NCBI GenBank assembly: GCA_965202805.1
Contig: OZ241869.1
Location: forward strand, 1,152,001-1,216,000
DNA: 64,000 nt
Source of the DNA: Longimicrobiales bacterium
GTDB taxonomy: Bacteria > Gemmatimonadota > Gemmatimonadetes > Longimicrobiales > Gaopeijiaceae
Direction: 5' to 3'
Positions 1 through 64,000 of this stretch are shown here, piece by piece; position 1 is the stretch's first letter; each line of letters opens with the position of its first letter. A program made the translations under genes and the position numbers. The notes beneath the pieces are model-generated. The model worked only from the letters and a program-made list of their open reading frames with translations. It was not told the DNA's origin and did not search any database.

Positions 1-58
1 GGCGCGGGTCGGGGCGGAATATCGGCAAGGCGCGGCGGAGCAGCAACCAACGGGCCTG

Positions 59-86
59 TTGCTTCCATCCCAGGCCGGGCCATATT
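59..86 (+). promoter_or_regulatory. Putative sigma70-type promoter of nfuA
   Basis: TTGCTT(59-64)-16 nt-CATATT(81-86); inverted repeat AGCAAC(42-47)/GTTGCT(58-63) overlaps the -35. Confidence 0.35.
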
Positions 87-207
87 TCGTGGTTGACCGC
101 TCGATGTCCAAACGCGCCCAACCGGCGCGGGCCTCGCCGGAGTGCAGGGGCGGTCTCGCCACGGGAACACGGAGCCGCAAGGCCCTTCACGCAAGGACGC
201 TGAATCG

Positions 208-789
208 ATGTTGACCTTCACCGACAAAGCCCGCGAAATGGTGCTCTCCTTCATGGGAGACGAGCCCGACGGAGAGCAGGCCCTGCGGGTGAAGATGGAT
301 GGGAGCCCCGTTGCGCCCAGCTTCGAGTTGACGCTGGTAGGCAGCACGGACCGAGCGGACGACGACGTCACCATGGACGGAGGCGGGTTCACCGTGTTCG
401 TGGACAGCGCCAGTGCTCCCAGACTGAAGGGCGCCACGGTCGACTTCATCGACGAGCTGAACCAGAGCGGGTTCGAGGTGAAGCCGTTGCCGGATGCCGA
501 CGGCCGCGGTGCCGGAGCGCCCACGGGCCCGATCGCCGAGCGCGTGACCGACCTTCTGAATCGCCAGGTCAATCCGTCCATCGCCGCGCATGGCGGCGAG
601 ATCAGGCTCGTCGATGTCCAGGACACCGAGATCTATCTCGAGATGATGGGCGGGTGCCAGGGATGTGCGATGTCGCGCCTGACGCTGCGTCAGGGTGTGG
701 AGAAGATGATCCACCAATCCGTTCCCGAGGTGACCGCGATCCATGACATCACCGATCACCAGGCCGGGGAAAACCCGTTCTTCTCGTAG
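208..789 (+). CDS. nfuA: Fe-S cluster carrier NfuA (degenerate A-type domain + NifU domain)
   Basis: N-terminal MLTFTDKA...LKGATVDF HesB/IscA-like domain; C-terminal NPSIAAHGG...GGCQGC...ITDHQAGENPFF. Confidence 0.9.
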   Translation: MLTFTDKAREMVLSFMGDEPDGEQALRVKMDGSPVAPSFELTLVGSTDRADDDVTMDGGGFTVFVDSASAPRLKGATVDFIDELNQSGFEVKPLPDADGRGAGAPTGPIAERVTDLLNRQVNPSIAAHGGEIRLVDVQDTEIYLEMMGGCQGCAMSRLTLRQGVEKMIHQSVPEVTAIHDITDHQAGENPFFS

Positions 790-793
790 GACG

Positions 794-2398
794 ATGAACA
801 GCTTGATCCGAGAGTTGAAGGCACTCGGCCACGCGTCGTCGTCCGCCGGCGGCGGCGGGGCCGTGGTTCTGCTGGCGGGCTCGGCCCTCCTTCTTTCCTC
901 CTGCGCCGGTGACTCCGGGGAACCGGAGCGACTGCGCATCGCCGTGGCCGCCTTCCAGCACGAGACCTGCACCTTCTGCCCCGGCGGCGACACCGAGGTC
1001 GAGGACTGGCTGCGCGTCAGCGAGCCGGTCTCGGGGGAGGCGCTGCTGGCGTCGGGCGCCTACCTGAGCGGATTCACGAAACGGGCGCGCGAGTTCGGGG
1101 ATGTCGAGCTGGTGACGCTGCCGTCGCCCCTCGGGGTGTTCGGCGGGTCGTCGCGGAGCTGGAACACGAAGGAGACCTTCGACCACTTCGTGGACATCAT
1201 GCTCGCCGAGTTGCGGGCGCAGCTCCCCGTGGACGGCGTCTACCTGGCGCTGCACGGCGCCATGGCGGTGCGCGAGGTGCCCCGGCCGGAGGCCGAGGTC
1301 GCGCGGCGTTTCCGCGAGGTGGTCGGACCGGACGTGCCCATCGCCGGCAGCTTCGACCTGCACGGGAACGAGGACGGCGAGTTCCTGGAGCACGCCGACT
1401 TCGCCCTCGTCACCAAGCGCTTCCCCCACTACGACGCCTACATCCAGGGGGAGCGCGCGGCGCGTGCCCTGCGGCTGGCGGCCCGAGGTGAATACACGTC
1501 CACGACCGCCACCCGCAAGCCCGGCATCATCACTGCGACCGTGCTGCAGTGGACCGGCCAGTCGCCCGCCATGGACATCATGGAGCGGGCCCGGCGCTGG
1601 GAGTCGCGCGAGGACGACGCCTACGTGAGCGTGTTCTTCGGATACCCCTGGTCCGACGTCCCCGACGTGGGAGCCACCGTACACGTGATGACCGACGGCG
1701 ACCAGGCGCTGGCGGACGAGATCGCCGACGACATGGACGACTTCATGTGGCGCGTCCGCGAGGACTTCGCCCAGGGCACCTATCCCGGACCCGGCGAGGC
1801 GGCTGCGATCGTGGCCGAGGCGGTCGCGCGCGGGGAGGTCCCCGTGGCCGTGGGCGACTACAGCGACCGTCCGGGCGACGCGACCCACATCCTGAGCGCC
1901 TTCGAGGCGGCCGGGATCGGCAGGGTGCTCTACGGCACCATCACCTCGCCCGCCACCCTTGAAGCGCTGGCGGAGACCGGGGCGCAGGCCGGTGATGCCT
2001 TCGACATGGAGATCGGCGGGTTCACCCCATCGGGGGGCGCGCCGCGGCGTATTACGGGCGTATTACAGTACGTGGGCGAGGGCTTCGGCTACGACCTGAT
2101 CGCCGCCATCTCCTTCGGAGACGGCAACATCGTCTTCCTGACGCCGGCGTACGAGCAGGTGATGTACCCCGACGACTTCCGCTACGGCGACATCGATCCC
2201 GCGGACTACGAAGTGTTCGTGGTCAAGTCGCGCGTGCACTTCCGCCGCGGCTTCGACGAGACCGGCTACGCGCGCACCATCCTCGTGGTCGAGGCGCCGG
2301 GGCCCTTCGTGGGGACCACCTTCCTGGACGCGCTCACCTACGAGAACGTGGACCTGGGCGAGCTGTATCCGTTCGGGATGCCGGCCAACCGGAGGTAG
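794..2398 (+). CDS. M81 family metallopeptidase (MlrC-like), probable lipoprotein
   Basis: FQHETCTF, YLALHGAM, FDLHGN, VVKSRVHFR motifs; hydrophobic stretch ending LSSC. Confidence 0.85.
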   Translation: MNSLIRELKALGHASSSAGGGGAVVLLAGSALLLSSCAGDSGEPERLRIAVAAFQHETCTFCPGGDTEVEDWLRVSEPVSGEALLASGAYLSGFTKRAREFGDVELVTLPSPLGVFGGSSRSWNTKETFDHFVDIMLAELRAQLPVDGVYLALHGAMAVREVPRPEAEVARRFREVVGPDVPIAGSFDLHGNEDGEFLEHADFALVTKRFPHYDAYIQGERAARALRLAARGEYTSTTATRKPGIITATVLQWTGQSPAMDIMERARRWESREDDAYVSVFFGYPWSDVPDVGATVHVMTDGDQALADEIADDMDDFMWRVREDFAQGTYPGPGEAAAIVAEAVARGEVPVAVGDYSDRPGDATHILSAFEAAGIGRVLYGTITSPATLEALAETGAQAGDAFDMEIGGFTPSGGAPRRITGVLQYVGEGFGYDLIAAISFGDGNIVFLTPAYEQVMYPDDFRYGDIDPADYEVFVVKSRVHFRRGFDETGYARTILVVEAPGPFVGTTFLDALTYENVDLGELYPFGMPANRR

Positions 2399-2407
2399 CC
2401 GCGGGCG

Positions 2408-3127
2408 CTATCCCAGCCCCCCGGGGTCGTAGCGCAGCGGCTTCATCTCGACCCCGGCCCGGTCCACGGCCAGCGCCGCCTCGGCGCCTTCCGCGCACGG
2501 CACCCCGCCGATGTACCACTGCGCAGGATCCTCGGGGAGATCCTCGACGTGGAGGAGCCCCTGCGCCGCGCCCGGCGTGGGATCCACCGAGAACGACCGG
2601 AGCGGATGCGTGAGCCCGAAGCCGAGCGCCTTCAGGAACGCCTCCTTGCGGGTCCAGATGCGGAAGAAGAGGCGCCGCCGATCGTTCGCCGGGGCTGCGC
2701 GCATTCGGGCCGCCTCGTCGCGGGCGAAGTTCTTGTTCGCGATCTCGAGCATGAGGCGCACCCGCCGCATCTCCTCGATGTCCACGCCCAGGCGCCCTGC
2801 GGCCGCAACGGCGATCATGAGCCGGTCCTCGGAGTGGGACTGGTTGAAGGACGGCCCGCCGGCGAGGAAGGGCTTCCCCTTGTCCTCGTAACGGAAACGG
2901 ATGTTCTCCGGGAGGGTGTCCGTCAACTGTCCCAGCACCCGGCGCAGGTGGGCCTGCGCGACGGTGTAGCGGCGGCGATGACGGTCGTACACGAAACGGT
3001 CGGCGCGCTTGCGCTCACGCGGGGAGAGCAGCTTGCGGGCGGCCGCCGTGACGCGGTCGGGGACATCCAGGCGCCCTTCCCAGATGTAGACGACGCCGGG
3101 ATGCAGTTCGGTGCGTTCGATGGTCAT
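2408..3127 (-). CDS. Sfp-type 4'-phosphopantetheinyl transferase
   Basis: GKP, FNQSHS, LGVDIE, WTRKEAFLKALG motifs. Confidence 0.92.
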   Translation of the reverse strand: MTIERTELHPGVVYIWEGRLDVPDRVTAAARKLLSPRERKRADRFVYDRHRRRYTVAQAHLRRVLGQLTDTLPENIRFRYEDKGKPFLAGGPSFNQSHSEDRLMIAVAAAGRLGVDIEEMRRVRLMLEIANKNFARDEAARMRAAPANDRRRLFFRIWTRKEAFLKALGFGLTHPLRSFSVDPTPGAAQGLLHVEDLPEDPAQWYIGGVPCAEGAEAALAVDRAGVEMKPLRYDPGGLG

Positions 3128-3316
3128 GCTCGTGGTTGCCGGAGCTTCGCCGGGAGCTGCGGCAGGTTCGCGGGCGTCCGGGTCGCCGGCAGGTCCGGGG
3201 CCGGCACGCCGGACGGTGGCGCAAAGTCCGTTGCCGATCAAGAATAGAGCATGCCCGCGGGGCAGCCACGCCGCGCCCGCGGGAGCCGTTTCGCCCGCAC
3301 TTCAGGAGCCGATCCG

Positions 3317-4363
3317 ATGTCCGCCAAGACCCCTTCCCGCTCACCCCTGCGCGTCGCCGGGGCCCTCTCCGTTGCCGTACCGCTGGCCCTGGTCTCCTGC
3401 CAGGCGGAGTCCGCCCCGGGAGAACCGTCCGGCCAGGCGCCCGCCGCCGCCGAGACACCGGCCCCCGACTTCACGCTCGGCGCCGAAAACTCCCACAACC
3501 GCTGGAGCGCGACCATCCCGCCGCAGCTCACGGTTCCCTCGGGGGCGGTCGTCGAGGTCTTCACCAAGGAGGCGTCCGACGGCCAGATCACCGAGTCCAC
3601 GACGGCGGAGGACCTGCTCACGGTGAACTTCGACCTCATCCATGCGCTCACGGGACCCATCTACGTGGAGGGAGCGAGCCCGGGCGACATCCTCGCTGTA
3701 ACCCTGCACGAGATCGAGGTCCAGGGCTGGGGATGGGCGGGCATCTTCCCCGGCTTCGGCTTCCTCGCCGACGAAATCACCGGGCCCTGGATCCGGGGCT
3801 TCCCCATGGAACCCGGAGCCACGGAGGTCGCCTTCAACGACGACATCACGATTCCGCTCGCGCCGTTCGCCGGGGTGATGGGCGTGGCGCCCGACACCGA
3901 CTCCATGCTGGTGACCATCCCGCCCCGCACCAACGGCGGCAACATGGATAACCGCCACATGATCGCCGGCACCACGGTCTACTTCCCGGTGCAGGTCGAG
4001 GGCGCGCTCTTCTCCATCGGCGACGCGCACGCGGCCCAGGGCGACGGCGAGGTGTCCGGTTCCGCCATCGAGGCGCCCACGCGCATCGTCTTCGAAGTCG
4101 AGGTCATGGAGAACACCCGCGGCATGGTCGAACCCCAGTACGAGAGCGACGACTACTACGCCGTGACCGGCTTCGCGACCACCATCGACGAAGCGGCCCG
4201 CAAGGCGACCCGCTACATGATCGACTACCTGGTCGCCGAACACGGGCTCACGCGCGAGGAAGCCTACGTGCTCTGCTCGATCGCCGGCGACATGAAGATC
4301 TCGGAGACGGTGGACGTGCCCCACATGCTGGTCAGCATGCACATGCCCAAGGGGATTTTCTGA
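3317..4363 (+). CDS. Acetamidase/formamidase family protein, probable lipoprotein
   Basis: HALTGPIYVEGA, GGNMDN, GDAHAAQGDGEV motifs; AGGAG upstream of ATG 3317; LALVSC lipobox. Confidence 0.9.
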   Translation: MSAKTPSRSPLRVAGALSVAVPLALVSCQAESAPGEPSGQAPAAAETPAPDFTLGAENSHNRWSATIPPQLTVPSGAVVEVFTKEASDGQITESTTAEDLLTVNFDLIHALTGPIYVEGASPGDILAVTLHEIEVQGWGWAGIFPGFGFLADEITGPWIRGFPMEPGATEVAFNDDITIPLAPFAGVMGVAPDTDSMLVTIPPRTNGGNMDNRHMIAGTTVYFPVQVEGALFSIGDAHAAQGDGEVSGSAIEAPTRIVFEVEVMENTRGMVEPQYESDDYYAVTGFATTIDEAARKATRYMIDYLVAEHGLTREEAYVLCSIAGDMKISETVDVPHMLVSMHMPKGIF

Positions 4364-4392
4364 GGTTGGTGGGATTCAGGGGGGGAGGGACC

Positions 4393-4434
4393 GCGAGCAA
4401 TTCGGATGAACGGCGCTGGCAGCAGCGGCTCGAC
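4393..4434 (+). pseudogene. Possible N-terminal remnant of an HI0074-like nucleotidyltransferase substrate-binding (HEPN-type) gene
   Basis: SD-like GGGAGGGA, then GCG-SNSDERRWQQRLD, which resembles the N-terminal 'RWxQR' motif of this family; resemblance ends after about 14 codons. Confidence 0.3.
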
Positions 4435-4476
4435 ACTCAACATGAGCCCCGCTCACTCCCCGTGCAGCGGCATGAC

Positions 4477-5361
4477 TCACTCGTCCGCCAACGCCCGTCC
4501 CACGGTGACGTGATAGACCGTCTGCTGGCGCTCGTAGATCACGAGGACCAGCCCCTCGGACTGCGCCTCCAGGAGCACGCGGCTGAAGATCGCTCCCAGT
4601 TCGCGGGACTTCCTGCCCGAGACCGACTCCAGCGCCAGGTCCACCATCCGCTCTACGTGCGGGGCGAACTCGGCGGGCACGCGGGCGAGAATCTCCGCCG
4701 ATCGCTCGGCCGGGGGTGCGAACGCGGAGTAGGAGAGGTCCACGGTGGTGCCGAACTCGTGTGAGCTCACGCCGGCGGCCGCATTCGGGTTCCGGCCCCG
4801 CAACCGCGCCTGCCGCTCGGTCGTGCGCAGGGCGCTCGTGACCTCGATGCGGTACGGCGGAAGCCCCATCTCCGCGAGGCGGTCCTGGAAGCGCCGACCG
4901 AGCTCCTCGAGCAGGGCGGACACGTGGGGAACCATGTAGGTGGGGGAGGTGCCCGGGCGAACGATCCAGTAGGCGGTGCTGTCCTCGAGCTCAACCAGCC
5001 GCCCGGCCGCGACAAGGGAGTCCCGGGCGGCGCGGTCGGCTACCCGGTAGCCCAACTCGCGGGCACGGGCCACGTGCGACGCGTTGAGGAAGCGGCGGAG
5101 CGCGTTCTCCTGGGCCGTCGTCATCACCGGCAGCGGAGAGAGGATGTCGTTGGCCCTGTCCGCCTCCTCATCCGCGAGGCCGAGCGCCTGTGACAGGGCC
5201 TGCTCGATCTCCGCGACCGTTGCGGCCCTCGCCGCCTCTGTGGCCGCATCGACGGCGGCCTGCCTCTCCCGTTCCGCTCTGCCGCAAGAGGTGAGGAACA
5301 GGGCCAGAAGCGCCATCCCGGGGGCTCGCCACCGAAGCGCGGCCACGTTGCCGTTTCTCAT
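4477..5361 (-). CDS. DUF5715-like lipoprotein (peptidase M15-like motifs)
   Basis: FLTSC lipobox; VTSALRT, SSHEFGTTVDL, YHVTV pattern. Confidence 0.7.
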   Translation of the reverse strand: MRNGNVAALRWRAPGMALLALFLTSCGRAERERQAAVDAATEAARAATVAEIEQALSQALGLADEEADRANDILSPLPVMTTAQENALRRFLNASHVARARELGYRVADRAARDSLVAAGRLVELEDSTAYWIVRPGTSPTYMVPHVSALLEELGRRFQDRLAEMGLPPYRIEVTSALRTTERQARLRGRNPNAAAGVSSHEFGTTVDLSYSAFAPPAERSAEILARVPAEFAPHVERMVDLALESVSGRKSRELGAIFSRVLLEAQSEGLVLVIYERQQTVYHVTVGRALADE

Positions 5362-5613
5362 CGAAGTCCTCCTGTCGAACGGGTCGCCGGAACGGTCGCC
5401 GGTGTACGGGTTTCGACGCTAGACGCGTGCATGACGCCAGGCAAGGAAAAGTGAGCGATGACCGAAGGAAGATCCCATCCCCGCCCGCGCGCCGTCGGGA
5501 GGGTTCTGCTCGGCGCGGAGAGGTCGGAGGAGCGGGCAACCGGAACCTGGCTGTGTCCATCTCATTAAACACTACAGAACACCGCCTCAACCTCGACCTG
5601 CCCTGAATCGCCG

Positions 5614-6756
5614 ATGGCCATCGACCAGCTCCCACTCGCCCGCCGCCAACCGCATCGCGGCATCCCTTCGGCGCACGACCGCACCCTGGCCCCAACCGCC
5701 CACGCCCTCGGCGCACTCCTGCTTCTGACGTTCGGCCTGGCCGCCGGAACGCCCGCGAAGGCCCAGATCACCGGCTACGTGCTGAACGAGGAGGGCGACC
5801 CCGTCCCCGGCGCCGCCGTGGAGGCATGGGCGGCGGACCGCAAGATCGGCGGCCGGCTGGCCAATGAGGAGGGCTGGTTCCTCTTCCCCGCCGTGATGAC
5901 GGCGCAGATTCGCGCCCTGTACGCGGGACAGCTCGGGTACCACCCCGAGGTGGTCCAGATCGAGCCCGATGTCGACTCCTACGAGATCCGGCTCACGCGC
6001 GAGCCCATTCCGCTTCCCGAACTCGTGGTGGATGCGCAGCGGGACCGCTGCGACGGCGGGGAGGAACGCGACGCACGCCGACTCTGGGAGCTTGCCGCCG
6101 CGCGCTACAACCAGGGTCTGGACACGCTGGGGGTGGCCACCTATCTGGCGTCGGTGGAGTCGATCCTGCCGGAGGGCGAGGTGGGGACGGTGCAGGCCGC
6201 GGGCGAGGCCGTCGCCCAGCGCGGCTCCTCTTCCCTGCTCCGCTTCAGCTGGCGGCGGCGCATCGAGCGCGAGGGATACGCGTACCAGATCCGCCGAACG
6301 ACCCCCGACCAATCGTACACCTCCTGGGTGTATCCTCCGCTGGAGGCGGATTTCGCCCCGCACTTCGCGGGCGAGTTCTTCGGCGACCGGCATCGCTTCC
6401 AGTTCGACAGGTCCGAGGAGCCCGATGGCGACGGGAGCGTGACGCTGGTGTTCTGCGCGCGGGACGACGACCACCCGTCGATGGAAGGCACCCTGGTCAT
6501 CAGCCCGGACACGACCATCGCCGTTGCCCAGTGGCTGTTTCGCACCCCCGAACCGGTCGAGCACGCTGGCGGACGCGCGGTGTTCGGCCCGCTCGCGGAC
6601 GATCCCCGCGACTCGTACCTGCTGCCCATCGAGGGCGTCTTCTGGCGCCGGTCGCCGCCCGACAGCTTCTGGCAGCGGTACCAGAAGTTCGAGCAGTGGA
6701 TGGTCGCGCAGGGAGATTCGGTGCCTTTCCTTCCCAAGAGGCCCGGCGGAAATTAG
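5614..6756 (+). CDS. Exported protein with carboxypeptidase-regulatory-like N-terminal domain
   Basis: Signal peptide (AKA/Q); ITGYVLNEEGDPVPGAAV...GWF...LGY...PIPLPELVV pattern. Confidence 0.7.
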   Translation: MAIDQLPLARRQPHRGIPSAHDRTLAPTAHALGALLLLTFGLAAGTPAKAQITGYVLNEEGDPVPGAAVEAWAADRKIGGRLANEEGWFLFPAVMTAQIRALYAGQLGYHPEVVQIEPDVDSYEIRLTREPIPLPELVVDAQRDRCDGGEERDARRLWELAAARYNQGLDTLGVATYLASVESILPEGEVGTVQAAGEAVAQRGSSSLLRFSWRRRIEREGYAYQIRRTTPDQSYTSWVYPPLEADFAPHFAGEFFGDRHRFQFDRSEEPDGDGSVTLVFCARDDDHPSMEGTLVISPDTTIAVAQWLFRTPEPVEHAGGRAVFGPLADDPRDSYLLPIEGVFWRRSPPDSFWQRYQKFEQWMVAQGDSVPFLPKRPGGN

Positions 6757-6907
6757 GGCGGGCTCCGGGCACGCCGGAGCGATTCCCGCTACTCGAACCG
6801 GCCTCCTCCCAATGAGACATCCCGCCGCCCGCCCGCGCGGTCCGCGAATCAGCCCCGCTCCGTTTGATGCCCGCGTAGTCCGTTTCCCGCGCACAGGCTT
6901 CGCATTG

Positions 6908-8815
6908 ATGCGCAGCCTCGCGTGTTCCGTCGTCGTCGCGCTCCTTGCCTGCGCCGACGCCGTCCCCGAGGCCCCGCCGCCCGGCGACGGGGACTGGGTC
7001 GCCTACGGCCGCGACGCAGGAGGGTCGAAGTACTCCCCTCTCGACCAGATCACGGCCGCGAACGTGGGCGGGCTCGAGCTGGCGTGGAGCTGGGAGACGG
7101 GCGAGGAGCCGATTCCCGGGCCGCTGTCGCCGGTTCGCGGGCAGGAGGTGCGGCCGGGCAACTTCGAGACCACGCCGCTGGCCTTCAACGACACCCTCTT
7201 CTTCACCACGGCCTACAACCGCGTCATCGCTCTCGAGGGCAGCACCGGCAGGCCCCTCTGGGAGTACGACCCGCGCACCGTGGAGTGGGGGCAGCCGCCC
7301 AACGGAACCGGTTTCGTGCACCGCGGGGTCGCGGTGTGGAGCGGGGCGGACGAGCGGCGCATCTTCCTGAACACGCGCTGGCGCCTGATCGCGCTCGATG
7401 CCGCCACCGGCGAGCCGGTGCGGTCGTTCGGGCACCGGGGCGAGATCGACCTCACCGAGCAGCTGCTCTGGCCCACCAACCGCCTGCACTACACGCAGAC
7501 GTCGCCGCCGGTGGTCTTCGAAGACCTGGTGATCGTGGGCAACGGCGTGTGGGACGGCTTCGTCTACCCGCGCGATCCGCCCGGCAACGTGCAGGCCTTC
7601 GACGTGCACACCGGCGAGTTGGCGTGGTCGTTCAACCTCATCCCGCAGCCCGGCGAGCCCGGCAACGAGACCTGGAAGGACGGCAGCTGGGACTACACGG
7701 GGCACACCAACGCGTGGGCGCCGATGGTGATGGACGAGGAGCGCGGGCTCCTGTATGCGGGCATCGGCACCCCGTCAAACGACTACTACGGCGGCCACCG
7801 CCTGGGCGACAACCTGTACGCGGAGGCGCTGGTGGCCCTGGACGCGCGCACGGGCGAGCTGGCGTGGCACTTCCAGACGGTGCACCACGGGCTGTGGGAC
7901 TTCGACCTGCCGGGTGCGCCGGTGCTGCTGACGGTGACGGTGGACGGCCGGGCGGTGGACGCGGTGGCCGTGGCCGGCAAGACCGGCTTCGTGTACACCT
8001 TCGACCGGGAGACCGGAGAGCCGGTGTGGCCCATCGAGGAGCGCCCGGTGCCGCCGAGCGACGTGCCCGGCGAGGTCGCCGCCGCGACCCAACCCTTCCC
8101 CACCTCCCCGCCCCCCTTCGCCCGCCAGGGGTTCACCCCCGACGACCTCATCGACCTCACGCCGGAGCTGCGGCGGCGCGCACAGGAGCTCACTGCCGGC
8201 TACCGTTTCGGTCCGCTCTACGAGCCGCCTTCCATGGAGGGCACCATCGCCATGCCGGGCATCCTGGGCGGCGGCAACTGGGGCGGGGTGGCGCTGGACC
8301 CCGCGAGCACGGTCCTGTTCGTGAAGTCGTCCGAGGAGGCCAGCCTGCTCAGGATCGCGCCCGCCAACCCGGCCACCACGGTGGGCGACTACGCCATCGA
8401 CCGCACGGCGTCCAGAACCCTGACGGTGGACGGGCTGCCCATCTCCAACCCGCCGTACGGGACCCTCACGGCCATCGACATGAACGGCGGCGCGATCCTC
8501 TGGCAGGAGGCGGTCGGGGAGCGCCCCGAGATCGCGGGCCATCCCGCGCTGGCCGGGCTCGACCTGCCCGCCCGGCTGGGGGTGGTGGGGGCGCCGGGCC
8601 CGTTCGCGACCGCCGGCGGCCTGGTGTTCCTCACCGGCGGCTCGGACATCCTGTACGCCTTCGACGCGGCGACCGGCGAGGTGCTGTGGGAAGGGCGGCT
8701 GCCCGCGCGCGCCTACGCCAACCCGATGACCTTCGAGACGCGCGACGGACGCCAGCTCGTGGTCATCGCGACGGGCGAACGCGAGGGGGCGGCGCTGCTG
8801 GCGTTCGGGCTCTAG
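6908..8815 (+). CDS. PQQ-dependent (quinoprotein glucose-type) dehydrogenase
   Basis: DWVAYGRD..SKYSPLDQI, FETTPL, HHGLWDFDLP, PPYGTLTAID, PQQ beta-propeller Trp motifs. Confidence 0.92.
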   Translation: MRSLACSVVVALLACADAVPEAPPPGDGDWVAYGRDAGGSKYSPLDQITAANVGGLELAWSWETGEEPIPGPLSPVRGQEVRPGNFETTPLAFNDTLFFTTAYNRVIALEGSTGRPLWEYDPRTVEWGQPPNGTGFVHRGVAVWSGADERRIFLNTRWRLIALDAATGEPVRSFGHRGEIDLTEQLLWPTNRLHYTQTSPPVVFEDLVIVGNGVWDGFVYPRDPPGNVQAFDVHTGELAWSFNLIPQPGEPGNETWKDGSWDYTGHTNAWAPMVMDEERGLLYAGIGTPSNDYYGGHRLGDNLYAEALVALDARTGELAWHFQTVHHGLWDFDLPGAPVLLTVTVDGRAVDAVAVAGKTGFVYTFDRETGEPVWPIEERPVPPSDVPGEVAAATQPFPTSPPPFARQGFTPDDLIDLTPELRRRAQELTAGYRFGPLYEPPSMEGTIAMPGILGGGNWGGVALDPASTVLFVKSSEEASLLRIAPANPATTVGDYAIDRTASRTLTVDGLPISNPPYGTLTAIDMNGGAILWQEAVGERPEIAGHPALAGLDLPARLGVVGAPGPFATAGGLVFLTGGSDILYAFDAATGEVLWEGRLPARAYANPMTFETRDGRQLVVIATGEREGAALLAFGL

Positions 8816-9819
8816 GGATCGGGGGCACCAGCGGTGCGGTTCTCCCGCAGAAACTCCTCCGCTCCCTCCGGCAGGAACAGCTTGTCCGAGATGTCCGCAA
8901 TCTCCTCGGCCTCTTCCCAGGCCTTCTGCAGCAGCCAGAGTTCGCCCTCGAGAGCGCGTCGCTCCTGCTCTTCGTGGAGCGCCATCTCAAGGGCGAGCTT
9001 GTGGGGCTTCGGCATCTTGTTGACGTAGCCGGGGACGCCCTTCCTGTCCTGGAAGCGCTGGCCCTCCGCGATTCGGGCCAGAAAGTGTTCCGGATGGCCT
9101 GTCGTCTCGATCAGACCCACGGCATCCTGCACCGTGTCCTTGCTCCCGCCCGTGCGGTTCATCCTGGGCAGGATCGCCCCGGCGAACCGGCGCGCCTCAC
9201 TTCCCTTGTACCAGGTCTTCTTCCTCTTTTTCCGCACCTGAAGCCTGAATCCCTGTTCGTCGTCCGACGGACGGACACGAGTGCCGAGCAGGTCCTGCTG
9301 ATTGAGCTTCACGACGCCCCCGCCGGCGGGGTGAAGCTTCACGAGGGTTCGCCGGCTGTTCCACAGGTTGAACCAGTTCGGAATCTGACTGATCACGCCT
9401 GCGCTCAGGCCCGCGGCAGCTCCGCCGACCACGATCCCGCCCACCACCGCAATCCCGGCCGCCCCGTACAGGATCGCCCGCCGACGGCGCCGCCCGAACT
9501 GGTCCCCGTAGCGCCAGGCCGCGAACTCGGGCCGCTGCGGCTTGCCGATGCGCACCAGCGTCAGCCCCTCCGGATGGCGCGCCAGGCCGATGTTGTCGGT
9601 GGAGACGCGGATGCGGGTGTCGCGGAAGAGGCGCTCGCAGTCCTCGACCGCCTCCCAGCGCTCCTCCAGCGGGGTGAGGTTCCAGCGCTCGCATTTCGTG
9701 CACACGACCCAGAGGCGGCCCCGCGCGGCGTCGAAGGCCAGACGCCGCCCGACCGGGAACGACTCCACGACCTCGTTGGTCCCCAGGGGCTTGTGGCAGA
9801 ACATACAGGAGGTGTACAC
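8812..9819 (-). CDS. Hypothetical protein with N-terminal CxxC...CxxC zinc-ribbon and one TM segment
   Basis: CMFC and CTKC motifs; central hydrophobic stretch; convergent 4-bp stop overlap with the PQQ gene. Confidence 0.75.
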   Translation of the reverse strand: MYTSCMFCHKPLGTNEVVESFPVGRRLAFDAARGRLWVVCTKCERWNLTPLEERWEAVEDCERLFRDTRIRVSTDNIGLARHPEGLTLVRIGKPQRPEFAAWRYGDQFGRRRRRAILYGAAGIAVVGGIVVGGAAAGLSAGVISQIPNWFNLWNSRRTLVKLHPAGGGVVKLNQQDLLGTRVRPSDDEQGFRLQVRKKRKKTWYKGSEARRFAGAILPRMNRTGGSKDTVQDAVGLIETTGHPEHFLARIAEGQRFQDRKGVPGYVNKMPKPHKLALEMALHEEQERRALEGELWLLQKAWEEAEEIADISDKLFLPEGAEEFLRENRTAGAPDP

Positions 9820-10017
9820 GGCGCTCCCTGTTGGCTCGCGCGTGAGTCGCGCGCCGGACGTGACGCGGGGTCAACCCGTCGGCGACTTGTTTTTCATGCT
9901 GCGATCGTGGCAAGGTGCTCCACCGGCAAACCTTGCGACTTCTCTACCGGATGTGCCCGCGTTCCGTTTCCCGACGGTGAAGCCGCCGGCCGGGCGCTGA
10001 CGCCACTGCCTGCAGGA

Positions 10018-10081
10018 ACTGATGCTACTTCTCCAGGATACTCAACTGATATCTACTGATATTATTACTGACAACTACTGA
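10018..10081. repeat. AT-rich array of ACTGA direct repeats
   Basis: ACTGA at 10018, 10045, 10055, 10067, 10077. Confidence 0.7.
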
Positions 10082-10096
10082 CACGAGAGAACTCAC

Positions 10097-11290
10097 ATGG
10101 GTCAGGAAACCACGGCACTCATTACCGAGCCAATGGGGGTATTCGGCTTCCTGGCCGCGCTCGTGGCCCTGATTTTCTGGGTCTCGGAGCTGCCGCGCTT
10201 CCGCAAGGTGTTCGAGGTCGTGCCGCCCGTCATCTACGTCTACTTCCTGCCGATGCTGGCGACGACCGCCGGGATCACCCCCGCAGCGTCCCCCCTCTAC
10301 GACTGGACGCGCCTGTACCTGCTCCTCTTCGCGCTCCTGCTGCTCATGGTCTCGGTGGATGTCGGGAGCATCCTGAAGCTCGGCGGGACCGCGCTCTTCA
10401 TGGTGGCGGCCGGCACGATCGGGATCATCATCGGGGGACCGATCTCGCTCCTGATCTTCAGGGACATGCTTCCGCCCGACGCGTGGACCGGTTTCGCGGC
10501 GCTCTCGGGAAGCTGGATCGGAGGGACGGCCAACATGGTGGCGGTCGCCGAGAGCGTGGGGACGTCGCCCGACGCGATGGGGCCGGCGATCGTGGTCGAC
10601 ACGGTGGTCGGGTACGGGTGGATGGGGGTGCTCATCGCGATGGTGGGGTTTCAGGGCCGCTTCGACCGGCGTACCGGGGCGCGCACCGAAGTGATCGAGG
10701 AGACCAACCGCCGCCTCGAGGCCATCAACCGGGAACGGCGCCCGATGTCGCTGCGCGACGCGGTCATCATGATCGGGCTGGGAATGGCGTGCGCGGTGGG
10801 CGCCGGGAGGCTCGGCGCGATGCTCCCGGCCGTAGGCGAGCCCACCATCATCAGCGGCACCACCTGGGCCATCCTGATCGTCGTGACCGGCGGGCTGATC
10901 CTGTCCTTCACGCGATTGAGGCAGCTCGAGTCGGTGGGCGCGTCACACCTGGGCTACACGGCGCTCTACCTGCTGCTGGCCGGGATCGGAGCCCAGGCCG
11001 ACCTGACGGCCGTACTCCAGACCCCCGTCTATCTGGCGGCCGGCGCGGTCTGGATCGCGATCCACCTGGCGGTGCTGCTGGTCGCTGCGCGCATCGTGCG
11101 CGCGCCCCTGTTCTTCGTGGCGACCGGGAGCATGGCCAACGTCGGCGGAGCGGCGTCCGCGCCGGTGGTCGCGGGGGTGTACCACCGGGCCATGGCGCCG
11201 ATCGGGCTGCTCATGGCCGTCGCGGGCTACATCCTGGGGATCTATGGGGCGCTCGCGTGCGCGTGGCTGCTGGGTCAGGTGGGGGGATGA
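10097..11290 (+). CDS. DUF819 family multi-pass membrane protein
   Basis: About 11 TM segments; GSWIGGTANM and SMANVGGAASAPVVA motifs. Confidence 0.88.
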   Translation: MGQETTALITEPMGVFGFLAALVALIFWVSELPRFRKVFEVVPPVIYVYFLPMLATTAGITPAASPLYDWTRLYLLLFALLLLMVSVDVGSILKLGGTALFMVAAGTIGIIIGGPISLLIFRDMLPPDAWTGFAALSGSWIGGTANMVAVAESVGTSPDAMGPAIVVDTVVGYGWMGVLIAMVGFQGRFDRRTGARTEVIEETNRRLEAINRERRPMSLRDAVIMIGLGMACAVGAGRLGAMLPAVGEPTIISGTTWAILIVVTGGLILSFTRLRQLESVGASHLGYTALYLLLAGIGAQADLTAVLQTPVYLAAGAVWIAIHLAVLLVAARIVRAPLFFVATGSMANVGGAASAPVVAGVYHRAMAPIGLLMAVAGYILGIYGALACAWLLGQVGG

Positions 11291-12045
11291 AGGGGATGGC
11301 CGGGCGACACGCCGGACCTGCGCACGAGGGGGTGGCGGTCGAGAGGTCGGCGGACTCGGTTGGCGCACCCCGGCTGACGGGGCGCTCCCCTGGCATGTGC
11401 CTGTTTCTCCTGGCCACCGCCTGCTCCCCTGCCCCGGCCGGCCCCGACCCCGCCCTTCTGGAGGCGATTGACTGGTACACCGGGGTGGCCGGAACCGTTG
11501 ACGATGTCCGGGCCCGCGAGTTGCTGGAGCAGGCGGTTGCGGAAGGGGGGCCGCTGGCGCAGATGTGGCTGGCGCGCGTCCACTCGACGGGGCGGATGGG
11601 CTTTCCCCGCGACGAGGAACGGGCGCGCGAGATCGCCGCGGAGATCATCGCGGAAGTGGAGCGCGCGGCCGGGGCGGGCGTGCCGGAAGCCGTCTTCCTG
11701 ATGGGAACGGCCTACGACGAAGGGCTGGGCAAGCCGGTCGATCCGGCCCGGGCCGCGACCTGGCATCGCCGCGCCGCAGAGCTGGGGCACGTGCTCGGAG
11801 CGCACAACCTGGGGAACCAGTACGCAGCCGGACGAGGTGTCGAGGAGGACCACGCCCTGGCGGCGGAATGGTGGCTGCGGGCCGCCGAGCGGGGGGACGC
11901 CATCACCCAGCTCAGGCTCGGCGAGGCGTACGAGGCCGGGCAGGGGGTTCCCCTCGATCCGGAGCAGGCCCGGGAGTGGTACGGGCGGGCCGCCGCGGCG
12001 GGAAACGCGCAGGCGGCCGAGGCGCTGGAGCGGTTGGAGGGTTAG
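11287..12045 (+). CDS. Sel1-repeat protein, probable lipoprotein
   Basis: Repeated A(Q/H)xxLGxxYxxGxGVxxDxxxAxxW..AA..G units; LLATAC lipobox; start at 11287 or 11395. Confidence 0.85.
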   Translation: MKGMAGRHAGPAHEGVAVERSADSVGAPRLTGRSPGMCLFLLATACSPAPAGPDPALLEAIDWYTGVAGTVDDVRARELLEQAVAEGGPLAQMWLARVHSTGRMGFPRDEERAREIAAEIIAEVERAAGAGVPEAVFLMGTAYDEGLGKPVDPARAATWHRRAAELGHVLGAHNLGNQYAAGRGVEEDHALAAEWWLRAAERGDAITQLRLGEAYEAGQGVPLDPEQAREWYGRAAAAGNAQAAEALERLEG

Positions 12046-12148
12046 GGCGTCGGCGTCGGCAAGGGCGGCTTGGGAAGCACTGTGGTGCGTTCGATAGGCA
12101 TCCTTCTGGTTGCAAAATAACGCCGCAACCGTCATTTTTCCCGTCAAT

Positions 12149-13312
12149 ATGACGACTCTGCCGCGATTTCTCGACGTTCCGCAGGGGAGCTTCTTCCTTT
12201 TCGGCCCACGTGGGACGGGCAAGACGACCTGGCTGCGCGAGAAGCTTCCGGACGCGCTCGTATTGGATCTCCTGCGCGCCGAGGAGTTCCGTCGATTCGC
12301 AGCTCGCCCGGAGCGGTTGCGTGAGCTGGTCCGCGCCGCGCCGCCCGGCGGTGATGTGGTGGTTGACGAGATCCAGCGCGTCCCCGAGCTCCTCAACGTG
12401 GTGCACGAACTGATGGAGAGCGGAAAACGGTGGCGGTTCGTGCTGACCGGGTCGAGCGCCCGGACGCTGCGCCGCGGGGGGGTCAACCTCCTGGCGGGCC
12501 GCGCGATCATGCAGACGATGCACCCCTTCATGGCGGGGGAACTGGGATCCAGGTTCGACCTGCGGACTGCCCTGACGCTCGGAACCGTCGCGACCGTCCT
12601 TTCCTCCGACGATCCGGCGTCGGCGCTCGCCGCGTACGCGACTCTCTACGTCGAGCAGGAAGTGCGCGCCGAGGGCCTGGCCCGGGACATGGGCAGTTTC
12701 TCGCGGTTCCTAGAAGCCGCCGCATTCTCCCACGCGGCGACGCTCAACGTGAGCGAGGTCGCCCGCGAATGCGAAACGAGCCGGTCCACCGTCTCCGGCT
12801 ACCTCGAGTTGCTCGAGGATCTCCTGCTGGCGTTTCGCCTTCCCGTCTTCACGCGGAGGGCGAAGCGACGCCTCGTCGCACATCCCCGCTTCTTCTACTT
12901 CGACTGCGGCGTATTCGGGAGCCTGCGTCCCTCAGGACCTCTCGACCGGCCCGAAGAGATCGCCGGTCCGGCTCTTGAGGGGCTGGTCGCGCAGCACCTG
13001 CGCGCGTGGCTGGCGTATTCGGGGGCGGACGGAACGCTGTACTACTGGCGCACCCGGGCGGGCGCCGAGGTCGATTTCGTTCTCTACGGGTCACTCGGCA
13101 TCTGGGGTATCGACGTCATGCACGCCGACCGAATACGTCCGGCCGATCTCCGGGGACTCCGGGCCTTCGGCGACGAGTATCCCGAGGCCCGCCGGCTGCT
13201 GCTGTACCGGGGCGAACACCGGCTGGTGCGAAAGGGCGTGCTCTGCCTTCCGGTCGATGGGTTCCTGCGAGGGCTGAATCCCGCCAGGGCATTGGACGAC
13301 ATAGTCGGATAG
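12149..13312 (+). CDS. AAA+ ATPase (AAA_14) with C-terminal DUF4143
   Basis: GPRGTGKT, VVVDEIQR, LTGSS, LAGRA, YYWRT...EVDFV. Confidence 0.9.
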   Translation: MTTLPRFLDVPQGSFFLFGPRGTGKTTWLREKLPDALVLDLLRAEEFRRFAARPERLRELVRAAPPGGDVVVDEIQRVPELLNVVHELMESGKRWRFVLTGSSARTLRRGGVNLLAGRAIMQTMHPFMAGELGSRFDLRTALTLGTVATVLSSDDPASALAAYATLYVEQEVRAEGLARDMGSFSRFLEAAAFSHAATLNVSEVARECETSRSTVSGYLELLEDLLLAFRLPVFTRRAKRRLVAHPRFFYFDCGVFGSLRPSGPLDRPEEIAGPALEGLVAQHLRAWLAYSGADGTLYYWRTRAGAEVDFVLYGSLGIWGIDVMHADRIRPADLRGLRAFGDEYPEARRLLLYRGEHRLVRKGVLCLPVDGFLRGLNPARALDDIVG

Positions 13313-13373
13313 CGGCCCCGGGCCGTGCTGCCGCGTCAGTACGGCGCACGCCGTCAACCCGGTATACCAGCCT

Positions 13374-13520
13374 TCAAGTCAGATCCCGCAGCCAGATTTC
13401 GGGCTGGCCCCTCAGGCTGACCGCTCCAAGGACTCGAAGATCGAGCGTCGCAATCGCGCGTGCCTCCAGGCGCTCGGCCACGGCCATGACGACGCCGACC
13501 ACCAAGCCCAGGTTCTCGCG
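13374..13520 (-). pseudogene. 3' remnant of a PIN/VapC-type toxin gene
   Basis: LGLVVGVVMAVAERLEARAIATLDLRVLGAV resembles the PIN C-terminus (LGxVDxxxxAxAERL...IATLDxRHF) with degraded catalytic positions; no 5' half present. Confidence 0.6.
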
Positions 13521-13522
13521 GC

Positions 13523-16500
13523 CTAATCCAGCAAACCGGCCAGTGCTGAAGCTCCCTCGAGGGCCGCGTCGGACCGTACCAGTTCCCGCCGCCTTGCGCC
13601 GGATAGCCACGTCACTCGGCTGCCTGTCGCGCTCCGTGTGACGGCGAGCACGTCTTCGATCTGCTCCGCGACGGCGCCGACATGGGAGATCACGCCCACC
13701 ATCCGACCCTTCCCTGCCACCATCGAGAGCGCCTCGATGGCGGAATCGAGGTTGTTGCGGTCCAGCGATCCGAAGCCCTCGTCGAGGAAGAGCGATTCGA
13801 GGCGGCCGCCGCTCCGGGCCATCATCTCCACCATCCCGAGCGCCAGCGCCAGCGACCCGATGAACTGTTCCCCGCCCGACAGGCTGGCAGGGGAGCGCGC
13901 CTGCCCCGAGTCGTTGTCGACGACCAGCCACTGCTGGTCCGCCAGATCCCCGGGGTCAGCGAAAGCGTAGCGGCCCGCTGTCATCTCCTCCAGCATCTTC
14001 GAAGCGTACACCAACAGGTCCCGCGAACGCCGCAACGTGAGCCACTTGAGGAACGCACCCGGCTTGAGTGCGGCGTCGAGATCGCCCAGGGCGAGCTCCA
14101 GCGCCGCGACCTCGTCGGTGGTCCGTCGGAGTCTCACGAGATCGTCGAAGATTGCGGCGAACTGGTCCCGGCCCCGCGTTGCGTCCCGGGCGGCGTAGCC
14201 TGCTTCGCTGGCCGCTCGACCGGTGGATTGAACCAGAGCCTCCAGATCGGTGGGGTCGGCGGGAGGGTCCAGTTGCCCCGCGACCGTCCGGGCTTCGCGA
14301 CGGGCCTCGTCGGCGGCAGCGAGAGCGTGGCGGCGACGGTCCACCGCCAGCTCCAGTACCTCACCCATCGTTTGGCGGACGCGACCGATGCCTTTCCCGA
14401 GCGTCGCCGCATCCACGGGGTAGTGAATGGCTGCCGGGATCGTGATTTCGGCAGCCAACTCGCGCACGGCTTCCGCAAGAGTGGTTCGGTGTTCGCCGAG
14501 TTCGCGAACGATGTCCTGCAAAGGCCTTTCGACTTCGGTCTTGCGGGTCTCACCGAGATGCTTCTGCGCGGTCCTCGCCTCCTCGATTTCCTTGAGCAGG
14601 CGGTCCCGCTCCCGTTGGCGCAACTGAAGGATCTTCTCGCGCTCCCGTGCCGTGTATGAGGCGCGGTCAACTGTTGCGGTGTCGACCGTCTCCAGCTCCG
14701 CTGGATCGGAGGGAAGAACCAGCCGAGGGCGGAACGCCGGGACGACGGATTGGATGTTCCCGTGGAGAGCGTCGAGAGCGTCGCCGGCGGCGGTGCGGGT
14801 GCTGTCGATGTGGCTCCTCGCGTGATCGAGTGTCTGCCGGGCGGAGTTTTCCTCAACCTGGGCAGCTGTTTGCGCCTTGCGTAGCTCTTCGGCCTCAATG
14901 CGGTGATCGCTCAGCTTCGTTTCGGCTTCGCGGAGGCGCTGTCCGGCCGGGGCGAGAACCTGCTCCGGGTCCGGCAGCGGGGCGTCCTGTAAGGGCGGAA
15001 AGGCGTCGTCCAGCCCGGCAGCGTCGCGAAGGTGGCCGAGTGCGCCGACGATCTCGGATCGGAGGGCGTCCAGACTCCTCGTGGTGCCTGCGATCCCTTG
15101 CCGGACGGACCTCTGCTGCGCCTTGAGATCGGCCACTACGTTGCTCGCCTCCCCGGCTTGTGACCTCGCTGTCTTGTCGGCCTCGCGCGCCGCATCCAGA
15201 CCGGTGTCCTGTGGTGGTGTCCAGCATTCGGGGAGGTCGCGCTGGCAGACGGGACATTCGTCGCCCGGACAGAGACCATGGGCCGCAGCTGCGGCAGCGT
15301 TGGTGCGTTGCGCCTCGCTCAGTTCCTGCTCGGCTCGTCGCAGGCGCTCTTGCGCCTCCTGGAGATCACGCTGCGCGTTGACAAGCTGTGCCCGGACCCT
15401 GTCCAGCTCCTGCTCCTGCCCGGCCAACGCCTCCTCCTCCGAGCGGATGCGCGCCCGCAGGTCCCGGCACTTCTCGTACCAGCGCTCGGCCTTCGCCAAA
15501 AGCCCGGCGGCGGCTTTGGCCGCTTCAAATAGCGGCGGCTCCAGCCCCTGGTGCCGGGCCAGCTCATCTCCTGCCGATTCGAGGGCCTGCCGGGCCCGGG
15601 CTTGGCGCTTCTCCGCCCCGACCTCGCCGGCGATCGCTTCACGCAGCTTCCGGGCTGCCCTGACCGCCCGCTCTACCTCATTCGGGATCGCGTCCAGCGT
15701 GGCGAGGGTACGCGCGATCTCGTGATGGTCGGGGCCGTCATCCGTGGGAATGCCGTTCAGGTCTCGCTTCAGGCCGGCCTCCCGCCGCTCCAGTTCCGTC
15801 GCTTCGGCATCCATCCGGCGCTGCGCACTATCCAGGGGCGCCAGCCGGTCGGCCATTTCGTCCATCGCCAACGGGGTCACGCGCTCGCTTGCACGCCGGG
15901 CGGCTCCGACTCTTTCCTCGGATCGACGGATGACATCACGAGCCTGCCTGGACCGGTCCCGAAGATCGGTCAGAGCATCCGCCTCACGGCTCGCCGCGTC
16001 GGCCTGGGCGGTGAGCCCCGCAAGGTGCACCTCGGGATCATCCGGATGGCGCCCCACTTCGTCGTGCAGTCGCACAGCCAGCGTCTTGACTTCGGCCAGT
16101 CGCTGCCCTGCCGCCTCTCCCGCCGCCTCCAGATCCTGGGTGCGCCACACCTGGCGCAGGATCTCGGTGCGGGCGGACGGCGCGTCTTCGACCAGGAGGC
16201 GGGCGAAGCGCCCCTGTGGCAGGATCACGGTGCGCAGGAACGCATCGCTGTCGAGACCGATCAGCGCCCGTACCCGCTCGTTGACCGGCCGGACCTGCTC
16301 GACCTTCTCGATCGTCTCGCCCTCGGGCCCGTAGCGAACCAGCTGCGCCTGAGCCGGTCGGAGTCCGCCTGCACCCGACCTCCGGTCGACCCGCGCCACC
16401 TCCCACTCCTCACCGGCCACCCGGAAGCGCAACACCACGCGCATCACGTCCGACGTGTCGTTCATCAACTCCTGCTTGGATCGGCCCCCGAGAGAGGTCT

Positions 16501-16654
16501 GTCCGTACAGGGCGTACGTCATCGCCTCGAGGATGGAGGACTTTCCCGCGCCGGTGTCGCCGATCACCGCGACCTGGGTGCGGTTGCCGAAGTCGATCCC
16601 GACCTCGGCCCGGAAGGAACGCAGTCCCTCAATGCTGATTCGAAGTGGTCGCAT
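13523..16654 (-). CDS. sbcC: SbcC/Rad50 SMC-family ATPase
   Basis: Walker A GDTGAGKSS, Q-loop LPQGRF, CPVC zinc hook, LSGGE, LFLDEGFGSLD, ISH; long coiled coils. Confidence 0.93.
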   Translation of the reverse strand: MRPLRISIEGLRSFRAEVGIDFGNRTQVAVIGDTGAGKSSILEAMTYALYGQTSLGGRSKQELMNDTSDVMRVVLRFRVAGEEWEVARVDRRSGAGGLRPAQAQLVRYGPEGETIEKVEQVRPVNERVRALIGLDSDAFLRTVILPQGRFARLLVEDAPSARTEILRQVWRTQDLEAAGEAAGQRLAEVKTLAVRLHDEVGRHPDDPEVHLAGLTAQADAASREADALTDLRDRSRQARDVIRRSEERVGAARRASERVTPLAMDEMADRLAPLDSAQRRMDAEATELERREAGLKRDLNGIPTDDGPDHHEIARTLATLDAIPNEVERAVRAARKLREAIAGEVGAEKRQARARQALESAGDELARHQGLEPPLFEAAKAAAGLLAKAERWYEKCRDLRARIRSEEEALAGQEQELDRVRAQLVNAQRDLQEAQERLRRAEQELSEAQRTNAAAAAAHGLCPGDECPVCQRDLPECWTPPQDTGLDAAREADKTARSQAGEASNVVADLKAQQRSVRQGIAGTTRSLDALRSEIVGALGHLRDAAGLDDAFPPLQDAPLPDPEQVLAPAGQRLREAETKLSDHRIEAEELRKAQTAAQVEENSARQTLDHARSHIDSTRTAAGDALDALHGNIQSVVPAFRPRLVLPSDPAELETVDTATVDRASYTAREREKILQLRQRERDRLLKEIEEARTAQKHLGETRKTEVERPLQDIVRELGEHRTTLAEAVRELAAEITIPAAIHYPVDAATLGKGIGRVRQTMGEVLELAVDRRRHALAAADEARREARTVAGQLDPPADPTDLEALVQSTGRAASEAGYAARDATRGRDQFAAIFDDLVRLRRTTDEVAALELALGDLDAALKPGAFLKWLTLRRSRDLLVYASKMLEEMTAGRYAFADPGDLADQQWLVVDNDSGQARSPASLSGGEQFIGSLALALGMVEMMARSGGRLESLFLDEGFGSLDRNNLDSAIEALSMVAGKGRMVGVISHVGAVAEQIEDVLAVTRSATGSRVTWLSGARRRELVRSDAALEGASALAGLLD

Positions 16655-16658
16655 TCGA

Positions 16659-17966
16659 TCAGTCGCCCACCTGATGACCCGGTTCACCCGTGTGCGGTCT
16701 GTCGCGTTGCCCGGCCGCACCGCCTCCCGATCCGCCGCGCAATGCGGCGAGGACGTCCTCGGCACGCATCGTGAGCTCGGTCAATCCGAAGTCCGGTCCA
16801 TCCTCGTCCCCCGCGCCGGCCACGGCCTCGCGAAAGAGTGCCAGTACCGTGTCCCGGGGCGCTTTCGTCGCCTTGCCCGTCGCCGCCGTGCCCCGCCATT
16901 CGACAAAGAGATCTTCAATGGAGGGCTCGTCGCTGTCCTCCGCCCCGGAGATCGCCTTGACGGACCGGTTGGCCACTTCGTTCACCAGGTTGAAGATCAC
17001 GCACCCCGGGGACCACTCGGCCACCCGGTCGGCCAGCTCGGGAATCGGATCGTCGGACTTGACGACGGCCTTGAGGAAACACCCGTCCAATGCGCCGTTC
17101 GCCGCGCGCGCCTCCAGTTCGTACAACGTCCCGGCGAAGCTCTGCAGCGGCCGCCCCGGGGGCAGTTCCCGTTCGCGGATCCGGACGTCGTCGCCGATCG
17201 TGACCACGACCGCGTGCTTGGTCTGTCCGCCCTCGCCGTAGTCCAGCGGGATGAGCGACCCGGCGTAGCGGCCGCGCGCGCTGCCGGGAAGCTGCTGAGG
17301 GTCGTGGATGTGCCCGAAGGCGCAGTAGAGCGCGCGGTGCAGACCCTTCGTGTGCGTGGCGTGGTCCTCGCCGACCGTGAACCGCCGTTCGGAGTTCCCG
17401 GGACGCGCCCCGTCGACGTGCAGGTGCGCCGCGTAGAGGACGATGCCGTGCGGGCCTGCAACCTCGCGCGCGCCGCCGATCACATGGTCGTTGAGGTTGC
17501 GGATGCCATCGGCGTAGTCGCCCTCGAAGCGCGAGGCGTCGCCGGTGGCGTAGTCGGTGATCGCGCCCGGCGGGATGAAGGGAACGCAGGCGAGGGCGAC
17601 GGGCACCTCCGCGAGGGCGTCGAACTCCAGGACGCGCGGCGAGGTGACGAACCACAGGCGGCGGGGCGAGGCCATGCCCGCCATATCGTCGAGTACGTCG
17701 AACAGGGCGCCCGAGTCGTGATTGCCGCCGATCACCACGGTCGGTGCGATCTTCGCAAGCCGCTGGAGGGCCGTGACACCGAGACGCAGCGCCGGGTACG
17801 GAGGCCGGTAGGCATCGAAGAGGTCGCCCGCGTGAACGATCAGGTCGGGGCGCTCGGAGGCAGCCACGTCCAGCAGCGCACGCAGCGCCGCCTGGTGATC
17901 CTCCATCCTGTCGTGGCGTCCCAGCTTCGCCCCGAGGTGCCAGTCGGCGGTGTGAAGCAGCTTCAC
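16659..17966 (-). CDS. sbcD: SbcD/Mre11 nuclease
   Basis: HTADWHLG, AGDLFD, GNHD, GHIH metallophosphoesterase motifs. Confidence 0.93.
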   Translation of the reverse strand: MKLLHTADWHLGAKLGRHDRMEDHQAALRALLDVAASERPDLIVHAGDLFDAYRPPYPALRLGVTALQRLAKIAPTVVIGGNHDSGALFDVLDDMAGMASPRRLWFVTSPRVLEFDALAEVPVALACVPFIPPGAITDYATGDASRFEGDYADGIRNLNDHVIGGAREVAGPHGIVLYAAHLHVDGARPGNSERRFTVGEDHATHTKGLHRALYCAFGHIHDPQQLPGSARGRYAGSLIPLDYGEGGQTKHAVVVTIGDDVRIRERELPPGRPLQSFAGTLYELEARAANGALDGCFLKAVVKSDDPIPELADRVAEWSPGCVIFNLVNEVANRSVKAISGAEDSDEPSIEDLFVEWRGTAATGKATKAPRDTVLALFREAVAGAGDEDGPDFGLTELTMRAEDVLAALRGGSGGGAAGQRDRPHTGEPGHQVGD

Positions 17967-17975
17967 GGCGCTTCC

Positions 17976-19838
17976 CTACAACTCGACCTTCGAGCCCGAC
18001 ATGGCGGTCAGGTTGGTGATGATCGTGTCCGTGCGCTTCCGGTCCCGCGCGTCGTCGGCTTCGGCCTCGTCGGGGTTGGTGGCGTACGGCGGGAAGGGAA
18101 AGCGCAGCGGGATCGGCTCGGGCACGATCGGCTGGGACAGCACCATGGTCCCCGGCATGAAGCGTGACGCGCGCTCGCGAAGCGCGGAAGACAGGAAGCG
18201 GTAGGCGTCGGCCTCGTTCGCGTCGAGCCGTCCGGCCACCTTGAGCGATGCGTTGCGGGGGAGCGCCGGAGCAACCGCTGAAGCGGCCTGTTGCGCGCCC
18301 ACGAGGAGCACGCCCAGGGAGCGTCCGCGCTCGGCGATGTCGACGAGCAACTCCCGCAGCGGCGAGTAGCCCTTCGCGGGAGCATACTTGTTGAGTTCGT
18401 CCAGGACTACGAACCGCAGCGGAACGCGCCCCGTCCCCTGCTTCTCGCGCCACACCCCGTCCAGCAGTGAGCCCACCACAAAGCGCTGGGCGTCGTCGTG
18501 CAGGGTGGAGATGTCGACCACGTGCAGGCGGGCGTTCTCCGACGACACGGGCTTGAGGCCGCAACCGATCAGCGGCCCGATGTGCTTGCGGAGCCGGAGC
18601 AGGCGGCGCAGGTATGCCTGGCGCGTGCCCGACTGGGTGCGCCCGAACCAGGCCTTGAGGGTCTCGTCGTCGTCCCGGTTGGCCATCTTCTCGGTGAAAT
18701 CGACGAAATCCCCGAAGTCCTCCAGAACGTGGCCGGCGCCCGCACGCACCGACTCCGGTTCTCGAGCCGCCAGCCGGTCCGGATCAAAGCTCGTGTCCTC
18801 CGGGACGGTCGGGAGGATTACCACCGCGCCCGACTCTCCGCCCTCCATGCGGCGAAGGTGTCGCAGAAGCTGAATGCGGAACTGCTGTTCTATGAAGCCG
18901 ACCTGGGTCGAGCGGTCGTCCTCGGACGTGAAGCAGAACTGGAGGAGCTGGTCGCGGATGAACTGTTCCGGGGTCCAGCCGTAGGCGTGCACATCACCGG
19001 TGTCGCGGGACTTGACGCCGGGCACCCTCCCCGAGACGCCGGGCCGCCGGGGTGCGTAAAGGCGCACCGAGCGGAAAGGGCCGGGATCGGCGACGCCCAG
19101 GGCGCGCCACTGAGTGCGCGCGTCCGGCCTGCCCGGAAACTCCGAGTTCGGGCGATCGAGGTGGAGCAGATCCTCTCCCTTGGTGTTGAAGACGAGCGCG
19201 CGCACGTTCTGGCGCTCGGCACGCCCTCCAAGCAGCGCCATCCCGCCTTCGGTCTCCAGGAGCTGGTAGAGAATGTACAGCGCGTACGAGGTCTTGGTCG
19301 CGACGCCCGAGATACCCGAGATCGAGAAGTGCCCACCGGAACGCCCGTCGACGAAGCGCATGTCCGCGTAAAGGGGCTTGCCCCCCATGTCCACGCCGAC
19401 GGGGAGCTTGCCGCGCTTCATCTCGTCCTCGAACAGGGCGATCGTGCGGTCCTGACCCACGGCGCGCATGGCCACCGAGCCCGCGTCCGGGGCCACGAAG
19501 AGCTCGGGAACGACGCGCAGCACCCGCACCTCGGCCAGGCGCACGTGCTCGGCAGGCAGGATGCGATCGACGACCCGGGCCGTGTCGGAGGGCAGCTCGG
19601 CGCCCTCGAACCGGCTGCGCAACTCGGTGACGATTCCGTAGTGGGTGACCTCTTCCCCGTCGGGGAGTTCGTTGCGCACCGCGACCAGCTGGTCCAACTG
19701 CACGTGCGCGCCGGGATCGAGCACCACCTGGAACTCGCGCGAATTGCTGCCGTGCGCGCCGTCCACCAACCCGATCCGCGGGTCCGGCACCGTGCTGTCG
19801 TCGTCGCTTCCGGTCATCTGGCCCTCCTGGTCGTTCAC
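17976..19838 (-). CDS. herA: HerA-family ATPase/DNA translocase (N-terminal HAS-barrel-like region)
   Basis: Variant Walker A SGISGVATKTS, VFNTKGEDLL, Walker B FVVLDELNKYAP, RGRSLGVLLVGAQQ. Confidence 0.85.
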   Translation of the reverse strand: MNDQEGQMTGSDDDSTVPDPRIGLVDGAHGSNSREFQVVLDPGAHVQLDQLVAVRNELPDGEEVTHYGIVTELRSRFEGAELPSDTARVVDRILPAEHVRLAEVRVLRVVPELFVAPDAGSVAMRAVGQDRTIALFEDEMKRGKLPVGVDMGGKPLYADMRFVDGRSGGHFSISGISGVATKTSYALYILYQLLETEGGMALLGGRAERQNVRALVFNTKGEDLLHLDRPNSEFPGRPDARTQWRALGVADPGPFRSVRLYAPRRPGVSGRVPGVKSRDTGDVHAYGWTPEQFIRDQLLQFCFTSEDDRSTQVGFIEQQFRIQLLRHLRRMEGGESGAVVILPTVPEDTSFDPDRLAAREPESVRAGAGHVLEDFGDFVDFTEKMANRDDDETLKAWFGRTQSGTRQAYLRRLLRLRKHIGPLIGCGLKPVSSENARLHVVDISTLHDDAQRFVVGSLLDGVWREKQGTGRVPLRFVVLDELNKYAPAKGYSPLRELLVDIAERGRSLGVLLVGAQQAASAVAPALPRNASLKVAGRLDANEADAYRFLSSALRERASRFMPGTMVLSQPIVPEPIPLRFPFPPYATNPDEAEADDARDRKRTDTIITNLTAMSGSKVEL

Positions 19839-20833
19839 GCGGCTTCCTCCTCGCGGTTCAGCTGCATGACGGCCTCGCGTACGGCGCGCAGGGCGAGCCG
19901 GGAGTCGCCAAGCAGGTGGTGAAGATGGCGCTCAAGCTGCCCGACCGGCGTAAGGTTGACCGGGGCACGAGCATCCCGGTGCAGTGCCGACGCGAAGGCC
20001 GGGAGCCACTGGGCGGCGCTGTCCACGGTCGCAATGGCCTGGTCGCGCCCGGCACTCATCGGCACCTCGATGCGCGCGATTCCCGCCCAGGGCCCGGCCC
20101 ACGGACCGGGATCGCCCACGCGAATGTAGCACGCGTACAGATCGTCCCTTATGGCGAACATGCTCGACCTCTCGCCCACACCGACACGCGGCACCCTTTG
20201 CCACTGCTCGATCACAAGCGTGCGGCGGTGGTGGGTCTTGACGTATCCGACCACCGGTGTCGTGCGGCTTCGGCGTATGCTGTGGAGTGGCCCGTCGAAC
20301 ACGGTCAGCCGCCCGTCCGCGAGGAGCCGATCGGCGACCTCGGCCTCGGTGTCTCGCATTATGCGCTGAAGGTGCCGCGCTGCGGCGTCGGGCTCGTCGC
20401 TGTCGACCGAAAGAGCCGCCCATCGCCATCCGCCCGCATGTGGACGCAGGCGCACCTGGTGTCCATCCGAAAAAATGACTGCTCTCCCGGTCGCTACGTG
20501 GGAGATCGCGGCGGGTCTGCCCGGCTCGATCAGCACTGCTCCCGCGCCCCACGCGCCCGCGATCCCCGTCGTGGTCTCGCCTGCGGGATTCGTCCGCGTG
20601 AGGTGCGCCTCGGTCCGGCGCACCCCGTCCACGAAACAGATGCGCGGAGGGCGACCCGCGTCCGGGGGTCTGTGGATGCGAAACGCGCCTCCATTCTCGA
20701 CCACACGGCACTCCACCGTATGGGTCTCGTCCTCACCGGCACGAAACCCCGCGCCGTGGGACGCGTCGAAGGGCTCAACTCCGACGAAGGCGCGGTCCGG
20801 CGTACGAATATCCCGAATGTGAAACCCCCTCAC
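19835..20833 (-). CDS. nurA: NurA-like nuclease
   Basis: FVDGVRR, VFDGPL, VGYVKTH, RAPVNLTPVGQLE motifs; GTG start overlaps the aroF stop; directly upstream of herA. Confidence 0.8.
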   Translation of the reverse strand: MRGFHIRDIRTPDRAFVGVEPFDASHGAGFRAGEDETHTVECRVVENGGAFRIHRPPDAGRPPRICFVDGVRRTEAHLTRTNPAGETTTGIAGAWGAGAVLIEPGRPAAISHVATGRAVIFSDGHQVRLRPHAGGWRWAALSVDSDEPDAAARHLQRIMRDTEAEVADRLLADGRLTVFDGPLHSIRRSRTTPVVGYVKTHHRRTLVIEQWQRVPRVGVGERSSMFAIRDDLYACYIRVGDPGPWAGPWAGIARIEVPMSAGRDQAIATVDSAAQWLPAFASALHRDARAPVNLTPVGQLERHLHHLLGDSRLALRAVREAVMQLNREEEAA

Positions 20834-21879
20834 GCCGTCTGGCGGACCTCCGCGAGCGGCGCCACCAGCGGCCGGCCGATGTGCTCGGCGATCCCGCGCA
20901 CCTGCGCCATCATCTCGACGAACTGCTCCGGGTAGAGCGACTGGGCTCCATCCGAGAGTGCCCTCGGCGGATCGGGATGCACCTCCACGATGAGGCCGTC
21001 CGCCCCGGCGGCGACCGCGGCGCGAGCCATGGGCGTCACCTTGTCGCGAATGCCGGTGCCGTGGCTGGGATCGGCGATGATGGGCAGGTGCGAGAGCGAC
21101 TGCACCACCGGGATCGCCGTCAGGTCGAACAGGTTGCGGGTTTCGGTGTCGAAGCTGCGCACCCCCCGCTCGCACAGGATGATGTTCGGGTTGCCCTCGG
21201 AGAGGATGTATTCAGCCGCGAGCAGCAGCTCCTTGATGGTGGCCGCGAGGCCGCGCTTCAGCAGGACGGGCCGCGGCGATCGTCCCGCGCGCCGCAGCAG
21301 TGGGTAGTTCTGCATGTTGCGGGCGCCGATCTGCACGATGTCGGCGTACTCCTCGACCGCATCGAGGCTTCTCACGTCAAGAGCCTCGGTCACTATGGCG
21401 AGACCGGTGGCTGCGCGGGCGCGCGCCAGAAACCTGAGGCCCTCGACCTCCAGCCCCTGGAACGAGTACGGCGAGGTGCGCGGCTTGTAGGCGCCGCCGC
21501 GCAGGATGGTGGCCCCCGCCTCCGCCACCCGCTCGGCCGCTTCCATGATCTGCCCCTCCGACTCGACCGAGCAGGGGCCGCCCATCACGGCGATCTCGCG
21601 CCCGCCGATGACGGTGCCGTTGGCGAGCGTGACCACGGTGTCTTCCTCGCGCCACTCTCGCGACACCTGCTTGTAGGGGCGGCTGACCGGGATGATCTCG
21701 AGGACCCCCGGGAGTCCCACCAGGCGGGCCTTGTCCACCCGCCCGTCGTTCCCGACCAGGCCGATTGCCGTGCGCTGGCGGCCGGGCATGGGATGCGCCT
21801 GGTATCCCATCGCGTGGATGGTGCCCACGGCCCCCTGGACGTCCTGGGCCGTGGCGTTGTGCTTCATGACGATGAGCAT
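20830..21879 (-). CDS. aroF: DAHP synthase (class I-beta with N-terminal regulatory domain)
   Basis: GPCSVE, RGGAYKPRTSPYSFQG, QIGARNMQN, DPSHGTG, EVHPDP..ALSDG. Confidence 0.95.
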   Translation of the reverse strand: MLIVMKHNATAQDVQGAVGTIHAMGYQAHPMPGRQRTAIGLVGNDGRVDKARLVGLPGVLEIIPVSRPYKQVSREWREEDTVVTLANGTVIGGREIAVMGGPCSVESEGQIMEAAERVAEAGATILRGGAYKPRTSPYSFQGLEVEGLRFLARARAATGLAIVTEALDVRSLDAVEEYADIVQIGARNMQNYPLLRRAGRSPRPVLLKRGLAATIKELLLAAEYILSEGNPNIILCERGVRSFDTETRNLFDLTAIPVVQSLSHLPIIADPSHGTGIRDKVTPMARAAVAAGADGLIVEVHPDPPRALSDGAQSLYPEQFVEMMAQVRGIAEHIGRPLVAPLAEVRQTA

Positions 21880-21982
21880 GTCCCTCTCGTGGATGAGATG
21901 TGTCTGCGAATCCGCAGAGCCGGGTTCACGTGCGGCCGCGGCGCGTGGCCGGGACGGCGTTCGATTGCAAGGACGGCGCGGC

Positions 21983-24900
21983 CTATGCAGACGCACCCGC
22001 TTCGAGGCGAACCCCTACCACCGAACTCACCCCCGGCTCCTCCATGGTCAGCCCGTAGATCCAGTCGGCCGCCTCGATGGTGCGCGGATTGTGGGTGATC
22101 ACCACGAACTGGCTCTGCTGCTTGAACTCTCGCAGAAGCTGAACGAAGCGGTCAATGTTGCTCTCGTCAAGCGGGGCATCCACTTCATCGAGCACGCAGA
22201 AGGGGCTCGGCTTCACGAGGTATATCCCGAAGAGCAGCGCGAGGGCGGTAAGCGCCCTCTCTCCCCCCGACAGCAGATCGATGCGGCGGGTCCTCTTGCC
22301 CATGGGAGAGGCGTGGATGTCGACGGGCCCTCCGAGGGGGTCATCCGGGTCGCCCAGACGCAGGTCGCACTCTCCGCCCTCGAACAGGCGCTGGAAGATG
22401 TTGCGGAAGTTCCCGCGCGCCGCTTCGAAGGTTTCGAGGAAGAGCCTGGTGGCGGTCTGGTCGATCTCGCGGATGGCGGCGCGCAGGTCGTTGCGCGCCC
22501 GCTCGAGGTCGTCGCGCTGCCCGGTCAGGAAGTTCAGGCGCTCGTTCTGTTCCGCGTGCTCTTCGATGGCGAGCATGTTGACCGGTCCGAGGCGCTCGAT
22601 CGACTGAACGAGCCCGGCCAGCTCCTCCTTCAGCTCGCCGGGGTCTCCCTCGACCGGTTCCGCCATCTCGACCAGCCTCTCGAAGGGACGCGCCCACTCC
22701 GTCTCCACGCGCTCGCGGATGAGAACGATCTTCCCGCCCAGCTCCTGCTCCTCCAGGTTCAGGTCGTGATGCCGGTCGGAGGCGGCCCGCTCGGCCGCGC
22801 GTGCGGCGTCGACCCTCCGGTCGGCATGCCTGACCTCCTCTCTCGCCCGCTCGAGGGTCGCGTCATCCTCCGCGAGCCTCCCGCGCGCGCGGTCGCGCCG
22901 CTTGAAGAGCCGCTCGACGGCCTTGCCCCCGCGTGCGAGCAGCGCCCGGGCTTCGGCCACCTCGCGGCCAAGCTGCCCTTCCTCCTTCTCCAGCCGCGCG
23001 AGCTGTGAGGAGGCCTGCGCCTCCGCCCTGCCCAGATCGCCCAAGCGCTCGTCGGCGCGCGCGAGTTCGCCCTCCTGCTGATTCGACTGGATGGCGAGCC
23101 GGGCCTCGTCCACGCGTGCGCGCTCCCAGTCCCCCTCCGCCACCTCGAGCACCTCGGCGGCCCGTTCTCCACGACGGCGCAGGGCGGCGGCTTCGGCGGT
23201 GAGGCCTTCCAGTTCCTCCCGCTGTGCGTGCTCCCGGCCGGTCGCGGCGGCGACGGCTTCCCGGGTGTCGCGGACGCGCCGTGCGAGGTCGTCGCTGTCC
23301 CGTGTCAGCCGGGTGCGACGCTCCTCCTGCGTGCTTCGGTCCGCCCGGGCGGCGCGCAGGTCGTCTGCGGCGCGCGACAGGGCCGCGCGCCGCTCCCCGA
23401 GCACCTTCTCCGCCCGCTCGACACGCGCCTGCGCCGCCTCGCGCGCCCCCCGGGCGCGCGAGGCTTCCCGGGTGGCGGCGACGGCGGCCTCCTCGAGGGC
23501 CGCGAGCTTGCCGCGGCGTTCGAGGAGGCCGGCCGTCCCCGCGGGGTTGCCCACGACCACCACGCCGCGCGCGTCCACCGACGCGGGCGGGCGGTCCCGC
23601 CCGGGCGTCCCGGCCGCTCCGGCGGAGTCCAGAGGCTCGATGCGCTCCACTCCGGCCAGAAGCACCCGCACCCAGGGAGCGCCCGGGCCCTCCGGGCGAA
23701 GCCCGCCCAGCAGCGATCCCGGTGGACCCGCCTCGGCGGCCTCGTCGAGCGGGAGGAGGACGATCCCTCCGCCCTCCGACCACTCCTCGGCGAACCACCG
23801 GCGCAGGCGCGCGGCGGCCTCGCCGTCCTCCACCAGCAGCGCCTGGGCCAGATGCCCCAGGTACGATTCCGCCGCGCTCAGCGCGCCGGCCGGGCCCGCG
23901 ATGCACTGCGACAGCGTGCCGAGCACGAGATCCGGACGCGCCTCGCGGGCCGCCCGCACCACCGGCTCGTAGCCGACCCCATCCCGCTCCATGGTCTCGA
24001 GGGCGCTCCGCCGGGCCGCAAGCCCCGAGGCCTGGTCGGCCGCCTCCACTTCGGCGGCTCGCGCCCGCACCTGCGCACTGCGTGCCTCCTCGAAGTCCCG
24101 CAGCCCCTCGTCCACCTTTGTACGGGCCCGCGCTGCCGAAGCCTCGAGGCGGCCCATCCGGTCGTCGGACTCCCCGCCCTCCCGGCGCATGCCGGTCAGT
24201 GCGAGCTCGGTCTGCGAGGCACGTTCCTCGAGCCGGACCAGGCGACCACGCAACTCGTCCACCCGGGTGCGCGAGGCGCCCACGGTCCCCTCCATGCCGG
24301 CCACCCGGCGCAACAGTCTCCGTTCCCTGCCGCGCACTTCTGCGAGCGTCGCGCGCGCTCGCCTGAGCCGTTCCCTCGCGCGCGCCGTAACCTGCCGCGC
24401 CTGCCCCGCCTCCGCGCGCACTTCGGCCAGTTCGGCCGCGGTCCGGGCGCGCGACCTCCGCAGCTCGGCCAGTTCGCGCGCCAGTTCGCCGGAACGCCGG
24501 CCCGCCACCTCCTGATCCTCGCCGATCTGCCCCAGTCGCCGATCGGCGTAGACGATGCGCTCGCGCGCAACCGCCAGGTCCCGCTCCCAGCGCACCAGAT
24601 CCTTCTGGATGCTGCCGAGTACTCCCGCCGCCTCGGTGCGCGATTTCTCGGCCTCCAGGCTTCGCACCCGCGAGGCCTCGCGCTCGGTCTCGGCCGTCCG
24701 GAGCTCGATCAGCGTCGCCTGCTGCGCCTCCTGCTCGCGCGCGAGCAGCTCCCGAACCTTCGTCAGGCGATCCTCGAACTCGACAAGGTCCGCCGACACC
24801 ACCGCGACCTCAACCGACAGGCGTCGCTTCCTCAGGCCGTGGTAGCGCTGTGCCTTTCCCTTCTGGCGCGCCAGGGAGCGGACCTTGGTCGCCACCTCCG

Positions 24901-25486
24901 CGATAACGTCCTCCAGCCGCTCCAGGTCCAGCTCCGCCCGGGCAAGCCGCTGTCCCGCGATCCGGCTCCGGTCCTTGTACTTGCCGATGCCCGCAGCCTC
25001 CTCGAACAACCCGCGGCGCTCTCCCGCCCGCTCCGAGAGAATCGCGTCGATCATGCGGCTCTCGATGATCGCGTAGGCGTTGGCGCCCAGTCCGGTGTCC
25101 CGGCACAGCTCCTGGACGTCGCGCAGGCGACAGGTGGTGCGGTTGATCGAGTACTCGCTGCCGCCATCGCGGTACACCGTGCGGCCGATCTCGACTTCGC
25201 CGAAGGGAACCGGGAGCAGCCCGTCCTCGTTGGTGACCCGGAGGATGACCGATCCGCGGTTGATGGGCCGCCGATGGACCGTTCCCTGGAAGATCACCTC
25301 CTCCATGCGCGAGCCGCGTACGACCGTGGGACGCTGCTCGCCAAGCACCCAGCGAACCGCGTCGCTGATGTTGGATTTTCCGCAGCCGTTCGGGCCCACG
25401 ATCGCGGTAATGCCCTCGTGAAACACGATGTCGGTCCGTTCGGGAAACGACTTGAACCCGTGCAGGCTGAGCGAGGCGAGCTTCAT
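21983..25486 (-). CDS. smc: Chromosome segregation protein SMC
   Basis: GFKSF, GPNGCGKSN, FEEAAGI, LGPVN, LSGGE, PFCVLDEVDAPLD. Confidence 0.96.
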   Translation of the reverse strand: MKLASLSLHGFKSFPERTDIVFHEGITAIVGPNGCGKSNISDAVRWVLGEQRPTVVRGSRMEEVIFQGTVHRRPINRGSVILRVTNEDGLLPVPFGEVEIGRTVYRDGGSEYSINRTTCRLRDVQELCRDTGLGANAYAIIESRMIDAILSERAGERRGLFEEAAGIGKYKDRSRIAGQRLARAELDLERLEDVIAEVATKVRSLARQKGKAQRYHGLRKRRLSVEVAVVSADLVEFEDRLTKVRELLAREQEAQQATLIELRTAETEREASRVRSLEAEKSRTEAAGVLGSIQKDLVRWERDLAVARERIVYADRRLGQIGEDQEVAGRRSGELARELAELRRSRARTAAELAEVRAEAGQARQVTARARERLRRARATLAEVRGRERRLLRRVAGMEGTVGASRTRVDELRGRLVRLEERASQTELALTGMRREGGESDDRMGRLEASAARARTKVDEGLRDFEEARSAQVRARAAEVEAADQASGLAARRSALETMERDGVGYEPVVRAAREARPDLVLGTLSQCIAGPAGALSAAESYLGHLAQALLVEDGEAAARLRRWFAEEWSEGGGIVLLPLDEAAEAGPPGSLLGGLRPEGPGAPWVRVLLAGVERIEPLDSAGAAGTPGRDRPPASVDARGVVVVGNPAGTAGLLERRGKLAALEEAAVAATREASRARGAREAAQARVERAEKVLGERRAALSRAADDLRAARADRSTQEERRTRLTRDSDDLARRVRDTREAVAAATGREHAQREELEGLTAEAAALRRRGERAAEVLEVAEGDWERARVDEARLAIQSNQQEGELARADERLGDLGRAEAQASSQLARLEKEEGQLGREVAEARALLARGGKAVERLFKRRDRARGRLAEDDATLERAREEVRHADRRVDAARAAERAASDRHHDLNLEEQELGGKIVLIRERVETEWARPFERLVEMAEPVEGDPGELKEELAGLVQSIERLGPVNMLAIEEHAEQNERLNFLTGQRDDLERARNDLRAAIREIDQTATRLFLETFEAARGNFRNIFQRLFEGGECDLRLGDPDDPLGGPVDIHASPMGKRTRRIDLLSGGERALTALALLFGIYLVKPSPFCVLDEVDAPLDESNIDRFVQLLREFKQQSQFVVITHNPRTIEAADWIYGLTMEEPGVSSVVGVRLEAGASA

Positions 25487-26481
25487 CGGGCGAAGAACCC
25501 GCTCACCCACGCCAGGAGGTTCTCGAACAGGTCCCGGAGCCGGCCGGCTCCGGGCACGTCGGCAATCCCGGCATTGTCGATCCCCATCAGGATCATCAGC
25601 GCCGCGAACAGGACCAGCACCACGAACGCCGCGATGCTGAGGCCCCGACCCCGTTCGTGGGAGACAGTCACGGGCTCCGGGCCGTCCGGGGGCTGCGCGC
25701 GGGCGGTTGCCGCGGCTGCCGGAGCCGGCTCCGCTTCGGCCACGGAGGGGTCGTCCTCTTCCGCGTCGTCATCGAATCCCTGCCACAGCGAGGCTCTGTA
25801 CGTCTGCTTGCCGAGGCGGTTCCGTCCCTTCCCGGTCGCCATCGTGACGGAAGTACCATTGGGCGCCGGACCCAGCAGAGCGATGGCATCCCTGAGTCCC
25901 ACACGTCCCAGCACGCCCATGGGTTCGCCCTTGCAGGCAAGCACGATCGAAGGGGTGCCGCGCGGATGGAAGGGCGATTCGGCAGCCTGATAGGTGACGA
26001 CCATGACGCCGCGCTCGACCAGGGTCGCAAGAAGACGATGCCACGCGGGCCGGTGGAGCAGGCGGCGCGGACTCGCCACGGGAGTCCCCGCCGTGGCCAC
26101 CCAGAAGCTCCCGTCGTTGGCGGGGCGCGCGATTCGCCTCAGGGAAGCGCCGTACTCGATGGCGTCGCTGATACCCTCGAGGTTTCCGCTGTTGAACGCC
26201 CGGTGCAGATGGGGCTCGTCGAAGCACAGGTCGACGAGCAGCACGCGTGCTCCCCGGGAGGCCCAGTTCCCCGCGATCGCCACCGCGGCGTGGACCGCCC
26301 AATCCTTGTGGCGTGCCCCGGAACTGGCCCGGACCTCGACCAGACGCCCATGCTCCGGGCCGACCGGAAGGTCGAGTTCCAGGATGTCGGAGAGGGTGTC
26401 CCGGGAATAGTCGAAGGGCTGCAACTGCAGCGCAGCATTGCCGCGTTCGGATCCCGCGGATGCGTCACCGCGGGGGGTCAT
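25483..26481 (-). CDS. Hypothetical membrane-anchored protein with degenerate MinD/ParA/BY-kinase-like domain
   Basis: GARVLLVDL...P.LH..F....EGISD pattern without an intact Walker A; acidic linker; C-terminal TM helix. Confidence 0.65.
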   Translation of the reverse strand: MTPRGDASAGSERGNAALQLQPFDYSRDTLSDILELDLPVGPEHGRLVEVRASSGARHKDWAVHAAVAIAGNWASRGARVLLVDLCFDEPHLHRAFNSGNLEGISDAIEYGASLRRIARPANDGSFWVATAGTPVASPRRLLHRPAWHRLLATLVERGVMVVTYQAAESPFHPRGTPSIVLACKGEPMGVLGRVGLRDAIALLGPAPNGTSVTMATGKGRNRLGKQTYRASLWQGFDDDAEEDDPSVAEAEPAPAAAATARAQPPDGPEPVTVSHERGRGLSIAAFVVLVLFAALMILMGIDNAGIADVPGAGRLRDLFENLLAWVSGFFAR

Positions 26482-26870
26482 GGCGGCCCGGCCTCCGTGT
26501 CTGCCGCAAGCTCGTGCCTGGGCGCGTCCCCCCAGAGCGCCTCCAGCTGATAGAAGGATCGCACCTCGGGGTGAAACACGTGGACGACGAAGTCGATGTA
26601 GTCGATCAGCACCCAGCGGGCTTCCCGGCCTCCCTCCGTGTGCGCGGGGTGGGTTCCCTCTTTGCGCAGCTGCCGGGTCACGTGGTCCGAGATCGAACGC
26701 ACCTGGGTGTCGGAGGTGCCGGTGGCCAGGAGAAAGTAGTCGGTGGCCGCGGAGATGCCGCGCAGGTCGAGCACGACCACGTCGCTGGCCTTGCGTTCGA
26801 GCGTCAACCGGGCCGCCCGCCGGATCGCGGGCGGGAGACCGGAATCGCCGGAAAAGGCAGCTTCGACCAT
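26478..26870 (-). CDS. rsfS: Ribosome silencing factor
   Basis: KASDVVVLD, DYFLLATG, WVLIDYIDFVVHVF, FYQLEALW. Confidence 0.95.
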   Translation of the reverse strand: MVEAAFSGDSGLPPAIRRAARLTLERKASDVVVLDLRGISAATDYFLLATGTSDTQVRSISDHVTRQLRKEGTHPAHTEGGREARWVLIDYIDFVVHVFHPEVRSFYQLEALWGDAPRHELAADTEAGPP

Positions 26871-26889
26871 GCGCGGGCGCCCGGCGGGC

Positions 26890-27345
26890 TCAGCTCGTCC
26901 TTTCCACGTGCACGGTCACCTTGACCTCCACTTCCGCGTGGAGCTTGATCGGGACGTCGAAGACGCCCAGCGTCTTGATCGGTTCCGCAAGGTTGACGTG
27001 TCGCTTGTCCAGAACGAAGTCGAGCCCCGAGGTGACGGCCCGTTCGGCGATGTCGGCCGCGGTCACCGAGCCGAACAGCTTGTCGGTCTCGCCCGCGCGG
27101 GCCCGGAACACGAGGTGCATGCCCTCGAGCCTGGAGGCGCGCCGGCGGGCTTCCAGGTACGCCCTGCGGGCCTGCTCCTCCGCCCGCTTCCGCTCCCGCT
27201 CCAGCCGGCGGACATTGGCTGCCGATGCTTCGTAGGCGAGGCCGCGGGGCAGGAGGAAGTTGCGGGCATAGCCCGGTTTCACGTTCACGACATCGCCCGG
27301 TTCACCGAGGCGGTCCACGGCTTCCTTGAGGATCAGTTTCACCAT
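26890..27345 (-). CDS. rplI: 50S ribosomal protein L9
   Basis: VKPGYARNFLLP, KLFGSVT, PIKTLG. Confidence 0.97.
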   Translation of the reverse strand: MVKLILKEAVDRLGEPGDVVNVKPGYARNFLLPRGLAYEASAANVRRLERERKRAEEQARRAYLEARRRASRLEGMHLVFRARAGETDKLFGSVTAADIAERAVTSGLDFVLDKRHVNLAEPIKTLGVFDVPIKLHAEVEVKVTVHVERTS

Positions 27346-27411
27346 CCACTCCTGGTTTCTCGAAACATGCGGGCCTGCGCCGTCAGACGCTACGCAGACC
27401 GGGGTTGTCGG

Positions 27412-28314
27412 TCACGTCCGCCGGGCCCGGGCGCGGATGTCCACCCAGGTGTCCACCAGCCCGATCAGCAGTGCCGCTGCGAACAGAAAGGGTGCCAGCA
27501 GCAGGAAGGCGAGCGCAAGCAGCCCCCATCCGAAGGCGGACACGCCGCGGGTCAGGGCGACCGCCACGCCGGCGCCGCGCAACGCATAGAGCGCGCCGGT
27601 GAAGGCAAGCAGGTTCAGCCCCGCCCGGCCCGTGGCGCCGTCGGGCTGCAGGATGAACATCACCGCGCCCGCGACCAGCAGCCACACCAACTGGTCGTTG
27701 AACCGGAAGTCGCGCAGCGGGCCGATTCCTTCGCTGTTTCCCCGCACCAGGCGGACGTAGAGCCACCATGCGGTTCCCAGCGCGGCGAGAGACGATAGCC
27801 CGAGCATCGCCGGAAACAGGTTGCTCTGCCACTCCGCCGCCTGGAACACCGTGCTGATTACGGTCCCGGGGAGCGGAGTTCCGTCCCGGAGCACGCGCAG
27901 GGCTTCCAGGGACGTGCTCACTCCGTCCCGCAACCTGGTCGCCACCATCCGGTCGATGATTGCCCAGCGCCGGGGGCTCAGCCCCAGGGCGGCCCATGCG
28001 CCGGCACCGGAAACCGCGATGGCCAGCAGCGCCCGGGGCAGGAACCGCCGTTCGGGCCACCGCAGCGTCACGGCGGCGAAGCAGCCGCCCAGGATGATCG
28101 TCCATCCACGCTCCACGTACCACAATCCGGATCGGGTCGCGCCCGCCAGGGCCACCACCATCCCCAGAGCGCCGGCCATCAGGGGCAGGACCCGCCTCGC
28201 GGGCGTGCTGAATACAAGACACGCGAACGGGATCAACACCAGGACGGGGGGCGCGAAGACGGAGAGCAGCAGGACGGCGAAAAACAGGGCTCCCGCTCGT
28301 CCCCAGCCCCTCAA
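27412..28314 (-). CDS. DUF2232/YybS-like membrane protein
   Basis: Multi-TM protein ending IGLVDTWVDIR; sits between rpsR and rplI as YybS does. Confidence 0.8.
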   Translation of the reverse strand: MRGWGRAGALFFAVLLLSVFAPPVLVLIPFACLVFSTPARRVLPLMAGALGMVVALAGATRSGLWYVERGWTIILGGCFAAVTLRWPERRFLPRALLAIAVSGAGAWAALGLSPRRWAIIDRMVATRLRDGVSTSLEALRVLRDGTPLPGTVISTVFQAAEWQSNLFPAMLGLSSLAALGTAWWLYVRLVRGNSEGIGPLRDFRFNDQLVWLLVAGAVMFILQPDGATGRAGLNLLAFTGALYALRGAGVAVALTRGVSAFGWGLLALAFLLLAPFLFAAALLIGLVDTWVDIRARARRT

Positions 28315-28341
28315 CGCCGTCCCCTCCCCACCAGGGGCCGG

Positions 28342-28992
28342 CTATCCCTCGTGACGGCGCACGTAGGGAAGCAGGGCCAGGTAGCGCGCCCGCTTCACCG
28401 CCCGTCCCAGCTTGCGCTGAAATCCGGCGGCCACGCGGGTGGTACGCCGGGGGAGGAGCTTGCCCTGCTCGGTGACGAAGCGCGACAGCGTCGCCACATC
28501 CTTGTAGTTCAGGATGGTGATCGGAGGACCTTCGATGCGCCTGCGGTGACCGCGCCCACCGGAGAACTCGGGCGGGCTCGTGCGGACTTCGGCTTCTTCT
28601 TCCCCGCCCTCCTCCTCGCCCCCGGCGTTGTCGTCTCCACCGGATTCCTCCGCGGCACTGGAGGCTGGAGGGGTCGCGGCCACCACCGACAGGCCCGAGG
28701 AAGGTTCGCCCTCGTTTACCACGAGGAGATACCGGAGCACGCCCTCGTCGAGCTTCATGATGCGCTCCAGTTCGGGCAGGCTCGCAGGATCGCCGAGAAA
28801 CTGCGTCACGACGTAGTAGCCGGAGGTCTGCTTCTGGATGGGGTAGGCGAGCCGGCGGCCGCCCCAGTGGTCCACGACCCTGATTTCGGCATCCCCACCG
28901 GACACCAGGCCGTGGAATCGATCCATCTTCTGCTGGATGGCATCCTCGCCCACGGCGGGATGGAAAATCACAACGAGTTCATAGTCGCGCAT
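28342..28992 (-). CDS. rpsF-rpsR: Fused 30S ribosomal proteins S6-S18 (rpsF-rpsR)
   Basis: S6: [12 protein letters not shown]...[10 protein letters not shown]...VLRYLLV; acidic linker; S18: [24 protein letters not shown]...[20 protein letters not shown]; one continuous frame. Confidence 0.92.
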
Positions 28993-29086
28993 GGTCTCTC
29001 CCATGGACCGCGTGTTGACGGGCCTCGCTCCCGGGAGGCTGTTCGCGGGAAGATTCCCTCCGGGGCCGAGGCGGGATCGGCAAGGG

Positions 29087-29114
29087 AATATACCCTTCCC
29101 GGCCGGAGCTTCAA
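29087..29114 (-). promoter_or_regulatory. Putative sigma70 promoter of rpsF-rpsR
   Basis: TTGAAG-16 nt-TATATT on the minus strand. Confidence 0.55.
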
Positions 29115-29154
29115 CCCGGAGGCCGTCGCGTGGGCAAGGTTCCGGCCCGGAGGG

Positions 29155-30360
29155 TCAGCTCCTCGCCGCCGCCTCCTGCACCGCGAGGATCAGCGACTTG
29201 TGGCGGCTGAACGCCCAGCGGGCCTCCTCGACATCGAGACGTTCACGGTTGGTGTGCGCGTAGCGTTCCTCCCCGGGGGCGAAGCCGATGGTCGGAATGC
29301 CGAACACGCCGCAGGTCCAGCCTCCGTCGGTTGCGAAGGTCCAGGGACGGCAGTGTGCGGCCATGCCAGGGTCGCCGCGGCGTCCCACCGCGCTCGCCGC
29401 CGCCGTCACCACCGCGTGGTCGGGTTCCATCAGGAAGCCCGGCGTGAGCAGGTTGCGGTCGGCAGAGCGGCCCGTGTAGGAGGTCTGGCGCTCCGAGGCA
29501 AGGCGGCACTCGATCGAGTAGCCGGCCGGAACGTCCGGGAGCACCTCGGCGATGGCGTTCTCGACGCGCCCGATGAGGCTCGCCTCGGTGTCGGTGGGCA
29601 GGATGCGCCAGTCGAGCACGACGATGACCTCGTCGGGGATCACGTTCGGGCTCTCGGGGCGCACCCGGACATCGGTAGGCGCGAGGCTCGCGGGCCCCAG
29701 AACGGGATCGGACTCCTGCCGCCGCGCGAGGCCGCCGATCCCGGTCAGCACGCCGGGCAGAAGGTCGAGCGCGTTGCGGGCGCGGTCAGGGGCGCTGGCA
29801 TGGCTGGCGAGGCCGCGGATCACGACCTCGAGCTGCGCGCGACCGCGGTGACCCAGAGCGATATCGCCGTACGTCGACTCGCCGATGATCACCGCCGCGG
29901 GGTTCACCAGCCCCGACCGCACCAGGTGCTCCATGCCCCAGCCACCCCGCTCCTCGTACACCACCTGCCCCACGATCACGTCGCCCGGAGCGCGGTCGGC
30001 GAGGGCGGCGGCGGCGTAGACCTGGAGCGCCATGGGGCCCTTGATGTCCATCGCCCCGCGGCCGTGCAGGTGCCCGTCCACGACATCGCCGCAGAAGGGC
30101 GGGTGCTCCCACTCCTCGTGCGCCCCCTCGGCCACCACGTCCAGGTGGCAGGAGAGCATCACCGGGGGCGCATCTCCCCTTCCCTTGACGACGCCGGCGA
30201 CGCTGCCCAGCCCGTCGACCTCCACCCGGTCGAAGCCCAGCACGCGCATCTCCTCCCGGAGGCGGGCGGCGACTTCGCCCTCCTCCCCGCTCATGGAGGG
30301 AATGCGGATCAGATCTCCGGCGAAGGCCAGGGCGTTCTCGAAGGTCGGCTCGCGGTTCAT
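29155..30360 (-). CDS. M20 family metallo-hydrolase (ArgE/DapE-like)
   Basis: [35 protein letters not shown]. Confidence 0.9.
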
Positions 30361-30390
30361 GGGCTCAGGCTCCGGGGGCAGGCACGGGGG

Positions 30391-32508
30391 TTATCCGAGA
30401 AGGGCTTCCACGAAGTCCCGCATCCAGGACATGTCGACTCCGCCCTCTCCGTGCACGCGCACGAACCAGGGGGCCAGGACGAGGGCCACAACGCTCATCA
30501 GCTTGATCAGGATGTTGAGCGAGGGACCCGAGGTATCCTTGAAGGGATCCCCGACGGTGTCCCCCACGACTGCGGCCTTGTGGGGCTCGGAGCCCTTGCC
30601 ACCCATGGCCCCGCCCTCGATGTACTTCTTCGCGTTGTCCCAGGCGCCGCCCGCGTTGGCCATGAAGAGCGCCATGAGCACGCCGGTCACCGTCGCGCCG
30701 GCGAGCAGTCCGCCCAGCGCCTCCACACCGAGAAAGCGGCCGACCACGACCGGAGAGAGCACGGCGATGACCCCCGGGAGGATCATCTCGCGCAGCGCCG
30801 CGCGGGTGGAGATGTCCACGCAGCGCGCCGAGTCGGGTTTGCTGCGGCCCTCCATGATGCCGGGGATCTCGCGGAACTGGCGGCGCACCTCGGCGACCAT
30901 CCCGGCCGCCGCGCGCCCCACCGCGGTCATCGTGAGCGCCGCCACCAGGAAGGGCAGCGCCGCGCCCAGGAAGAGTCCGATCACGACCAGCGGGTCGACG
31001 ATGCTGATCCCGGTCTGCTGGAGGCCGACCTTGGTGGTGTAGGCGGAGAAAAGGGCGAGGGCGGTGAGCGCCGCCGACCCGATGGCGAAGCCCTTGCCGA
31101 TCGCCGCGGTGGTGTTGCCGATCGCGTCCAGCGAGTCGGTGATCCTGCGGGTTTCCTCTCCGAGGCCGCTCATCTCGGAGATGCCGCCGGCGTTGTCCGC
31201 GACGGGCCCGTAGGCGTCCACGGACATGGTCACGCCCACGGTGGCCAGCATGCCGACGGCGGCGATGCCGATGCCGTACAGCCCCGCCGCCAGGAACGAG
31301 ACGAAGATCGCCAGGCAGATGAGCAGCACCGGGATCACCGTGGACTCCATGCCCACCGCCAGCCCGGTGATCATGTTGGTGGCGGAGCCGGTGTCGCTCG
31401 CGCTGGCGATCCGCTGCACCGGCTTGCCGGCCGTGTAGTATTCGGTGGCGAGTCCGATGAAGATCCCCACCAGGGTGCCCGCGAGGATCGCCCAGAACGG
31501 CCCCATCGGGGAGTACGCGGTGTCGCCGTCGGCCAGCTGCAGGTCGAGCGATCCGACGATCAGGTACATCGTCACCAGGAAGAGGCCCGCGGCGACGAAG
31601 GTGACGTTGCGCAGGGCGCCGGCCGGGCTGCTGCGCTCCAGGACCTTCATGGCCGCGATCCCGAGCAGCGAGGCGACCAGCCCCGCCATCACCGTCAGCA
31701 GGGGCAGCGCGACCGTCTCCGCGACGCTGGCCGCGGTGAGCTGGGAGGTCGCCGCGATGGCGATGGTGGCGATGATCGACCCGACGTAGGACTCGAAGAT
31801 GTCGGCGCCCATGCCGGCCACGTCCCCCACGTTGTCCCCCACGTTGTCGGCGATGGTGGCGGGGTTGCGCGGATCGTCCTCCGGGATGCCCGCCTCGACC
31901 TTGCCCACCAGGTCCGCCCCCACGTCCGCCGCCTTGGTGAAGATCCCGCCGCCCACGCGCGCGAACAGGGCGATGGAGCTGGCCCCCATCGCGAAGCCGG
32001 AAACGATCTCCGAGAAGCGCGGGAAGTCGCTCGTGCCAGGAATGGCGCCCGCCGCGAAGATCCAGTAGAAGATCCCGACCCCGAGCAACCCCAGGGCCGC
32101 CACCGAGAGACCCATCACCGCGCCTCCCGCGAACGCGATGCGGAGCGCCTTGCCCTGGCCCTCGGTGCTGGCCGCGGCCGAGGTGCGCACGTTGGCGCGC
32201 GTGGCCGCCTTCATGCCGAAGAAGCCGGCCAACACCGAGGAGACGGCGCCCGCCACATAGGCCACCCAGGTCCAGCCCGGAATCGCCACCGCCAGCAGGA
32301 TGGCGACCAGCACGACGAACCCGGCCAGCACCGTGTATTCGCGGCGCAGGAACGCCATCGCTCCGTCGTGGATCTGGTCGGCGAGATCGACCATTACGGC
32401 CGAGCCCGGGTCCTGCCCGCGCAGGTAGGCGAAGACGCCGCCGGCCGCCGCGAGGCCGAGGACGCCGAACATCCAGGCCCAGTTCGCAAGGGGTACCAAG
32501 TCGTTCAT
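30391..32508 (-). CDS. hppA: Membrane ion-translocating pyrophosphatase (K+-dependent, probably Na+-pumping)
   Basis: [53 protein letters not shown]. Confidence 0.95.
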
Positions 32509-32562
32509 CTGATCTGCTTCTGGTGAGGGTGGCGGTTCAGTTCCCGCCGTCGCGCGGGCGGG

Positions 32563-33132
32563 TCATCGGTTGTAGGCGTTCATCACGGGCTCGATGCCCT
32601 CGTTCATCCACAGCCGGGCTGCGGCGGGCAGCTCGTCCAGCAGGGCGACGACCACGTCCTCGTCATCCTCTTCCATCGGCGAAAGCACCCAGTCGGCCAG
32701 ATCCATGCGCCCGGGGCGGGCGCCCACCCCGATGCGCAACCGGGGGTAGTCCGGGGTGCCGAGCACGCCGGTCACCGACCGAAGCCCCTTGTGTCCGCCG
32801 GCGCCGCCTCCGGGCCTGAAACGCAACCGCCCGACGTCGAGGTTGACATCGTCGGCTACCACCAGAAGGTCCTCCCCAAAGCCGAATTCAGCCGCATTGA
32901 GATTGAGATAGGGCGCCAGCGCGGCCCCGCTCCGGTTCACGTAGGTGACCGGCTTTACCAGGTGCACGGCGTGGTCATCGACGACGCCGTCGGCCAGCAG
33001 CGAGGCATCCGTCCTCTCGAAGGGCCCGAGGTCCCAGTCGTACGCCAGGCGGTCGATCGCCCACCATCCCACGTTGTGGCGCGTGGCGTCATAACGGGGT
33101 CCCGGATTCCCGAGGCCCACGATGACCTTCAA
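32563..33132 (-). CDS. pth: Peptidyl-tRNA hydrolase
   Basis: VGLGNPG..Y..TRHNVG, KPVTYVNRSG, GGHKGL, RLRIGVG. Confidence 0.96.
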   Translation of the reverse strand: MKVIVGLGNPGPRYDATRHNVGWWAIDRLAYDWDLGPFERTDASLLADGVVDDHAVHLVKPVTYVNRSGAALAPYLNLNAAEFGFGEDLLVVADDVNLDVGRLRFRPGGGAGGHKGLRSVTGVLGTPDYPRLRIGVGARPGRMDLADWVLSPMEEDDEDVVVALLDELPAAARLWMNEGIEPVMNAYNR

Positions 33133-33767
33133 CCAGGCTCCTCGACATCCTCGCCGGCTTCCTCGATCTCACCGACTTCCAGACCCTCCTCCTCCTCTTC
33201 AGGCGCCCAGGATGTCGCGATGTGACACACCAGGGTATCCGGGCCGGAGAGCAGCTCGACGTCCTCGGGGAGGGCGATATCGGCGAGCCTGAGCGATTCT
33301 CCGATGCCCAGTTCCGAAATGTCGGCCTCGATCGACTCCGGTATCCTTGCGGGCGTGCAGCGCACGTGCGCTTCGTGCACGGCGATATCCAGGCGACCGC
33401 CTGCGCGGGTGCCGGCCGGAGTGCCGGAAAGCGAGATCGGCACGTTCAGTTCGACCGCGATTCCCCGGCGCAGACGCATGAAGTCGACGTGGAGGACGTC
33501 GGGGCGAAACGGATGGGTCTGGATCTCGCGCACCAGCGTGCGCAAGGTCTCCCCGCCGCCGATGTCGAGCTGGAGAACGGTGTTGGCCACCGGGATGGAC
33601 TCGAACAGATGGACCGCCTCCTGCTCGTCCAGCGAGAGCGGGATGGGTTCCATGTCCTTGCCGTACACGACCGCCGGGATACGTCCCGCGCGCCGCAGAC
33701 GGCGGGCGACGCCCTTGCCGGTCTCTTCCCTGCGCCGGGCCTGGAGGGAGGCTTCTGCTACGCTCAT
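33129..33767 (-). CDS. rplY: 50S ribosomal protein L25 (Ctc type)
   Basis: GKGVARRLRRAGRIPAVVYG, LHVDF, IPESIEADISEL. Confidence 0.95.
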   Translation of the reverse strand: MSVAEASLQARRREETGKGVARRLRRAGRIPAVVYGKDMEPIPLSLDEQEAVHLFESIPVANTVLQLDIGGGETLRTLVREIQTHPFRPDVLHVDFMRLRRGIAVELNVPISLSGTPAGTRAGGRLDIAVHEAHVRCTPARIPESIEADISELGIGESLRLADIALPEDVELLSGPDTLVCHIATSWAPEEEEEGLEVGEIEEAGEDVEEPG

Positions 33768-33786
33768 TTCGGGCTCTTCGTGAATT

Positions 33787-34842
33787 TCAGGAGGTTGCCA
33801 GAGAGGATTTGGCCGCGCGCGTCGGCCACGCACTCGCCGGTGCGGGCTCGGCGTCACCGGCCTCTATGACGATCGGGGCCTCCCGGGCCGGCATCTTGAA
33901 CAACTGGCTCACGGAGGCGTTGGAGTGAATGTAGCGAATGGCATCGGACAGCAGGCCGGCCACGGAGAGCACTTTCAGCTTGGGAAAGCGCAGTTCCGGA
34001 GATATGCCGATGGTGTTGGTGACCACGACTTCCTCCACCGGGGCCCCCTGAAGCCGCTCGGACGCCCTTCCCGACAGGAGGGCGTGGGTGGCGCAGGCGT
34101 AGACGGCGGCCGCTCCGCGTTCCTTCAGCGCATAGATGCCGTTGGTGAGGGTGCCCGCCGTGTCGACCATGTCGTCGACGATCAGGCAGGTCCTGCCCTC
34201 CACCTCGCCCACGACGTTGACCACTTCGGCCACGTTGGCGGTGCGCCGGCGCTTGTCGATGACGGCCAGGGAGGCTCCGAGCCGGCGCGCGAAGCCCCGG
34301 GCCATCTTCGCGGATCCCGCATCCGGCGCGATGACGACCAGATCGTCCAGGTCCATGTCGCTGAAGTACCGCGTCAGCACCGGAGCGGCGTACAGGTGAT
34401 CCACGGGGATGTCGAAGAACCCCTGGATCTGATGCTGATGGAAGTCGATGCCCAGCAGCCGGTCGGCACCGGCGGCGACGATCAGGTTGGCGACCAGCTT
34501 GGCGCCGATCGAGACCCGGGGCTGGTCCTTGCGGTCCTGGCGCCCGTAGCCGAAGTAGGGGACCACGGCGGTGACGCGGGCGGCCGAGGCGCGCACGGCG
34601 GCGTCGACCAGGAGCAACAGCTCCATGATGTTGTCGGCCGGCGTCGTCGTCGGCTGGATGATGAAGACGTCGCGCCCGCGCGCGTTGCGGTCCAGTCGAA
34701 CGAAGATCTCGCCGTCCGCGAAGTCGCGCACCGTGGCGCCGAAGGCGGACTCACCCAGCCTCTCGCCGATCTCCGCGGCCAGAGGCCGGTTGGCGCGGCC
34801 AGCAAGGAGCAATAGCGGACCGCGGCGGTATTGATCGTCCAT
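33787..34842 (-). CDS. prs: Ribose-phosphate pyrophosphokinase
   Basis: FADGEI, PYFGYGRQDRK, QIQGFF, IVDDMVDTAGT. Confidence 0.97.
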   Translation of the reverse strand: MDDQYRRGPLLLLAGRANRPLAAEIGERLGESAFGATVRDFADGEIFVRLDRNARGRDVFIIQPTTTPADNIMELLLLVDAAVRASAARVTAVVPYFGYGRQDRKDQPRVSIGAKLVANLIVAAGADRLLGIDFHQHQIQGFFDIPVDHLYAAPVLTRYFSDMDLDDLVVIAPDAGSAKMARGFARRLGASLAVIDKRRRTANVAEVVNVVGEVEGRTCLIVDDMVDTAGTLTNGIYALKERGAAAVYACATHALLSGRASERLQGAPVEEVVVTNTIGISPELRFPKLKVLSVAGLLSDAIRYIHSNASVSQLFKMPAREAPIVIEAGDAEPAPASAWPTRAAKSSLATS

Positions 34843-34901
34843 GGAGGCGTCACCGTCAGCTGGCGTGGCGGGGGGCAAGTTCGGCGTTACGGTAGCCGTT
34901 A

Positions 34902-34930
34902 AGTGTAGGCATCCCGGAGAGGAGCGTCAA
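34902..34930 (-). promoter_or_regulatory. Putative sigma70 promoter of prs-rplY-pth
   Basis: TTGACG-17 nt-TACACT. Confidence 0.7.
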
Positions 34931-35020
34931 CGCGCCATCGGCTCGGCGAAACGGCACGAGCGGCCTGGCAGCCCTGGGACGAACTCCCCCCGGCATTCGG
35001 GCGGATTCATCCACGGACTG

Positions 35021-36847
35021 CTATCCGACAATCTGCACGCGCCGGCGTCGAATCACGGGGGCCCAGTCGTCGACTCTGAGCTCCAGCCGAAGCTCGTAGA
35101 TCCCCGGTTCCAGGTTTCTGAAATCGAGGTCGACGGAGCGGAAGTGCGCACCCGGCCGCCCGGGGCTCGGCTCGCTCCACTCGACGTTCAGCGGAGCCTC
35201 GCTGCCGCGCAGCCTCAGGAACTCTCCCAGCCGGCGGAAGAACGACCGGTCGAGCGCCTCGATCGCAAGGCGATACGCGATCCGGGCTTCACCGGTCCCG
35301 AGCCCGTAGGCCTCCCACGCGACAGCCAGCTCCTGCAGCCCGCCGAGCGCCAGGGATGGCAGGGCATGGTCCATCACGTCATCGACCGACTCGGGCACCC
35401 GGTCGAGGGCCTCGATGACCAGGAAGTCGGAGAGATCGGGGATGTCGTCCGGATGCGGGCCCAGGACGAGGTCTCCCCGCAGACGCGCTCCCTGACCGGC
35501 TCGGCGGTCGAGCGCTTCCACGCTGTAAACATAGCTGCCCAGCGGCACCATGAGCGACAGCGTACCGCGTTCCGACAGCATGCGGTGCACCGGCGGACGG
35601 AACTCGCCGACCGTCTCCGCCCAGGGCACCAGGAACAGTCCCGCCTGTACATCCCGCCGATGCTCATCCCCGGCCACGGGGCTGCCGGGGCCGAGCGCTG
35701 CTTCGGCCGTGTCCCGGGGCTCGAACCTGAACGGGGCCACCACCAGCAGCGAGTCGCCGCGGCGGAAGCGGGCGAGCACCGTGTGCATCGTCCCCAGCTC
35801 GGGGGCGTACGACGGTGCGTACGCGCTGCGAGGACGCGACACCGGGTCACCCCAGACGGTACCCGCCGGCAAGCTGAATCTGCCGGTCAGAACGCCGTCC
35901 GGCGCCATGTACCGCTCGGAGTGCGGAGGATGGCGCCCGGTTACCCGCGGGCGCATGCTCGATCCGCTGGTGGGGACGTATCTGGACCAGCTGGTCTCGT
36001 GCCCGTAGCGAATGGAAAGTTCGTCCAGCCCGGACGTCCAGGGAAGCCCGTGGGGATTGTGCGCGCGCCGCTGAATGCGACCGCCGGTGTGCCGGCTCAT
36101 ATGCTCGGTCCAGCGGTCGTTGCCACGCACCAGATAATAGGGGTCGGCGAGTGCCCACAGCCGGCGGCTCGCCGCCTCGCGCGTTTCCGGATCCAGCCCG
36201 TCGAGGCCGGACTCGTCCATCCTCTCCAGCAGCGGAGCCAGGGACAGCCACTCCTCGGCATCGCGCGAATCCATCGCTCCCAGGGCCGCGCGATAAGCGC
36301 GCTCCGCGTCCTCGAAGCGTTCCAGGCGATGGAGCGCAAGACCGCGCAGCGCCTCGCACCAGCCGGGCTCGGGCGCGGTGCAGGCGCGGGCGACCGCGAG
36401 AGCCTCGTGCGCCCGTCCCGCCTCCACCAGGTAATGGACGCGCTGGCCCACGATCCAACCGTCGCCGGGGAGTTGGCGCGCGGCCTGCGCGAGGGTGTCC
36501 AGCAGTTCCTCGCGCGCCACGGTGATCTCCACGGCCTCCGGATCCGGTTCCGAGTGATTGTCCCCGTGCCAGTAGCACATGCGGCCGATGAGCTCGTCGC
36601 ACGGAGAGGAGCCGGGCTCGACGGACAGGGGCAGATGACGGACGCGCAGCCGCTCGAAGCGCCGCTGCGCTTCGCGGCTCCGGTCGTAAATCGTGGAGGA
36701 GTCGCGCTCCGCCACGGCTTCCTGCCGAGGAGGATCCGGAGGGAGATTGCGCTCCTGTCCGGGAGAAAGCGCGGCGATGGCGGCGGACGGTCCTGTGAGA
36801 ACCGCGGCCAGCGCGAGCGGAACGGCCGTGAGCACCGGGATCGTGAT
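35021..36847 (-). CDS. Exported hypothetical protein (TPR-like region + GWxTD-like domain)
   Basis: Signal peptide; LWALADPYYL..NDRWTEH..R and IRYG resemble the GWxTD domain; start is ATC 36847 (good SD) or GTG 36835. Confidence 0.65.
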   Translation of the reverse strand: MTIPVLTAVPLALAAVLTGPSAAIAALSPGQERNLPPDPPRQEAVAERDSSTIYDRSREAQRRFERLRVRHLPLSVEPGSSPCDELIGRMCYWHGDNHSEPDPEAVEITVAREELLDTLAQAARQLPGDGWIVGQRVHYLVEAGRAHEALAVARACTAPEPGWCEALRGLALHRLERFEDAERAYRAALGAMDSRDAEEWLSLAPLLERMDESGLDGLDPETREAASRRLWALADPYYLVRGNDRWTEHMSRHTGGRIQRRAHNPHGLPWTSGLDELSIRYGHETSWSRYVPTSGSSMRPRVTGRHPPHSERYMAPDGVLTGRFSLPAGTVWGDPVSRPRSAYAPSYAPELGTMHTVLARFRRGDSLLVVAPFRFEPRDTAEAALGPGSPVAGDEHRRDVQAGLFLVPWAETVGEFRPPVHRMLSERGTLSLMVPLGSYVYSVEALDRRAGQGARLRGDLVLGPHPDDIPDLSDFLVIEALDRVPESVDDVMDHALPSLALGGLQELAVAWEAYGLGTGEARIAYRLAIEALDRSFFRRLGEFLRLRGSEAPLNVEWSEPSPGRPGAHFRSVDLDFRNLEPGIYELRLELRVDDWAPVIRRRRVQIVG

Positions 36848-36876
36848 GGTGGCTCCTCCTTCACGGCTGGAGCGGA

Positions 36877-36947
36877 TTGGCCCGGGTGGATTCGAACCAC
36901 CACCGCCGGTTCCAAAGACCGGTGTCCTGCCATTAGACGACGGGCCA
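36877..36947 (-). tRNA. tRNA-Gln(UUG), CCA not encoded
   Basis: TGGCCCG/CGGGCCA acceptor stem, CCGGT-CTTTGGA-ACCGG anticodon arm, GGTGG-TTCGAAT-CCACC T arm. Confidence 0.96.
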
Positions 36948-36965
36948 CTCACGACGGCTCCCGGA

Positions 36966-36994
36966 ATCCTACTCGCGCCACGGTGCGGCCTCAA
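36966..36994 (-). promoter_or_regulatory. Putative sigma70 promoter of tRNA-Gln
   Basis: TTGAGG-17 nt-TAGGAT. Confidence 0.6.
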
Positions 36995-37108
36995 GAGCGA
37001 CGGCGGGACGGCAGGCGGCCGGAAGGCTCCGTGGCAGGGCAGCAGCCCGCTCCGTGGCAGGAATCACGCCGGTCCGCCAGGCTTCGCCCTGGACAGGGCG
37101 CGGGCGCC

Positions 37109-38014
37109 CTACGACGGCTGAATGACGGGAAAGCGCGAAAGGGTGTTTGTCAGATGGACTTGTCCGGCCCCCGGCCTCCGTTTGATGCGGCGGCGGGCCC
37201 GCCCGGCCGACCCGGCGTCCCGGTACACCGCAAAGACCGTGCTGCCGCTGCCCGACATGAGCGCCAGGAGGGGAGACGTTGCCCGCAACGACATCGCCGT
37301 TTCCCGGAGGTCGGGGCGGGCGGCGAAGATGGACGCCTCGAAGTCGTTGTGGGCCAAACTCGCCACCGTCGCCCAATCCCGGCATCGGTCCGGTGTAAGG
37401 GGAATTGGCCGATCGGCGGACCGCTCCTTCACCCCGCCCACCCCCCGCCCCCGGGCGAGCAGGCTGTACGCCCATGCCGTCCCCACCCCCTCCGGCGACC
37501 CCACCAGCAGCACCGGACGGGGTGGTAGCGGGGGCAGCGGCGTGAGATGGTCGCCCCGGCCGCCACCCAGTGCCAGCGGCGACGGCGACAGGAAGAAGGG
37601 AACGTCGGCGCCCAGGCCGCGCGCCACCCGGGTGAGCGCAGCGACGCCGGCGGCGGGCTTGAACAACTGGTCCAGGCAGCGGAGCGTCGCGGCCGCGTCC
37701 GAGGAGCCTCCGCCCAGCCCGCCGCCGACCGGAATGCGCTTCACCAGCCGGATGGCCACCCCGCCCCGCTCACCGCGAGCGTCCAGGTACGCCCGCGCCG
37801 CCCGGTACACCAGGTTGTCGCGCGGGTCGCCCAGGTCGGCCCCGGCGACCTCCACGGTGATGCCGGCCGCGGCGCGCTCCACCCGAAGGTGGTCGCACAA
37901 CCCGACCGCCGCGAAGAGCGTGTCCACGTCGTGGTATCCGTCGGCGCGGCGCGCGCCCACGCGCAGGACGAGGTTGACCTTGGCCGGAGCTTCGAGCACG
38001 ACCGTGCTTTTCAC
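37109..38014 (-). CDS. ispE: 4-diphosphocytidyl-2-C-methyl-D-erythritol kinase
   Basis: APAKVNL.L, DGYH, KRIPVGGGLGGGSSDAA, GADVPFF, MSGSGSTVF. Confidence 0.95.
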   Translation of the reverse strand: MKSTVVLEAPAKVNLVLRVGARRADGYHDVDTLFAAVGLCDHLRVERAAAGITVEVAGADLGDPRDNLVYRAARAYLDARGERGGVAIRLVKRIPVGGGLGGGSSDAAATLRCLDQLFKPAAGVAALTRVARGLGADVPFFLSPSPLALGGGRGDHLTPLPPLPPRPVLLVGSPEGVGTAWAYSLLARGRGVGGVKERSADRPIPLTPDRCRDWATVASLAHNDFEASIFAARPDLRETAMSLRATSPLLALMSGSGSTVFAVYRDAGSAGRARRRIKRRPGAGQVHLTNTLSRFPVIQPS

Positions 38015-38109
38015 CGCGCCGGGCCCTCCGCACCGAACGCCGACACCACGCCCACGACCAGGGCAGGTCGCACCCGCGCCCGGCACCGACGACTCGACGC
38101 AACCATCGA

Positions 38110-39162
38110 TCACGCCCCGGAGGGCTTCCGGCGCCCCTGCCGGACCGCCTCTCCCCCGCCCTTCCGAGCGGGCCCCATCTCCCGGAACGAGAACCCCATG
38201 CGCCAGAAGTACCAGAGCCCGATCGCGGTCACCGGAATGAAGGTCGTGATGTGGTACCCCGCGGCAAACGCCAGCGCCGGATTCTCGCCTGCGCCGAGAA
38301 CGTCGACCAGGGCGAACCGCACTGCCGCCTCGAACGGGCCGAAAAAGCCGGGCGCGGACGGGAGCGCTACCGCCAGCGCGGTAGTCCCGTTCAGAAAGAG
38401 CGCCTCCGCGAATCCCGCGTCGATGCCGAACGCGCGGAAGCCCGCCCAGAACGACGCCGAATGCCAGAGCCAGAAAACGAGGCTCCACATCGCGGCTCGC
38501 ACCACCAGCCCGGGACTTCGAAGCGCACTCAGCCCGTCGATGAGCCCGTCCAGAATGGACAGCGCCCTGTCCCCCGCCGCGCCCGGCAGACGGGCGGCCA
38601 GCGGACGCGCGGCAGCCCGCACGACATCCGGACGCAGGAGCACCAGCGTCACGGCCAGGACCACGATCGCCAGCACGGCCAGGAACCCGGCCACCGCTCC
38701 TCCGACGAGTTGGCCCGCGAGCTCGGTGTCGGCGCGAAACCCCGGCAGCGACAACGAAACGACCAGCAGCGCCACGACCGTCAAGCCGTCAAACAGGCGT
38801 TCCACGACCAGGGAGGCCAGGCACGCCGAGGTCCGCATCTTCTCCATGCGCGCGAGCGACCAGGCCCGGGCGAACTCGCCGGCCCGCGCGGGCAGCAGGT
38901 TGTTGACCATGAAGCCGATGGAGGTGGCGGCGAAGCGCGGGCGGAGACCGGTCTGCGGGCGGAGCGGGGTGAGCAGCACCTTCCACCGCATGGCGCGCAA
39001 CAGGTAGCCCGAGGTGGCGACGAACACCGATGCGAGCAGCCACCATGGGTCGGCGGCCACCACCTCCGCGGCGATCGCGCCCAGGTCCTCGCCGCGGAAA
39101 ACCCACCACAGCAGCAGGACGCTGATGGAAAGCCCGAGGACGGACTTCCAGGACGATGTCAC
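38110..39162 (-). CDS. Lysylphosphatidylglycerol-synthase TM domain (flippase-like) protein
   Basis: RAMRW, NNLLPARAGE, ERLFD, LPSAPG..GPFE. Confidence 0.85.
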   Translation of the reverse strand: MTSSWKSVLGLSISVLLLWWVFRGEDLGAIAAEVVAADPWWLLASVFVATSGYLLRAMRWKVLLTPLRPQTGLRPRFAATSIGFMVNNLLPARAGEFARAWSLARMEKMRTSACLASLVVERLFDGLTVVALLVVSLSLPGFRADTELAGQLVGGAVAGFLAVLAIVVLAVTLVLLRPDVVRAAARPLAARLPGAAGDRALSILDGLIDGLSALRSPGLVVRAAMWSLVFWLWHSASFWAGFRAFGIDAGFAEALFLNGTTALAVALPSAPGFFGPFEAAVRFALVDVLGAGENPALAFAAGYHITTFIPVTAIGLWYFWRMGFSFREMGPARKGGGEAVRQGRRKPSGA

Positions 39163-39172
39163 GGACGAGACC

Positions 39173-39937
39173 TCAGTAGCCGATGGGAGGCAGCCAGCCC
39201 TCAGCGCTCATCATCCGGGGGGCGCGCCGGATGATGTCCTTCATCTCCCTCACCGCCCGCTCGAGCCCCACCAGCACCGCGCGCGAGATGATGCTGTGGC
39301 CGATGTTGAGTTCCTCGATCTCGCCGACCGCGGCCACCGGGATCACGTTCTCGTAGGTGAGCCCGTGACCGGCGTGGACCGCCAGCCCTGCGGCCCGACC
39401 GGCGCGCGCCGCCGACACCAGCCGATCCAGTTGGGCGGGACGGCCGTCCAGGTCCGCCAGCGCGTACTCTCCCGTGTGCAGCTCCACGGCGTCGGCCCCC
39501 AGCTCGGCGCTCGCTTCGATCGCTTCCTCGTCCGGGTCGATGAAGAGCGACGTCCGGACACCGGCGTCGGCGAGGCGAGCCAGCGCGTCCCGCATGGCGG
39601 CGCGCACCTCCGCCGAACCGAGCGCCAGCCCGCCCTCGGTGGTGACCTCCTCGCGGCGCTCGGGCACGAGCGTGGCCTGCATCGGCGCGAGCTCGCATGC
39701 CAGCCCCAGAATGTCCGGCGCAGTCGCCAGCTCGAGATTGATCCCCGTGCGGGCCGTCTCCATGAGCAGCCGGACGTCCCGGTCGCTGATGTGGCGGCGG
39801 TCCTCGCGCAGGTGCACGGTGATCCCGTCGGCGCCTCCCAACTCGGTCAGTACCGCCGCGCGCACGGGATCGGGTTCATCCGTCCGGCGCGCCTGCCGGA
39901 CGGTGGCGACGTGATCGATGTTGACATAGAAGCGCAT
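39173..39937 (-). CDS. pdxJ: Pyridoxine 5'-phosphate synthase
   Basis: [41 protein letters not shown]. Confidence 0.97.
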
Positions 39938-39945
39938 GGCGTGCC

Positions 39946-41283
39946 TCAACCGGATGAAGGGACGACGTCCTCGGACACCGCCTGGGCGGCGACCTCCAGT
40001 ACCTCGATCCCGCGGGCCTGGAGGCGGCCCAGGGCCGACGCGGGAAGCCGCGCAGTCACCGTGAGCGCCGAGTCGTCCCGCATCGTCTTCACAACCTCAC
40101 CCTCCCGATAAAGCGCTGCAAGCGTGCCCCCGTCCGTCACCTTGAGCACTACCTGCACGCTGTGCAGCGCTGCCCGAATCCGGGCCAGGAGCACGTTTCG
40201 CAGCCGCTCGAGCGTCTTCGGCCGGCAGGCGGAGAGGAAGACGGCGGGGGTATGCTCGCGACCCCGCACGCGTTCCCTGAGCACCTCCTCTTCGCCGTGG
40301 GTGATGAGGTCGGTCTTGTTGAAGACGAGCACGCGGGGCGCGTCCAGCAGTTCTAGCTCTTCCAGCACCTCGTGCACCACGGCGAGCCGGCCCTCCCAGT
40401 CGCGTTCCGAAGCATCCACTACGTGCAGGATCAGATCCGCTTCCCGCGCCTCCTCGAGCGTCGACCGGAACGACGCGATGAGGTCGTGCGGGAGCTTGCG
40501 GATGAAGCCCACCGTGTCCGTGAGCAGCGCCTGGTGCCCCTCGCCCACGGGCACCACGCGGGTGGCGGAATCGAGGGTGGCGAAGAGCCGGTCCTCCACC
40601 AGCAGGTCGGCCCCCGAGAGTGCCTTCAGGAGCGACGACTTGCCGGCGTTGGTGTACCCGACGAGCGCCGCGCGGAAGGAGTTCGCGCGTCCCTTGCGCT
40701 GGGTGGCGCGCGACCGGGCGACGCCTTCCAGCTTGTGCTTCAGTTCCGCAATCCGGGTGCCGATCAGGCGCCGGTCGGTCTCGAGCTGGGTCTCGCCCGG
40801 CCCCCTGAGGCCGATCCCGCCCCGGATGCGCGAAAGGTGGCTCCACATGCGCTTCAGGCGTGGCAGCAGGTACTCGAGCTGCGCCAGTTCCACCTGCATG
40901 CGGGCTTCGCGAGTGCGCGCGCGCGTGGCGAAGATATCCAGGATGAGTTCGGCGCGGTCCATCACCCTGATCCCCAGGAAGTCCTCCAGATGGCGGGCCT
41001 GATCCGGCTTCAGCTCATCGTCGAAGATGACGAGGTCGGCCTCCGCGGCGCGCGCCGTCGAGCGCAGCTCGCGGACCTTCCCCTTGCCGACGTAGAAGTG
41101 AGGATGGGGACTGCGGATGCGCTGCTGCACCGTCCCCACGACATCCGCGCCGGCAGTATCCGCCAGGCGGGCGAGCTCCTCGAGGTGCTCGCGCGCGGTG
41201 GTCCGGCGCATGCGTCCCCGGGGCGCCCCGACCAGGATCGCGCGATCGATGGCGGGTCGGTTGTTGATGAATCGCTCAGGTAT
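39946..41283 (-). CDS. hflX: Ribosome-splitting GTPase HflX (probable ATA start)
   Basis: [31 protein letters not shown]; frame extends upstream of ATG 41211 to ATA 41283 behind GGAGGT. Confidence 0.95.
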
Positions 41284-41388
41284 TGCGGTACCTCCGTGCG
41301 TGGCGAGCCTGTTCGAACTCGTTCCGCCTGCTTCCGCAGGCGTCGGGACGGGTCCCGGAGGTTGCAGGTTCAGGCATCCGGGTTTCGC

Positions 41389-42834
41389 CTACGTGGATGC
41401 GCCCGGGTGCGGTTTCGGGCTGCTTCCGTCACTCTGCGACGCGGTCCGGGCGCGCAGGGCCCGGAAGCGCTCGAGTCTCGCCGCGATATCGTGCTCCTCT
41501 CCCGCCGCGCCAGGGACGTAGAAGCGCCTCCCTTCGAGTTCGGCGGGCAGGTAGCTCTGGGCGGCGACGCCGTCCGGCGCATCCGGATCGTACTGATACC
41601 CGGCACCATACCCCAACTCCTTCATCATGTCGGTGGGCGCGTTGCGGAGATGCAGGGGCACCGGCGCGCCGGGCGTTTGCCGCGCCGCCTGCCCGGCGTC
41701 GAGCCACGCCCGGTAGACCCGATTCGACTTGGGCGCCGACGCCAGGTACGCCACCACTTCGGCGAGGGCCAGCTCCCCTTCGGGAGAGCCCAGAAAATGA
41801 AAGGCGTCACGTCCGGCGAGCGCTACGGGCAACGCTCCAGGGTCGGCGAGCCCGATGTCCTCGGAGGCCATGCGCACCAGTCGCCGCGCGATGTAGAGCG
41901 GGTCCTGCCCTCCCTGGAGCATGCGCGCGAGCCAGTAGAGGGCGGCGTCGGGGTCGCTGCCGCGCACCGCCTTGTGCAGCGCGGAGATGGTGTTGTAGTG
42001 CTCCTCGCCAGCCTTGTCGAAGTGCGGGAAGCGGTGCTGGGCCGCCTGGCGCGCGTGCTCCAGGGTGATGACGCGTTCCGGACCGGCCAGTTCGCTGGCC
42101 CGCTCCAGCACCCCGAGCGCGCGTCGCGCGTCGCCGTCGGCGCGTCCGGCGATCCAGTCCAGCACATCCGCGCCGGCGCCCTCCCGCGATCGTCCCAGAC
42201 CCCGCTCGCCATCCTCCAGCGCGCGTCCGAGGATGCCCGCAAGCTCCTCCACCGAAAGCGGTTCCAGGACGAACACCGGCGCCCGCGACAGCAGCGGCCG
42301 GATGACCTCGAAACTCGGGTTCTCGGTGGTGGCACCGACCAGAACCACGATCCCCTCCTCGACATAGGGGAGGAACGCGTCCTGCTGCGCCTTGTTGAAG
42401 CGGTGAATCTCGTCGCAGAAGAGGATCGTTCCGCGGCCGTTTGCGGCGATGCGCTCGCGCGCCTCGGCGATGATCGCGCGGACGCGCGCCACCCCCTCCG
42501 TCACCGCGGAGAACGCGACGAAGGCCGCATCGCCGCGGTGGGCAAGGAGCCGCGCCAGCGTGGTCTTGCCGCTCCCCGGAGGCCCCCAGAGGATCAGGCT
42601 CGAGAGAGCGCCCCCCTCGAGCATCCGCCTGAGCGGACTGCCGTCTTCCAGCAGCCGGGCCTGTCCCGCGAACTCGGCGAGCGTGCGCGGGCGCATGCGG
42701 GCCGCGAGGGGAGCCGCCGTGCCGTGAGGGGATGCCCGCTCGACATGTACGCCGTCCGCCGCCCGCCGCGCCCGGTCCGATCTGCCGGAGTCGCCCCCGG
42801 TTCCGACACCCCCGAAGAGCGTGGGCTCGTTCAC
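41389..42834 (-). CDS. rarA: Replication-associated recombination protein A
   Basis: PLAARMRP, WGPPGSGKTT, DEIHRFNKAQQD, GATTENPSF, ISALHK, VPLHLRNAPT. Confidence 0.96.
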   Translation of the reverse strand: MNEPTLFGGVGTGGDSGRSDRARRAADGVHVERASPHGTAAPLAARMRPRTLAEFAGQARLLEDGSPLRRMLEGGALSSLILWGPPGSGKTTLARLLAHRGDAAFVAFSAVTEGVARVRAIIAEARERIAANGRGTILFCDEIHRFNKAQQDAFLPYVEEGIVVLVGATTENPSFEVIRPLLSRAPVFVLEPLSVEELAGILGRALEDGERGLGRSREGAGADVLDWIAGRADGDARRALGVLERASELAGPERVITLEHARQAAQHRFPHFDKAGEEHYNTISALHKAVRGSDPDAALYWLARMLQGGQDPLYIARRLVRMASEDIGLADPGALPVALAGRDAFHFLGSPEGELALAEVVAYLASAPKSNRVYRAWLDAGQAARQTPGAPVPLHLRNAPTDMMKELGYGAGYQYDPDAPDGVAAQSYLPAELEGRRFYVPGAAGEEHDIAARLERFRALRARTASQSDGSSPKPHPGAST

Positions 42835-44198
42835 GCGGGCCTCCGCGGACTACCCGATGCCTGCGGCCGGGCATCGATGTAGAGCCGGGCCCGCCGAGCC
42901 AGAATCGAACGACGATTCAGCGCGGGATCCTCCAGAACCAGATCGAGGAGATGAGCGAGCACGGCGCCGAAACCGGGACCGGGCCGCATGCCCATCTCGA
43001 CGAGATCGTGCCCGCTCAGAGCCAGATCCGCCACCGTGAGCGGCGGATCCATCGCCAACTCCGCCCGCACCGCCTTCCAGCGGGACAGCACGGCGCGCTC
43101 CGGGCTCGGTGTCCCCCGAGCGGCCTCGAGGCGCGCACGGGCGATCCGGATGCGGAACAGGTCGCGGCGGTCGACGCGGCGGGTTTGGCGAAGCCAGCGT
43201 CGCAATGCCGGCCCGGAGTCGGGCTCGGGGCCGGACGCGACCGCCCGCACCAGCGCACTCACGCCCTCGGTCCTGGCGCGGGAATAGCGCAGCCGCTCCA
43301 TCAGCGCCGCCGCGCGCATCCCGCCGCGCTCCTCCGCGGGCAGCCCCTCGCCCACGCCCCGTGAGGGCAGGCCGATCCCGCCCAGGAGACCTGCCAGACG
43401 TGCCCATTCATGTCTCCTGGAGATGATGTCCACCATCTGCAGGGCGACGCTCCAGGTGTCGAGCCGGCCTTCCGCGCGCCGGCTCAGGCATCGCGCCAGC
43501 TCCGGGTAGAGGATCGGCAGAACGCCGGCCGCGGCGTAGAGGGAAAGCGCGCGCGACGGACGCGCGGAGTCGAGAATCTTCGTCAGCTCCTCCCGCACCC
43601 GCTCCGGAGAGAGGTCCGCCAGATGCTGCCTGTGCCCGCACAGTGCGGCCCAGGTGTCCGGCTCGATGGCGAGGGCAAAGCGTCCGGCGAAGCGCAGCGC
43701 GCGCAGGATGCGCAGGAAATCCTCGGTGAAGCGCGTCCGGGCGTCTCCGACCGTACGCAGAGTGCCGGCGGCGAGGTCGTTTGCGCCCTCGAAGGGATCG
43801 CGCATCTCGCGGCGCAGGGGATGCCAGGCGATGGCGTTGATCGTGAAATCCCGCCGCGCCAGATCCTCGTCGATGTCGTCGGCAAACTCCACCGTGGCTC
43901 TGCGCCCGAAAGTCTCCACGTCGCGCCGGAAGGTGGTGACCTCGTACATCCGCTCCCGGGTGAGAACCCCCATGGTTCCGTGTTCGACCCCGATCGGAAC
44001 CACCCTGCCGAACACCGCCCGCATCTGTTCCGGTCGGGCGCGCGTGGCCAGGTCCCAGTCGTCGTCGCCGGGCCGGCCCGCCAGCGCGTCCCGCACGATG
44101 CCCCCGACCGCCCACGTCTCGAACCCGGCCCGCTCGAGTTTCCGAATCACCCAGCGGACCGATTCGGGGGCGGCCGGCGGCTCCCTCGTGCCCTTCAC
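42831..44198 (-). CDS. cca: Class II tRNA nucleotidyltransferase (CCA-adding enzyme)
   Basis: VGGIVRD, DWDLAT, EVTTFR, DLARRDFTINA, EDFLRILRALRF, ERVREE. Confidence 0.9.
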   Translation of the reverse strand: MKGTREPPAAPESVRWVIRKLERAGFETWAVGGIVRDALAGRPGDDDWDLATRARPEQMRAVFGRVVPIGVEHGTMGVLTRERMYEVTTFRRDVETFGRRATVEFADDIDEDLARRDFTINAIAWHPLRREMRDPFEGANDLAAGTLRTVGDARTRFTEDFLRILRALRFAGRFALAIEPDTWAALCGHRQHLADLSPERVREELTKILDSARPSRALSLYAAAGVLPILYPELARCLSRRAEGRLDTWSVALQMVDIISRRHEWARLAGLLGGIGLPSRGVGEGLPAEERGGMRAAALMERLRYSRARTEGVSALVRAVASGPEPDSGPALRRWLRQTRRVDRRDLFRIRIARARLEAARGTPSPERAVLSRWKAVRAELAMDPPLTVADLALSGHDLVEMGMRPGPGFGAVLAHLLDLVLEDPALNRRSILARRARLYIDARPQASGSPRRPA

Positions 44199-44488
44199 CG
44201 CCAGGCAGCCGCGCAGCGATCCAGAATCAAGTGCAGCCGGGAGGCGACGTCGGGTTCGTCGACGGCGGCTTCGCAGGCGTAGGTTAGAAACGCATCCGCC
44301 GCCAGGAGCCGAAAGGCCGCGCGCCGGTCGAGCCGCTTCGACACCTCGGCGTGGTCGAGCGCGGCGATGCCGAGGTCGGCGAGCCCGCCAACCGAAAACG
44401 GAAGCTCGTCGTCGACCGCGAGCCACTCCTTCAACCCGCTCGGTACGGGCGGACGGCGCGCAGCGAGCCAGGTGCCGAGCGCCGTCAC
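44195..44488 (-). CDS. Small hypothetical protein
   Basis: 4-bp overlaps with both alaS and cca; AFRLLAADAFLTYACEAA helix. Confidence 0.7.
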   Translation of the reverse strand: MTALGTWLAARRPPVPSGLKEWLAVDDELPFSVGGLADLGIAALDHAEVSKRLDRRAAFRLLAADAFLTYACEAAVDEPDVASRLHLILDRCAAAWR

Positions 44489-47178
44489 CGCGTGTCGCCG
44501 CGGCCGCCCACGGAGAGTTCGCGTACAACGCCTTCGCCCGCCGCGAGCGCCTCGTCCAGCCGGCTGGGGTCGGCGACGCCCGCCTGGGCCATGTGCGGGC
44601 GCCCGCCGCCGCGGCCCCCGACCACCGCCGCCACCCCCCGCACCACGTCGTCGGCCTTGATCCCCCGGCGGATGAGGGCGGCGCCGACGAAGCTGAACAG
44701 GGTCTGCTTGCCGCCGGGGAGTTCGGCGGCGACCACCGCCACCCCACCCGGTTCAGCGGCCAGGAAGTCGTCACCGTAGCTGCGCACCTCGTCCGCCCGG
44801 CGCGCCCGCAGCCGCACCGCCCGGTAGGCCGCCCGGAATGGGTCGCCGTCGCCGAGGTTGAGCTCACTGGCCACCACTATGGTCTCGCGCCCGCTCGCCG
44901 CCTTGCTCATCTCGTCCAGCAGCCGCTCGAGCTCCTTCTTCTCCTCGAGAAGCTGCTGCGTGCGCCGAACCACGTTATGCACCGGCGTCCGGAGGAGGCC
45001 GGAGACCTGCTCGAGCTCGGCCTCGATGTCCTGATAATGCTGGAGCGCGCCGGGCCCCGTAACCGCCTCGATGCGGCGCACGCCCGCCGCAACCCCGGCT
45101 TCGCTCACCACCTTGAAGAGCCCGACCTCCCCGGTATGGCGCAGGTGGGTGCCGCCGCACAGTTCGATGCTCACCCCGGGAATCGTGATCGTGCGCACGC
45201 GGTCGCCGTACTTCTCACCGAAGAGCGCCATCGCGCCCGCGGCGATCGCCTCGTCGTACGTGGACTCTCCCGCCTCGACGGGATGGTCGCGCCACACCGC
45301 CTCGTTGACGAAGGCCTCGACCTGCTCGATCTCCTCCGGCGCCATAGGCCCGGAGTGGGCGAAATCGAAGCGCAGGCGGTCGGGCGCCACCAGCGACCCC
45401 TGCTGGGTCGCGTGGTCCCCCAGCACCGACCGGAGCGCCGCGTGCAGAAGGTGGGTCGCGGTGTGGTTTCGCTCGGTGTCGTGCCGGACGTCCTCCGGGA
45501 CCTTAGCATGCACGGACAGCGGCCCACCGTCGAGCGGCGGAGGATCCCCCTGCAGCCGGCCGGCCAGCGCGGTCCGGCCCTCCACCCGCTCGACCCGCTC
45601 GACGGTGAGCTGCCACCCGTCACCCGTCACCGTTCCCCGATCGGATATCTGACCGCCGGCCTCGACGTAGAACGGGTTCTCGCGCAACTGCACGCCCCAT
45701 TCAGCGTCGCCTTCGCGCGCGGCGATGACCTCGGTGGCCACCCCGCGCCGGTCGTAACCGACGAACGCCTGTCGGGCGTCCTCGTCCAATACGCGCCATG
45801 GGCTCAGATCGGCGCTGACTGCTGGAATACCCGACCTGGCTCCTCCACGAAGGGCCGCCGCCGGCCGACTCCGCTCCCTCTGCCTCTCCAGCGCCGCCTC
45901 GAACCCCTCCACATCCACCGAATAGCCCCGCTCCCGCGCCATCACCTCGGTTAGGTCGAGCGGAAAGCCGAAGGTGTCGTACAGGCGGAAGGCGTCCTCC
46001 CCGCCGATCACGCCGCCCCGCACCCCGCCTCCTTCCGCCAGGATCGCCTCGAAGCGCTCCATGCCACCCTCGATGGTGGTCAGGAAGCGCTCTTCTTCCG
46101 CCCGCGTGATCGACCGGATGTGCTCCGCCCGCTCGACCAGCTCCGGGTAGGTCTCGCCCATGGCCGCGATGACCGCGTCGACCACCTCCACAACGGTGGG
46201 CTCGCGGCGGCCCAGCAGCCAGGCGTGCCGTACGCCCCTCCGCAGGATCCGGCGCAGCACGTAGCCCCGCCCCTCGTTGGACGGATAGACCCCGTCGGCG
46301 AGCAGGAAGGACACGGCGCGGCTGTGGTCGGCGAGCACCCGGTAGCTCACCCCTTCCGGCGCCTCCGGGTCGTACGCCCTTCCTACAGCCTCGGCCGCGC
46401 GTTCCAGCAGCGGCCGGAAGAGGTCGATGTGGTAGTTGGAGTCCACGCCCTGCAGCACCGTGGCCAGGCGCTCCAGCCCCGCCCCGGTGTCGATGGAGGG
46501 CGCCGGCAGCGGGTGCTGCACCCCGGCCTCGTCCCGGTTGAACTGCATGAACACGAGGTTCCACAACTCGAGGAACTCGCCGCGCTCGCCCTTCTCCTCG
46601 AACTCGTCGACCGGGAGGTCCACGCCCCGCTCCCGCTCCGGCCGGAGGTCGTAGTGCACCTCCGAACACGGCCCGCAGGGTCCCGTGTCGGCCATCTGCC
46701 AGAAGTTGTCCTTGTCGCCCAGCCGGTAGATGCGCGACCGCTCGAGGCCCGCCACCTCGTGCCACAACTCGGCGGCTTCGTCATCAGTATGGTGGACCGT
46801 CGCGTACAGCCGGTCGGGTTCCATGCCCAGTTCGACGGTCAGGAAGTCCCAGGCGTAGCGTATGGCCTCGCGCTTGAAATAGTCCCCGAACGAGAAGTTG
46901 CCGAGCATCTCGAAGAAGGTGTGGTGGCGCGCGGTCCGCCCCACCTCTTCCAGATCGTTGTGCTTTCCTCCCGCGCGCAGGCACTTCTGGGAGGTGACCG
47001 CGGTCCGGTGCGGCGCGGCCTCCTCCCCCAGGAACACGCCCTTGAACTGGACCATGCCCGCGTTGGTGAACAGCAGGCTGGGATCGTTCCCGGGAACCAG
47101 CGACGAACTGGATACTACGCCGTGTCCGCGCTCTGCGAAGAACCCCAGAAAGCGCCGGCGGATTTCAGCAGTTTCCAT
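44485..47178 (-). CDS. alaS: Alanine--tRNA ligase
   Basis: LLFTNAGM, HHTFFEMLGNFSFGDYFK, IDTGAGLER, HTATHLL, ELCGGTH, GGRGGG. Confidence 0.98.
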   Translation of the reverse strand: METAEIRRRFLGFFAERGHGVVSSSSLVPGNDPSLLFTNAGMVQFKGVFLGEEAAPHRTAVTSQKCLRAGGKHNDLEEVGRTARHHTFFEMLGNFSFGDYFKREAIRYAWDFLTVELGMEPDRLYATVHHTDDEAAELWHEVAGLERSRIYRLGDKDNFWQMADTGPCGPCSEVHYDLRPERERGVDLPVDEFEEKGERGEFLELWNLVFMQFNRDEAGVQHPLPAPSIDTGAGLERLATVLQGVDSNYHIDLFRPLLERAAEAVGRAYDPEAPEGVSYRVLADHSRAVSFLLADGVYPSNEGRGYVLRRILRRGVRHAWLLGRREPTVVEVVDAVIAAMGETYPELVERAEHIRSITRAEEERFLTTIEGGMERFEAILAEGGGVRGGVIGGEDAFRLYDTFGFPLDLTEVMARERGYSVDVEGFEAALERQRERSRPAAALRGGARSGIPAVSADLSPWRVLDEDARQAFVGYDRRGVATEVIAAREGDAEWGVQLRENPFYVEAGGQISDRGTVTGDGWQLTVERVERVEGRTALAGRLQGDPPPLDGGPLSVHAKVPEDVRHDTERNHTATHLLHAALRSVLGDHATQQGSLVAPDRLRFDFAHSGPMAPEEIEQVEAFVNEAVWRDHPVEAGESTYDEAIAAGAMALFGEKYGDRVRTITIPGVSIELCGGTHLRHTGEVGLFKVVSEAGVAAGVRRIEAVTGPGALQHYQDIEAELEQVSGLLRTPVHNVVRRTQQLLEEKKELERLLDEMSKAASGRETIVVASELNLGDGDPFRAAYRAVRLRARRADEVRSYGDDFLAAEPGGVAVVAAELPGGKQTLFSFVGAALIRRGIKADDVVRGVAAVVGGRGGGRPHMAQAGVADPSRLDEALAAGEGVVRELSVGGRGDTR

Positions 47179-47234
47179 CTGAAAAGGGCCAGGTGCGGGA
47201 AGGTGCCGCCGCCGGATACGGGACACCAGCCCCT

Positions 47235-47264
47235 AGAATAACGGCGCCCCGCAGCCGGGCTCAA
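47235..47264 (-). promoter_or_regulatory. Putative sigma70 promoter of alaS
   Basis: TTGAGC-18 nt-TATTCT. Confidence 0.45.
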
Positions 47265-47293
47265 TACGCGCCCCGGCTCGCTGCCGTCGGGTG

Positions 47294-48442
<1,149 letters not shown>

Positions 48443-48487
48443 CGCTGTATGTCTCCGTCGGTTTCAGTGAACGAGGAGGTGCAATCC

Positions 48488-48516
48488 AACATACGAGACC
48501 CGAACAGAAAGCGAAA
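48488..48516 (-). promoter_or_regulatory. Putative recA promoter with overlapping direct-repeat operator
   Basis: TTCGCT-16 nt-TATGTT on the minus strand; GAAC-N7-GAAA (48502-48516) overlaps the -35. Confidence 0.35.
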
Positions 48517-48683
48517 GGGGCTCGCGCGGCAGAAAGATAACGGGTCCCCGATGACACCTGGAATGTCTGTTCGGGACGATCGTGGACACCCCGTTGCGGA
48601 GCGACGGCTACTCCTGTTCTCTTTTTGGCGATGGCCTCGGCCAGCCCGGCTCGATATCGAAAACACCCGCTGGAGCTCTTCAT

Positions 48684-49496
48684 ATGACGACACCCAGGAC
48701 CCTGCTCCTATCGCTGCTCGCGGCCGCGCTCGCGGCACCGCCGGCAACCGCACAGAACATCCCCGACCACGCGGACTTCACCCGGCTCCTCGAGGCCATC
48801 GTCCGCACGCCGCGGGTGGACTACGCGGCTCTCCAGAACCGCAACGCGGACCTGGCCGCCTACCTCGACCAGCTCGCCGGCACCGATCCGGCGGCGCTCG
48901 AGTCGGCTTCCGGCGAAGTCCAGCTCGCGTTCTGGATCAACGCCTACAACGCCTGCATGCTGGACCGGGTGGCGACGAACTATCCGATCCGGAAGAACGC
49001 CGGTCTCGTGGGCTCGATCCGCAACGCGTTCGCCGACCGCCCCGACAACTCCGTCTGGCAGATCCGGGACGTCTTCACCGGCGCCTTCTGCGACGTCGCA
49101 GGAGCCACCCGCTCCCTCGACGAGATCGAGCACGAGATCATACGGCCCACCTGGGGTGAGCCGCGCATCCACTTCGCGGTCAACTGCGCCGCGCTGAGCT
49201 GTCCCCCGCTGGCGGCCGAGGCCTACGTACCCGAACGGCTCGAGGATCAGCTCGATCGAGCCGTGCGGGGACTGGTGGCGAATCCCGAGCACTTCCTCAT
49301 CGATCGCTCGGGGGACGGATCCCTCACGCTGAACCGGGTGCTGGACTGGTACGGCGGTGATTTCGGAGGAACGGAGGGCCTGCTCGACTTCCTTGCCCGA
49401 TACCTGTCCGAGGAGGATGCCGAATTCCTCCGGCGCCCGGGCGTCGAGGTGCGCTTCTTCGAATACGACTGGACGCTGAACGACCTCGATCCGTGA
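48684..49496 (+). CDS. DUF547 domain exported protein
   Basis: LAFWINAYNA, SLDEIEH, EPRIHFAVNCAALSCP, YDWTLN. Confidence 0.9.
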   Translation: MTTPRTLLLSLLAAALAAPPATAQNIPDHADFTRLLEAIVRTPRVDYAALQNRNADLAAYLDQLAGTDPAALESASGEVQLAFWINAYNACMLDRVATNYPIRKNAGLVGSIRNAFADRPDNSVWQIRDVFTGAFCDVAGATRSLDEIEHEIIRPTWGEPRIHFAVNCAALSCPPLAAEAYVPERLEDQLDRAVRGLVANPEHFLIDRSGDGSLTLNRVLDWYGGDFGGTEGLLDFLARYLSEEDAEFLRRPGVEVRFFEYDWTLNDLDP

Positions 49497-50212
49497 CTGG
49501 CGCCGCCCTGGGGGTGGTGATCCCGACGATCGACGAAGCGGGTCATCTGCCCGGACTGCTGGCGGATCTTGCCGACGTTCAGCTCCCGCTCCGCGTCGTC
49601 GTCTCCGATGGCGGTTCGGCCGATGACACCCTCGACCTGGCCCGCGCCGGAGGGGCCGTCTGCGTCTCCGGGCCCCGCGGGCGTGCCGCCCAGATGAATG
49701 CCGGGGCGCGCGCGCTCGACACCCCCTGGCTCCTCTTCCTGCACGCCGATTCCCGTCTCCCGCCCGTGTCCCGCTCGGCGCTCGTCTCCGCACTGCAGTC
49801 CCGCAACGGTCCGACGGCGGCCTATTTCCCGTTCCGTCTGCGCGGACGCGGCTGGTTCTGGCGCCTGGTGGAGACCGGGCAGCACGTGCGCGAGCACCTG
49901 ACCGGCCTCGTGTACGGCGACCAGGGTCTGCTGGTGCGGCGCGAGGTGTTCGAAGCGGTCGGCGGCTACCCCGAGCTGCCTCTCATGGAAGATGTGGAGA
50001 TGGTGCGCCGGCTGCGCCGCTCGGGCAGGATCGAACGCCTGCCCGGTCCTCTGGTGACCAGCCCCAGAACCTATCGGCGGCTCGGAAGATGGAAGGTCTG
50101 GCTGCGCAACGGGGCCGCCATCGCCCTGTATCTGGCCGGGGTCGCTCCCGAGCGCCTGGTGCGCTGGTATCCTGAACGCTTCCCGGTATCGGAGAACGGA
50201 CGGAACAGGTGA
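49493..50212 (+). CDS. GT2 glycosyltransferase, TIGR04283-like
   Basis: VIPT.DEA, DGGS.D.T, GRAAQMNAGA, LFLHAD, YGDQG, PLMEDV, TSPR. Confidence 0.88.
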   Translation: MTGAALGVVIPTIDEAGHLPGLLADLADVQLPLRVVVSDGGSADDTLDLARAGGAVCVSGPRGRAAQMNAGARALDTPWLLFLHADSRLPPVSRSALVSALQSRNGPTAAYFPFRLRGRGWFWRLVETGQHVREHLTGLVYGDQGLLVRREVFEAVGGYPELPLMEDVEMVRRLRRSGRIERLPGPLVTSPRTYRRLGRWKVWLRNGAAIALYLAGVAPERLVRWYPERFPVSENGRNR

Positions 50213-50823
50213 CGCGCGGCGTGGAGCGCACCCTGATCGCATTCGCGAAAGTGCCTCGGCCGGGGCGCGTCAAGACGCGGCTCGCCGCGGCCATCGGCGA
50301 CGCCGAAGCCGCGTCCCTGTACCGCGTCATGGGACGCCGGGTACTGGACGGCGTTCGTGGCGGGGATTATCGCATCGTCGTCTACATCGATCCCGCGAAT
50401 GAACTGGCGGCGGCGCGCGAGTGGCTGGGCGCGGCGGGCGTCGATTTCAGACCCCAGAAAGGCGATGACCTGGGCGAGCGCCTGGCCGACGCCTTCCGGC
50501 GGGAGTTCCGGCGCGCACGGCAGGTGTGCGCCATCGGCACCGACGCCCCCGCGGTGGACCGTCCGGTCATCGACCGGGCCTTCGCCGAACTCTCGACGAA
50601 GGATCTCGTGCTGGGGCCCGCGCTGGACGGCGGATACTACCTGATCGGCACGACCGGCTACCGGCCCGAACTCTTCCGCGAGGTGCCCTGGAGCACGGAG
50701 GAAGTCATGAGCGCGACGCTGGCCCGGGCGCGTGCCCTGAAGCTGCGCACGGCCGCCCTCGAGCCGTTGCCGGACATCGACACCGTCGAAGACCTGGAAC
50801 GGGCGGGCGTTTCCCCGATGTGA
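50209..50823 (+). CDS. GT-A glycosyltransferase, TIGR04282/DUF2064-like
   Basis: FAKVPRPGRVKTRL, GDDLGERL, IGTDAP, LGPALDGGYYLIG, DIDTVEDL. Confidence 0.88.
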   Translation: MTRGVERTLIAFAKVPRPGRVKTRLAAAIGDAEAASLYRVMGRRVLDGVRGGDYRIVVYIDPANELAAAREWLGAAGVDFRPQKGDDLGERLADAFRREFRRARQVCAIGTDAPAVDRPVIDRAFAELSTKDLVLGPALDGGYYLIGTTGYRPELFREVPWSTEEVMSATLARARALKLRTAALEPLPDIDTVEDLERAGVSPM

Positions 50824-50864
50824 CGAAGCCCGTCCCGGCGATGGTGGCCGGAACGGGCTTCGTC
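50822..50864. terminator. Hairpin between convergent genes (putative bidirectional terminator)
   Basis: GACGAAGCCCGT.CCGGC / GCCGG.ACGGGCTTCGTC inverted repeat. Confidence 0.7.
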
Positions 50865-50890
50865 GAACTTGCGCGAAACGCGCGAAGACG

Positions 50891-52294
50891 TCAGCCGCGC
50901 ACCCGCGCCGGCAGTTCGTACGGCTGCCAGCGTCCCGGGGTCACGGGCACGTAGATCATCGGAATCGGATCCTCGCTCGCCGCGGCGGACTCCGCGAAGA
51001 GCGGGACGCCCAGCCACTCGCCGACCCGGGTGATGGTGCTGCAGTTCGGGTTGATCTGTTCGCCCACCTTCTCGTACGGGTAGCCCCCGTGCTCGATCTC
51101 GCTGTCGTTGTTGAACCACTCGGCATCGGCCGCGTATACGCCCCCCAGCGCATCGACGGCAATCACTTCCGCGCCTTCGGGCGTGGCCATCACGGTGCCG
51201 TTCTCACCCGTCGCCAGGCACAGAGTCCGCTCCATGCTGAGCTCGATCGGGATCTCGGTGGTGCGCTCGATGACGACCGTATCCGGCGGCGGAGCCGGAA
51301 GCTGAACGGGCTCCGGACGCGGCATCAGCTCGGGCCTGCACAGCAGACCGCTGCCGCCGGGGCAGAGCGCCAGCGAAGCCATCACCCCGAAGCGGGAGCT
51401 GCGGTATATGGTGGAGTTCTCGACGTGCTGGATCCCGAGCACATAGGCGCCGGCCCGAATCCCGCCGACATCCAGCTGCAGCCCGGTGTTGACGTCCCAT
51501 CCGTCGTATTCGCCCATGAGGTTCAGGAGCACCCCCTGGGAGAGCTGGACGTGCAGCGCGGTGGCCGCGAGCCAACCTTGCGAATAGCGCCTCCCGTACC
51601 AGCCGAGATCGCTTCCGCTCCCGCCGAACATCCCCGTTCCGTACCCCAGCCCGAAGGTCAGGTCGTGCTCCGGAAGGGCGTCGCTGTCCAGGCCGGCGAG
51701 CTGGAAGGTCGCCATCGCGTAGGGAGAGAACGAGGTCGACATGTCGTCGACCAGACCTCCCTCGTATGCGTCGTAGAACCGGATGTCGGGGAATCCGAGG
51801 CGGGGGGGAATGTGATCGCGGCCATCTCCGAAGGAAGGTCCGCTGACGAAGCGCGTGCCCACCGCCAGCCCGAACCCCGACGACTCGGGTTTCACCAGCG
51901 CGATCCGGCCGAACGCGCCGATCATGTTCCCACCGTTCTCGGCATCGGCGAAATTCTGGAAGGAGGCGCCGACTTCGACGCGGTCGAAGAGGCCGACCGC
52001 AACCGACGCGTCCTGCAGCCATTGGCTCCACTCGCCCGACAGACGACCCTTTTCGATCCCTCTCCGGGATATGAACACGCGCTCGTCGACGCTGATCCCG
52101 AACCCCGAATAGGTGCCCGTGATCGCGAGATGCGGGAGCGTGGAGGCGGCCGGAACGTTGAAGAATCCGGAACCGTACCGCAGCGTGCTGCCCATCTTCG
52201 TGCTCTGAGCGTCGAGCGGCTGAACCTGAGCAGCCCCGGTCAGCGCCACGAGGAACAGGGCCATCCACCGCCCCCGGTTGTCACGTCCTCTCAT
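50891..52294 (-). CDS. Exported, probable outer-membrane beta-barrel protein (YjbH-like) with C-terminal domain
   Basis: AAGGAG SD; signal peptide; SGFFNVPAA, VGLFDRVEVG, GEYDGWDVNTG alternating strands; Pro-rich linker. Confidence 0.6.
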   Translation of the reverse strand: MRGRDNRGRWMALFLVALTGAAQVQPLDAQSTKMGSTLRYGSGFFNVPAASTLPHLAITGTYSGFGISVDERVFISRRGIEKGRLSGEWSQWLQDASVAVGLFDRVEVGASFQNFADAENGGNMIGAFGRIALVKPESSGFGLAVGTRFVSGPSFGDGRDHIPPRLGFPDIRFYDAYEGGLVDDMSTSFSPYAMATFQLAGLDSDALPEHDLTFGLGYGTGMFGGSGSDLGWYGRRYSQGWLAATALHVQLSQGVLLNLMGEYDGWDVNTGLQLDVGGIRAGAYVLGIQHVENSTIYRSSRFGVMASLALCPGGSGLLCRPELMPRPEPVQLPAPPPDTVVIERTTEIPIELSMERTLCLATGENGTVMATPEGAEVIAVDALGGVYAADAEWFNNDSEIEHGGYPYEKVGEQINPNCSTITRVGEWLGVPLFAESAAASEDPIPMIYVPVTPGRWQPYELPARVRG

Positions 52295-52427
52295 CCTGTC
52301 ACTCCTTGGATTTGTCCATGCGTCCCGGACCCGTGCCAGACCCCATCCGATCACGTACCGGGCGCAAGCATCGAAGTACTGAAAAGTAGCCTCCGCCAGT
52401 TCCGAAGGCCAGCGAACCCGACGCGGT

Positions 52428-52673
52428 TCACGCGTCGCGATTGTCGGTTTCCACGTCCTCCAGTCCGCGCATCCGCCGACCGATCGAGAACATCCAGCCC
52501 AGGAGCAGCAGCCAGGCCAGCGAATAGGCGATGAAGACGTACCAGTACGGCCGCAGCGACTGCTGGGCGAGCACCTCGGTGCCCACCTGCGCGTTCACGG
52601 GAGCAGAGAACGCCAGAAGCGCCGCCAGCGCGGCCAGAAGGACGACTCCCGGTCGGGAACGAAGAACACGCAT
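52428..52673 (-). CDS. ccmD: CcmD-like small membrane protein
   Basis: YVFIAYSLAWLLL..W...IGRR helix directly after ccmC. Confidence 0.7.
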   Translation of the reverse strand: MRVLRSRPGVVLLAALAALLAFSAPVNAQVGTEVLAQQSLRPYWYVFIAYSLAWLLLLGWMFSIGRRMRGLEDVETDNRDA

Positions 52674-52683
52674 GGCCGGCTCC

Positions 52684-53388
52684 TTAGGCTGCCCGAGGCT
52701 GTTCCCGCATTTCCAGGGCGTGCTGGTAGCGCAGGTGCTCGAGGCCGTATCTGAAGATGAAGATGGAGAAGAAGATGAGGGTAAAGGCGAGCAGCCCGAC
52801 CATCAGGGTGATCAGCATGTCCGAATCCAGCGTGGGTCCTTCATCGACATTGAGCACCACCGGCTGGGGATGGAGCGACGGGAACCAGAGCACGCTGACG
52901 TGGACGAGCGGAATCAGCAGCGCTCCCAGGACTCCGATTACCGCCGCCATGCGCTTTCCCGCCTGCCGATCCTCGGCCGAAGCGCGCACGAGGAAGTAGC
53001 CGACGAAGACGAACCACATGAGCAGCGTCAGGGTCAGGCGCGGCTCCCAGGTCCAGGGCGTCCCCCAGGCGTACGCCGCCCAGAGCGGCCCCGAGGTGAG
53101 CATGATCGCTCCGAAGACCAGCCCTCCCTCGGCCGCCGACTGCGCTGCCCAGTCCAGCCTCTCGTCGCGCAGCCAGAGATAGGCGGCGCCGCACAGTGCC
53201 GTGATGCCGAAGGCGAGGAAGGTCACCCAGGCGGAGGGGACGTGCACGTAGAAGATCCGCTGCACGATTCCCATGGTGCGCTCCGTGCCCACCCAGAAGA
53301 AGACCAGCCAGTGGAGTACAAGCACGCCAGCGACCCCCGGGACCCCCATTGCCATCGCCATCCATCGGATGCGCGTCAGTGACATCAT
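52684..53388 (-). CDS. ccmC: Heme exporter protein C
   Basis: QRIFYVHVPSAW, WGTPWTWEPRLT, SLHP. Confidence 0.93.
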   Translation of the reverse strand: MMSLTRIRWMAMAMGVPGVAGVLVLHWLVFFWVGTERTMGIVQRIFYVHVPSAWVTFLAFGITALCGAAYLWLRDERLDWAAQSAAEGGLVFGAIMLTSGPLWAAYAWGTPWTWEPRLTLTLLMWFVFVGYFLVRASAEDRQAGKRMAAVIGVLGALLIPLVHVSVLWFPSLHPQPVVLNVDEGPTLDSDMLITLMVGLLAFTLIFFSIFIFRYGLEHLRYQHALEMREQPRAA

Positions 53389-54065
53389 TCCTCCACCACG
53401 TATCGGAACAGGATCGTGCCCGCCGCGAGCGCCAGCACCGCAAAGGCCGCCAGCAGGTAGAGGCTGCCCTCGACCTCCTGTGCGGGACGCGAGGCGAAGA
53501 TGCGTCCCGTGGCCGTGACTCCGAAGATGACCACAGGAACCAGAAGCGGAAAGATCAGGATGGGAAGAAGCGTCTGCCCCATGGTGGTTTGCGCCGATAT
53601 GGCGCTGAAGAGGGTGGTGACGGCCACGAATCCGAGCGTCGCCACACCGAGCACGCCGGCCAGCAGGAGAGGATCGCTTCCGTAATCGAACCCGAAGAAC
53701 AGCCAATAGGCCGCGAGCGCGATCACCTCGATCAACGCGACCAGCACGAAGTTGGAGATCACCTTGGCCAGGTATATGCCATCCAGGGGAATGGGGCTCG
53801 TGAGAAGACCCTGGATCGCGCCCTGCTCCCGCTCCATCTCGAAGGTCCGGCCCATTCCCAGCATGCCTCCGAACAGGATCGTCATCCAGAGCAGGCCGGC
53901 GGCCAGCTGCTGCATGCGCACCAGCCCCTGATCGATCGAGAAGTGAAAGAGGATGGCCACCAGCACGGTCAGCCCGCCCATCGCCGCCAGCCTTTCCCGG
54001 GTGCGCAGCTCCAGCAGGAGATCCTTGCGCACTATGGCGCCGACCTGTCGGAGATAGGTGGTCAC
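53385..54065 (-). CDS. ccmB: Heme exporter protein B
   Basis: KDLLLELR, F..ERE.G.I.GL, LLPILIFPLLVPV. Confidence 0.93.
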   Translation of the reverse strand: MTTYLRQVGAIVRKDLLLELRTRERLAAMGGLTVLVAILFHFSIDQGLVRMQQLAAGLLWMTILFGGMLGMGRTFEMEREQGAIQGLLTSPIPLDGIYLAKVISNFVLVALIEVIALAAYWLFFGFDYGSDPLLLAGVLGVATLGFVAVTTLFSAISAQTTMGQTLLPILIFPLLVPVVIFGVTATGRIFASRPAQEVEGSLYLLAAFAVLALAAGTILFRYVVEE

Positions 54066-54808
54066 GCCCCCTCCTCCACGGCGCGCCGATAGGATCTCTC
54101 CAGACCGCCGGCGTCCAGTTCGGCGCGTCCGGCCTCGAACACGAACCGGCCGCGGACCTGGATCGCCACGCGATCGGCCAGCTCAAGCCCCCTCCCCAGG
54201 TTGTGCGTGACCATGACGACCGTGCGGCCCCCGTCCTTCAGCGCCGAGAGCAGCTCCTGGAGCATGGCGCCGGCGTAGGCGTCGAGTCCGGTATACGGCT
54301 CGTCGAGGAGGACGATCTCCGGGTCGTGGAGCAGCGCGCGCGCTACCGCCAGCCGCTGCACCGTACCCCGCGACAGCGTGTCCACACGGCTGTCGGCGTG
54401 GCGCTCGAGGCCGACGTCGCCCAGGCGCTCGGGCACCCGGGAATCGAGGTCTTCGAGGCCGTGCAGACGGCCATGGAACACGAGGTTCTCGCGTGCCGTC
54501 AGGCGACCGTACAGGAAGCTCAGGTGAGACAGGATGCCCATCCGGCCGCGCGCCGCCCGGTCCCCGATCGTGAGGGGGACGCCGGACACCCGCACCTCCC
54601 CGGCCGTGGGGCGAAGTCCTCCCGCGAGCAGCCGCAGGAGGGAGGTCTTCCCGGCGCCGTTGGGACCGAACACCGAGAGGAACTCGCCGGCGCCGAGGCG
54701 GAAGGAAACGTGATCCACGGCCCGCACCGGCCCGTAGTCCCGAACCAGCGACGCCGCCTCCAGCACCGGAGCGTGGGTGCGTGGGGCGGCGGAGGGAGAA
54801 CCGGGCAT
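54062..54808 (-). CDS. ccmA: Heme ABC exporter ATPase
   Basis: GPNGAGKT, LSRG, LLDEPYTGLD. Confidence 0.9.
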   Translation of the reverse strand: MPGSPSAAPRTHAPVLEAASLVRDYGPVRAVDHVSFRLGAGEFLSVFGPNGAGKTSLLRLLAGGLRPTAGEVRVSGVPLTIGDRAARGRMGILSHLSFLYGRLTARENLVFHGRLHGLEDLDSRVPERLGDVGLERHADSRVDTLSRGTVQRLAVARALLHDPEIVLLDEPYTGLDAYAGAMLQELLSALKDGGRTVVMVTHNLGRGLELADRVAIQVRGRFVFEAGRAELDAGGLERSYRRAVEEGA

Positions 54809-54815
54809 CAGGTCA

Positions 54816-55292
54816 TCAGCCCCGCTCGGCCGCGGCCCCCTCCCCGCGCTCCGACTTCAGGCGGCTGCCGCAGGTCGCGCAGAAGACGGCCTCCGCGACG
54901 TTGGCGGCGCCACAGCTGTCGCACAGCGTCCCGGCTCTCAGGGCCGCCCGATAGGCGGCGATTTCCTGCTCGAGGTCATTCGCCACGGCGTCCGTCGCCG
55001 GCGCGGAACTCTCCGCCCGTTCCCGGCTCCGACGCACCTCCCGCAACGCATCCAGCGCCTCGCGCCCCAACTCGTCGCGCAATCGGCGGTAGTCGCGTTC
55101 GTCCACCTTGCCGGTCGCGTAGTCGTACTCGACGTCGCGCAGCGCCACAAGGCTCAGGTGCCTGCGCGCCTCCGCCTCGGTGAACTCCTCGTCCAGGCTC
55201 GCGAGGGACGCCTTCTCCCCGCTGAACACCGGTTGAACGACGTAGAGGACCACCGCCGCCGTGACCAGGACAGCCCCCAGCAGGATCATCAT
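54816..55292 (-). CDS. Membrane-anchored double zinc-ribbon protein (CcmI-N-like)
   Basis: N-terminal TM; LRDVEYDYATGKVDERDY; CDSCG...FCATCG. Confidence 0.75.
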   Translation of the reverse strand: MMILLGAVLVTAAVVLYVVQPVFSGEKASLASLDEEFTEAEARRHLSLVALRDVEYDYATGKVDERDYRRLRDELGREALDALREVRRSRERAESSAPATDAVANDLEQEIAAYRAALRAGTLCDSCGAANVAEAVFCATCGSRLKSERGEGAAAERG

Positions 55293-55347
55293 GCGCTATG
55301 CGGGGGCGAAGCCGGGGACCAGGAGCGAAACGGGACGGCAGCCCGGG

Positions 55348-57383
<2,036 letters not shown>

Positions 57384-57387
<4 letters not shown>

Positions 57388-57800
57388 CCGGCCATCTCGT
57401 CCGGCATCGCCTCGTAGCGGCTGCCGCACTTGGTCAGCACCGTGGTCGCCTCGAAGACCCCGTCGCGGCGGAAGCGTCCTTCGACGACGACTTCGGTTTC
57501 GTCGCTGAAGGTGTCCGGGAGGATGTCACGGTACTCCACGCGGAAGCTGGCGTCCTCGCGGGCCAGGTCCATCACCGAGAAGTAGTGCTCGAACGCGCCC
57601 TGGGCCTTGTAGCTTCCCTTGACCACCCGGCCGCTGACCTTCACGCCGATGTCGTGGAAGGTGTCGTCCTCGGCCACTTTGGCCATGAGTTCGACCGGGG
57701 TCAGGTAGTACACCATCGCCTTGTCGAAACCGGTCCAGATGAGGAAGGTCACGACCATGGCGACGCCGACCAGACCGATATAGAAGCGGCTGTTCTTCAT
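57384..57800 (-). CDS. ccmE: Heme chaperone CcmE (CxxxY variant)
   Basis: VYYLTP, LPDTF, VVVEG, VLTKCGSRYE. Confidence 0.92.
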
Positions 57801-57873
57801 CCGCTGCGCTCCTGTGTCCCGTGTGTCCCGGACCCGGCCCGACTGCCTCGAGCCCGGCCTTGCCAGCGTTCAG

Positions 57874-57901
57874 AATATAGGATGGGCGCGCGGTTTCTCA
57901 A
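57874..57901 (-). promoter_or_regulatory. Putative sigma70 promoter of the ccm operon
   Basis: TTGAGA-16 nt-TATATT. Confidence 0.55.
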
Positions 57902-59415
57902 ACCTGGCGGGGTTGTTCGCCTTCGCGGGCCCAGTTGCGCGCGGCCCCGACCGCCCTGTGCCACCCGGCGATGAGCGCCTCGCGGTGTTCCGGGCGCATG
58001 TCGGGCGAGTAGATCCCGGGTTCGCCGGAGGAGGCCGCGAACACCTCTCCGTCCGGCCAGAGGCCAGCCGCGATCCCCGCCAGCCCGGCCGCCCCCAGCG
58101 CGGTGGTCTCCACCCGCGGCGCGCGGCGCACGGGCACGTCCAGCACGTCCGCCTGGAACTGCATCAGCCACCGGTTGCGCGCCGCCCCGCCGTCGGCGCG
58201 CAGCTCCCGGGTGGCCAGCCCGGCGTCCTCCTCCATGGCCCGGATGACGTCGACCGTCCCGTACGCCATCGACTCGAGCGCGGCGCGGGCCAGGTGGGAC
58301 GCGGTCGTCCCGCGCGTGATGCCCACGACGGTGCCGCGCGCCTCGGGGATCCAGTGGGGGGCCCCCAGCCCCACGAACGCGGGCACGAAGTAGACCCCGG
58401 CGTTGTCCGCCACCTCGCGGGCGCGCTCCTCCGACTCGGCGGCGTGGTCGAGGATGCCCAGGCCGTCGCGCAGCCACTGAACGGCCGCGCCCGCCGAGAA
58501 GATCGATCCCTCGAGGGCGTACGCCGGGCCGCCGCGGGCGTCGCAGGCCAGCGTGGTCAGAAGCCCGTTCTCGGAGGGCACCACCTCCCGGCCCGTATGC
58601 AGCAGCAGGAACGCCCCGGTGCCGTAGGTCACCTTGGCCAGGCCGGCGCGGGTGCACCCCTGCCCGAAGAGGGCGGCCTGCTGGTCCCCGACCACGCCCG
58701 CGACCGGGACTTCCGTCCCCAGGTGCTCGCCGCGCGCGACCCCGAAGTCGCCGGAGCTGGAGCGCACCTCGGGCAGGATGCCCGACGGCACTTCGAACAG
58801 GTCGGCGAGCGACGGGTCCCAGGCCCGGCGGTGCAGGTCGTAGAGGAGGGTGCGCGAGGCGTTTGTGTGGTCGGTGGCGTGTACCGCGCCGCCGGTCAGG
58901 CGAGCCACCAGCCAGGCGTCGATGGTGCCCGCGGCCAGGTCGCCGGCCTCCGCCGCCGAGCGAAGCTCCGGGCGCTCGCGAAAGAGCCAGGTCAGCTTGG
59001 TTCCCGAGAAATACGGGTCCAGGACCAGCCCCGTGCGCCGGCGCACCTCGGATTCGTGGCCGCCGCGGCGCAACTCGGTGCAGATCGACGCCGTGCGGCG
59101 GTCCTGCCAGACGATCGCCCGGCACACCGGCTCGAGCGAGGCGCGGTCCCACAGCACCACGGTCTCGCGCTGGTTCGCGATGCCGATGGCTTCGAGGCGC
59201 GCCTCCCCCCCGGCGTCGTCCAGCGCAGCGCGTGCGACCCGCCGGGTGACCCGCCAGATCTCCTCCGCGTCGTGCTCGACCCGGCCCGGCCGGGGAAAGT
59301 GCTGGGTGAACTCCGAGTAGCCGCGTCCCAGGATCCGTCCGTCGCTCGCCACCACCAGGGCGGTCGAGCCGGTCGTGCCCTGGTCGAGGGCGAGCACCGC
59401 GGGCTGTCTGCTCAC
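57898..59415 (-). CDS. glpK: Glycerol kinase
   Basis: LDQGTTGS, NQRET, IVWQDRRT, NASRT, GDQQAALFG, YALEGS, DGGA. Confidence 0.96.
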   Translation of the reverse strand: MSRQPAVLALDQGTTGSTALVVASDGRILGRGYSEFTQHFPRPGRVEHDAEEIWRVTRRVARAALDDAGGEARLEAIGIANQRETVVLWDRASLEPVCRAIVWQDRRTASICTELRRGGHESEVRRRTGLVLDPYFSGTKLTWLFRERPELRSAAEAGDLAAGTIDAWLVARLTGGAVHATDHTNASRTLLYDLHRRAWDPSLADLFEVPSGILPEVRSSSGDFGVARGEHLGTEVPVAGVVGDQQAALFGQGCTRAGLAKVTYGTGAFLLLHTGREVVPSENGLLTTLACDARGGPAYALEGSIFSAGAAVQWLRDGLGILDHAAESEERAREVADNAGVYFVPAFVGLGAPHWIPEARGTVVGITRGTTASHLARAALESMAYGTVDVIRAMEEDAGLATRELRADGGAARNRWLMQFQADVLDVPVRRAPRVETTALGAAGLAGIAAGLWPDGEVFAASSGEPGIYSPDMRPEHREALIAGWHRAVGAARNWAREGEQPRQV

Positions 59416-60071
59416 AGCCGCGCTCCGGTTCCCGGCTTCACCGCATCCCTGGACACCGCTGCTCCATCGCCGAAGCCATAGGGGATGCCGGCGGCGCCCA
59501 GCAGGCCCACGAGCAGCGGCACGGGCAGCCCCACCACCGTGAAGTAATCGCCCTCCAGCGACTCGACCAGCACCGCGCCGGCGCCCTGTATGGCATAGGC
59601 TCCCGCCTTGTCCATCGGCTCCCCGGTGGCCACGTAGGCCCGGGCCTCCTCCTCGGCGAAGGATCGCAGCCACACCGTGGTTCGCGAGACGCCGGCGTGC
59701 ACGCACCCGTCGGGCTCCACCAGCGCCAGCGCACTGACCACTTCGTGAGCCCGGCCCGACAGGCTGAGCAGCATCGCGACCGCGTGATCGACATCCCCCG
59801 GCTTGCCCAGGATGGTCCCGTCCCGCACCACGACCGTGTCGCCGCCCAGAACCAGCCTCCCCGGCCGGCGCCCGGCCACCGCGCGCGCCTTCCCTTCCGC
59901 CAGGCGCCGGGTGTGCGCGACCGGGTCCTCTCCGGGCAGCACCTCCTCCGGGATGTCCGCCGGGTCGACGTCGAACGGGATCGCGAGCATCGAGAGCAGA
60001 TCCGCCCGCCGGGGCGACCGGGATGCGAGCACGAGACGGAGATCCCGCCCATGCACCGGCCGCCCGGTCAC
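59412..60071 (-). CDS. maf: Maf family nucleoside triphosphate pyrophosphatase
   Basis: [37 protein letters not shown]. Confidence 0.94.
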
Positions 60072-60508
60072 CGTTCGAGCACCAGCGTCACGGGACCGTC
60101 GTTGACGAGTTCGACATCCATCATGGCGCCGAACACGCCGGTCTCGACCCGCCCCGGGGCCCTCTCGCGCAGGAGCGCCACGAAGTCCTCGTAGAGAGGC
60201 ACCGCCACATCGGGCCCCGCCGCCCGGATGAAGCTCGGCCGGCGTCCCTTGCGGGTATCCCCGTACAGCGTGAACTGGCTCACGACCAGCACGTCGCCGG
60301 AGACATCCTGGAGCGACAGGTTCATCCTGCCGTCCGGATCGTTGAAGACGCGCAGCCCCAGCACCTTGTTCGCCATCCACTCGAGCGCGTCCGCGCCGTC
60401 CCCGCGGGTGAATCCGGCCAGCAGCAGGAGCCCGGGACCGATGCGCCCCACCACCGCGCCGTCGACCGTCACCGAGGCGCGCGCCACCCGCTGGAGCACG
60501 ATTCTCAC
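60068..60508 (-). CDS. dtd: D-aminoacyl-tRNA deacylase
   Basis: VLQRV, LRVF, SQFTL, GRRPSF, FGAMM, NDGPVT. Confidence 0.97.
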
Positions 60509-60572
60509 CTCGCGCCCCCCTCGCCGCCCAACCCGGAGGGCGCAACCCCCATCCATCCCCGCGCCAGGGCCA

Positions 60573-62411
60573 TCACTCCACCGTCACCGACTTGGCCAGG
60601 TTGCGGGGCTGGTCCACGTCGCAGCCCCGCAGGACGGCGATGTGGTAGGCGAGCAGCTGAAGGGGCACCGTGGTGAGCACGGGGCGCAGGAAGGGCAGCG
60701 TGTCCGGGACGCGGATGACGTGATCCACCTTGTCCTCGAGCTCTGCGTTTCCTTCGCTGACGACGGCGATCACGCGCGCGTTCCTCGCCTTCACCTCCTC
60801 GATGTTGGACACGACCTTCGGGTAGACGGGATCGCTCGGGGCCAGGATCACGACCGGCATGGCCTCGTCGATCAGCGCGATCGGGCCGTGCTTCATCTCC
60901 GCCGCGGGATAGCCTTCGGCATGGATGTAGCTCACCTCCTTGAGCTTGAGCGCGCCCTCCAGAGCCACCGGAAACTGGTAGCCGCGGCCCAGATAGAGGA
61001 AGTTGGGCGCATCCTTGCAGGTGCGCGCCAGTTCCAGAATGGAATCGTTCAGCTTCAGGACTTCCTCCACCTGTCCGGGGAGGGCCTGCATGGCCTGGAC
61101 GATGCGACGCCCTCCCTGCAGCGAAATCTGCCGGTGCCGGCCCATCCACAGGGCGAACAGGGCGAGCACCATGAGCTGGCTGGTGAAGGCCTTGGTGGAA
61201 GCAACCCCGACCTCGGGCCCGGCGTGAAGATGGCAGCCGTAGGGGGTTTCGCGCGCGATCGAGGAGCCCACCACGTTGACGATGCCCATGGTGCGCGCTC
61301 CCCTGCGTTGCGCTTCCCGCAACGCGGCCAGCGTGTCCGCGGTCTCTCCGGACTGGCTGATCGCGACCACCAGGGTGCGCTCGTCGAGCACCGGGTTCTT
61401 GTAGCGGAACTCCGAGGCGTACTCCACTTCGACCGGGATGCGCGCGAGATCCTCGAGCATGTATTCGCCGATCAGCGCGGCGTGCCAACTGGTTCCGCAT
61501 GCCGTCATGACCACGCGATCCATGGAGAGCAGCCGTTCCCGGTGCTGCTCGATCCCGCCCAGGCGAGCCATCCCGTCGGCCTCCAGCAACCGTCCCCGAA
61601 GCACGTCGCGCAGACTGCGCGGCTGCTCGAAGATCTCCTTCAGCATGAAGTGCTCGAAGCCGCCGCGCTCGATCGCGGTCAGGTCCCAGGTCACCTGGTG
61701 CACGGAGCGGCGCACCGTCCCCCGCCCCATGTGGGAGACGCGGTAGCCGGTGCGTTCGAGCTTCGCGCAGTCGCCGTCCGCGAGGTAGACGACGTCGCGC
61801 GTCTGAGCCACGACGGCGGCGGCGTCGGAGCCCACCAGGTACCGCCCCGAACCCCCCAGCCCGAGCAGGAGCGGGCTCCCGTGGCGCGCCGCGACCAGCG
61901 TGTCCGGCTCGTGCGCGGAGATCGCCGCGATGCCGTAGGTGCCCTCGACGCGTTCCAGCGCAAGCGCGAGGGCCTCCTCCAGCGGGGACCCTTCCTTGAG
62001 GAAGTGATCGACCAGGTGCACGACCACTTCGGTGTCGGTATCGCTCCGGAAACGGTATCCGCGCGCCTCGAGCTGTCGCCTGAGGAGGGTTGCGTTCTCG
62101 ATGATCCCGTTGTGCACGAGGGCCACGCCGCCATCCCGACTGACATGGGGATGGGCGTTGCGCTCGGTCGGGGCGCCGTGGGTGGCCCAGCGCGTATGGG
62201 CGATGCCGCAACTACCCACCGGCGAGTCGCGGCCGATGGCCGCTTCCACCCGCCCCAGCTTTCCCGCCCGCTTCACCACGCTCAGCCGGCCGTCGCCGTT
62301 GACAACCGCGAGACCGGCCGAGTCGTATCCGCGGTACTCCAGACGGCGGAGCCCCTCCAGCAGGACGGGGGTCGCGTCACCCGGACCCACGTATCCGACT
62401 ATTCCGCACAT
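60573..62411 (-). CDS. glmS: Glutamine--fructose-6-phosphate transaminase
   Basis: [46 protein letters not shown]. Confidence 0.98.
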
Positions 62412-62503
62412 GTCGTCTTCGTTGATGGTGTCATTCGGGCGCCCCGAACCACCGTCCTGCAGCCAGGGCGGAGGCGCCACCCGGAAGCTACCGCGTACGC
62501 CTC

Positions 62504-63895
62504 CTACGGGGAACGCGCCAGCCCGTCCAGCCCGGCGCGCGCCTCCTCCACGAGCTGCCCCGCCCGCGGCCCGGCCGGCGCTTCCGCGATCAGCCGCACC
62601 ACCGGCTCCGTGCCGGAGGGCCGCACGTGCAGCCACTCGCGGCGGTCGGGCCAGGTCAGCCGCAGCCCATCGGTGCGGTCCCGGTCCGCGCCGCGCCAGC
62701 GCTGCTGCAGGCGCGCGTAGGCGGCTTCGAGCCGTTCCCTGGGAAAGGCGACCTTTTCCTTCACGATCCGGTAGTCCGGATAGCGGCGAACGGCGGCGGC
62801 CAGCGAAATCCCTTCGTCGAGCAGATGCTGGAGCACGAGCGCGGCGCCCACGAGCGCGTCCCGGGTGTGGTGCAGCGCCGGCACGATCACTCCGCCGTTC
62901 CCTTCCCCACCCACCACGGCTCCCTCCGCCTGCATGCGGCGCACCACGTTGATCTCGCCCACCGGCGCGCGCACGGTCTTCGCCCCGGTGGCGGCCGAGG
63001 CGTCCTCGACCACCTGGCTGGTGGAAAGGTTGGTCACCACCAGCCCGGGCCGCCGCCTGGTCACCGCAGCGGCTGCCAGGGCCAGGGTGAAGTCCTCGCC
63101 GACGGGATCACCGGCCTCGTCCACCAGCGACAGGCGGTCCACGTCGGGGTCCACCGCCATTCCCAGGTCGGCCCCGCTTTCCCGCACCAGCGCGCCCAGT
63201 GCCCCCAGGTTCGCTGCCGTCGGCTCGGGATCGCGCGGAAAGCGCCCGTCCATCTCCAATCCGATGGCGTGCACGCGGCATCCCAGACGCTCCAGCAGCT
63301 CGGGCATGACCGCGCCCCCGGCCCCATGCACGCAGTCGAGCGCGACGGGGAAGCTGCGCGCGCGCAATGCGGCAACGTCCACGAAAGGAAGGTCCAGCAC
63401 CGCCTGCAGATGCCGCCGGGCCGCACCCTCGTCCCAGGTGACCTCCCCGACCCGATCCCACGATGCGCGCGGAATCTCCTCCTCCAGCAGCCGGCGGAAG
63501 CGGGCCATCCCGGGTGCGTCCAGGAACATGCCCTCTGCGGTGGCGAACTTGAGGGCGTTCCATTCGGCCGGGTTGTGGCTCGCGGTGACCGCGATTCCGC
63601 CTGCCGCATCGGCGTCCCGAACCGCCATCATGAGGGTCGGGGTGGGCACGATGCCGATGTCGGCCACGTCGCACCCCACCGAGGCCAGTCCGGCGGCGGC
63701 GGCCGCGGCGAGCATGCGCCCGGAAGTCCGCGAGTCCCGTCCCAGGATCACGGATCGCCCTCCGCCCTCGCCGCGCAGGAACGCACCGTACGCCGCCGCG
63801 AGCGCGGTGACCAGCTCGGGCGTGAGCGGATCTCCCACCCGGCCGCGAAAGCCCGAAACGCTGACCATGAGCCCACGCGGAAGAATGATCGGCAT
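62504..63895 (-). CDS. glmM: Phosphoglucosamine mutase / phosphohexomutase
   Basis: TASHNP, DPDVDR, GGEGNGG, RPSGTEP; adjacent to glmS. Confidence 0.85.
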   Translation of the reverse strand: MPIILPRGLMVSVSGFRGRVGDPLTPELVTALAAAYGAFLRGEGGGRSVILGRDSRTSGRMLAAAAAAGLASVGCDVADIGIVPTPTLMMAVRDADAAGGIAVTASHNPAEWNALKFATAEGMFLDAPGMARFRRLLEEEIPRASWDRVGEVTWDEGAARRHLQAVLDLPFVDVAALRARSFPVALDCVHGAGGAVMPELLERLGCRVHAIGLEMDGRFPRDPEPTAANLGALGALVRESGADLGMAVDPDVDRLSLVDEAGDPVGEDFTLALAAAAVTRRRPGLVVTNLSTSQVVEDASAATGAKTVRAPVGEINVVRRMQAEGAVVGGEGNGGVIVPALHHTRDALVGAALVLQHLLDEGISLAAAVRRYPDYRIVKEKVAFPRERLEAAYARLQQRWRGADRDRTDGLRLTWPDRREWLHVRPSGTEPVVRLIAEAPAGPRAGQLVEEARAGLDGLARSP

Positions 63896-64000
63896 GGCTG
63901 GCGGACTCCCTGTTGGGCGGCGGGACTCGCCTTGGTCCCGTCGCGCGGACTAGATTCGAGCGTGCAACCGCTGTCCAGAACCCCTTCGGACACATCCCGG

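Follow-up and report, generated by a model that had tools for sequence, protein, structure and literature searches.

Background

The archaeal end-resection operon has the order herA-mre11-rad50-nurA, and HerA rings that are coupled to an enzyme partner, i.e. Sir2-HerA and DUF4297-HerA, constitute anti-phage systems. The role of the bacterial NurA-HerA pair is openly disputed. In the available text on Deinococcus radiodurans, nurA-herA is treated as a stand-alone operon, its deletion raises resistance to UV and mitomycin C, the Walker A residues of the protein (DrHerA) are K175/T176, and mutation of either R495 or R552 abolishes 5' resection by DrHerA (PMC9960219). A nurA-hepA(herA)-sbcD-sbcC cluster has been described in Oceanithermus profundus (Blesa et al. 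2017, PMC5448004), and the accessible part of that account reports it as one stable recruitment.

Judged by that published description, the same four genes, with sbcD and sbcC likewise downstream of nurA-herA, are present in the window, i.e. the analysed stretch of 64,000 nucleotides from a Longimicrobiales genome (G000). The novelty of the locus is its history and not the four-gene arrangement, which is already in print: whereas a single stable recruitment is reported for O. profundus, here two versions with different gene orders, A (nurA-herA-sbcD-sbcC, as in the window) and B (herA-sbcD-sbcC-nurA), alternate and move between genera and phyla. Literature searches (title-level listings) returned no published account of such version swapping.

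Results and discussion

An intact bacterial-type module behind aroF

The genes nurA (19835..20833), herA (17976..19838), sbcD (16659..17966) and sbcC (13523..16654) lie co-oriented on the minus strand at 13523-20833, behind smc (21983..25486, minus strand, ATG at 25486; Pfam SMC_N, 4.5e-63), a housekeeping flank kept across the genus, and aroF (20830..21879, minus strand; DAHP synthase, Pfam DAHP_synth_1), the constant boundary of the exchangeable slot on its upstream side. The sequence-only reading had called four tightly coupled components at these positions, and all coordinates were confirmed, including GTGA overlaps at both the aroF/nurA and nurA/herA junctions and gaps of 9 and 4 bp at herA/sbcD and sbcD/sbcC. 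The overlap of aroF and nurA exists, but it is a mere by-product of a deletion, found in this genome alone, that took the native ATG of nurA, the start now being the GTG that overlaps the aroF stop. In G014 and G001, both of which keep the ATG, the distance from the aroF stop to a conserved anchor is 121 and 14 nt, respectively, vs 23 nt here.

In the case of NurA, a bacterial-type 5'-3' nuclease, the Pfam match (PF09376) scores 23.8 bits (cut-off 21), and Foldseek aligned the AlphaFold model (pLDDT 83.7) with the NurA structures of D. radiodurans (7F6D; E 6.6e-16, TM 0.66) and T. maritima (1ZUP; E 2.2e-15). By this comparison the predicted model has the RNase H-like NurA fold, and the four-component call stands. 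Residues D69, K199 and R289 align to the catalytic D53, K201 and R309 of DrNurA and are, together with D180 of the second DG motif, invariant in 18/18 aligned sequences. HerA, for which profile searches yielded no Pfam or NCBIfam match, is a putative hexameric DNA translocase of the Deinococcus type (E 1.5e-106 to DrHerA) with intact ATPase motifs, in which the Walker A K182/T183, the catalytic D223 and the Walker B D480/E481 are invariant (17/17). Its Walker A motif GISGVATKT had been singled out as a variant; the motif is there, but it is standard for the Deinococcus-type subfamily and identical in DrHerA, as is Walker B.

The window thus resembles D. radiodurans NurA-HerA (PDB 7F6D, 7WRW, 7WRX) in HerA Walker A/B, NurA fold and the three catalytic residues; it differs in that its host has AddAB and in the pore arginines of HerA. 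An arginine at the R495 position occurs in 0/84 A-type proteins (the window's included) vs 24/24 of version B, and the R552 loop is two residues shorter and without its arginine in 84/84 A-type proteins, whereas R552 is kept in 23/24 of version B. A phylum-wide type C HerA is also without both equivalents (0/8). That version A lacks both arginines needed for resection by DrHerA counts against the explanation that we favour below.

SbcD, a Mre11-like nuclease and the sole sbcD match of the genome, scores 127 bits against TIGR00619 (cut-off 77.65) and has all five phosphoesterase motifs (DWH, GD, GNH, H, GHIH). SbcC, a Rad50-like ATPase with zinc hook, scores 190 bits against TIGR00618, i.e. under the cut-off of 478.5; AAA_23 and the Walker A, Q-loop, CPVC hook, LSGGE, Walker B/LDEG and H-loop motifs were found, and the protein has the split ABC ATPase, coiled coil and CXXC. 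All four genes show dN/dS <1 in 11/11 pairs tested (~0.11 for herA), which indicates purifying selection. Of 80 related loci, 63 have the complete, ordered unit, two of these with just a short sbcC match. The four genes are not obligate partners, because in six A loci (L024, L039, L042, L054, L055 and L056; flanks of the full 8 kb) nurA-herA occurs with no sbcD match alongside.

The archaeal operon combines the same four protein families, and the order of version B parallels the archaeal one. Nevertheless, the module is not archaeal-type: the closest structures are those of Deinococcus and Thermotoga, archaeal NurA structures reach E 9e-5 at best, and a PDB search at E 0.001 retrieved no archaeal HerA. 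An archaeal import is ruled out by the best HerA and NurA matches being bacterial. Neither is the module the sole resection route here, since G000 encodes an AddAB-like pair and RecJ; with an AddA-like helicase in all genomes searched of the window's genus g1 (16/16) and of genus g37 (17/17), the module is no stand-in for missing AddAB. HerA with an enzyme partner is shared with Sir2-HerA and DUF4297-HerA, but the window is without a Sir2 or DUF4297 partner, and none of the PADLOC models of these systems matched its HerA.

Two versions at one slot

One module per genome was present in 19/19 genomes of genus g1, four with version A and 15 with version B, the HerA proteins of which are 40-42% identical. 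In 15/15 B genomes, herA-B directly follows aroF. Since 15 of the 19 genomes hold an equivalent four-gene module at that site, version A is a replacement, and not a new function appended to smc-aroF as the sequence-only reading had it. Genus g37 has one module in 22/24 genomes (16 A, 6 B), and in one f7 genus two genomes are A-type and four have a further version.

The alternation extends to near-identical species: RpoB/C are 98.7% identical and AroF about 100% between G014 (A) and G011 (B). Similarly, G018 and G016 are 98.3% identical in RpoB/C, yet 78% in NurA and 60% in SbcC, and G035 is a chimera in which nurA-A is joined to herA/sbcD/sbcC-B. The flank gene aroF has itself been exchanged across species (99% between G005 and G018). 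The RpoB+RpoC tree of 17 genus genomes (G004 and G015 excluded) does not unite the A carriers in a single clade (AU p=0.011, two changes). NurA alone rejects one single entry of A into the genus (AU p=0.0005), which the combined NurA+HerA+SbcD does not (AU p=0.25). Close relatives have either of two strongly diverged versions at this chromosomal position and appear to swap them as anti-phage systems are swapped.

Origin and spread of version A

Version A falls within the diversity of a sister genus (HerA 91-93% identical, RpoB/C 75-76%), the tree places the window's HerA among sister-lineage sequences, and relative to six sister-lineage genomes dS is 0.32-0.46 for HerA and 0.87-0.99 for RpoB/C. 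The acquisition that had been claimed therefore holds for version A, albeit as a replacement rather than a gain of new function, and its direction was probably from the sister genus to that of the window. Within the sister genus B was replaced by A in place, because herA-B stumps lie directly before nurA-A in 10 loci; in G154 and G409 the same hairpin is followed by an intact B. At the window's own site, resemblance to the start of nurA-B is confined to weak matches of 9-10 nt. A donor site adjoining aroF is ruled out, as in the 5 genomes of the sister lineage that were searched the module and aroF are >600 kb apart. For the direction of B exchange between genera, the tree gives a polytomy.

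Four further phyla contain version A too, with HerA at 73-77% identity and RecA at 57-63% in 5/5 such genomes; in one recipient order only 15/201 genomes have any match. A distant four-gene form (gene order checked in 9 loci) is far more general: in the two families of the phylum with the most genomes in the sample, 155/166 and 79/95 genomes have a HerA match. No plasmid or phage vector was found, the plasmid records (4) and viral contigs (10 loci) showing identities of at most 42% and 36%, respectively.

Flanking genes and passengers

The decayed toxin gene noted beyond sbcC is real: it consists of the 44 3'-terminal codons of a vapC gene (PIN; 13374..13511, minus strand), 84% identical to an intact copy, of which the 5' part has been deleted together with vapB; G001 and G011 hold a complete vapBC pair. 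It is followed by a convergent passenger, an AAA+DUF4143 gene (12110..13312, plus strand; a candidate PADLOC PDC-S01-like gene) present in only some genus members, and by a Sel1-repeat gene (11395..12045, plus strand). The end of the operon is, however, not the edge of an accessory region, since sel1, DUF819 and a 335-aa ORF beyond sbcC are conserved in the genus. The Sel1-repeat gene is a fixed downstream flank that did not move with the module, as the copy in G000 clusters with those of its genus. At 31/80 loci, the module contains a toxin-antitoxin or AAA+DUF4143 gene or has one at most two called genes away, vs a rough 5-12% at random sites, a baseline from one genome (G000) and two families (PIN, DUF4143). 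The inserts at module loci match the PADLOC candidates PDC-S11, PDC-S01 and PDC-M24B.

Codon use and expression

The AT-rich third positions of sbcC had been read as a hint of transfer. The low GC3 is real (0.79, within the bottom 3% of 2215 genes from a crude gene call, with nurA equally low and herA and sbcD average), but it is typical of the gene, at 0.79-0.84 in all 17 Gemmatimonadota carriers measured. Low GC3 as proof of acquisition is ruled out, the donor lineage and the resident version B being low alike. No shared promoter or damage box was found upstream of nurA-A (simple spaced-word count, 78 upstream regions), and within the unit there was neither a sigma-70-like site nor an excess of terminators. 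The four genes are probably co-transcribed, and version A may be expressed by read-through from the upstream housekeeping unit, because no room is left for a promoter.

Proposed role

With moderate confidence, we view the locus as an intact bacterial NurA-HerA plus SbcCD end machine that replaced the equivalent resident operon in place and serves as a repair back-up that also hits foreign linear DNA. By analogy with the Deinococcus and E. coli homologues, SbcC-SbcD would locate and open blocked or hairpin DNA ends, and a HerA hexamer would load on the end and feed the DNA into a NurA dimer, which would trim or destroy it; the four proteins would thus cooperate. Alongside AddAB and RecJ, the module would serve as a reserve for chromosomal ends and would also attack foreign linear DNA that is unprotected. 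Version B behind aroF would be the ancestral state in the genus, and version A would have entered from the sister genus and then passed between species via recombination in the conserved flanks.

As far as sequences can tell, repair back-up is the likeliest role, and an anti-phage role is a close rival. A simple repair role fits poorly, because the D. radiodurans deletion raises UV and mitomycin C resistance. It is possible, if somewhat doubtful, that the module is mainly an innate anti-phage or anti-plasmid nuclease against incoming linear DNA, in which case versions would be swapped since the end-protecting inhibitors of phages would be version-specific, and the slot would behave as a defence hotspot. 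Mosaicism of whole modules and single genes (G018/G016, G035), the cross-phylum spread with patchy presence in the recipient order, and the passengers with their PADLOC candidate matches all fit this, even though the passenger baseline is narrow. Yet the four genes, which gave generic ATPase matches only, correspond to none of the PADLOC system models; typical defence islands accumulate systems, whereas these modules do not; and the distant form is near-universal and of fixed order in two large families. Published work, in the parts available, adds support for the anti-phage role: archaeal HerA-NurA has been proposed to be antiviral (PMC12977600), and SbcCD is inhibited by TelN in a species-specific manner and by lambda Gam as well (PMC12624138).

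Exchange is not special to the module, because AddA has recently been exchanged as well (96% identical to G011 vs 73-75% to equally close kin). Together with the exchange of aroF across species, this favours neutral turnover, in which the equivalent versions A and B would replace each other only because these bacteria freely recombine between species and between genera, and passengers would gather at any operon end; the whole genome of G000 has 21 PIN matches, one of them close behind addAB, and 22 DUF4143 matches. We consider this improbable, as drift would hardly exchange a 7-kb operon for one that differs in gene order and is 30-41% identical, at several sites and in several genera, with removal of the old copy each time, and as sel1 and RpoB/C stay with the genus. 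More improbable still is that HerA of version A has ceased to be a DNA pump and instead serves NurA and SbcCD as a scaffold or switch gated by ATP. The lack of both arginines, each of which DrHerA needs for 5' resection, points that way, but the ATPase motifs are invariant, dN/dS of herA is low, and in type C, which lacks both arginines too, other residues may serve.

Beyond the repair back-up that we favour, a bolder reading, itself rather doubtful, may be drawn from the sequences: an innate module that destroys linear DNA, whose deeply diverged versions are traded in place across genera and phyla in dense host-associated communities and evade phage end-protection proteins, with version A gripping DNA differently from characterised HerA. 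The near-identical species G014 and G011 constitute a natural allele pair for deciding between repair and defence. Should the exchange of versions follow phage inhibitors, a repair module known from textbooks would belong among the immune systems.

Operon identity and junctions

The four genes on the minus strand that the sequence-only reading had joined into one operon, nurA (19835-20833), herA (17976-19838), sbcD (16659-17966) and sbcC (13523-16654), do form a real and correctly identified operon in the window, a stretch of a genome of 4.02 Mb assembled as one contig (G000); the coordinates, the two GTGA overlaps and the gaps of 9 and 4 bp were all verified, and the four-component call was borne out for every member. 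NurA clears its Pfam threshold only narrowly, but a profile of 18 relatives matches Deinococcus NurA (1.3e-45) and the structural model resembles 7F6D (Deinococcus NurA) and 1ZUP. HerA, without a match in Pfam or NCBIfam, matches Deinococcus HerA at 1.5e-106, and its Walker A motif GISGVATKT, earlier taken for a variant, is in fact identical there. SbcD and SbcC retain their full set of motifs, and this sbcD is the only one in the genome. At least half of the window's words occur in sponge-metagenome-labelled runs from two studies (five rows).

Related modules come in two orders, version A (nurA-herA-sbcD-sbcC, as in the window) and version B (herA-sbcD-sbcC-nurA). The upstream aroF (20830-21879) overlaps nurA because a deletion of ~98 bp, relative to the congeneric genome G014, took the ATG of nurA and left an in-frame GTG. 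The decayed toxin gene proposed next to the operon proved to be the tail of a vapC, the counterpart of which is a whole vapBC pair in G001 (version A) and G011 (version B). The low GC3 noted for sbcC holds and extends to nurA (both 2nd-3rd percentile); it says nothing about transfer, since it is equally low in the donor lineage (nurA, sbcC) and, for sbcC, in version B. Two further genus-conserved ORFs (8812-9819 and 25483-26481) have no Pfam match, the first having a CxxC-rich N-terminus.

A known arrangement with a distant, phylum-wide form

The four-gene operon as such is already known: according to the available text of Blesa et al. 2017 (PMC5448004), sbcD and sbcC lie 3' of nurA-hepA in Oceanithermus, as in version A. 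A 2026 review holds such synteny to be absent for bacterial nurA; the complete set occurs in order at 63 of the 80 window-related loci. Of 401 phylum genomes, 282 contain a match to HerA at E 1e-15 or better, mostly a distant form of ~30% identity, type C (155/166 genomes in family f4, 79/95 in family f5); this tally includes the unpublished G240, on which nothing else here depends. Where type C was inspected (nine loci), herA is preceded by a NurA-like gene, identified as NurA by hhalign (99.3%) and a PDB match (1.4e-6), and followed by sbcD-sbcC wherever the contig extends. Seven type C operons (L114, L115, L223-L227) have a gap of ~0.5-1.1 kb between herA and sbcD (L114: 7599-8102), which in L114 and L115 holds an unannotated gene of 154-168 aa (no Pfam match for that of L114).

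Two versions exchanged in one slot

Exactly one module is present in each of the 19 genomes of the window's genus. The proposed comparison of the aroF 3' end across kin revealed version B directly at that position in 15 of them, with HerA 40-42%, SbcD ~32% and NurA ~33% identical to the window, and version A in four (G000, G001, G014 and G015; the aroF side is unassembled in G015 and the downstream side in G014). Among family members of other genera (first sample, n = 18) two gave a match, one of them marginal. In a tree of RpoB and RpoC, computed without G004 and G015, the A carriers sit within the B carriers rather than forming a clade (AU p = 0.011); the sister of G014 (A) is G011 (B), a grouping modestly supported (82/80), and their RpoB/C are 98.7% identical. 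Several loci are rearranged: in G035 a version A nurA (64%) lies 5' of version B herA, sbcD and sbcC (L111:6596-13795); in G015 a DUF4268 gene (PADLOC PDC-S11, E 2e-126) separates sbcD from sbcC (L110:7900-8856) and herA is split into two matches; and in the B carrier G270 a 3' fragment of version A herA (83%) adjoins an AAA+DUF4143 gene at another site (L211:9910-10125).

The acquisition suggested for the operon is supported for version A. In a tree of 102 rows, duplicates removed, the window HerA lies inside a sister-lineage clade, and to six genomes of that lineage it is 91-93% identical (dS 0.32-0.46), against 75-76% (dS 0.87-0.99) for RpoB/C. In the AU test a single entry of version A into the window's genus is rejected by NurA (p = 0.0005) and not rejected by three genes (p = 0.25). 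The sister genus g37 carries 16 A and 6 B modules among 24 genomes; version A is there mostly in the glyS-nfuA interval or behind a TonB-receptor-like gene (here labelled susC), and version B occupies these same two sites. In the loci related to the window, smc-aroF lies upstream in only one of the 80 loci, a duplicate of G001. In G000 the glyS-nfuA gap (C1:1151880-1152210, at the left edge of the window, nfuA at about 211-786), the site of version A in many sister-lineage genomes, lies empty only ~13 kb from the module. At the susC site, ~22 codons of version B herA remain between a hairpin and the version A nurA in six A loci (clear in four, decayed in two) and 4-5 codons in four further ones; intact version B lies behind the same hairpin in G154 and G409. 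These observations are direct evidence that B was replaced in place by A in the sister genus. That such swapping is neutral turnover is improbable.

Version A is also present, at 73-77% identity, in Acidobacteriota, Spirochaetota, Latescibacterota and one alphaproteobacterium, in many cases on contigs of megabase size, with RecA only 57-63% identical; in one recipient order it is rare, with 7 of 201 genomes carrying it and 8 others having matches at 41-44%. In one Spirochaetia locus (L090) version A nurA-herA faces an additional module, of a different type and in inverted orientation; one Vicinamibacterales record has three near-identical A-type herA (L068, L070, L072), with sbcC broken or absent at two of them, which may be an artefact of assembly; and many Vicinamibacterales loci (L062-L096) show by eye a recurring motif near TGTCATGATCTGTCA 5' of nurA, a possible operator. 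In a literature search at the level of listings we found no published account of in-place exchange of deeply diverged versions, nor of the arginine-less HerA clade described below.

Putative role of the module

By homology, SbcCD would open blocked or hairpin DNA ends and HerA would pump the opened end into NurA. The window NurA retains the three residues shown to be catalytic in Deinococcus, and HerA its ATPase motifs; two pore arginines, R495 and R552, on each of which resection by D. radiodurans HerA depends (like the catalytic residues, reported in PMC9960219), are absent from all 84 A-type HerA proteins and likewise from type C, whereas version B keeps them (24/24 and 23/24). We consider it very unlikely that the A-type HerA does not pump. 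Purifying selection acts on each of the four genes.

On sequence grounds the module is predicted not to be the main resection route, because G000 has an AddAB-like pair and RecJ, and AddA is also found in its kin. The AddB-AddA pair (C1:3448684-3456976) has a PIN gene close behind, and the helicase part of AddA is 96% identical to that of G011 versus 73-75% to equally close kin, suggestive of recent exchange; 22 DUF4143 and 21 PIN matches are scattered over the 4-Mb genome.

A mainly defensive role is possible, though doubtful. The repeated in-place swaps, the gene-level mosaics and the cross-phylum spread of version A point to it, as do passengers, either toxin-antitoxin or AAA+DUF4143 genes, at 31 of 80 loci (rough baseline 5-12%), the existence of phage inhibitors of SbcCD (PMC12624138) and the better survival of DNA damage by Deinococcus mutants lacking nurA-herA (PMC9960219). 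Against over-reading these signs, AddA also shows signs of recent exchange and PIN and DUF4143 genes abound throughout G000. PADLOC gave no system match to the module, and no close copies were found on plasmids or viral contigs; these results, the single copy per genome, the near-universal type C and the position behind a housekeeping unit speak for a housekeeping role, and a back-up function in DNA end processing, which we hold with about even confidence, may be what the module provides to these bacteria.
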